DNA of 34,832 nucleotides from Sphingopyxis sp. Lineage in GTDB: Bacteria; Pseudomonadota; Alphaproteobacteria; Sphingomonadales; Sphingomonadaceae. The notes beneath the pieces were generated by a model. That model ran no database searches, was not told the origin of the DNA, and saw only the letters and a program-made list of their open reading frames with translations. Position numbers and translations under genes: made by a program. The first letter of the stretch is position 1; the number at the start of each line of letters is the position of its first letter. The stretch lies in NCBI GenBank assembly GCA_026125835.1, contig JAHCKJ010000001.1:1-34832 (forward strand). The letters are read 5' to 3'. Below, piece by piece: positions 1-34,832 of the stretch.

Positions 1-2
1 AC

Positions 3-401
3 ATCTACCGAGAAGTCCGCGGGTTACGGCTCGATCTCGTCGCGCGCGGGTTCGGCGCCGGCACCTATGCCATGCATATCCACGAGACCGGCCGCTGCGA
101 CGCGCCCAAATTTACCAGCGCCGGTGCCCACTGGAACCCGACGGGTGCCGAGCACGGCCGCGACAATCCGCGGGGCGCCCACCATGGCGACCTGCCCAAT
201 CTGGTCATCGAGCCCGACACCATCGGCCGCGCAACGCTGCAACTGGTGGGCACCCGCCTGACCGGCGACGGCGCGATGCTCGACGCCGACGGCGCGTCAT
301 TCGTCATCCACGCCGGTCCCGACGACATGAAAACCGATCCCAGCGGCAACAGCGGCGACCGCATCGCCTGCGGCGTGATCGTCACCACGCCCGTCGAATA
401 G
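3..401 (+). CDS. sodC: Cu/Zn superoxide dismutase (5' end outside window)
   Basis: Frame is open from base 3. Motifs MHIHETGRC, SAGAHWNP, HG-x-HHGDLPNL, VIHAGPDD and GNSGDRIACG are the SodC metal ligands and disulfide. Confidence 0.9.
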   Translation: MYREVRGLRLDLVARGFGAGTYAMHIHETGRCDAPKFTSAGAHWNPTGAEHGRDNPRGAHHGDLPNLVIEPDTIGRATLQLVGTRLTGDGAMLDADGASFVIHAGPDDMKTDPSGNSGDRIACGVIVTTPVE

Positions 402-425
402 GCCGCGCCCGCGCGGGCGCCGCGA

Positions 426-2024
426 TCAGGCGCGGCCCGCGCGTTCGACGATCGTCGCCTCCGCCTCGGGCAGCGCGCGATAGGCATAGAGCAACAGCGC
501 GACCGCAACGGGCGCCACGCCGATCAGCGACAATATGCCCGCGCGCAGATTGCCGACCGGCTGGCCGTTCACCACGGTCCCCGTCAGATCCGAAATCTGC
601 CCGACCATATAGGGGCCAAAGGACAGGCCGATCAGCGTGGTGCCCAGGAAGAAGGCGGCAGTGGCGGTGCCGCGCATTTGCGGCAGCACCAGGTCCTGCG
701 TCGTCGCCGCTGCCGCGCCGAGCGCCGCGGCGCCGAACAACCCGGCAAGGAAATTCATCGTATAGAACAGCGGCGCGCTGTCCGTGGTATAGCCGATCCA
801 GATCGGCGCGATCGGCGCGATGACGCCGAACAGGATCATCCAGATGCGCCCCGCCGGATGGCGCGCGCGCAGCGCATCGGCGGCGCGACCGCCGATGATG
901 ACCCCGATAAACCCGCTGAGCGCGCCATTGGCACCCAGGATCGAGGCGAGCTGTTGCTTGGGAAGTCCCAGCACGACTTCGGCATAGGGTGCCGACCAGA
1001 AAGCGAGCGCATAGGCGGCGAGCGCGACGAGCCCATAACCGATCGTGACACAGATGAACGCCGGCGTCCCCCAGATCAGGCGAAAGGTCGCCGGATCATT
1101 GGCGCGCAGCGTGCTTGCCCACGAAAAGACGGCGTAATAGCCGAGCGCGACCGCCGACCATTGCGGCAGGTTGCCGGTCAGCTGGATCATCCACCACGCA
1201 AAAGCCGCGAGCGCCGCCGCGACGCCGATGTTGATCGCCAGTGCCGCGGGGCCGCGCTGCCACGCGCCATAGAGTGTGAGCGGCGGCACGATCATCGACA
1301 GATCCTTGCCGAACTCGCGAAACGGCGTCGGCGAGCTGTGCGCCGGCACGCCGTCCATCGCGCCGCGCACCGGTTCGCGCAGGCTGGCGACCCACAGCGC
1401 GAGGAGCAGCCCGGGGAGCCCGACGGCGAGGAACGCCGCTTGCCAGCCGACGAGTCCCAGCGGCCCGCCCGCAGGGTAGGTCCGGTTCCAGCTTTCGACG
1501 ATCAACGCGCCGATGAACAGCGACACGCCGCCGCCAAGATAAAGCCCCGACGAATAGATGGCGAGCGCGGTCGCCTTTTGCCGTTTCGGGAAATAGTCGG
1601 AGATCAGCGAATAGGCAGTCGGGCTGGCGGTTGCCTCGCCGACGCCGACGCCCATGCGCGCCAGCGTCAGCGTCATGCGGTCATAGGCAAAGCCCGACAA
1701 TGCGGTCATCGCCGACCACAAGGTGAGGCCGATCGACAGCAGTTTCACCCGGCTCCAATTGTCGGCGAGGCGGCCCAGCGGGATGCCGAACAGCGCGTAA
1801 AAGACCGCAAAGGCGGCACCGCCCAGAAAGCCCATGTCGGAGTCGGTCAGCCCCAGGTCGGCCTTGATGTCGACCGCCAGGATGCTGATGATCTGCCGGT
1901 CGATGAAGTTCAGGATATAGACGACGACCAGCACCGACAGCACATACCAGCTGTAACCGGTCGCCTTCGGTTCGGCGGCGGGCGCGGTTTCGGACCCCTC
2001 AAGCTGGCTCGCGCTATCGACCAT
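426..2024 (-). CDS. MFS transporter, spinster-like
   Basis: 532 aa, multi-TM. LNFIDRQI, GIPLGRLADNWSR (motif A), GVGEAT and SLISDYFP; GGAGGGG RBS upstream. Confidence 0.85.
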   Translation of the reverse strand: MVDSASQLEGSETAPAAEPKATGYSWYVLSVLVVVYILNFIDRQIISILAVDIKADLGLTDSDMGFLGGAAFAVFYALFGIPLGRLADNWSRVKLLSIGLTLWSAMTALSGFAYDRMTLTLARMGVGVGEATASPTAYSLISDYFPKRQKATALAIYSSGLYLGGGVSLFIGALIVESWNRTYPAGGPLGLVGWQAAFLAVGLPGLLLALWVASLREPVRGAMDGVPAHSSPTPFREFGKDLSMIVPPLTLYGAWQRGPAALAINIGVAAALAAFAWWMIQLTGNLPQWSAVALGYYAVFSWASTLRANDPATFRLIWGTPAFICVTIGYGLVALAAYALAFWSAPYAEVVLGLPKQQLASILGANGALSGFIGVIIGGRAADALRARHPAGRIWMILFGVIAPIAPIWIGYTTDSAPLFYTMNFLAGLFGAAALGAAAATTQDLVLPQMRGTATAAFFLGTTLIGLSFGPYMVGQISDLTGTVVNGQPVGNLRAGILSLIGVAPVAVALLLYAYRALPEAEATIVERAGRA

Positions 2025-2064
2025 CTGGCAACCCCCTCCCTGAACGTCTATCTTGTCCGCGTCA

Positions 2065-2092
2065 TGGCTAGCAGAGCCGCGGCAAGGCGCAA
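2065..2092 (-). promoter_or_regulatory. Putative sigma70 promoter of the MFS gene
   Basis: Minus strand TTGCGC-N16-TAGCCA with the GC-TA extension typical of alphaproteobacterial promoters. Confidence 0.35.
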
Positions 2093-2112
2093 GTTGAAAG
2101 ACGGTTCAACTT
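2091..2112. promoter_or_regulatory. AT-rich inverted repeat, candidate transcription-factor site
   Basis: AAGTTGAA-agacgg-TTCAACTT is a perfect 8-bp inverted repeat between divergent genes. Confidence 0.4.
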
Positions 2113-2130
2113 TGGGGTGAAGGGCGCAGA

Positions 2131-2613
2131 GTGGGCGACGATCGCGACAAAATCCCCGCCATATTGTTCCTGTGCCTCGGCAATATCTGCCGCTCGCCGC
2201 TGGCCGAAGGCGCGGCGCGCGCTGCCTTCACCGCCGCGGGGATCGACGCCCGGCTCGATTCGGCGGGGACCGGCGACTGGCATGTCGGCCGCCCGCCGGA
2301 CCCCCGCGCGCAAGCCGAGGCGCGCCGCCGCGGCATCGACATTTCGGACCTGCGCGCCCGACAGCTTGTGCATGAGGATTTCTACCGCTTCGACCTGATC
2401 CTCGCCGCCGATGTGACGAACCTGCGCGATGCCCGCGCGCTGGCGCCCGCCGATGCGACCGCGCGCGTCCGGCTGATGCTCGACCTTGTGCCCGGACGCC
2501 GCGGCGAGGGCGTGACCGATCCCTATTACGGCGCCGACGACGGTTTTGCCGCGACGTGGGACGATGTCAGCGCCGTTGCCGCCGCGCTCGTCGCCGAACA
2601 TTCGAGCGGGTAG
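2131..2613 (+). CDS. Low-molecular-weight protein-tyrosine phosphatase
   Basis: CLGNICRS P-loop, DSAGT, and DPYYG general-acid motif; GTG start. Confidence 0.93.
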   Translation: MGDDRDKIPAILFLCLGNICRSPLAEGAARAAFTAAGIDARLDSAGTGDWHVGRPPDPRAQAEARRRGIDISDLRARQLVHEDFYRFDLILAADVTNLRDARALAPADATARVRLMLDLVPGRRGEGVTDPYYGADDGFAATWDDVSAVAAALVAEHSSG

Positions 2614-3137
2614 CGCGCCACCGGATGGTAGCGCGAACCGCCATGCCCCATTTCGCTTTCGTAGAGGATGACGCGGGTGAAGGCGAAAGGCGAACTGGCC
2701 AGATCGCCGTGCTGCGCCAGAAAGGGTGCGACCGGCCCCGCCGAACGGTTGAGCCGCGCCAGCGTGATATGCGGGACAAAGGCGCGCGTTTCGGACGGTA
2801 CGCCGACGCGCGCCAGCAATTGGTCGACCTTGCGATGTAGAGCTGCCAGCGCCGCGGCCGGTTCGACCCCCGCCCAGACGGTGTGCGGCCACCCCTTGCG
2901 TTCGAACATCCCTACCCCGGCGATCCGCGCGGTGATCGCCGGCGCATGGAGCGCGCCCAGCGCCGCGGCGATGTCCTCGGCGCGGTGACGGTCGACCTCG
3001 CCGATAAAGCGCAGCGTCAGGTGCAGCTGCTCGTCATCCTGCCAGCGCGCTGCCGAAATGCCGTGCATCGCGGCGCGCAGCAGGTCGCGGACGGGGCGGG
3101 GTGGACGCAGCGCGACGAACAGGCGGTGGCTCGACAT
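2526..3137 (-). CDS. thpR: RNA 2',3'-cyclic phosphodiesterase (2H family, LigT)
   Basis: RLFVAL N-terminus and two HxT motifs (HLTLRF, PHITLAR). Confidence 0.92.
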   Translation of the reverse strand: MSSHRLFVALRPPRPVRDLLRAAMHGISAARWQDDEQLHLTLRFIGEVDRHRAEDIAAALGALHAPAITARIAGVGMFERKGWPHTVWAGVEPAAALAALHRKVDQLLARVGVPSETRAFVPHITLARLNRSAGPVAPFLAQHGDLASSPFAFTRVILYESEMGHGGSRYHPVARYPLECSATSAAATALTSSHVAAKPSSAP

Positions 3138-3201
3138 GGTCCGGCCAGCATAAGCGTTCGCGCCCGCCTAACCACCGAAACTTGCCCGCTTTCCGGTTTC
3201 G

Positions 3202-3230
3202 CTTGAAAGCCGGACAGAAAATCACGATAT
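3202..3230 (+). promoter_or_regulatory. Possible RpoH-type promoter for the BI-1/YccA gene
   Basis: CTTGAA-N16-ACGATAT loosely resembles the alphaproteobacterial sigma32 consensus. Confidence 0.25.
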
Positions 3231-3270
3231 TACCGCCTACGGCCGGTATGGGCTGGCCGGTGATGGAGTA

Positions 3271-4008
3271 ATGACAATGGCGAATTGGAACGACCCCAAT
3301 ATGGCGGCTTCCGGTTTTGGGGCCGGCGCGAACGCAATGGACCAGGCCGTCGATGCCGGCCTGCGGTCGTACATGCTGTCGGTTTACAATTATATGGGCT
3401 CGGGCGTGCTGCTGACGGGCATCGTGGCGATGCTGGCGTTTCAGTCGGGCTTTACCGCATCGATGATCGGCACCCCGCTGATGTGGGTGGTGATGCTGGC
3501 GCCGCTGGCGTTCGTGCTGGTGCTCAGCTTTGGCATCAACAAGCTGTCGACGGTGGCGGCGCAGGCGATCTTCTGGGTCTATGCCGCCGTGATGGGTCTG
3601 TCGATGTCGACGATCTTTCTGGCCTTTACCAGCACCTCGATCGCGCAGACCTTTTTCGCGACGGCCGCGGCTTTTCTGGGCCTAAGCCTCTATGGTTATA
3701 CGACCAAAAAGGATCTGTCGGGTTTCGGCACCTTCCTGATCATGGGTGTGGTCGGCCTGCTCGTCGCCTTGCTGCTCAACGCATTCGTGTTCCAGTCGGG
3801 CGCGATGGCGATGGCGATCAGCGTCATCGGCGTGCTGATCTTCGCGGGCCTGACCGCCTATGACACGCAGAAGATCAAGAGCATGTATTTCTATGTCCGC
3901 GGGACCGACTTTGTCGGCAAGTCGGTGGTGATGGGCGCGCTGACGCTCTACCTCGACTTCGTCAACATGTTCACCTTCCTGCTCAATCTGCTGGGCAGCC
4001 GCGAATAA
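3271..4008 (+). CDS. Bax inhibitor-1/YccA family membrane protein
   Basis: GLRSYMLSVYNYM, YGYTTKKDLS, LTAYDTQKIK and GALTLYLDFVNMF; 7 TM; GGAG RBS. Confidence 0.93.
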   Translation: MTMANWNDPNMAASGFGAGANAMDQAVDAGLRSYMLSVYNYMGSGVLLTGIVAMLAFQSGFTASMIGTPLMWVVMLAPLAFVLVLSFGINKLSTVAAQAIFWVYAAVMGLSMSTIFLAFTSTSIAQTFFATAAAFLGLSLYGYTTKKDLSGFGTFLIMGVVGLLVALLLNAFVFQSGAMAMAISVIGVLIFAGLTAYDTQKIKSMYFYVRGTDFVGKSVVMGALTLYLDFVNMFTFLLNLLGSRE

Positions 4009-4032
4009 GCGGACGGACGTCGAACGAAAAAC

Positions 4033-4071
4033 GGGAGCCCGGCGGAGCGATTCGCCGGGCTCTTTCTTTTT
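4033..4071 (+). terminator. Rho-independent terminator
   Basis: GAGCCCGGCG/CGCCGGGCTC stem followed by TTTCTTTTT. Confidence 0.85.
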
Positions 4072-4082
4072 GGGGGAAGTTG

Positions 4083-4985
4083 ATGAAACGGATATGGGCG
4101 GCGGCGGGGGCCGCGGTGTTGATGACGGCGGCGCTGCCCGGCGCGGCAAAGACGAAGGAAGCATGTGCGGTCGCCCGGCCCGACGATGGCGTTCTCAAAG
4201 CCTTTGCCGCTCGTTATTTTGTCGCGGCCGACAATGCCGCGATCGACGCGCTGGTCGCCTGCCTCGATAACCCCGATTCCGCAATCCGCGACGATTTCGC
4301 TTTCGCGCTGTGGACGCAGGGGCTGCGCGGCAAACATCTGGACGCCGATGGCCTCCGCCACGCGAAACAGCGACTGACGGCAATCCTCGCCGCGCCCGAC
4401 GATAGCGCGGGCTTCCGCCGTCCCTTCGCCGTGCTGGCCCTGTCAGAAGTCGCGCGCGCCGACCGCGTCGAGCCCCTTCTGACCGAAACCGAATTGCATG
4501 GGCTCGCCGCAACCGGCGCGACCTATTTGCGCGGCGTCACCGATTATCGCGGTTTTGTCGAGGGGCAGGGCTGGCGGCACGGGGTCGCGCATGGCGCCGA
4601 CCTGTTGATGCAGCTGGCGCTCGGTCCGCGTCTGGCGCGCGCCGATGCCGACCTGCTGCTCGGCGCGATTGCCGCGCAGGTCGCGCCGCCGGGATCGCAC
4701 GCCTATATCCACGGCGAGGCGCGGCGGCTGGCGCGGCCGCTGCAGTTCCTGGCAAGACGGCCCGACATCGACGATGCGGCGTGGGCGGCATGGTTCCAGA
4801 CGCTGCATCCGGGCGACGCGCCACGCTGGAAAGCCCCCTACTCCAGCGCCGAAGGGTTGGGGGCGGTCCCACAACAACAGCGCATTCGGCGACGCCGTCT
4901 ATGTCGCGCAGCCAGCGGATCGCGGGATCCGCAGGTACGGCGCCTTGCCCCGCTCGCCGCCGGATTGCTGAAAAGCGCTGCCTAG
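4083..4985 (+). CDS. Secreted DUF2785-like helical protein; probable compensated frameshift near 4868-4910
   Basis: Signal peptide; IRDDFAF and DYRGFVEGQGWRHGVAHGADLL resemble DUF2785. The alternative frame HNNSAFGDAVYVA fits better than PQQQRIRRRRLC. Confidence 0.7.
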   Translation: MKRIWAAAGAAVLMTAALPGAAKTKEACAVARPDDGVLKAFAARYFVAADNAAIDALVACLDNPDSAIRDDFAFALWTQGLRGKHLDADGLRHAKQRLTAILAAPDDSAGFRRPFAVLALSEVARADRVEPLLTETELHGLAATGATYLRGVTDYRGFVEGQGWRHGVAHGADLLMQLALGPRLARADADLLLGAIAAQVAPPGSHAYIHGEARRLARPLQFLARRPDIDDAAWAAWFQTLHPGDAPRWKAPYSSAEGLGAVPQQQRIRRRRLCRAASGSRDPQVRRLAPLAAGLLKSAA

Positions 4986-5009
4986 GCGGCAGGTGAATTG
5001 CCTACCCCC

Positions 5010-5096
5010 TCGTCATTGCGAGGAGCGAGAAGCGACGCGGAAATCCAGAGCGCGCGTAAACCGCCCTGGATTGCTTCGCTTCGCTCGCAATGACGA
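5010..5096. repeat. REP-like palindromic element (GTCATTGCGAG family)
   Basis: TCGTCATTGCGAG...AATCCAG / CTGGATTG...CTCGCAATGACGA inverted arms between convergent genes. Confidence 0.85.
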
Positions 5097-5112
5097 CTGA
5101 GAGAGGTCCGCA

Positions 5113-5748
5113 CTAAACGGGATTTGCCGCCTGCATCTCGGCAATCAGTGCATTGTCGATGTCTTTCGCGCGCTTGTAGGCGGCGCACTCGCGCAACGGC
5201 GCAACATAGGCCTCGAACGCCGGGCGCGGGGGGATCGTCCCGAATTGCAGCCCCCAGTCGATCTGGCTGCCGACATAGACGTCGGCGGCGCTGAACCGGT
5301 CGCCCGCGACAAACGCCTTGCCCGCGACCGCGCCTTCGAGCGCGTCCAGCGCCGCGTCGAGCGAGCCGAAACCCGCCATCCTCTGCTGGTCCGCATCGGG
5401 CTCGATCCCGAAATGCTTGGCCGTGATCGCCTGTTCGACCGGCCCGGCGGTGAAGAACAGCCAGCGATAATAATCGGCGCGCGCCGCGGCCGGCGGCGCC
5501 AGCCCGGCTTCGGGGAAGGCATCGGCCAGATAGGCACAGATCGCCGCGCATTCGGTCACCGCGCGGCCGTCGTGAACGATCGCCGGTACCTTGCCCATCG
5601 GGTTGACCGCCAGATAGGCGGCGTCCTTCATCGTCGTGCCGTAATCGAGGATGCGCGGGTCATAGGGCGCGCCGACCTCTTCAAGCATCCAGCGGACAAT
5701 CTGCCCGCGCGACATCGGGTTGGTATAGAAAATCAGATCGTCTGCCAT
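5113..5748 (-). CDS. Glutathione S-transferase
   Basis: MADDLIFYTNPMSRG, NPMGKVP, TECAAICAYLAD and FSAADVY; AAGGAG RBS before ATG 5748. Confidence 0.93.
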   Translation of the reverse strand: MADDLIFYTNPMSRGQIVRWMLEEVGAPYDPRILDYGTTMKDAAYLAVNPMGKVPAIVHDGRAVTECAAICAYLADAFPEAGLAPPAAARADYYRWLFFTAGPVEQAITAKHFGIEPDADQQRMAGFGSLDAALDALEGAVAGKAFVAGDRFSAADVYVGSQIDWGLQFGTIPPRPAFEAYVAPLRECAAYKRAKDIDNALIAEMQAANPV

Positions 5749-5782
5749 GGCGCTTCTCCTTGATGCGATGCGAGTCGGAGTA

Positions 5783-5797
5783 GAACATAGCAAGAAC
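5783..5797 (-). promoter_or_regulatory. Alphaproteobacterial LexA (SOS) box
   Basis: Minus strand GTTC-ttgctat-GTTC matches GTTC-N7-GTTC and overlaps the -10 of a putative TGGAAC-N17-TATGTT promoter (5784-5812). Confidence 0.75.
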
Positions 5798-5852
5798 AAA
5801 TATCCCGTTCCACCACACTTGTTTTGTCACCGCGTCCGGCTAAGGCAAAGCG

Positions 5853-6614
5853 ATGAGCGACGAACGCATCTGGACCGCCGCCGTGCTGGTGATCGGCGAC
5901 GAGATTCTCTCGGGCCGCACCCAGGACAAGAATGTGTCGCAGATTGCGACGTGGCTCGACGCGCAGGGTATCCGGCTGCGCGAAGTCCGTATCGTCCCCG
6001 ATGTCGAGCAGGAGATCGTCGATGCGCTGAACGCGGTGCGCGCGCGCTATGACTATGTGTTCACCACCGGCGGCATCGGCCCGACCCACGACGACATCAC
6101 CGTCGATGCGGTCGCCAAGGCGCTGGGCGTGGGGGTGATCGTCCATCCGGAGGCACGCGCCATCCTCGAGCGCTACTATGGCGGGCGCGGGCTGGAACTC
6201 ACCGAGGCGCGGCTGCGCATGGCGCGCACCCCCGACGGCGCCGAACTGATCGCCAACCGCATGTCGGGGGCGCCGGGGATCCGCATCGACAATCTGTTCG
6301 TGATGGCCGGAGTGCCGCATATCACCGCGGGGATGCTCGATGCGCTGACCGGCCAGCTGGAGGGCGGCGCGCCGCTGGTTGCGCACACGATCGGCGCCTG
6401 GTCACCCGAAAGCGAGGTCGCCGACCTGCTGCGCCGGGGCGAAAAGGAGCATCCGGGGGTCGTGATCGGCAGCTATCCCTTTTTCCGCGACGGCAAGGTC
6501 GGTGCCAATTTTGTGATCCGATCGACGTCAGCCGCCGATGTCGCCGCTTGCGTCGCGACGCTCACCGCCGGGCTCGAGGCCGCGGGCTATGCGGTGACCG
6601 ACGGCGGCATCTGA
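5853..6614 (+). CDS. CinA-like / molybdopterin-binding domain protein (competence/damage-inducible protein A family)
   Basis: VIGDEILSGRTQDKN, TTGGIGPTHDDIT, MAGVP and IGSYPF. Confidence 0.9.
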   Translation: MSDERIWTAAVLVIGDEILSGRTQDKNVSQIATWLDAQGIRLREVRIVPDVEQEIVDALNAVRARYDYVFTTGGIGPTHDDITVDAVAKALGVGVIVHPEARAILERYYGGRGLELTEARLRMARTPDGAELIANRMSGAPGIRIDNLFVMAGVPHITAGMLDALTGQLEGGAPLVAHTIGAWSPESEVADLLRRGEKEHPGVVIGSYPFFRDGKVGANFVIRSTSAADVAACVATLTAGLEAAGYAVTDGGI

Positions 6615-7837
6615 TCGGACGCGTCGTCGCTGGTCCGCGTCACGCGCGGCAGGCGGCGCAGCATCAGGATCGCGAGCAGGCCAAAGATTGCGGCGACGAT
6701 GAAGGCGGCACCCGGAAAATGGACCGGGGCCGTGGCGGCGGTAAACCAGGCCATGGTGCCGGTGAGCAGGATCGGTGCGACGAGCTGGCCCAGCCCCATC
6801 GCCATCGCCGAAATGCCCTGCACCTCGCCCTGCGTATCGGCGGTGGCGCGGCGCGACATCAGCGCGTTGAGCGACGGCTGCACCGGTGCCTGCAAGGCGA
6901 TCGGCAGCAACAGCAGGAACGCGCCCCAGGTCGAGGTGACAAAGGCATAGCCCAGATAATTGGCGACCGCGATCGCGATGCCGATCGTCGCCGCATCGCG
7001 CTCGCCAAAGCGCGCGACCATCGGGCCGACAACGAACGTCTGGCCCAGCGCGATCATCACCCCGACCGCGGCCAGGCTGGCGCCGATCATCCCCGGCGTC
7101 CAGCCGAGCTGCGCTATGCAGTAAAAGCTCCACGTCATCGGATAGACCAGGCTGGCGATCTGCCACAAGGTCAGCACGCTCGCGACCCCGCCCATGCCGG
7201 GCAGGCCGCGCATCGCCTGGAGCGCGCCGAGCGGATTGGCGCGGCGCCAGCTGAACGCGCGGCGGCGCCCGGGCGGCAAGGTTTCGGGAAAGATGAACAG
7301 GCCATAGAGCATGTTGGCGGCGGCGAGGATCGCCGCGGCGACGAACGGCGCGCGCGGGCCGATCTCGCCCAGAAAGCCGCCGATCGCCGGTCCGGCGACA
7401 AAGCCGACCCCGAACGCCGCGCCGACAAAGCCGAAATTGCGCGCGCGCTCCTCGGGCTTGGTGATGTCGGCGATCGCCGCCTGCGCCGCAGCATAGCTGC
7501 CGCCGAATACGCCCGACAAAGCGCGCGCAACAAACAACCACGGCAGCGTTTCGACGATCGTCAGCAACGCATAGTCTATCGCGAGCCCGCCGAGCGACAG
7601 CAGCAGCACGCGCCGCCGCCCGAACCGGTCGGACAGATTGCCGAGCACCGGCGACGCCAGAAAGGTCGCGACCGCCATCACCAGCCCGATCCATGCCCCG
7701 ACCTCGATCGCTTTGGCCAAGTCGATGCGCCCGACCTCCATCACCAGCTGCGGCAGCACCGGCATGATGATCCCGAAACCGACCGCGTCGATAAAGATGG
7801 TGGCGACGATGAAGGGGATGGTACGCCCCGGCGTCAC
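6587..7837 (-). CDS. TCR/TetA-like MFS efflux transporter
   Basis: [39 protein letters not shown] and FPETL; GTG start. Confidence 0.88.
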
Positions 7838-7864
7838 TTGTGCTTTTTCCCTGACAGGTTTAGC

Positions 7865-7889
7865 GGCACCGAACCCTCCCTCATGCGTT
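7865..7889 (+). promoter_or_regulatory. Putative EcfG/sigmaT general-stress promoter
   Basis: GGCAC-N16-CGTT versus consensus GGAAC-N16-CGTT; 8 nt before the ATG, implying a near-leaderless transcript. Confidence 0.4.
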
Positions 7890-7897
7890 GCCGATAG

Positions 7898-8683
7898 ATG
7901 AAACTCGCGATCCGCGCCTCCCTAAATTACCGGCTGCCCGAACCGGTCGACCTGATGCTCCAGATCGAGGCTGCTGACGGGCACGGCCAGCGCGTGCTCG
8001 ATGCGTCGCTCGACCTCGGCCGGCCCGACCTGCTGGCGCGCGTCCCGACCGCCAGCGGTATCTGCGATCCGGTCTGGCTGCGCGAGGCGGGGCAACTGCG
8101 CGTCGCCTATCGTGCCCGCGTCGCGATCGACCGCCCCGATCCCGATCTGGCGGCGCTCGCCGCGGTGCCGCTCCACCGCCTGCCCGCCGACGCCGTCCCC
8201 TATCTCAACGAATCGCGCTATTGCCCGTCGAACAAGTTTCACGCCTTTGTCGAACGCCGCTTCGGCGACCATGACGGCGGGGCGAAGGTCGCAAGGATGC
8301 GCGACTGGATCGAAAACCGCTTCACCTATGTCGCGGGGGCCAGCGACGCCGAAACCGGCGCGCTCGACAGCTTTGTCGAACGGCGCGGCGTGTGCCGTGA
8401 CTATGCCCATGTCCTGATCGCACTGGCACGCGCCGCGCATATTCCGGCGCGCATGGCCAGCGTCTACGCGCTGGGGGTCGATCCGCAGGATTTCCACGCC
8501 GTCGCCGAAGTCTATCTGGACGGCGACTGGTACCCCGTCGACGCCACCGGCATGGCGCGCGCATCGGCGATGGCGCGCATCTGCGTCGGCCGCGACGCCG
8601 CCGACATCAGCTTCCTCACCGCCTATGGCGCGATCGAACTGGTCGGCCAGTCGGTCGCGGTGGTTGAGGTGGAGGCAGAATAG
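7898..8683 (+). CDS. Transglutaminase-like protein
   Basis: SRYCPS, GVCRDYAH (Cys), DFHAVAEVY (His), DATG (Asp) and GRDAAD. Confidence 0.9.
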   Translation: MKLAIRASLNYRLPEPVDLMLQIEAADGHGQRVLDASLDLGRPDLLARVPTASGICDPVWLREAGQLRVAYRARVAIDRPDPDLAALAAVPLHRLPADAVPYLNESRYCPSNKFHAFVERRFGDHDGGAKVARMRDWIENRFTYVAGASDAETGALDSFVERRGVCRDYAHVLIALARAAHIPARMASVYALGVDPQDFHAVAEVYLDGDWYPVDATGMARASAMARICVGRDAADISFLTAYGAIELVGQSVAVVEVEAE

Positions 8684-8759
8684 GCGCAGCGGCGGGTCGC
8701 CGCTGACTCTTGGGCCTGCCGGCGCCGCTTCCCTCTGCCGGGCGGTCGCGCGCAGGTAG

Positions 8760-8802
8760 AAAAAGGCGCGGGTTCCGCCAGCCGCGGCGGCGGAACCCGC
8801 GC
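8760..8802 (-). terminator. Terminator of the HU gene (possibly bidirectional)
   Basis: 14-bp stem GCGCGGGTTCCGCC/GGCGGAACCCGCGC with a T-tract on the minus strand. Confidence 0.8.
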
Positions 8803-8809
8803 GGGTGGA

Positions 8810-9085
8810 TCAGCCGTTCAGGCGGTCCTTGACGGCCTTGGCGGGGCCAAAGGTCAGCTTTTTGGCGGCCTTGATCTGGATGGTGGCGCCGGTCGACGGA
8901 TTGCGGCCTTCGCGGGCCGGGGTCGCCTTGACCTTGAACTTGCCGAAACCGTTGACCGAAACCTCGTCACCCTTGGCGGCGGCGTCGGCGATCGCGGCGA
9001 ACACGGCGTCGACCGCCTTGCGCCCGTCGGCTTTGCTCAGGTCCAGCGACGCAGCAACGGCGTCCGACAATTCGGCGTGGTTCAT
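8810..9085 (-). CDS. hup: HU family DNA-binding protein
   Basis: 91 aa; GFGKFKV and REGRNPSTGATIQI; AGGAG RBS. Confidence 0.95.
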   Translation of the reverse strand: MNHAELSDAVAASLDLSKADGRKAVDAVFAAIADAAAKGDEVSVNGFGKFKVKATPAREGRNPSTGATIQIKAAKKLTFGPAKAVKDRLNG

Positions 9086-9144
9086 TCATTCTCTCCTGGC
9101 TTCGGCCGGGCCATCCCCGGCCAATGCGCTGCCATAGACGCAGG

Positions 9145-9168
9145 ACACGGGCTTCGCCAAGCCCGTGT
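9145..9168. terminator. Hairpin downstream of the S41 peptidase
   Basis: ACACGGGCTT-cgcc-AAGCCCGTGT; there is no T-tract on the minus strand, so termination is uncertain. Confidence 0.4.
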
Positions 9169-9180
9169 TTGCGGGGCCGA

Positions 9181-10638
9181 TCAGAACAGACCGGGCAGTT
9201 CGCGCTGCGCCGCGCTCGGCCGGTCGGGAACCAGCATTTCGGGTTCGGCAACGATCCGCGCGCTGCTGCCTTGCGCCGCGGGGCCGACGCTCGCCTCGGC
9301 GATCCGTGTCGGGCACCCGGCGCCCGACAGGAAATCGATCGCGCGGCGCACCGACGCTTCGCGCGCGTCGCCGAGCGGCAGGCTGAGGTCGTCGCCCGCG
9401 GCACAGCTGTTGGCGATTTTCGGCGCCAGCCCGTTGTAATAATCGCCCGCGCCGGCCGAATTTCCGGTGGCAAAGGCGACGACGCGCATCCGGTCGTCGC
9501 ATTCGGCCTTGTCGAGCGCGATCTGGCCGACCGGCTTGCCAAAGGTGTTGCTGCCGACCAGGGTCATGTTGGCGCCCAGATAGGGCAGCATCGAGTTGAT
9601 GACGAGTTCGCTGGCCGATGCGGTCGATCCGGTGCCGATAAAGGCGATGCGGGTCGGCGCGATCGATTCGGGCTGCGGCGCAAAGAAGCGGTTGCTGTTC
9701 TGGCTCGATTTCGACGCGCGGAAAACGGTCTGCGAAAACAGCTGGCTCGACGTGCGGTTGCGCCCCAGCAGGTCGCCCATCAACTCGGCGGTCGAAACGA
9801 GCCCGCCGCCATTATAGCGAAAATCGATGATGATGTCGGTGACGCCCTGGTTGCGGAAGTCGAGGAAGGCCGCGCGCAGCTGCGGGTTCGCCGACGAGAT
9901 GAAGGTGCGCAGATTCAAATAGCCGTAGTTGCGGCCGCCTTCGCTGATGATCTTGGCGCCATAGCGGTCCGAAATCGGGTCGAGCGCATAATCGGCTTTG
10001 GCGACGGTAACGTCGCGTGTTCCGGCCGCATCGGTGATCCGCAGCACGCGGGTCACGCCGGGATCGTTCGGGCCCAGCGCGTTGGTGATCCCCGCCGTTC
10101 CTTCCGCTGCCACGATGGCGGCGATGGTGCGGATGTTGCCGCTGTTGGTGCCGATGCCGACAATCGCGGTGCCGCGGTCGATCCCCGCGGCAAAGGCGGG
10201 GGCGGTTTCATAGGCTTCGGCGATCAGCACGCGCTGGTTCGCCGCGTCATACACCAGCCGCACGCCGAACCCCGCGCTCGATCCGCTGGCGAAAAACGCG
10301 TTCTCCTCGGCGATCGAGGTGATGTAGGTAAAGAAACGATCCTTGCCCTGCGCGCGCGCCGGGGCGACCAGCGCGTCGATATAGGCGTTGACGCTGCCGA
10401 AACTCGCCGGATTGACCCCGCTCGCGACGTCGGCGGGGAAGAGATACCATTCGTCGATCACCGCCTTTGCGAAATTCTGCCGCGCGGCCAGTCCGCAGCC
10501 TGCGGTGGGTGCCGGGGTCGGTGAGGGCGTCGGGGTGACCGTGACCGGCCCGCCGCCGCCGGTCGAACTGCCGCCCCCGCCGCCGCACGATGCCAGCAAC
10601 AAGGACAGGACGGACAAGGATGCAACGGCACGGCGCAT
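9181..10638 (-). CDS. S41 family (tail-specific/C-terminal processing) peptidase, lipoprotein
   Basis: Lipobox LASC, Gly/Pro-Thr linker, DFRYNGGG, TASASE (catalytic Ser) and TFGKPVG (Lys). Confidence 0.9.
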   Translation of the reverse strand: MRRAVASLSVLSLLLASCGGGGGSSTGGGGPVTVTPTPSPTPAPTAGCGLAARQNFAKAVIDEWYLFPADVASGVNPASFGSVNAYIDALVAPARAQGKDRFFTYITSIAEENAFFASGSSAGFGVRLVYDAANQRVLIAEAYETAPAFAAGIDRGTAIVGIGTNSGNIRTIAAIVAAEGTAGITNALGPNDPGVTRVLRITDAAGTRDVTVAKADYALDPISDRYGAKIISEGGRNYGYLNLRTFISSANPQLRAAFLDFRNQGVTDIIIDFRYNGGGLVSTAELMGDLLGRNRTSSQLFSQTVFRASKSSQNSNRFFAPQPESIAPTRIAFIGTGSTASASELVINSMLPYLGANMTLVGSNTFGKPVGQIALDKAECDDRMRVVAFATGNSAGAGDYYNGLAPKIANSCAAGDDLSLPLGDAREASVRRAIDFLSGAGCPTRIAEASVGPAAQGSSARIVAEPEMLVPDRPSAAQRELPGLF

Positions 10639-10687
10639 AGATTATCCCCAGTATATCAACGTGCACCGACAATAGGCATATCGGCGC

Positions 10688-10702
10688 TGAATTGGAAATG
10701 AA
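10688..10702 (-). promoter_or_regulatory. TTCA-N7-TTCA direct repeat
   Basis: Minus strand TTCAtttccaaTTCA, 13 bp upstream of TATTGT (10669-10674). Confidence 0.5.
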
Positions 10703-10750
10703 GAAGCGGTGACGGGGTGCGACCGAAACCAGACGTCGGACATTCTTCCT

Positions 10751-10916
10751 CTCTCCCCTTGCGGGAGAAATACGAAGGTTTGGCAGCTGGCTGCCTAGCC
10801 GCAGTTGAGAGGGGGTTTGCGCCCGCTGGCGGTGCATCCCCTCCCAAGCTTCGCTAGGGTCAGGACCCTAGCTCCTGACGGAGCAAGCTGTGCTATCCTC
10901 TCCCGCAAGGGGAGAG
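10751..10916. repeat. REP/MITE-like element (CTCTCCCCTTGCGGGAGA family)
   Basis: Perfect 18-bp terminal inverted repeats at 10751-10768 and 10899-10916, with internal hairpins such as GCTAGGGT/ACCCTAGC (10853-10872). Confidence 0.85.
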
Positions 10917-10984
10917 GAGTTTGGGGCAGCCCACCACCTCCAAAGCGGTCAGCCGATCGTTCCGCCCACGGTGACGCCGAGGTG

Positions 10985-11692
10985 TCAGGCGCCGGTGTCC
11001 GCATCCTGCCGCCCCTTGAACCCTTGTGCGATCACATAGAGTTCGGGCGACCCCTTGCGGCTGGCCGGGGGCTTGGCGTGCTTTACCGTCGCAAAATTCT
11101 GTTTGAGGATATTCAGCAGCGTGTGATCGGCGCCGCCCGCGAACACTTTGGCGACAAAGGCGCCGCCGGGCTGCAAATTCTGTACCGCAAAATCGGCGGC
11201 GGTTTCGGCCAGGCCGATCGTGCGCAGATGGTCGGTCTGCTGGTGGCCGACGGTGTTCGCCGCCATGTCCGAAATCACCAGGTCGGGGGCACCGCCCAGC
11301 GCCTCGATCAGCGCATCGGGGGCGGCATCGTCCATGAAGTCCATTTCCAGGATCGCGACACCCTCGATCGGCTCGCACGCCAGCAGGTCGATGCCCGCGA
11401 CGCGGGCGCGCGGGTTCGCCTTGCGCACCACCTGCGACCAGCCGCCGGGGGTGATGCCCAGATCGACCACCGCGCGCGCTTTCTTGATGAAGCCGAATTT
11501 TTCGTCGAGTTCGATCAGCTTGTAGGCGGCGCGTGACCGATAACCCTCGGCCTGCGCGCGGCGGACATAGGGATCGTTGAGCTGGCGTTGCAGCCAGCGC
11601 GTCGACGAGGTGCTGCGCTTTTTCGCTGTCTTGACCCGCACATGCAGGCCGCCGCGACCTCCGCCGCCGCTGCCGCGCTTGCTCCCGCTCAT
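10985..11692 (-). CDS. rlmE: 23S rRNA Um2552 2'-O-methyltransferase
   Basis: WLQRQLNDPYV, YRSRAAYKL, DLGITPGGW, SDMA and KPPASRKGSPELY; ATGA overlap with the upstream gene. Confidence 0.95.
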   Translation of the reverse strand: MSGSKRGSGGGGRGGLHVRVKTAKKRSTSSTRWLQRQLNDPYVRRAQAEGYRSRAAYKLIELDEKFGFIKKARAVVDLGITPGGWSQVVRKANPRARVAGIDLLACEPIEGVAILEMDFMDDAAPDALIEALGGAPDLVISDMAANTVGHQQTDHLRTIGLAETAADFAVQNLQPGGAFVAKVFAGGADHTLLNILKQNFATVKHAKPPASRKGSPELYVIAQGFKGRQDADTGA

Positions 11693-12792
11693 GACCGATA
11701 TTCGCGCCGCGTGACCGGGACGTCGCGCCCCTGCATCGCCAGCGTCCGCAAAATCCCCTCGCGGATGCCGCGGTCGGCGACGCCGACGCGCGCCGCGGGC
11801 CACAGGTCGATGATACTTTCCAGGATCGCGCAGCCGGCGACGACCAGGTCGGCGCGCTCGCGGCCGATGCACGCGATTTCGGCGCGGTCGGCGATGCTGG
11901 CGTCGGCAAGGCGGCGGCTGATCTCGCGCATCGCATCGGCGGGAACGACCAGCCCGTCGACCGCACGGCGGTCGTATCGCGGCAGGTTCAGGAACACGCT
12001 CGCCAGCGTCGTGACCGTGCCGCTGGTGCCGAGCAGGCGCAGCTGCTGCCCCGCGAATTTCTGCGCACGCCCGGCGAAGTCGGCAAAGGCGGTGCGGGTC
12101 ACGTCGCGCATATGGGCATAGGCGGCCTGCCGTCCGGCCAGACTGTCTTCGGGCAGCGGCGCATGTTCGGTCAGCGACACCACCCCCCACGGGACGCTTG
12201 TCCAGTCGTGGATCTTGACGTCATGGTCCGACACGTCGACGTGCATCAATTCGGTCGAGCCGCCGCCGATGTCGAAAATCAGCGCCGGCCCTTCGCCCGG
12301 TTCCATCAGATTGTGGCACCCCAGCGCCGCCAGCCGCGCCTCTTCGGCGGGCGAAATAATGTCCAGCACGATGCCGGTTTCACGCCGGACCCGCTCGGCA
12401 AGCTCGGCGCCGTTGGCGGCGCGGCGGCACGCCTCGGTCGCGACCGCGCGCGACAGCGACACATGGCGGCGGCGCAGCTTGTCGGCGCAAATCGCCAGCG
12501 CCCCGACCGTGCGGTCCATCGCCGCGTCGCTGATCCGGCCGCTGCTGTGCAATCCCTCGCCCAGCCGGACGATCCGCGAAAAGGCGTCGATCACGACCAG
12601 CTCGCCATCCTGCGGCCGCGCGATCAGCAGGCGGCAATTGTTGGTGCCAAGGTCGATGGCAGCATAGCTGGGGGGACGGATGAAATGTTGCGCGCGCGCG
12701 ACCGGTTCGGCCTTTCCTCGCGCTTTTGCCGCCGACCCCGTTCGCGAACCCGGCCGCGGCGCTCGCCCTGATGGCGCTGCCATTTGCCGCAT
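11689..12792 (-). CDS. ppx: Ppx/GppA family phosphatase
   Basis: IDLGTNNCRLL, VRLGEG, ATEACRRA, DIGGGSTE, GTSGT and GIREG; exact start uncertain. Confidence 0.9.
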   Translation of the reverse strand: MRQMAAPSGRAPRPGSRTGSAAKARGKAEPVARAQHFIRPPSYAAIDLGTNNCRLLIARPQDGELVVIDAFSRIVRLGEGLHSSGRISDAAMDRTVGALAICADKLRRRHVSLSRAVATEACRRAANGAELAERVRRETGIVLDIISPAEEARLAALGCHNLMEPGEGPALIFDIGGGSTELMHVDVSDHDVKIHDWTSVPWGVVSLTEHAPLPEDSLAGRQAAYAHMRDVTRTAFADFAGRAQKFAGQQLRLLGTSGTVTTLASVFLNLPRYDRRAVDGLVVPADAMREISRRLADASIADRAEIACIGRERADLVVAGCAILESIIDLWPAARVGVADRGIREGILRTLAMQGRDVPVTRREYRS

Positions 12793-12850
12793 GGCTGTAC
12801 TTACCTGTCTCTCTCACCGGCCCGCAAAGCCGGACCGGCACTTGCCGCCG

Positions 12851-12879
12851 AACCTAGGCGGTGGGGCCAGCGAACGCAA
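12851..12879 (-). promoter_or_regulatory. Putative sigma70 promoter of ppx-rlmE
   Basis: Minus strand TTGCGT-N17-TAGGTT. Confidence 0.45.
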
Positions 12880-12910
12880 CCCCGACCCCGCCCAGCAGCC
12901 GACATCCAAG

Positions 12911-12942
12911 GAAAACCCCGCCCGGCGGGTGCCGGACGGGGT
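12911..12942 (-). terminator. Terminator of the glycine-zipper gene
   Basis: Minus strand ACCCCGTCCGGC-accc-GCCGGGCGGGGT followed by TTT. Confidence 0.7.
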
Positions 12943-13019
12943 CAGGGAGAGCGAAGATTATTGGGGGTCGGGTCCGCCTCTCGATAGCGGCCGTCGTTCC
13001 CCGGACCGGTGCTGCCGGT

Positions 13020-13418
13020 TTAGCGGCGGCAGCCGTCGTTGCCCTTGTCGATCGCGCGGCCGGCGATGGCGCCGACAGCGCCGCCGATGATCGTGCCGAC
13101 GGCCTTGTCACCGCGGCCGGCGATTTCATGACCGGCGAGGCCGCCAGCGATCGCGCCGATGATCGTGCCGCCGGTGCCATTGTCGCACTGGCGATAGTTG
13201 CGCTGATTGTAATAGCGACGATCCTGGCGGTAATCGCGGCGATCGGCGCGGCGGTCGTAACGACGGTCATAGCGGCGGTCGTCGCGGTCGTAGCGCGCGT
13301 CATAGCCCGCATAACCGTAATCGTTGTAATAGCCGTTCTGTGCGGCGGCGGGCGCCGCCATGCCCAGCGTCGCGGTGGACATCAGGGCGGCGATCGAGAG
13401 GGTCACCATCTTTTTCAT
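13020..13418 (-). CDS. Secreted glycine-zipper 2TM protein with Y/D/R-rich repeats
   Basis: Signal peptide ending AAA-Q, YDRR repeats, GTIIGAIAGGLAG and GTIIGGAVGAIAG zipper, two Cys; AAGGAG RBS. Confidence 0.88.
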   Translation of the reverse strand: MKKMVTLSIAALMSTATLGMAAPAAAQNGYYNDYGYAGYDARYDRDDRRYDRRYDRRADRRDYRQDRRYYNQRNYRQCDNGTGGTIIGAIAGGLAGHEIAGRGDKAVGTIIGGAVGAIAGRAIDKGNDGCRR

Positions 13419-13489
13419 CGTTGTTCTCCTTCTTTCGTCGTTGGGCCCTTCTGGGCGTTGTCGATGAAGGGGTTATGCGCGATTCGCAT

Positions 13490-13504
13490 TGAGCGAAGCC
13501 TGAA
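13490..13504 (-). promoter_or_regulatory. TTCA-N7-CTCA direct repeat
   Basis: Minus strand TTCAggcttcgCTCA, 14 bp upstream of TAACCC. Its TGAA half is also one arm of the inverted repeat TGAACGCC/GGCGTTCA (13501-13526). Confidence 0.4.
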
Positions 13505-13581
13505 CGCCGCTGTTGGCTGGCGTTCAGCTTCGGACACCGAAATGCTTTGCTTTTGCTGGCCGCGACCCTAACTCCGCGCCG

Positions 13582-14593
13582 ATGCGCCGCGCGATATTTG
13601 CCCTGCTGATCCTTTTTTTCGTCGGGCCGATGCCGTGGACGGTGCAGCGCTTCCCCGTCGACGACCATCGGCAACTGGTGACCGCGCGCCCGCTGCCCGA
13701 CCGGCCCCCGCCGTCGGGATCGCTGCACCTCGTGCGCGGCTGGCACCTGGTCAGCCCGCACAGCCGGTTCGGGGGCTTCTCCGCGCTCGCGCGCCCCGCC
13801 CCGGGCGCCTTCATCCTGGTCGGCGACAATGGCTACCGGACGCGGCTGACGATCGATGCGGCGGGGCGCGTGGGCGGTGTCGACATCCGCGCGCTGCCGA
13901 CGCCCGACGGTCGTCCGGCGAGCAAGGCGATGGCCGATGTCGAGGCGTTGGTCGTCGAACCGCAGCGCGACCGCGCGTGGATTGCGCTCGAAGGTATCAA
14001 CCAGATCTGGCGGCTCGCCGCCGACCTTTCGCGCATCGAGGCGCGGCGCAAGCTGCCGGAGCCGCGCTGGCCGGCGAATCGCGGCGCCGAGGCGATGGCG
14101 CGGTTGCCCGACGGGCGCATGGTCGTTTTTTCGGAGGATGCCGACGAGGATCCGCGCGGGCGCGAAGCGCTGCTTTACGCCGGCGACCCCGCGATGCCGG
14201 GACCGCCGCCGCAACGCTTCTTTTATGACGCGCGCGGCAAGGGGCTGGTCAGCGACGCGGCGGTGCTGCCCGACGGGCGCATCCTGCTCGTGCACCGCCG
14301 TCTCGGCTCGCCGGTCGGTGTTTACCACCATCCTGGCCGTGGTCGATCCGGCCGACATCCGCACCGGCGGGGTCGTGCGCTCGCAAACCATAGGCCGTGT
14401 GCCGCGCCGCCTCGCTGAAAATTACGAGGGCGCCGCGGTCGGCGTCGAAGGTGGCCGGACTTACTTGTGGCTCGTCTCCGACGATAATTTCAACCGCTGG
14501 CAGCGCAGCCTGCTGCTGCAATTCGAGCTGGTGGACCTGCCCCCCGCCCGGACGCCGGACAGCAAAAAGGCCGCGCGGAAACCGGCGGCCTGA
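13582..14593 (+). CDS. Esterase-like-activity-of-phytase family beta-propeller protein; frameshift near 14305-14320
   Basis: FGGFSAL, DVEAL and NRGAEAM in the first frame; ENYEG and WLVSDDNF...QRSLLLQF in the second frame ending at 14593. Confidence 0.8.
14564..14591 (-). terminator. rpmB terminator embedded in the 3' end of the convergent gene
   Basis: Minus strand AGGCCGCCGG-ttt-CCGCGCGGCC-TTTTT. Confidence 0.7.
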
Positions 14594-14617
14594 TTGCGGT
14601 TAGCGATGGCAGCGCGC

Positions 14618-14911
14618 TTAAGCGGCCTTTTCGGCCAGCTTCTTCGCGACTTCCTTCTTCACCTTGCGTGCGCTTGCCGACAGCTGGTCGTCGCCGGCCT
14701 TCAGCAGCCAGTTGTCGAGACCGCCGTTATGTTCGACGGTGCGCAGGCCGTGCGTCGACACGCGCAGCTTCACGCCCTTGCCCAGCGCGTCCGACAGCAA
14801 CGTCACATTCTGCAAATTGGGCAGAAAGGTCCGCTTGGTCTTGTTGTTTGCGTGGCTGACATTGTTGCCAACCATACGACCCTTGCCGGTCAGTTCGCAG
14901 ATGCGCGACAT
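14618..14911 (-). CDS. rpmB: 50S ribosomal protein L28
   Basis: [10 protein letters not shown]...[20 protein letters not shown]. Confidence 0.98.
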
Positions 14912-14989
14912 GCTGTTTGTCCTCGTACAAAATTTCGGTTCGGCGTCCGGGTGCGTCCCGCAAAATCGGGGGCGGCGGGACCGGAGTGA

Positions 14990-15508
<519 letters not shown>

Positions 15509-15513
15509 AAAAA

Positions 15514-15670
15514 TCTCACATAAAGACACAATGACGGAAGCTTACCTAAATCCGTTTGTGCTGAGCTTGTCGAAGCACTGTTCTTCGCGAAGATCGAAGG
15601 AGAGAACGGCCCTTCGACAAGCTCAGGGCGAACGAAAGGAAAATGGCCCTCTTTGTGTCTTTGTGTGAGA
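15514..15670. repeat. Outer REP-like element (TCTCACAYAAAGACACAA family)
   Basis: 18-bp inverted arms at 15514-15531 and 15653-15670, with one G-T mismatch. Confidence 0.8.
15553..15634. repeat. Inner REP-like element (CTGAGCTTGTCGAAG family)
   Basis: Perfect 15-bp inverted core at 15561-15575 and 15612-15626, with CGTT/AACG ends. Confidence 0.85.
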
Positions 15671-15698
15671 AAATTTAGGGAAAGCTGTCCTGCGGTTC

Positions 15699-16403
15699 TC
15701 AACCCCCCAACACGTCCTCCACCCACTCCGGCACCAGCCGCGTCGCCGGGCCGTGCCGCGCCTCGGCGAACCAGTAACTCCCCTGGCTCGGTTCCATATT
15801 GAGTTCCAGCGTCAGTGCCCCCGACTGGCGCGCTTCGCGGACGAACCCCGCCGCCGGATAGACCGCGCCCGAGGTGCCGATCGACACGAACAGGTCGGCG
15901 CGGTTCAGCGCATGGTAAATCTCGTCCATCCGGTAGGGCATTTCGCCGAACCATACGATGTCGGGGCGCAGCGTGCCGCCCGCGCCGCACGCCGGACAGG
16001 CAGGCCGGTCGAGCAGCGGCCCGGTCCACGGGGTGCGCGCGTCGCACGCGGTGCACCAGGCGTTCAGATGCTCGCCATGCATATGGATCAGCCGCTTCGC
16101 CCCCGCGCGCTCGTGCAGGTCGTCGACATTCTGGGTAACGATGGTCAGCTCGCCCGGCCATTCCGCGTCGAGCCGCGCCAGCGCTTTGTGCGCCGCATTC
16201 GGCACCTTCGTCTGGATCGCCGCGCGCCGCATGTCATAGAATCGCAGCACCAGATCGGGGTCGCGCGCGAACGCTTCGGGGGTCGCGACATCTTCGACGC
16301 GGTGCTGTTCCCACAATCCGCCGCCGTCGCGAAATGTGTCGATGCCGCTTTCGGCGGATACGCCGGCGCCGGTCAGGATGACGATGTTCTGAACTTTTCC
16401 CAT
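15699..16403 (-). CDS. cobB: NAD-dependent protein deacylase (sirtuin)
   Basis: TGAGVSAESG, TQNVDDLHE, HMHGE, two CxxC zinc motifs, LRPDIVWFGE and GTSGAVYPAAG. Confidence 0.95.
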   Translation of the reverse strand: MGKVQNIVILTGAGVSAESGIDTFRDGGGLWEQHRVEDVATPEAFARDPDLVLRFYDMRRAAIQTKVPNAAHKALARLDAEWPGELTIVTQNVDDLHERAGAKRLIHMHGEHLNAWCTACDARTPWTGPLLDRPACPACGAGGTLRPDIVWFGEMPYRMDEIYHALNRADLFVSIGTSGAVYPAAGFVREARQSGALTLELNMEPSQGSYWFAEARHGPATRLVPEWVEDVLGG

Positions 16404-16415
16404 ATCCGACCCTAT

Positions 16416-16489
16416 CCGTTCGCCTCGAGCGAAGTCGAGAGGCGTTTGGCGCCGGGCCAACGTGTCTCGACTTCGCTCGACACGAACGG
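16416..16489. repeat. REP-like element (TCGAGCGAAGTCGAGA family)
   Basis: CCGTTCG/CGAACGG ends and a perfect 16-bp inverted core at 16425-16440 and 16465-16480. Confidence 0.85.
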
Positions 16490-16521
16490 CTAAAGGAAGG
16501 CCGCGTATCAGGGGACGGCAT

Positions 16522-17256
16522 ATGACCAGCATCGGCATTATCGGCAGCGAAGGACGGATGGGCGTCGCGCTCGCCGCGGCGATTTCCGAAGCGGGGCAGC
16601 GGCGCTGCGGCATCGACAAGGGCGGCGATGTGGTGAAACTAGCGGGCGACGCCGACGTCCTCGTCGACTTTTCGTCCCCCGCCGCGCTCGAAGCCACGCT
16701 CGACGCCTGCGTCGCGGCGAAAAAGCCGATCGTCATCGGCACCACCGGGCTCGAGGAACGCCATCATTATCTGATCGACGATGCCGCCGCCGACATCGCG
16801 GTGCTCCAGACCGGCAACACCTCGCTCGGCGTCACCTTGCTCGCGCATCTGGTGCGCGAGGCGGCGGCGCGGCTCGATCCCGAATATGACATCGAAATCG
16901 TCGAGATGCACCACCGGATGAAGCTCGACGCGCCCAGCGGCACCGCGCTCCTGCTCGGACAGGCCGCCGCCGCCGGGCGCGGCATCGACCTTGGCAAATG
17001 CTCCGAACGCGGCCGCGACGGACTGACCGGCGCGCGCGGCCATGGCAAGATCGGCTTTGCAAGCCTGCGCGGCGGCACCGTCGCGGGCGATCATGACGTG
17101 ATCTTTGCCGGGCCGGAGGAGATGATCACCCTGTCGCACCGCGCCGAAAACCGCATGATCTTCGCCCGCGGCGCGGTCCGCGCGGCGCTGTGGCTGATCG
17201 GGCAGAAACCGGGGCGCTATACAATGCCGCAGGTGCTCGGGCTGCCCGAGCGGTGA
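16522..17256 (+). CDS. dapB: 4-hydroxy-tetrahydrodipicolinate reductase
   Basis: GSEGRMG, VIGTTG, EMHHRMKLDAPSGTA and IFARGA. Confidence 0.96.
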   Translation: MTSIGIIGSEGRMGVALAAAISEAGQRRCGIDKGGDVVKLAGDADVLVDFSSPAALEATLDACVAAKKPIVIGTTGLEERHHYLIDDAAADIAVLQTGNTSLGVTLLAHLVREAAARLDPEYDIEIVEMHHRMKLDAPSGTALLLGQAAAAGRGIDLGKCSERGRDGLTGARGHGKIGFASLRGGTVAGDHDVIFAGPEEMITLSHRAENRMIFARGAVRAALWLIGQKPGRYTMPQVLGLPER

Positions 17257-17909
17257 AAAAGGCCGATATTTTCGAATTTTATCGCCGCCTGGCCGAACTT
17301 AATCCTTCGCCCGAAACCGAGCTTCAATTCGGCAACACCTACCAGCTGCTCGTCGCGGTCGTTCTGTCGGCGCAGGCGACCGACGTCGGGGTGAACAAGG
17401 CGACGCGGCGCTTGTTTCAGCAGGTGACGACGCCGCAGGCGATGATCGACCTCGGCGAGGTAGGCCTGAAAGAGCATATCAAGACGATCGGCCTGTTCAA
17501 CGGCAAGGCGAAGAATGTCATCGCGCTCTCCGAAATCCTCGTCCGCGACCATGGCGGCGAAGTCCCCGCCGACCGTGACATCTTGACCAGCCTGCCGGGG
17601 GTCGGACGCAAGACCGCCAATGTCGTGATGAACTGCGCGTTCGGCGCCGAAACTTTCGCCGTCGACACCCATATCTTCCGCGTCGGCAACCGCACCGGGC
17701 TGGCGCCCGGCAAGACGGTGCTCGCGGTCGAAAAAGCGCTGGAAAAAGGAACGCCCGCGCCCTTCCGCGTCGGCGCCCACCACTGGCTGATCCTCCACGG
17801 CCGCTACATCTGCAAGGCCCGCACCCCCGAATGCTGGCGCTGCCCGGTCGCCGACCTGTGCCGGTTCAAGCCCAAGACGGCGGCGCCGAAGGGGTGGAAG
17901 GGGGATTGA
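17253..17909 (+). CDS. nth: Endonuclease III
   Basis: LSAQATD, HhH motif LPGVGRKTAN, VDTH and C-x6-C-x2-C-x5-C Fe-S motif; GTGA overlap with dapB. Confidence 0.96.
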   Translation: MKKADIFEFYRRLAELNPSPETELQFGNTYQLLVAVVLSAQATDVGVNKATRRLFQQVTTPQAMIDLGEVGLKEHIKTIGLFNGKAKNVIALSEILVRDHGGEVPADRDILTSLPGVGRKTANVVMNCAFGAETFAVDTHIFRVGNRTGLAPGKTVLAVEKALEKGTPAPFRVGAHHWLILHGRYICKARTPECWRCPVADLCRFKPKTAAPKGWKGD

Positions 17910-17962
17910 TCCGTCCCTGTTGCGCGGATGTCCACTTTGGGGTGGGGAGCGGACCTTTAACC

Positions 17963-18062
17963 TCGTCATGCTGCGTTTCCAGCATCCATGGCTTAGTCGG
18001 GTTTGGCGCTGCGCCGACGGAAACGGCCGATCATGGATCCTGAAACAAGTTCAGGATGACGA
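17963..18062. repeat. REP-like element (GTCATCCTGAACTTGTTTCAGGATC family), left arm degenerate
   Basis: TCGTCATGCTG...CAGCATCCATG / CATGGATCCTGAAACAAGTTCAGGATGACGA. Confidence 0.75.
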
Positions 18063-18178
18063 TGCTGTAAATGTCGCGCTTCGGTCGCTAGCAATCATCT
18101 GCCCTGCTATTCTCCTCCACGTAACAGCGACAACGGTGCCACTTGCCGTCGGCCCATGACCCGCCATAACCCGTTGCC

Positions 18179-19549
18179 ATGCGCATGCCTTACGCCCCGC
18201 TCGCCCTCGCCGCCGCCCTGCTCGCCGCTGCGCCCGTCCATGCCAAACCTGCCGACGCCGACGCCGCGAAGCAGATCCTGAAGGACAGCATCGCGATCCC
18301 GACGGTCGAGGGGCGCGGCAGTGCCCGAACTGGCGGCCTATTATGCCAGGGTGCTGAAGGCGGCGGGCTATGCCGACAGCGACATCGAAATCACCCCGAT
18401 GGGCGAAACCGCAACCCTGGCGTGACGCTGACCGGCACGACGAAGAAGAAACCGATCCTGCTGCTCGGCCATATGGATGTTGTCGCGGCCGACCCGAAGG
18501 ACTGGACGCGCGATCGTTCGTGCCGGTCGAGGAGAATGGCCATATTTTTTCGGTAACGGGTCGGAGGACAACAAGTTCGACATCGCGATGATGGTGGCGA
18601 CGATGGCGCAACTCAAACGCGACGGCTTCAAGCCGCAGCGTTCGATCATCCTGTTATGACGGGGGACGAAAAGAAACCCAGATGGTGACGACCCGCGCTC
18701 GCCGCCCCAATAAGGACGCCGGGTAGCATTGAACGGCGACGGCGGCGAGAAGGACGCTCGGCGAGGATGGCAAGCCGCAATATTACGGAGCTGCAGGCGG
18801 GCGAAAAAACCTACGCCGACTTCACGCTCGAAGTCACCAACCCCGGCGGTCACAGCTCGCGCCCGTCGCCGATCAACGCGATTGTCCAACTCGCCGCGGC
18901 GCTCGAAAAGGTCGGCGCCTATAAATTCGCGGCGCAGCAGAACGAGCTGACGAAGATCGGCCTGCCGATCGTCGCCGAACAGGTCGGCGGCGACATCGGC
19001 GCCGCGCTCAAGGCGTTCGCCGCCAATCCGGCCGACGAAGCGGCGATCACCAAGATCCGCGCCGACCCCGAATATGTCGGCCAGATCGGCACCACCTGCG
19101 TGCCGACGCTGGTCAAGGGCGGCCATGCCGAAAATGCGCTGCCGCAGCGCGCGACCGCGAACATCAACTGCCGCATCTTCCCCGGCGTGCCGGTCGAAAG
19201 CGTGCGCGCCGAGCTTGAGCGCGTGATCGCCGATCCGGCGGTCAAGGTTCACACCGATCCCGACGCCAGCGCCAGCGACGCCTCGCCGCTGCGCCCCGAC
19301 GTCATGGCGGCGGTCAAAAAGGCAGTCCACGCCCGCGCCCCCGGCCTGCCGATCATCCCCTCGATGAGCGCAGGCGCCACCGACAGCTATCATTTCCGGA
19401 TGCAGGGCGTGCCGAGCTATGGCGTTGCGGGACTGTTTTCGAAAGCCAGCGACAGCTTCGCCCACGGCCTCAACGAACGGGTGCCGGTCGACGCGATCGC
19501 TCCTGCGCTGGCGCATTGGGACAGTTTGCTCAGGGATTTGTCGAAGTAG
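18179..19549 (+). CDS. Secreted M20/M25/M40 metallo-hydrolase; multiple frameshifts at 18315-18790 (sequence error or pseudogene)
   Basis: Signal peptide, GHMDVV, EDNK, GDEE (broken), GEKTYADF, GGHSSRP, GATDS and HGLNER. The C-terminal 250 aa are intact. Confidence 0.8.
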
Positions 19550-19564
19550 GCGTGCTAATCAGGT

Positions 19565-19655
19565 CGTCGCCCCCGCGCAGGCGGGGGCCGCCATCGGCTT
19601 TTCACGGCGGTGTGGATCAATGTGGCCAGCGGCCCCCGTCTGCGCGGGGGCGACG
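19565..19655. repeat. REP-like element (CGTCGCCCCCGCGCAGGCGGGGGCC family)
   Basis: 27-bp inverted arms at 19565-19591 and 19629-19655 with one G-T mismatch; each arm is itself a hairpin. Confidence 0.88.
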
Positions 19656-19656
19656 T

Positions 19657-20247
19657 TTAAACCAATGCCGCAACCGCCCGCTCGATCATCGCCACCGCCG
19701 CATCGGCGCCGAAACTGCCCGCGTCGAGCGACAGCTCGAGCCACAGCCCGTCGACCATCGCGGTCAGCATGATCGCCAGCCGCTCGGCATCGCGCGCGCC
19801 GCAGGCGGTCAGCAGCTCGCCCAGCCGCGCGCGGTAGCCGGCGTAACTTTCGGCGTGAATATCCGCCATCCGCGCGTCGCTGCGCGCCAGCGCCCAGAAG
19901 GCGGTCCACGCCCCCAGCAGTTCGGGATCGGTGACCGGGGCGCGGAAACTCGCGGTCAGATACGCCAGCAACCGCGCCCGCGGGTCGGCTCCGGCGCTCG
20001 CCACGGCGGCGGCAAAAATCGCGTCCATCCGGTCGCTCGTCGCCTGGTACGTCGCCGCGACCAGATCGTCGATGCCATCGAAATAATGGCGCAGCAGCCC
20101 CGGCGACACCCCCGCCTTCGCACAGATCGCGCGCACATTCGTCCCCGCCAGCCCATGCTCCGCCAACACCGCCGCGGTCGCCTCGATCAGGTCCGCCCGG
20201 CGGGCATCGGCGCTTTCGCGCGTAAAGGCTTGGCGAGCGGGCTGCAT
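19657..20247 (-). CDS. TetR family regulator, BetI-like
   Basis: RRADLIEAT and ICAKAGVSPGLLRHYF (HTH); AWTAFW and AMVDGLWLE resemble the BetI C-terminal domain. Confidence 0.88.
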   Translation of the reverse strand: MQPARQAFTRESADARRADLIEATAAVLAEHGLAGTNVRAICAKAGVSPGLLRHYFDGIDDLVAATYQATSDRMDAIFAAAVASAGADPRARLLAYLTASFRAPVTDPELLGAWTAFWALARSDARMADIHAESYAGYRARLGELLTACGARDAERLAIMLTAMVDGLWLELSLDAGSFGADAAVAMIERAVAALV

Positions 20248-20271
20248 CTTGTTATACGTTTGTATAACAAG
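20248..20271. promoter_or_regulatory. Operator palindrome between the TetR and Rieske genes
   Basis: CTTGTTATAC-gttt-GTATAACAAG is a perfect 10-bp inverted repeat filling most of the 33-bp divergent gap. Confidence 0.85.
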
Positions 20272-20280
20272 GATCGATTC

Positions 20281-21447
20281 ATGGCAACGCTGCGCGACAC
20301 TTTCGACCACATCGACGAACTCGACGGCTGGTCGCTCCCCGCCTGGACCTACAGCGACCCCGACTTCTACGCCGCAGAAATGGCGCGGATCTTCCGCCCC
20401 AGCTGGCAGGTCGTCTGCCACGACAGCGACATCCCGAACCCCGGCGACTGGCACAGCATCGATTATTGCGGCGAAAGCGTCCTCGTCGTGCGCGGCGCCG
20501 ACCGCATCGTGCGCGCCTTCACCAACGTCTGCCGCCACCGCGGCTCGCGGCTGGTCGATGGGTCAGCAGGCTGCGCGAAAAAGCTCGTCTGTCCCTATCA
20601 CGCCTGGACCTACGACCTGGACGGCCGTCTGACCGGGGTGCCCGACAGCGCGAGCTATCCGACGCTCGACAAAGCAAAGGCATCGCTGGTGCCGGTCGGC
20701 CTCGAGCAATGGCGTGGTTTCTGGTTCGTGCGCCTGACCGGCGATGGCGGACCCTCGGTCGCCACGATGATGGCGCCCTATGAGGAACAGGTTGCACCCT
20801 ACCGCTTCGAGGAACTCGGCGCTTTGGGCCGCGTCACCCTCCGCCCGCGCGACGTGAACTGGAAAAATGTCGGCGACAATTATTCGGACGGCCTCCACAT
20901 CCCCGTCGCCCACCCGGGACTGACCCGCCTGTTCGGCAAAAGCTATGGCGTCGAGGCGACGACCCACGTCGACCGGATGTGGGGCGACCTGATCGACCGG
21001 CCGTCGGTCAATTGGTCCGAACGCATGTACCAGCGGCTGCTGCCGCCGGTTCCGCACCTGCCGCAAGCGAGCCAGCGCCACTGGCTCTATTTCAAGCTGT
21101 GGCCCAATGTCGCCTTCGACATCTATCCCGACCAGGTCGATTTCATGCAATGGCTGCCGACCGGCCCGACGAGCTGCCTGATCCGCGAAATCAGCTATGT
21201 CCTCCCCGATGACCGCCGCGAAATGAAGGCGGCGCGCTACCTCAACTGGCGGATCAACCGTCAGGTCAACGCCGAGGATACCGTGCTCATCACCCGCGTC
21301 CAGCAGGGCATGGCGTCGCAGAGCTTCACCATCGGGCCGCTCAGCGACAAGGAAGTGTGCCTCAAGCATTTCTGCGCGCGGATGCGCGAACTGATCCCCG
21401 AATCCCGCCTCGAACAAGCCCCGCGTGCGGGATGGAGCAAAGCATGA
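20281..21447 (+). CDS. Rieske non-heme iron oxygenase alpha subunit, choline monooxygenase/betaine demethylase-like
   Basis: CRHRG...CPYHAW Rieske motif, NWK...DGLHIPVAHP and C-terminal ED mononuclear Fe ligands; no beta-subunit gene. Confidence 0.92.
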   Translation: MATLRDTFDHIDELDGWSLPAWTYSDPDFYAAEMARIFRPSWQVVCHDSDIPNPGDWHSIDYCGESVLVVRGADRIVRAFTNVCRHRGSRLVDGSAGCAKKLVCPYHAWTYDLDGRLTGVPDSASYPTLDKAKASLVPVGLEQWRGFWFVRLTGDGGPSVATMMAPYEEQVAPYRFEELGALGRVTLRPRDVNWKNVGDNYSDGLHIPVAHPGLTRLFGKSYGVEATTHVDRMWGDLIDRPSVNWSERMYQRLLPPVPHLPQASQRHWLYFKLWPNVAFDIYPDQVDFMQWLPTGPTSCLIREISYVLPDDRREMKAARYLNWRINRQVNAEDTVLITRVQQGMASQSFTIGPLSDKEVCLKHFCARMRELIPESRLEQAPRAGWSKA

Positions 21448-23046
21448 CCAAGCAGTATGACGCCCTGATCATCGGCGCCGGCCACAATGGCCTTGTCTGC
21501 GCTTTCTATCTGGCGCGGGCGGGGCTGAAGGTGCGGATTGTCGAGGCGCGCGACGTCGTCGGCGGCGCCGCGGTGACCGAGGAATTTGCCCCGGGTTTCC
21601 GCAATTCGGTGGCGAGCTACACGGTCAGCCTGCTCCAGCCCAAGGTCATCGCCGACATGAAGCTCGCCGATCATGGCTACCGCGTGATCGAGCGGCCGAT
21701 CAGCAATTTCCTGCCGCAGGAAGATGGCGGCTATTTGAAGCTCGGCGGCGGGCTCGAGCGCACGCAACAGGAATTTGCCCGCTTCTCCGCGCACGACGCG
21801 GCGCGGCTGCCCGCATATTATGATATGCTCGAAGGCGTCGCCGACGTGCTCCGCGATCTCGCGCTCAAATCGCCGCCCAACGTCGGCGACGGGTTCAAGA
21901 CCTTGATCGACGCCGCGCGGCAGGGGCGCGGCCTCGCCAAACTCAGCCTGTCGCAGCAGCGCGATGTGCTCGAACTCTTCACCAAATCGGCGCGCACCTT
22001 CCTCGACAGCTGGTTCGAAAGCGAGGCGGTCAAGGCCGCGTTCGGCTTCGACGCGGTGGTCGGCAATTATGCCAGCCCGGACACCCCGGGCAGCGCCTAT
22101 GTCCTGCTCCACCACGTCTTTGGCGAGGTGAATGGCAAGAAAGGCGCGTGGGGCCACAGCGTCGGCGGCATGGGCGCGATTACGCAGATGATGGCGAAGG
22201 TCTGCACCCGGCTGGGGGTCGAGATCAGCCTCGAAGCGCCGGTGTCGCGGGTGCTTGTCGATGGCGGCAAGGCGGTCGGGGTCAAGCTGGTCGGCGGCGA
22301 GGAAATCGCCGCTGACCGCGTCATCGCCAATGTCGGCCCGAAACTCCTCTACGAACGGATGTTCGACGAAGGCGACATCGCGCCCGAGTTCCGCCGCCGG
22401 ATCAAGGCGTTCAAGGCGGGCAGCGGGACGTTCCGCATGAATGTCGCGCTCAGCGAGCTGCCGCTTCCTTGCTTGCCCGAACGCGGCGAGCATCATCAGT
22501 CGGGGATCATCCTCGCCCCGACGCTCGATTATATGGACCGCGCGCCTTCCTCGACGCGAAACATGGCTGGTCGAAGCAGCCGATCGTCAGAAATGCTGAT
22601 CCCCTCGACCGTCGATGACAAGCCTCAACCCCTCCCTGGCCAGCATGTCGCGAGCCTGTTCTGCCAGCAGTTCGCTCCCGAACTGCCCGATGGACGCGAC
22701 TGGGACGCCGAGGAAGAGTGCCGCCGGCTTCATCATCGACACCGTCGAAGCGCACGCCCCCGGTTTTCGCGCCTCGATCGTCGGCCGCCAGATCCTAAGT
22801 CCCAAGGGGCTCGAACGCAAGTTTGGCCTCGTCGGCGGCGACATCATGCACGGCAATATGAGCCTCGACCAGCTATGGTCGGCGCGCCCGGTGCTCGGCA
22901 ACGGCGCGTATCGCGGGCCGCTCAAGGGTCTCTATATGTGCGGCGCCGGCACGCATCCCGGCGGCGGCGTCACCGGTGCGCCGGGGCATAATGCCGCGCA
23001 CGTGATCCTGCGCGATCGGGGTTTGTTCGCGCCGCGCTGGCGGTAG
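21444..23046 (+). CDS. FAD-dependent oxidoreductase, COG1233 (phytoene desaturase-like/PYROXD2-like); frameshifts at 22460-22725
   Basis: GAGHNGL, GGAAVTEE, SAYVLLHH, GGMG, GGDIMHG and LYMCGAGTHPGGGVTGAPGHNAA; ATGA overlap with the Rieske stop. Confidence 0.88.
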
Positions 23047-23053
23047 CGCGCGC

Positions 23054-24355
23054 TCAGGCAGTCGCGGCGATCCGTGCCGCGGCAAAACGCGTCCAGGCAT
23101 AGAGCGGCAGGCCTGCCGCCATCAGCACCAGGCTGAGCGCGCTGACGCTTATCCCGGCCCCCCACAAGGTCCACAGCGCATAGGAAAGGCCGATCAGCGC
23201 GACCGGGATCGCAACGCGCAGCCGCAAGGCGGCGGCGGCGCAGGCGAGGTACAGCCACAGTGTCACCGACGTCGACAGCACCGCCATAAAGGTGAACATC
23301 TCGCTGGTCGATTTATTGTTGTTCAGCACCACGCATGCGGTGGCGATCAGGCTGGACAGCAAAAGCGAGACAGCCGGGGTGCCGTGCCGGTTCTGCCGCG
23401 CCAGCCAGCCAGGCAGCAGACCCCGTTCGGCCAGCCGCGCGGGCTGTTCGGCCTGGATCAGCGTCCAGCCGTTGAGCGCGCCGAGCGCACTGATCGCGGC
23501 AAATGCGGCGATCCACGCCCCTGGTCCGGGTCCCCCATAGGTTTCGACGAAAAGCGAAAAGGGCGCCTCCGACGCGGCCACCGCGGCGGGCGGCAGCATC
23601 AGCGCGATCGCCGAACAAACGACCAGATAGATCAGCCCCGTCGCCAAGGTTCCGATCATCGTCGCGCGCGGGATATTGACCGCCGGCCGGTCGACTTTGG
23701 CGGCGGCGACGCTCGCCGATTCGAAACCGAGCAAGGCCCACAGGGTCAGAATTGCCGAACCGCTGACCGCCGTGAGCGACAGGCCGTCGACGGGGAAAGG
23801 GGTCAAAACGACCGGTTCGCCGCGCGAAAAGGCGATGGGGATCAGGATGATGACGGCCAGCAGCGGGATCAGCTTGATCGCCAGCGTGACGACCTGGAAC
23901 CCGCCGCTGGCGCGGGCGCCCTGCCAGTTGACCGCGGTAACGATCCAGATCAGCGCGATCGTCGATATCGCCATATGCTGCCCCAGCACCGGCATGAACA
24001 GGCTGAGAAAGCTGACCGCCGCGACCGCCAGCGTGACGTTGGCGGTCCACACCGACACCCAATAGGCCCAGCCGATCATGAAGCTGGGGATGCGGCCAAA
24101 GGCGCGCTCGACAAAGCCCGTAGGCCCGCCGGCGTCGGGGTGAGCGATGGTCAGCCGGGCAAGAACGAAGGCGAGCGCAAGCGCGCCGCCGATGGTGATC
24201 GCCCAGCCGACGACACCGTTCCAGCCAAAGGGGGCAAGGCTGGCCGGAAGCAGAAATACCCCCGAACCGATCATATTGCCCATGACCAGCGCGATCGCCA
24301 TCGAAAGGCCAAGCTTGCGCCTTGGCCTTTCGTGGGGATTTGTCGTCGCGGTCAC
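23054..24355 (-). CDS. APC-superfamily amino acid permease (PotE/CadB-like)
   Basis: GNMIGSGVFLLPASLA, GWAYW, LWALLGFESA and NIPRAT; 12 TM; starts 4 bp after the receptor stop. Confidence 0.9.
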   Translation of the reverse strand: MTATTNPHERPRRKLGLSMAIALVMGNMIGSGVFLLPASLAPFGWNGVVGWAITIGGALALAFVLARLTIAHPDAGGPTGFVERAFGRIPSFMIGWAYWVSVWTANVTLAVAAVSFLSLFMPVLGQHMAISTIALIWIVTAVNWQGARASGGFQVVTLAIKLIPLLAVIILIPIAFSRGEPVVLTPFPVDGLSLTAVSGSAILTLWALLGFESASVAAAKVDRPAVNIPRATMIGTLATGLIYLVVCSAIALMLPPAAVAASEAPFSLFVETYGGPGPGAWIAAFAAISALGALNGWTLIQAEQPARLAERGLLPGWLARQNRHGTPAVSLLLSSLIATACVVLNNNKSTSEMFTFMAVLSTSVTLWLYLACAAAALRLRVAIPVALIGLSYALWTLWGAGISVSALSLVLMAAGLPLYAWTRFAAARIAATA

Positions 24356-24359
24356 CCGG

Positions 24360-26744
24360 TCAGAAGTCCTTGCTCACCTTGATTCCGATCAGCCGCGGCC
24401 GGATGACATTGTCATAGAAAACGCCGCCGGTGCTGCTGATCCCGTCGGGATCGCCACAGATCGATTCGCCGCACTGGACCGCGCTGTTGATGACGCCGCG
24501 GCTGTTGAACAAATTGGTCGCGAACAACTCGCCGCTCCAGCCCTCGCCCTTGACGCCAAAGCTGATGTCGGCGGTGGTATAGGCTTTGAAATTGCCGACG
24601 ATGCCGTTCTCGAACGGCCGGAGGTCCGACCGGCGCTTGCCGATATGGTTGGCCGCAAACTGGACGTGGCCGTCCATGCCGCCGACCGGAAAGACATAGC
24701 GCGCGATCGCATTGCCCTTGAATTTGGCGGTGACTGGCAGGCGCGAACCGGCAGGCGCCAGCAGCGCGTTGGTCTGCCCCGGCGGATTGATCGTGCAATC
24801 GAAAGTGGGATTGGCGATGCGGCAGAAATCGCGCCGGATCGTCGCGTCGTTATAACTGCCGCCCAGGCTGACCGACAAACCCCCCGACCGATAGTTGAGA
24901 TCGGCCTCGATCCCGCGGATGCGCGCGATCCCGGCGTTGCGGATTTCGGTCAGGCCGTTGGCGCCCAGGAACGACAGCTGGATGCCGTTCCAATCCTGTT
25001 GGTACACGGCGCCATTGAACCGCAGCGGCCCGAACGACGTTTTCCAGCCGAACTCGTAATTGTCGAGCGTATCGGGGCTGTAGGGAGGCAATGTCCCGCG
25101 CCGGTTGATCCCGCCCGGGCGGAAACCGCGCGACCAGGTGCCGTACAGCATCACATCGTCGCTGACCTTGTAGGTCAGGTTGAGCTTGTGAATGAAGTCG
25201 GTGTCCTTGGTCCGCTTGTCGAGGTTGGTACAGGGCGAACCGGCCACGATGGTCGGCGCGAAGCAGGCGGCTTCGCCCGTCCGGCTGCTGAACCCTGCCG
25301 AATAGCCGAAGAAACCGACCAGGCTGTTGTCGAACTTATACACGCGCCCGCCGCCGGTCAGCGTCAGCTTGTCGGTGATATCGAAACTGATTTCGCCGAA
25401 CGCCGCATAGTCGCGGTCGATGCGGAGCTGCTTGGTCAGCCAGATATTGCTGTCGGTGCCGGTGACCGTGATCGCGTCGGCGATATTGTCGATGATGTAA
25501 TTCTGTTCGATATTGTGCGACTGGCGCTGCCAGAACAGGCCGCCGATAAAGCGGATGCGCGCATCGGCGGGCGAGGCGACGCGGATTTCGGCGAAGCTGC
25601 GCTTGTAGCGGTCGACGCCCTGGATATATTGGTTCGGATTGACCGGGTTGCCATTGTTGTCGGTGAAATAGGCGCCATAGCCATAGAGCGCGTCATAGAA
25701 ATAGGCATAGTCCGAATAGTCGCTTTCGGTCTCGGTCTTGCGGCGCAGATGGCCCCCGGTCGCCGTCAAATCCCAGCTGCCGATCTTGCCCTCGATCGTC
25801 ATCGCGGCCTGGATCCATTTGTCGTCGCCGCGTTCGGGGTTGTATTGCACCGTTTGCAGGGTGCGGCTGACCGCGGTCGAGCGTTCCTGGGCAAAGCTGC
25901 CGTTCGCCTTCTGGACCTGTCCCATCACATTGGGACGGATCGTCCAGTCGTCGTCGAGTTCGATGCCAAGCGCGAGGCGCGCGCCATAGGTATCGACATC
26001 GTTATAGTCCTTTTCGACCAGATTGGCGTTCGACTGGGTAATACCGCTCGTCGGATAGGTGCGGCTGCCCGCGATATTGTCGATATAGCCGGCATCGTGG
26101 CGATACCAGCCCACGAGGCGCAGCGCCGCGCGCTCGCCGAGCGCCGCGTTGACGAAGCCTTCGCCCACTCCGCCGATGCCGCCGCGCGATACCGAATTGA
26201 GCTCCAATCCCATCGACCCGTATGTGCCGCTGGTGTCGGGCTGGTTGGTGACCAGCTTGATCGTGCCCGCCATCGAACTGGCGCCGTACAGCGTCCCCTG
26301 CGGCCCCGCCAGCGCCTCGACGCGCGCCAGATCGTAAGCGTGAATGTCGAGCGCGCCCTGGATCGTCGTGATCGGCATTTCGTCGAGATAGGTGCCGACG
26401 GTCGGCAGCGACGCCGAGTGGTTGGCATTCTCACCCGACGCGACGCCGCGGAAATAGACCTGGCTGAACCCGGGGGCGAGCGTCTGGATCGTTACCGACG
26501 GCAGGAATTTCACGACGTCCTGAAATTCCTTGACCTGCAACTCGTCGAGCCGCTCGGCGCCGATCGCGGTGATTGCCAGCGGCACGTCCTGCAGATTCTG
26601 CTCGCGCTTTGACGCGGTGACAACAATGTCGCGATCGTCGTTCGTCGTCGCACCCTGCGCCAGCGCCGTGCCCGACGTGCACAGGATCGTGCTGCCCAGC
26701 AGCAGTGCGCCGCCGCGTGCCAGCTTTGCCGAAACTTTCATCAT
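24360..26744 (-). CDS. TonB-dependent receptor
   Basis: Signal peptide, TonB box region DIVVTASKREQNLQDVP, RVEALAGPQGTLYG, C-terminal Phe; GAGGGG RBS. Confidence 0.95.
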   Translation of the reverse strand: MMKVSAKLARGGALLLGSTILCTSGTALAQGATTNDDRDIVVTASKREQNLQDVPLAITAIGAERLDELQVKEFQDVVKFLPSVTIQTLAPGFSQVYFRGVASGENANHSASLPTVGTYLDEMPITTIQGALDIHAYDLARVEALAGPQGTLYGASSMAGTIKLVTNQPDTSGTYGSMGLELNSVSRGGIGGVGEGFVNAALGERAALRLVGWYRHDAGYIDNIAGSRTYPTSGITQSNANLVEKDYNDVDTYGARLALGIELDDDWTIRPNVMGQVQKANGSFAQERSTAVSRTLQTVQYNPERGDDKWIQAAMTIEGKIGSWDLTATGGHLRRKTETESDYSDYAYFYDALYGYGAYFTDNNGNPVNPNQYIQGVDRYKRSFAEIRVASPADARIRFIGGLFWQRQSHNIEQNYIIDNIADAITVTGTDSNIWLTKQLRIDRDYAAFGEISFDITDKLTLTGGGRVYKFDNSLVGFFGYSAGFSSRTGEAACFAPTIVAGSPCTNLDKRTKDTDFIHKLNLTYKVSDDVMLYGTWSRGFRPGGINRRGTLPPYSPDTLDNYEFGWKTSFGPLRFNGAVYQQDWNGIQLSFLGANGLTEIRNAGIARIRGIEADLNYRSGGLSVSLGGSYNDATIRRDFCRIANPTFDCTINPPGQTNALLAPAGSRLPVTAKFKGNAIARYVFPVGGMDGHVQFAANHIGKRRSDLRPFENGIVGNFKAYTTADISFGVKGEGWSGELFATNLFNSRGVINSAVQCGESICGDPDGISSTGGVFYDNVIRPRLIGIKVSKDF

Positions 26745-26758
26745 GAGACCCCCCTCGA

Positions 26759-26785
26759 ATGACAACTGTATGACGACAGCATGAC
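26759..26785 (-). promoter_or_regulatory. Triple 11-bp-period GTCAT direct repeat (pho-box/OmpR-family-like)
   Basis: Plus-strand ATGAC at 26759, 26770 and 26781; TTGACA on the minus strand at 26794-26799. Confidence 0.5.
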
Positions 26786-26898
26786 GCAGCACCTGTCAAG
26801 CGCAAGCCTTGTTCGCCGTACCGGTACGCTGCTGGTGGAAAATGTCGCCTTCTGTTGCTGAAAGGCAACGATTCGTCGCCGTCAATCGACGCTTCGCT

Positions 26899-28713
26899 TC
26901 AGTCGAAAAGCAGCGGAACCGCCGGATAATCCTCCAGGACCGCGCCCAGCGCATCCCTCAGCGGACCCAGCCAGGCTTCATAGGGGCGCCACTGGTCGAC
27001 CCCGTCGCGGTTGATCGGACGCCGCACCTGCTCGCTCGACGCGGTGCGCACGGCGCGTGCATTGGTGTGAAACGCCATGCAGGCGTCCTCGAACGGCAGG
27101 TCGAGATAGCTCAGCATCGCTCGTACTTGAGCTTCCGGATCGTCGAGCAATGCTTCGTGGATCACGCGGTGGACCCGCCCGGGCTGCACGGCGTCGATAT
27201 GCGCCATCAACCGGACATAATCACGGTAATAGGCGCCCATGTCCGTCAGGCCATAGCTGAACGCCTGCCCCTTGGCATAGTGCTGGCGGAAATTGGACCA
27301 GCAGCAATCGAGCGGATGCCTCCGCGCATCGATGATCTTCGCATTCGGCAGGATCAGGCGGATCAGCGGCACATAGCGCCAGTTGTTCGGCAGCTTGTCG
27401 ATATAGAAAGGTTTGCCGGTCTTGCGCTGCACCGCGGTGCGGCGAAGGAAGGCGGCACCCATTTCGGCCAGCCGTTCGGGCGGCGCGTCGGCAAGCGCGG
27501 CGACCCAATGCCGCCCCTCGCCCTGCGTTTCGCGGCCGAGGCCGAGTGCGAGGGCCGGAATATCGGGCAGCTCCATCGTGCCCTCGATCGCCGAATGGCT
27601 GGCGAGGATCTGCTCGACCAGCGTCGATCCGGCACGCGGCATCCCAAGGATGAAGATCGGATCGGGCGCCGGATCGCCGGCGTTAGCGCGCGCCGCGAAA
27701 AAGTCGGCAGTGCAGGTGGCGATGACCGCATCGACGGTGGCGCGGGTCTCGGCCGGATCATAGCCAAGCTGCGCCGCGCGGATGGCATTGCCGGCGGCAT
27801 AATGGCCGAACGCGGCTTTGGCATCCTCCGCATCGTCATAGGCCTTGCCGAGCGCGAAATGCAGGTGCAGCCGGTCGTCGTCGCGCGACGCGTCGGCGGG
27901 GTCGGCGGCGGCCAGCGCCGCCTCCATCGCCGCGCGGTCGTCGGCTTCGAACCTGATGGTCTTGAGATTCGCCAGGCTCCACCACAATTCGCCAAGGCCG
28001 GGATCGGCCGCCAGCGCGTGGCGATAGGCGGCAATGCAGGCGTCCTGCCGCCCGACCGTCTTGAGCATATGACCATAGCTCATCCACAGCTTGGCATGGT
28101 CGGGGAAGCGTCCGGTCAATTGTTCGTACAGCGCGATCGCCTCGTCATAGCCGCCGATGCGGCCGAGCGCGGCGGCCTTCAGATTGGCGTGGGCCGGATT
28201 GTCCGGATCCTCGTCCAGAACGGCGTCGAGCGCCGCTACGGCGTCGGCGTAGCGGTTCTGCTTGTAAAAGACGGTGGCAAGGTTGGCCCGCGCGGCGCCG
28301 AAACCCGGCGCCAGTTCCAGCGCGCGCAAGAGCAGTTTCTCGGCGTCGCCATAACGGCCGATCCGGCCCGCAACCTCGGCCAGCATGCGGATCGCCGCGA
28401 CGTCGGTCGCATCGTCGCGCAGTCGCGCGCGCAATGCTGCCTCGGCGTCGGGCAGACGATCTTCGGCCAGCGCCAGCGCGGCGGCGACCATCGCCTCGTC
28501 GTGGATCGTTGCCGCGACGGCGGCGAGCGATGCGGCCTGCGCCTCTTCCTCGCGATCGAGCGCGCGTAGGGCGTGGGCGGCGATGCGGTGTGCCGCTGCC
28601 GATGTCGGCACCGCCTCGATGATCGCCTGCGCCTGCGCCAGCGCGCTGGCGGGTTCGGCGCGCAGCAGCTGGCGGGCGTTGGCGAGCGCCGCGTCGAGCG
28701 TGACCGTCGCCAC
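26899..28713 (-). CDS. TPR-repeat sulfotransferase
   Basis: N-terminal TPRs; PAPS-binding PIFILGMPRAGSTL, DKLPNN, RRHPLDCCWS and TASSEQVRRPI. Confidence 0.92.
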   Translation of the reverse strand: MATVTLDAALANARQLLRAEPASALAQAQAIIEAVPTSAAAHRIAAHALRALDREEEAQAASLAAVAATIHDEAMVAAALALAEDRLPDAEAALRARLRDDATDVAAIRMLAEVAGRIGRYGDAEKLLLRALELAPGFGAARANLATVFYKQNRYADAVAALDAVLDEDPDNPAHANLKAAALGRIGGYDEAIALYEQLTGRFPDHAKLWMSYGHMLKTVGRQDACIAAYRHALAADPGLGELWWSLANLKTIRFEADDRAAMEAALAAADPADASRDDDRLHLHFALGKAYDDAEDAKAAFGHYAAGNAIRAAQLGYDPAETRATVDAVIATCTADFFAARANAGDPAPDPIFILGMPRAGSTLVEQILASHSAIEGTMELPDIPALALGLGRETQGEGRHWVAALADAPPERLAEMGAAFLRRTAVQRKTGKPFYIDKLPNNWRYVPLIRLILPNAKIIDARRHPLDCCWSNFRQHYAKGQAFSYGLTDMGAYYRDYVRLMAHIDAVQPGRVHRVIHEALLDDPEAQVRAMLSYLDLPFEDACMAFHTNARAVRTASSEQVRRPINRDGVDQWRPYEAWLGPLRDALGAVLEDYPAVPLLFD

Positions 28714-28722
28714 CGCCCGCCG

Positions 28723-30330
28723 TCAGCTCTTGGCCGCGCGGGCCTTGGCGACCGCCTGCCGCAACGCGGCGTAACCGATCTGGCCCTGCAGCAGCTGGTT
28801 GCCGACGACCCAGGTCGGGGTAGCGTTGAGCTGCAACTGGCTCGCGATCGCGAGGTTGCTGTCGAGTTCGCGCTGGAACAAGGCCTCGTTGGCGGTGGCG
28901 TCGGCGCTGCCGTCGGTCACCACCCCGGCGCGCCGCGCCGCCTCCGCAATCCCGGCGGCATCGAGCGAGCCGACCGCGAACATCGCATGGTGAAACGCGT
29001 CATATTTGCCCTGCCGCGCCGCGGCGAGCGCCATCAGCGCGGCATCGCGGCTTTGCGGCGCGATGATCGGCAGCTCGCGGAACACGACCTTCAACCGTTT
29101 GTCCTCGCGGATCAGCCGGTCGACATCGGGGACACTCGCGCGGCAGAAGCCGCAGGCATAATCGGTGAACACCACCAAAGTCACATCGCCGTCGGCGTTG
29201 CCCGCCCATGCCCCGGCATAGGGCTTTTCGAGCGCCGGACGGATCGCGCCGATCGCCTTGGCAATCTCGCCGTTGCGCTGCGCTTCCAGCGCCTCGGGAA
29301 TGATCTGCGGGTTCGCCTTGATATAATCGGCGACGATCGTTTCGACCTCGCCCTTGCTCATGCCGCCGACCGTCCGTCCGCCGAGCCAGAAGGCGGCAGC
29401 GAGCCGCAGCGCGCCGCCGGCGGCCAGCGCGATCCACGTCCGCGTCGATCCGCCGTCCATTCCATTCCCCTTCAGTTGCGGCAAAGGGCTTGCCGCCATG
29501 GCGCGCGCGGCCGGTTTTCTTGCCTTGGGCGGTGGCAGCGGCGAACGGTCGTCGCCCTCGCCCGACGGCGCCGCATCCGGCCCGGCGCGGGACGTTGCCG
29601 CGGCCAGCGTTGCATCTCCGGCAAAGAGCGGCAGGTCGGCCGCCGCCGGGCGGGCCTGCTGCGCCGTCGCTTCCTCGCGCGCCAGCAATTGTTCGAGCCC
29701 CGACGGCGGCGTCTCCTCACCGCGCGGCGCGGGGCGCAGCCGGGTCGCCGCGTCGCCCAGGCTGCCCTTGATGCTTTCGCTGCCCGATCGGGCGATCTGG
29801 CCAACGCCTGCCCTGGTCTTTCCGGCCACTTCGCCCAGTCCGCGTCCGGCCTCGTTCGACAGCTTGCGTACCTTTTCGCCCAGCGCCAGCCTGTCCCACG
29901 CGGCGCCACTGGCCCGCGCGGCGGCGCGGGCCGCGCTGGCCGAGGTGCGCCCGGCAGCGCTTGCGGCCGTGGTCGTCGCGGCCGCGATCTTCCCCGCGCC
30001 CTCGCGCGTCCGGCGCGGGATCTCCATCGCTTCGACGCGCGCGGGGATGTCCGCGCGGTCGCCAAGGTCGATCGTCCAGTCGGCGAAACGCGCGGCACCG
30101 CGGCGCAGCGCCTGCCACAGGCGCGCGCTTCCCGCCTTCACCTGGTCCGCGGTGACAACCGGCTTGCGCGCGGGCGTTTCGGGTGCGGCATAGCGCGACA
30201 CGTCAAGGCCGACGGGCGGCACCTCGCGCGGCTTTGCCAGCCCCTCGTCGGGCGCAACCGGCGACGGCGCGCGGTCCGGCGCGGCGTGGCGCAGCCAAGG
30301 CTGGTAATAATCGTCTTTCTTATCGGTCAC
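28723..30330 (-). CDS. DsbA/ScsC-like thiol-disulfide oxidoreductase with long N-terminal extension (alternative start at 29460)
   Basis: FTDYACGFC, RELPII, ATPT cis-Pro loop, IVADYIKANPQIIPEA helix and a TM anchor. Confidence 0.85.
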   Translation of the reverse strand: MTDKKDDYYQPWLRHAAPDRAPSPVAPDEGLAKPREVPPVGLDVSRYAAPETPARKPVVTADQVKAGSARLWQALRRGAARFADWTIDLGDRADIPARVEAMEIPRRTREGAGKIAAATTTAASAAGRTSASAARAAARASGAAWDRLALGEKVRKLSNEAGRGLGEVAGKTRAGVGQIARSGSESIKGSLGDAATRLRPAPRGEETPPSGLEQLLAREEATAQQARPAAADLPLFAGDATLAAATSRAGPDAAPSGEGDDRSPLPPPKARKPAARAMAASPLPQLKGNGMDGGSTRTWIALAAGGALRLAAAFWLGGRTVGGMSKGEVETIVADYIKANPQIIPEALEAQRNGEIAKAIGAIRPALEKPYAGAWAGNADGDVTLVVFTDYACGFCRASVPDVDRLIREDKRLKVVFRELPIIAPQSRDAALMALAAARQGKYDAFHHAMFAVGSLDAAGIAEAARRAGVVTDGSADATANEALFQRELDSNLAIASQLQLNATPTWVVGNQLLQGQIGYAALRQAVAKARAAKS

Positions 30331-30385
30331 TTGTCGCCCTCGAACCGCGCTGGATCGCGATGCGCCGCCTCTGTCTCACCCGAAT

Positions 30386-31780
30386 CTAGCGCCGTTTGCG
30401 CCCGCGTTCCACCTCGGCGCGGGCCACCAGCGAAATATCCTGGGCACGGATCCAGTCGGGCGAGCCTTGGGACAGGCCCTGCATTGCCATTTCGGCATTA
30501 CGCAGCGCCAGCGCCGCCTGTCCACCCTGCAGATTATAGCGTTCCGCCGAAGCGAGCGCGGCGCGCGCCTGATCGCCCTTGTTCGCATAAACGATGCCGA
30601 GCTGGTACCAGGCGAAGGGGTTCTGGTTGTCGAGCGCCACCGCGGTCCGCAGCACCTTTTCGGCTTCGACAAAATTGGCCGGATCTTCGGTGGCGATCAG
30701 CGCGTGGCCCAGCGTTGCCGCGATCAGCGGCTGCGACCGCGATTTCGCGACCGCTTCGCGCAGCGGCGGCAATGCTTCGTCGGGGCGTCCCGATTCGAGC
30801 AGGATCTGACCCTCCAGCTCGAGGAAATAGGGATCGTCGGGATCGGTGGCGAGCAGCGCTTTCACCTCGGCCAGCGCATTTTGCGGATAGGCGCTGCGGT
30901 GCCACGCATAGGCGCGCGCATAGCGCGCCGGAATGCTGGTGTTGGATTCGGGATATTTGCGCAGCGTCCGGTCGGGGTCGGTCATATATCCCGACAGCTT
31001 CGCCTTGACGCGCTGGAACCGTCTTTCGATGTCGGGGTCGGCCGGCTTTTCCCAGGCCGGATCGACGACATAGACCTCGCGCAGCGTCTGGATGCGGTCG
31101 CCCGACATCGGGTGGGTCCGGCCGTAAGCCTGGTCGTCATCCTGTTTGACCGCGTAACGAAACTCGAGATTTTGAAGCTTTTTGAAAAAGGCCAGGCTGC
31201 CGCGGCCGCTGATGCCCGCGGCCGACAGATATTGGGCACCGGCGGCGTCGGCGGTCGATTCCTGCACCCGTGAAAAGGCCAGAAACTTGCCCAGCGCCGC
31301 CTGCTGACCCGCCATCATGATGCCCATGCCGGCCTCGCCGCCACCCGCCGCGATCGCCGCGGCACCGAGCAGCAGGCTGAGGATCGAGATACCTGTTGCG
31401 GCCTTGGCACCGTCGTTGATCCGGATGGCGTGGCCGCCCATGATGTGGCCGAGTTCGTGGGCCAGCACGCCCTGGACTTCCTCGGCGGTGTCGGCCGCCT
31501 CGATCAGTCCGGCAAAGACATAAACATCCTGGCTGCCCGCGACGAACGCATTGATGCTGGGGTCGCCGAGCAAGTGAACCCGCACCTGGCCGGGCTGAAG
31601 CCCCGCCGCGACGGTGAGCGGGTCCATCATGTCGCGAAACAGCGCCTCTGTTTCGGCATCGCGCAGGATCGACTGCGCCATGGCCGGCCGCGTTGCCACG
31701 GCAACCATCGCAAGCAGGGTCAGCAACAGGCGCGTCAGGTGACGCAGTACGGGCGCGGCTTGCTGGGAACGGGCGATCAT
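30386..31780 (-). CDS. M48 family metalloprotease with TPRs (BepA-like)
   Basis: ILRDAETE, INAFV, HELGH, FSRVQESTAD and RTHP; start uncertain. Confidence 0.9.
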   Translation of the reverse strand: MIARSQQAAPVLRHLTRLLLTLLAMVAVATRPAMAQSILRDAETEALFRDMMDPLTVAAGLQPGQVRVHLLGDPSINAFVAGSQDVYVFAGLIEAADTAEEVQGVLAHELGHIMGGHAIRINDGAKAATGISILSLLLGAAAIAAGGGEAGMGIMMAGQQAALGKFLAFSRVQESTADAAGAQYLSAAGISGRGSLAFFKKLQNLEFRYAVKQDDDQAYGRTHPMSGDRIQTLREVYVVDPAWEKPADPDIERRFQRVKAKLSGYMTDPDRTLRKYPESNTSIPARYARAYAWHRSAYPQNALAEVKALLATDPDDPYFLELEGQILLESGRPDEALPPLREAVAKSRSQPLIAATLGHALIATEDPANFVEAEKVLRTAVALDNQNPFAWYQLGIVYANKGDQARAALASAERYNLQGGQAALALRNAEMAMQGLSQGSPDWIRAQDISLVARAEVERGRKRR

Positions 31781-31805
31781 TGCCGTTTCCCTTGCCGCAC
31801 CCGTC

Positions 31806-31820
31806 TGAACCTTTCGTGAA
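31806..31820 (-). promoter_or_regulatory. TTCA-N7-TTCA direct repeat
   Basis: Minus strand TTCAcgaaaggTTCA, 25 bp upstream of ATG 31780. Confidence 0.5.
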
Positions 31821-31889
31821 GCCATGGACACTTATTGGGCGTCGTCGCGCACGGGCGCAAGGTTCGGCGTGAGATTTCGGGTATCGGCA

Positions 31890-31941
31890 GCCGTCCAGAG
31901 GCGTAGCGGACCGGCCCCCGCTTTCGCGGGGACCGGACGGC
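31890..31941 (-). terminator. Stem-loop downstream of rne (terminator or half-REP)
   Basis: CCGGCCCCCGC-tttc-GCGGGGACCGG, with an alternative outer pairing GCCGTCC/GGACGGC; no clear T-tract. Confidence 0.45.
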
Positions 31942-31961
31942 GCTTCGTCATATGCAGCGGC

Positions 31962-34622
31962 TCAGTTGCCGAAGGTGCGTTGCCACCAACCGCGGCGGGG
32001 TTCGCCGTCGGGACCGGTGTCGCCCGCATCGCCATCGGCCGCGACCGGTTCGGCCTCGCCGGTTGTCACGGCGTCGGGCGCCGCTTCGGCGGCTACCGCC
32101 TTTTTGGCCCGGCTGGCGCGCTTTTTGGGTGCAGGCTTGGCGGGTTCGGCCTCGACCTCCTCCGCAGCGACTGTCGTTTCGACCGGGGCGACCGCCTCGG
32201 CGGTTTGCGCGGTTTCGCTCGCCTCGGCTTCGGCCGCAGCCTTGGCCTTGCGCGGCGCGCGCTTGCGCTTCGGCTTTTCCTCGGTAGCGGGGGCGTCGTC
32301 GGCGACCGGCTCGGCTGCCACGGCCCCGGCGACCGGCTCGGCTTCGCTCTCCGCTGCGCCATCATCAACCGTCTCCGCCGTGTCGGCCTTTTTGCGGCCA
32401 CGACCGCCGCGGCGACGGCGCGGCTTGGCTTCGGCGGCCTCGGCCTCGGCGGCTTCGTCGGTTCCTTCGGGTGCCGCATCGGCGTCGGCGTCAGCGTTCT
32501 GGGCGTCGGTCGCTTCGGCGCCTTCGCCAATCTCGTTGCCATCCTCGTCGCGGCGACCGCGGCGACCACGGCGGCGGCGGCGGCGGCGCTTGCGGCCCTC
32601 ACCATCGGTGTCGCCGTCGCCTTCCTCGCGCGAGCGTTCGCGCGGGCGGCGGTCTTCCGCCGCTTCCGCTTCGGCGACGTCTTCATCCTCGTCCTCGGGG
32701 GTGTCGTCGTCGTCGTCCTCGATCGGGGCAATCGGGGCAAAGCTGCGGCGCTGGGTCGGCGGCGGGCCGGTTACCTCGACCGCCATGCGCGCGCCCTCGG
32801 TTTCGCCGTCGGGCAGGATCTCGACGCTGACGCCGTAAAGTTCCTCGATGTCCCGCAGCTCGCGGCGCTTTTCGTTGAGCAGGTAGAAGGTCGCTTCCTG
32901 GCTCGCGCGCAGGGTGATGCGGCTGCCCTTGCCGCGTGCCGCTTCCTCTTCGATCAGGCGCAGCGCGCTCAGACCCGCCGACGATGCGGTGCGGACCAGC
33001 CCCGTGCCTTCACAATGCGGGCACGGGCGCGTCGAGGCTTCGAGCACGCCGGTGCGCAGCCGCTGGCGGCTCATTTCCATCAGGCCGAAGCCCGAAATAC
33101 GCCCGACCTGGATGCGCGCGCGGTCGTTCTTCAGCGCGTCCTTCATCGCGCGCTCGACCTTGCGGACGTTCGAGCCATGATCCATGTCGATGAAGTCGAT
33201 CACGATCAGCCCCGCCATATCGCGCAGGCGCAGCTGGCGGGCGATTTCGGCGGCGGCCTCCAAATTGGTGCTGACCGCGGTCTGCTCGATATTATGCTCG
33301 CGCGTCGAGCGGCCCGAGTTGATGTCGATCGATACCAAGGCCTCGGTCGGGTTGATGACCAGATAACCGCCCGATTTCAGCTGGACGACCGGATTGAGCA
33401 TTCCGGCGAGCTGGTCCTCGACGCCGTAGCGCTGGTATAGCGACACCGGGTCGGCATATTGTTTCACGCGCCGGGCGTGGCTCGGCATCAGCAGTTTCAT
33501 GAACTGCTTGGCGGCCTTGTAGCCCTCGTCGCCCTCGACGAGCACTTCCTCGATGTCCTTGTGATAGATGTCGCGGATCGCGCGTTTGACCAGGTCGCTG
33601 TCCGAATGGACCAGCGCCGGGGCGCTCGATGCCAGCGTCTTTTCGCGAATCTCGTCCCACAGGCGGGCGAGATAATCGAAATCGCGCTTGATCTCGACCT
33701 TGGTGCGGCTCATCCCGGCGGTGCGGACGATGCAGCCCATCGTCGGCGGCAGGTTGAGCTCGTCGATCATCGCCTTCAGCTTGCGGCGGTCGGCGCCGTT
33801 CGAAATCTTGCGGCTGATCCCGCCGCCGTGCATCGTGTTCGGCATCAGCACGCAATAGCGGCCGGCGAGCGACAGATAGGTGGTGAGCGCGGCGCCCTTG
33901 TTGCCGCGTTCTTCCTTGACGACCTGCACCAGCATCACCTGGCGGCGGCGGATAACGTCCTGGATCTTGTAGCGGCGGCGCAGCGACATGCGATTTTCGC
34001 CGTCGTCGTCATCGCGGCGGCCACGACCGCGGCCGCCGCCCTTGCGGCCATTGCCGCGCCCGCGTCCGCGACCCTTGCGGTCACCGCGATCGTTCCGACC
34101 TTCACGGCCTTCTTCAGATCCTTCGCCGCCCTCTTCGCCGTCGCCATTCTCTGCGTCGCCCTGATCGTCGCGGTCGTCGCGGTCATCGTCGTCGCCATCG
34201 TTGCGTTCGTCACGATCATCATCGTCGCGGTCGTGGCGGCTGTCGCCATTGTCGTCGTCATGATATTCGACGTCGGCGACATCGCCTTCGAGTTCGTCGA
34301 GGTCGTCCTCGGCGCGCTGCGCGGCGGCGGCGGCATGTTCGGCCTCTTCGCGCAGCAGCGCGTCGCGGTCTTCCTTCGGAATCTGGTAATAATCGGGATG
34401 GATTTCGCTGAACGCCAGGAACCCGTGGCGATTGCCGCCATATTCGATGAACGCCGCCTGCAGCGACGGTTCGACGCGGGTGACCTTGGCCAGATAGATA
34501 TTGCCCTTGAGCTGTTTATGCTCGGCGGACTCGAAATCAAACTCCTCGATGCGGTTTCCCTTGGTGACGGCGACCCGGGTTTCTTCCCGGTGCCGCGCGT
34601 CGATCAACATGCGCGTGGTCAT
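31962..34622 (-). CDS. rne: Ribonuclease E
   Basis: MTTRMLIDA, KGNIYLAKVTRVEPSLQAAF, IDINSG, DFIDM, CPHC Zn-link, charged disordered C-terminal domain and terminal GWW. Confidence 0.97.
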   Translation of the reverse strand: MTTRMLIDARHREETRVAVTKGNRIEEFDFESAEHKQLKGNIYLAKVTRVEPSLQAAFIEYGGNRHGFLAFSEIHPDYYQIPKEDRDALLREEAEHAAAAAQRAEDDLDELEGDVADVEYHDDDNGDSRHDRDDDDRDERNDGDDDDRDDRDDQGDAENGDGEEGGEGSEEGREGRNDRGDRKGRGRGRGNGRKGGGRGRGRRDDDDGENRMSLRRRYKIQDVIRRRQVMLVQVVKEERGNKGAALTTYLSLAGRYCVLMPNTMHGGGISRKISNGADRRKLKAMIDELNLPPTMGCIVRTAGMSRTKVEIKRDFDYLARLWDEIREKTLASSAPALVHSDSDLVKRAIRDIYHKDIEEVLVEGDEGYKAAKQFMKLLMPSHARRVKQYADPVSLYQRYGVEDQLAGMLNPVVQLKSGGYLVINPTEALVSIDINSGRSTREHNIEQTAVSTNLEAAAEIARQLRLRDMAGLIVIDFIDMDHGSNVRKVERAMKDALKNDRARIQVGRISGFGLMEMSRQRLRTGVLEASTRPCPHCEGTGLVRTASSAGLSALRLIEEEAARGKGSRITLRASQEATFYLLNEKRRELRDIEELYGVSVEILPDGETEGARMAVEVTGPPPTQRRSFAPIAPIEDDDDDTPEDEDEDVAEAEAAEDRRPRERSREEGDGDTDGEGRKRRRRRRRGRRGRRDEDGNEIGEGAEATDAQNADADADAAPEGTDEAAEAEAAEAKPRRRRGGRGRKKADTAETVDDGAAESEAEPVAGAVAAEPVADDAPATEEKPKRKRAPRKAKAAAEAEASETAQTAEAVAPVETTVAAEEVEAEPAKPAPKKRASRAKKAVAAEAAPDAVTTGEAEPVAADGDAGDTGPDGEPRRGWWQRTFGN

Positions 34623-34832
34623 TGGTAACACTCCAAGCGCGCCGTGGCGCGCCATCAAAAAATCCCGCAGACCCCCCTGGTGGGAAGTCGCGGCGGATAA
34701 GGGTGAAAGGAAAAAAATCGTTATTGCCGAAGGCGGCTTGCGTCCGGTCCTGGACGCGCATGCGGTCTTCCCGTTCGGCGAGCGGGGCAAAAGCGCCCGC
34801 GTCGGGATGGAAAGAGGGCATGGCAAGCCTCA

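Follow-up and report, generated by a model that had tools for sequence, protein, structure and literature searches.

A gene cluster in a 34,832-nucleotide stretch of Sphingopyxis sp. DNA (contig JAHCKJ010000001.1 of assembly GCA_026125835.1; hereafter the window), which couples an alpha-only Rieske oxygenase to a flavoprotein of the PYROXD2 family, very probably serves the N-dealkylation of a methylated cationic amine, and methyl-lysine is on balance the specific substrate that we favour. Breakdown of methylated proteins always sets methylated lysines free, and the literature searched showed no route by which bacteria demethylate them. More tentatively, we propose a salvage of methyl-lysine by stepwise demethylation, in which N-epsilon-methylated lysines freed from protein would be imported by a TonB receptor and an AdiC-like permease, trimethyl-lysine is predicted to lose one methyl group as formaldehyde through the action of the Rieske enzyme, and oxidation of the di- and monomethyl amine would next fall to the flavoprotein. 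Electrons for the Rieske enzyme may come from the stand-alone ferredoxin and ferredoxin reductase, whose genes lie elsewhere in the genome outside the cluster, and formaldehyde could be disposed of by the products of the genome's FrmA-PurU-FghA genes, while a TetR protein would mediate induction. What we infer from the evidence below is which substrate is used, which enzyme acts first and that induction runs via TetR.

All six genes and both junctions described in an earlier note on this DNA, made from the letters alone, are present in the window where they had been placed (Table 1). The TetR and Rieske genes are divergent, the TGA of the Rieske gene shares ATGA with the flavoprotein ATG (21444-21447), this pair converges on the permease gene with a gap of 7 bp, and the permease and receptor genes, separated by 4 bp, are preceded by the TPR-sulfotransferase gene, before which the housekeeping gene dsbA ends with a gap of 9 bp. 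No reductase or beta-subunit gene lies within the cluster; the absence of the reductase had gone unnoticed earlier, as had a frameshift in the flavoprotein gene and a 24-bp palindrome.

Table 1. Features of the cluster and its flank, in window coordinates
Feature	Position	Strand	Remark
M20 metallo-hydrolase (PRK09133 type)	18125..19549	+	frequent neighbour; also with indel patch
TetR repressor, BetI-subfamily, 196 aa	19657..20247	-	true ATG at 20247; Pfam TetR_C_6
Palindromic operator (predicted)	20248..20271	.	between TetR and Rieske start codons
Rieske non-heme iron oxygenase, alpha-only	20281..21447	+	Pfam Rieske + Ring_hydroxyl_A
PYROXD2-family (COG1233-type) flavoprotein, ~534 aa in relatives, frame broken here	21444..23046	+	
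Patch of window-specific indels, net -2	22463..22718	+	inside flavoprotein gene
AdiC/CadB/PotE-type APC permease	23054..24355	-	best PDB match AdiC
TonB-dependent receptor	24360..26744	-	Pfam Plug + beta-barrel
Conserved inverted repeat GTTGC-N6-GCAAC	26854..26869	.	upstream of receptor
TPR-sulfotransferase	26899..28713	-	Pfam TPR + Sulfotransfer_3

The defect of the flavoprotein gene is confined to one patch. Against each of the two closest relatives 14-16 bases are gapped, all of them within it; the gap positions are identical against three relatives, and there are none elsewhere in the gene. Because the net change is -2, the last 109 residues at the C terminus are encoded in a different frame, closed by a TAG (23044-23046). 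The product is 93-94% identical to an intact relative on both sides of the break, and the patch in the M20 gene is of a similar kind. To judge from these alignments the patch is likely a sequencing or assembly error, the gene being intact in relatives; the assembly itself comprises 2.4 Mb and is 81% complete.

The best PDB match of the Rieske protein is CntA (E 9e-37), and its predicted model (pLDDT 90) finds CntA and then Stc2 as best fold matches. The Rieske ligands C84, H86, C104 and H107 and the iron site H206, H211 and D333 are invariant, and no match to a beta subunit was found in the cluster loci or in the strain's own genome. Y201, equivalent to residue 203 of CntA, is Tyr in 41 of 42 orthologs and Phe in the other, an aromatic residue as in group Va; the available portion of one study gives aromatic Tyr at this position for group Va and Asn for the known demethylases of group Vb, and has Tyr203 of CntA bind the ammonium group of the substrate (PMC7948474). 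A residue of this type counts against demethylation, in that group Va enzymes cleave or hydroxylate. The bridging position D203 is Asp in all 42 orthologs, where CntA has Glu, and the Cys-x-x-Cys pair beside the iron that is a hallmark of group V (PMC10952381) is missing from them, G, N, A or S and I or V standing at the Cys positions. In a tree without choline monooxygenases, OxyBAC and Stc2 the protein belongs to a clade of its own of 30 rows (SH-aLRT 100), which lies apart from BenA/HcaE and from GbcA and joins YeaW/CntA at a support of 85 with long branches; its branches at 37-49% identity have Asp or Asn at the Tyr position. We regard it, from tree and signature, as a putative new clade beside the group V quaternary-amine oxygenases, on the CntA side. 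A demethylase of GbcA/Stc2 type was rejected by signature, the residue being Tyr and not Asn and the score against the NCBIfam GbcA model 142.5 bits for a cut-off of 670. Of the kinship with GbcA, Stc2 and CntA that had been claimed, the part on CntA is favoured by sequence, fold and signature, and the GbcA/Stc2 part fails by signature; that the protein does not group with aromatic dioxygenases is borne out by tree and fold matches alike. A reductase of YeaX/CntB type was found neither in the strain's own assembly (81% complete) nor in ortholog loci, and in 2 of 70 loci the cluster itself includes a ferredoxin reductase gene of the type found in this genome.

Homology of the flavoprotein to PYROXD2 was computed on the intact relative L031 against animal proteins of that name, the human sequence itself not being compared. 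It is 46% identical over its full length to oyster PYROXD2 (phmmer, E 5.5e-126) and 42-43% identical over aligned columns to the oyster, mayfly and flatworm proteins. Animal PYROXD2 groups with other bacterial sequences, in separate clades in both trees, and the AU test of one clade with animal PYROXD2 gave p 0.286, by which such a clade is neither shown nor rejected. By its full-length homology the flavoprotein is a member of the PYROXD2 family and a possible ortholog of the animal proteins, and the likeness claimed earlier holds to that extent, for a gene that is frameshifted here. The family is large (7999 of 7999 scored candidates pass E 1e-50) and broad, with polyamine, carnitine-like and histidine genes among its neighbours. 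The statement in the earlier note that human PYROXD2 variants are tied to methyl-lysine levels was correct: in the portion of the source available, a missense variant explains ~50% of the plasma variance of N6-methyl-lysine and ~48% of that of N6,N6-dimethyl-lysine (PMC8109053).

The repressor carries the BetI-type C-terminal domain (Pfam TetR_C_6, PF13977; 87 bits against a cut-off of 27), has 3E7Q as its nearest solved structure (E 4e-38) and is 23% identical to E. coli BetI, with which it has W-x-x-F-W and DGLWL in common. With 106.5 of 201 and 104.7 of 118 bits it falls below both NCBIfam BetI equivalog cut-offs, so that BetI-like, as it had been called, is right for the domain and wrong for BetI itself, whose operator is another. 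The predicted operator CTTGTTATAC-N4-GTATAACAAG is a 24-bp palindrome kept in relatives; it is the only match in the window, a match reached in 4 of 100 shuffles, and with a matrix trained on orthologous sites it stands out as the one strong site of the 2.4-Mb assembly (44.8 bits vs 11.5 for the next). In loci of alpha- and gammaproteobacteria, operator sites are placed ahead of the Rieske or the flavoprotein gene, and operator-like sites stand before the M20 gene in one Sphingomonas locus and before peptidase genes in two loci. The TetR protein likely senses the substrate of the cluster. The matrix search found no operator before the receptor, permease or sulfotransferase genes; the import and oxidative N-dealkylation proposed earlier is supported from several sides for a methylated cationic amine and lacks this operator for co-regulation of its transport half.

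The permease, nearest in the PDB to AdiC (E 3e-53), keeps N22, G25-S26-G27, Y93, N101, W202, E208, W293, S357 and Y365 (AdiC numbering), with W or F at W202 and W293 in most of 42 rows; from the GSG loop to Y365 these residues presumably have the binding and gate roles they have in AdiC, CadB and PotE. It is below all equivalog cut-offs (best 267 of 409 bits), and its conserved residues, which agree with the PotE/CadB type assigned before, point to an AdiC/CadB/PotE-type permease for a basic amino acid or diamine. Alignment with relatives puts the receptor start likely at ATG 26744, the longest reading frame beginning at 26792. The repeat upstream of the receptor is present in 16 of 18 aligned upstream regions and is a candidate site of a second regulator. 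TPR-sulfotransferases are the usual partners of this receptor type, and among 18 regions that are not orthologous at least 10 have a paralogous receptor-sulfotransferase pair next to a BCCT transporter. Within the genus, permease and receptor alleles have been swapped (42-46% vs 76-85% identity).

The cluster appears to be common to many protein-scavenging bacteria. A Rieske ortholog is present in 21 of 24 other genomes of the genus, and at 26 loci outside it (Rieske at >=50% identity, >=5 kb read on each side) the flavoprotein accompanies it in 20, the APC permease in 16, the TetR in 11, the sulfotransferase in 10 and the receptor in 8; co-occurrence in other genomes, on which the earlier note had staked its reading, is thereby confirmed. 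In distant lineages the permease stands beside the Rieske gene in varied orders and orientations, sometimes in the same operon, and one gammaproteobacterium (L158) unites receptor, sulfotransferase, TetR, two flavoproteins and a GcvT-like gene. Among 151 order-level genomes, drawn among kin and hence not independent, the flavoprotein occurs in 40 of the 41 with the Rieske gene vs 40 of the 110 without it, which fits a Rieske enzyme acting upstream; the sole exception holds a two-gene form of the flavoprotein family. The M20 gene neighbours the cluster in 26 loci of the clustering, and its product is possibly part of the system; peptidase genes are among the neighbours in relatives. An APC-DDAH-like-Rieske operon was found in 6 of 7 loci of another family and at L049, and the order DDAH-like-APC-TetR-flavoprotein-Rieske at L216. 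GcvT-like folate enzymes accompany related Rieske/flavoprotein clusters at six distant loci and in all four plasmid regions of rhizobia or roseobacters that were read, and some related clusters carry PurU, Fhs or MttB; the alphaproteobacterial loci of the window's branch have no GcvT-like gene. The cluster contains no gene for lysine degradation, and the genome, 81% complete, gave no match to HglS.

That the substrate is a quaternary or methylated amine is suggested by the BetI-subfamily repressor with its own predicted operator before the Rieske-flavoprotein operon, by the nearness of the Rieske protein to CntA in sequence and fold with the ammonium-binding Tyr kept, and by the receptor-sulfotransferase paralogs beside BCCT transporters; demethylation is suggested by the folate enzymes, PurU, Fhs or MttB of related clusters. 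The Rieske-first order would follow from the nested genome distribution and from the FAD amine oxidases PbfB/C/D, which, in the portion of the study available, accept mono- and dimethyl forms and do not use the trimethylated analogue (PMC10590968). The AdiC-type residues, DDAH-like operons and neighbouring peptidase genes speak for a basic amino acid that is methylated and comes from protein, rather than for a classical betaine, and lysine is indicated by the identity of the flavoprotein to animal PYROXD2, tied in humans to methyl-lysines (PMC8109053). Against methyl-lysine salvage stand the group Va type of the Tyr, the grouping of animal PYROXD2 with other bacterial sequences, the breadth of the flavoprotein family and of its neighbours, the want of lysine-degradation genes and of HglS noted above, the broken flavoprotein gene here, a transport half missing from many distant loci, including the receptor, and lacking the operator, and the Pot-type transporters of distant relatives.

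A methylated diamine, polyamine or omega-amino-acid betaine (for example trimethyl-cadaverine, N-methylputrescine, gamma-butyrobetaine or delta-valerobetaine), demethylated stepwise and transaminated at the freed omega-amine, is an unlikely substrate, albeit one with several points to recommend it. Members of the wider Rieske clade adjoin PotD/PotF-like ABC systems, class III omega-aminotransferases, AguB and succinate-semialdehyde dehydrogenases, a PotD-family protein binds GABA and 5-aminovalerate according to part of its description (PMC11113362), the permease residues are common to CadB and PotE, and a partial account lists N-acetyl-isoputreanine among PYROXD2 associations. The Pot-type neighbours belong, however, mostly to the 37-49% branches without the Tyr, whereas the window's branch has the APC permease, peptidases and DDAH-like neighbours; the genome has a Puu-type cluster for putrescine apart from this one, including a PotF, and classical betaines would be expected with BCCT, as in the paralogous modules. 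Methylated arginine, N-alpha-methylated histidine (the hercynine series) or all methylated basic amino acids are distinctly unlikely. They would account for the DDAH-like operons, for the nearness of the permease to an arginine antiporter and for a flavoprotein ortholog at the end of a histidine-utilisation operon (L226), yet the last is one of 13 flavoprotein loci read, the DDAH-like protein scores 99 against a family cut-off of 340, and its ortholog is absent from five near-complete genomes of the genus (one weak 32% match) and from the strain's own assembly; since DDAH alone handles methylarginine, the DDAH-like gene may mark a parallel branch.

About as unlikely is a CntA-like cleavage of trimethyl-lysine to trimethylamine and aminoadipate semialdehyde, with the flavoprotein working in parallel on mono- and dimethyl forms. 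The group Va Tyr, the placement on the CntA side, the window-branch loci without a GcvT-like gene and the association of human PYROXD2 with urinary trimethylamine and plasma dimethylamine, as partly documented, agree with it; parallel reactions do not predict so nearly strict a dependence of Rieske on flavoprotein (40/41), the cluster has no semialdehyde dehydrogenase, and the tree joins the Rieske clade to CntA at a support of only 85, with long branches. Improbable, too, is that the converging halves are separate modules, an oxidation operon under TetR control and a transporter set for another solute that are adjacent by history. The missing operator before the transport genes, the different repeat before the receptor, the swapped permease and receptor alleles and the closeness of dsbA speak for this; the permease kept beside the Rieske gene in 16 of 26 loci, and the assemblage in L158, speak against it. 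An aromatic ring oxygenase with a carotenoid desaturase or ketolase, as automatic names would have it, is highly improbable. Databases call the flavoprotein family phytoene dehydrogenase-like, its best fold matches are two carotenoid desaturases and the bridging Asp recalls aromatic dioxygenases, but the fold identity is only 19-20%, the Rieske lacks a beta subunit and is parted from BenA/HcaE, and a scan of neighbouring genes in loci of the window's branch showed none for carotenoids or ring cleavage. A carotenoid enzyme was rejected on the curated cut-offs (CrtO 265/1000, CrtI-family 123/238 bits; oyster PYROXD2 scores alike), so the carotenoid activity named in the earlier note as an objection does not apply.

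If methyl-lysine salvage is correct, the cluster would provide a bacterial model for the orphan PYROXD2, in an operon with a single family member, a predicted operator and culturable hosts; a large flavoprotein family would be rid of its misleading name 'phytoene dehydrogenase', and a new clade of Rieske enzymes would be defined. Genetic variation in human PYROXD2 shifts plasma methyl-lysines very strongly, in the text available of PMC8109053, yet no enzyme activity was found for it in the literature searched.

Among known systems, CntAB/YeaWX share with this cluster the alpha-only Rieske fold, the best sequence and fold match and the D-N-Y motif with the Tyr203 equivalent (PMC7948474, in part). 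They differ at ~29% identity, with Asp here for the bridging Glu205, no Cys206/Cys209 pair and no adjoining FNR-type reductase gene, and the flavoprotein and APC permease stand where CntAB has a betaine transporter. E. coli BetI likewise has the C-terminal domain, the aromatic motif and a divergent promoter with a palindromic operator, but no betA, betB or betT adjoins the repressor here. The permease is ~30% identical to each of AdiC, CadB and PotE and, unlike them, follows a TonB receptor and adjoins no amino-acid decarboxylase. PbfB/C/D of N-methyl-aminoethylphosphonate catabolism also feed amines with one or two methyl groups into a main pathway; they belong to Pfam PF01266 and act on another substrate, with no Rieske partner described in the portion of the paper available (PMC10590968). 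Animal PYROXD2 is alike over its full length (43-46% identity), and the human variants track N6-methyl- and dimethyl-lysine, although the flavoprotein is not its nearest bacterial branch in the trees. In the pathways of GbcAB and Stc2 (group Vb), downstream flavoenzymes oxidise the remaining N-methyl groups. The logic proposed here is the same, Rieske demethylation of a quaternary amine followed by a flavoenzyme, carried out by a separate clade with Tyr for Asn, a PYROXD2-family second enzyme and no fused reductase gene. The cluster might represent an undescribed bacterial recycling of methyl-lysine from protein turnover, in which the trimethyl form is left to an iron oxygenase and the forms with two methyl groups or one to a flavoenzyme, a division of labour also found among chromatin demethylases. 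Human mitochondrial PYROXD2 could catalyse the flavoenzyme reaction too, and receptor-sulfotransferase pairs could be a general outer-membrane entry for methylated and quaternary amines.

The six genes claimed in the earlier note, and their arrangement, were all found in the window (table below), and together they constitute a real, conserved and uncharacterised catabolic system which very probably performs N-dealkylation of a methylated cationic amine. Its proteins are individually of known kinds. In the literature searched, which included few subscription papers, no description was found of the Rieske clade, of its operator or of the pairing with a PYROXD2-family enzyme, nor of the cluster as a whole.

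Genes of the cluster in the window
Gene	Position	Strand	Remark
TetR	19657-20247	-	BetI-type domain
Rieske oxygenase	20281-21447	+	alpha subunit
Flavoprotein	from 21444	+	start overlaps Rieske stop as ATGA
APC permease	23054-24355	-	
TonB receptor	24360-26744	-	4-bp gap to APC permease
TPR-sulfotransferase	26899-28713	-	

The source assembly has 404 contigs and is 81% complete, the window being its contig C1, and the nearest named relatives are Sphingopyxis (Rieske 88-90% identical). The flavoprotein reading frame is broken in this assembly. Alignment with each of the two closest relatives, in which the gene is intact and shares the ATGA junction, shows 14-16 gapped bases (net -2), none of them outside 22463-22718; a third relative is 93-94% identical on either side of the break. 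Local error patches are present in the window assembly, and from comparison of the assemblies the break is likely an assembly error; because of it, all flavoprotein tests were done on the intact relative L031. An indel patch resembling that of the flavoprotein occurs in the M20 hydrolase gene (18125-19549), and a third gene near 13582-14563 shifts frame against a relative at about 14307-14318. On the other side of the cluster (28723-34826), genes for RNase E, an M48 protease and a DsbA-like protein with a long low-complexity N-terminal part run co-directionally into the sulfotransferase gene with a 9-bp gap.

Of 24 further genomes sampled in the genus, 21 hold a Rieske ortholog. Neighbourhoods were counted at 70 loci with a Rieske protein of at least 50% identity, 22 in the genus and 48 outside. 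The genus loci held TetR in 21, flavoprotein in 20, APC permease in 20, receptor in 19 and sulfotransferase in 19; the corresponding counts were 20, 33, 24, 15 and 17 at the 48 non-genus loci, and 11, 20, 16, 8 and 10 at the 26 of these that have 5 kb or more of sequence on each side. Represented among them are Novosphingobium, Sphingomonas, Caulobacter, Parvularculaceae and Steroidobacteraceae, and the order of the genes varies. At ortholog-level cut-offs, 151 genomes of the order yielded the Rieske in 41 and the flavoprotein in 80 (both 40, Rieske only 1, flavoprotein only 40, neither 70), with the two genes adjacent in 25 of the 40 genomes holding both; these counts were drawn from kin and are hence non-independent. 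The sole Rieske-only genome carries the two-gene form of the flavoprotein family. Such nesting of the Rieske within the flavoprotein distribution is what one expects of a pathway whose flavoprotein has a use by itself and receives the product of the Rieske enzyme. Among side observations, Sphingobium replicons (L169 and L172) share a locus, adjoining a bile-acid:sodium symporter family gene, that occurs in two versions, one with a Rieske gene ahead of the flavoprotein and one lacking it; 12 Sphingopyxis-type loci (L034-L038, L040-L044, L051, L052) have a PRK06185-type FAD-dependent oxidoreductase between the two genes (e.g., L042:8478-9734), and four such loci have an AAA ATPase between flavoprotein and permease.

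A 24-bp palindrome (20248-20271) occupies the gap between the TetR and Rieske start codons. It is the sole match in the window, and four of 100 shuffles give one. A matrix trained on 28 orthologous sites gives no other strong site in the assembly: the palindrome scores 44.8 bits, the next site 11.5 and the best of three shuffles 12.3. The site recurs in alpha- and gammaproteobacterial loci ahead of the Rieske gene, or ahead of the flavoprotein gene in those that begin with it, and in two loci a second site separates a dipeptidase gene from an M20 or MFS gene. The regulator, called BetI-like in the earlier note, does have a BetI-type domain but is not BetI. No confirmation was found that 3E7Q, the nearest solved structure to the TetR, is PA4984. 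Sigma-70 and terminator scans gave no excess over shuffles. At L134:8203-11315, two tandem Rieske genes of the clade occur, the first sharing an open frame with a BetI-type TetR domain; this is either a fusion or a gene-calling artefact, and a similar long frame is seen in L141.

By sequence and fold alike, the top solved match of the Rieske protein was the carnitine monooxygenase CntA, followed by stachydrine demethylase, with aromatic dioxygenases lower. A 64-row quick tree puts it in a separate clade of 30 rows (support 100), which is loosely joined to E. coli YeaW (85) and lies apart from GbcA and from the aromatic BenA/HcaE; long branches make this tree less reliable. PMC7948474 assigns to group Va the oxygenases with an aromatic residue at position 203, to which the ammonium group binds, and to group Vb the demethylases with Asn there. 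The window's Rieske branch (Tyr in 41/42, Phe in 1/42) shares the aromatic residue with the CntA-like group Va and differs in this from group Vb; the bridge residue is Asp in 42/42, and the Cys pair, a feature taken from PMC10952381, is absent. Several catalytic-domain aromatic residues are invariant, and we infer that they sit in the pocket. Neither a beta subunit nor a CntB-type reductase was found. The flavoprotein is unlikely to be the reductase: of the 80 genomes that hold it, 40 lack the Rieske, and so do 11 of 12 Sphingobium plasmid records. In 2/70 loci the cluster includes a stand-alone ferredoxin reductase, and the window assembly encodes one, together with an adrenodoxin-type ferredoxin, outside the cluster.

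The flavoprotein scored below the CrtO and CrtI cut-offs, although its top fold matches were carotenoid desaturases at 19-20% identity, then amine oxidases. A search of 1.84 billion representatives placed oyster PYROXD2 among the top matches (46%, E 5.5e-126); proteins of that name from mayfly and flatworm follow closely. In two trees animal PYROXD2 proteins grouped with other bacterial sequences, and an AU test did not reject a topology that joins the window's clade to the one containing the eukaryotes (p 0.286). A bacterial flavoprotein among those nearest to animal PYROXD2 in these trees (L104:10010-15138) shares its locus with two Rieske genes, a sarcosine-oxidase-like gene and a SusC/SusD-like pair, and at L226:1779-7440 an ortholog (61%) is last in a histidine-utilisation operon (hutH, hutG, hutU). 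The associations of human PYROXD2 variants stated in the earlier note are borne out: a missense variant accounts for 50% of the variance in plasma N6-methyl-lysine and 48% of that in dimethyl-lysine, and is linked as well to N-methylpipecolate and trimethyl-lysine (PMC8109053; further support in PMC13352909 and PMC7878905).

Related clusters carry folate and C1 genes, which indicates N-demethylation. Distant Rieske and two-flavoprotein clusters of Gemmatimonadota and Acidobacteriota include a GcvT-like folate enzyme (6 loci), as do 4/4 rhizobial or roseobacter plasmid regions read. These regions encode an aminotransferase and an ABC system of four genes as well, the latter annotated in one case as polyamine-type; PurU, Fhs, MttB and NADH:flavin oxidoreductases are found in further clusters. 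Peptidases often adjoin the cluster loci. In another family the Rieske shares an operon with the APC permease and with an amidinotransferase-family hydrolase that is DDAH-like but scores under the DDAH cut-off (6/7 loci read plus L049). The conserved operon is seen at L207-L211, L213, L049 and L216; this hydrolase is missing from five near-complete genomes of the window's genus. Of other candidates, an acyl-CoA dehydrogenase near distant Rieske relatives reached no family cut-off and so is not assignable as glutaryl-CoA dehydrogenase, a nitrilase-family neighbour is AguB and not a DavA-type amidase, and the polyamine transporter of the Ruegeria pomeroyi megaplasmid proved not to lie in such a cluster. 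In the window's own assembly (81% complete) GmaS stayed under the cut-off and HglS was not found. Elsewhere in it (G000:C168 7169-11074, L201), genes for formaldehyde dehydrogenase, PurU and an FghA-like esterase, the latter identified from its sequence alone, lie together on one strand as a predicted formaldehyde/C1-disposal operon, and contig G000:C347 (L203) holds a putrescine cluster distinct from this one, with PotF-type ABC genes, two glutamine-synthetase-like ligases, an oxidase and aminotransferases.

Flavin amine oxidases require a lone pair on the nitrogen and so cannot attack a quaternary amine. PMC10590968 is consistent with this requirement. For a tri-, di- and monomethyl series an iron oxygenase is therefore expected upstream: the Rieske enzyme would act first on the trimethyl form and the flavoenzyme then on the di- and monomethyl forms, although we advance this stepwise demethylation only tentatively. 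Given the type of permease, the link to PYROXD2 and the neighbouring peptidase and DDAH-like genes, N-epsilon-methyl-lysines are the best fit, and we lean slightly towards methyl-lysine as the substrate. The Rieske may instead cleave its substrate, releasing trimethylamine, which its group Va signature suits. The substrate may also be a diamine or omega-amino-acid betaine, as distant Rieske-clade members suggest (PMC11113362), or a methylarginine or methyl-histidine.

Two further points count against the proposed pathway. The matrix scan found no operator ahead of receptor, permease or sulfotransferase, so that the transport half does not share the TetR-Rieske site; a different repeat is conserved there in 16/18 rows. 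The sulfotransferase, too, is left without an explanation. The permease keeps every AdiC binding and gate residue examined, the roles of these residues being those familiar from AdiC. Across L031-L052 two allele types are exchanged at one position within the genus: relative to window 23054-26744, the permease is 42-46% or 76-85% identical, and for the receptor the values are 48% or 76-91%. In a scan of 70 selected proteins, at least 10 of the 18 non-orthologous regions have receptor-sulfotransferase paralogs next to transporters of the BCCT (betaine/carnitine/choline) type (L148, L150-L156, L159, L164), some with choline-dehydrogenase-like or beta-keto-acid cleavage genes. Such pairs may form a general outer-membrane module for quaternary amines; the window's own pair adjoins an AdiC-like permease in place of the BCCT transporters.
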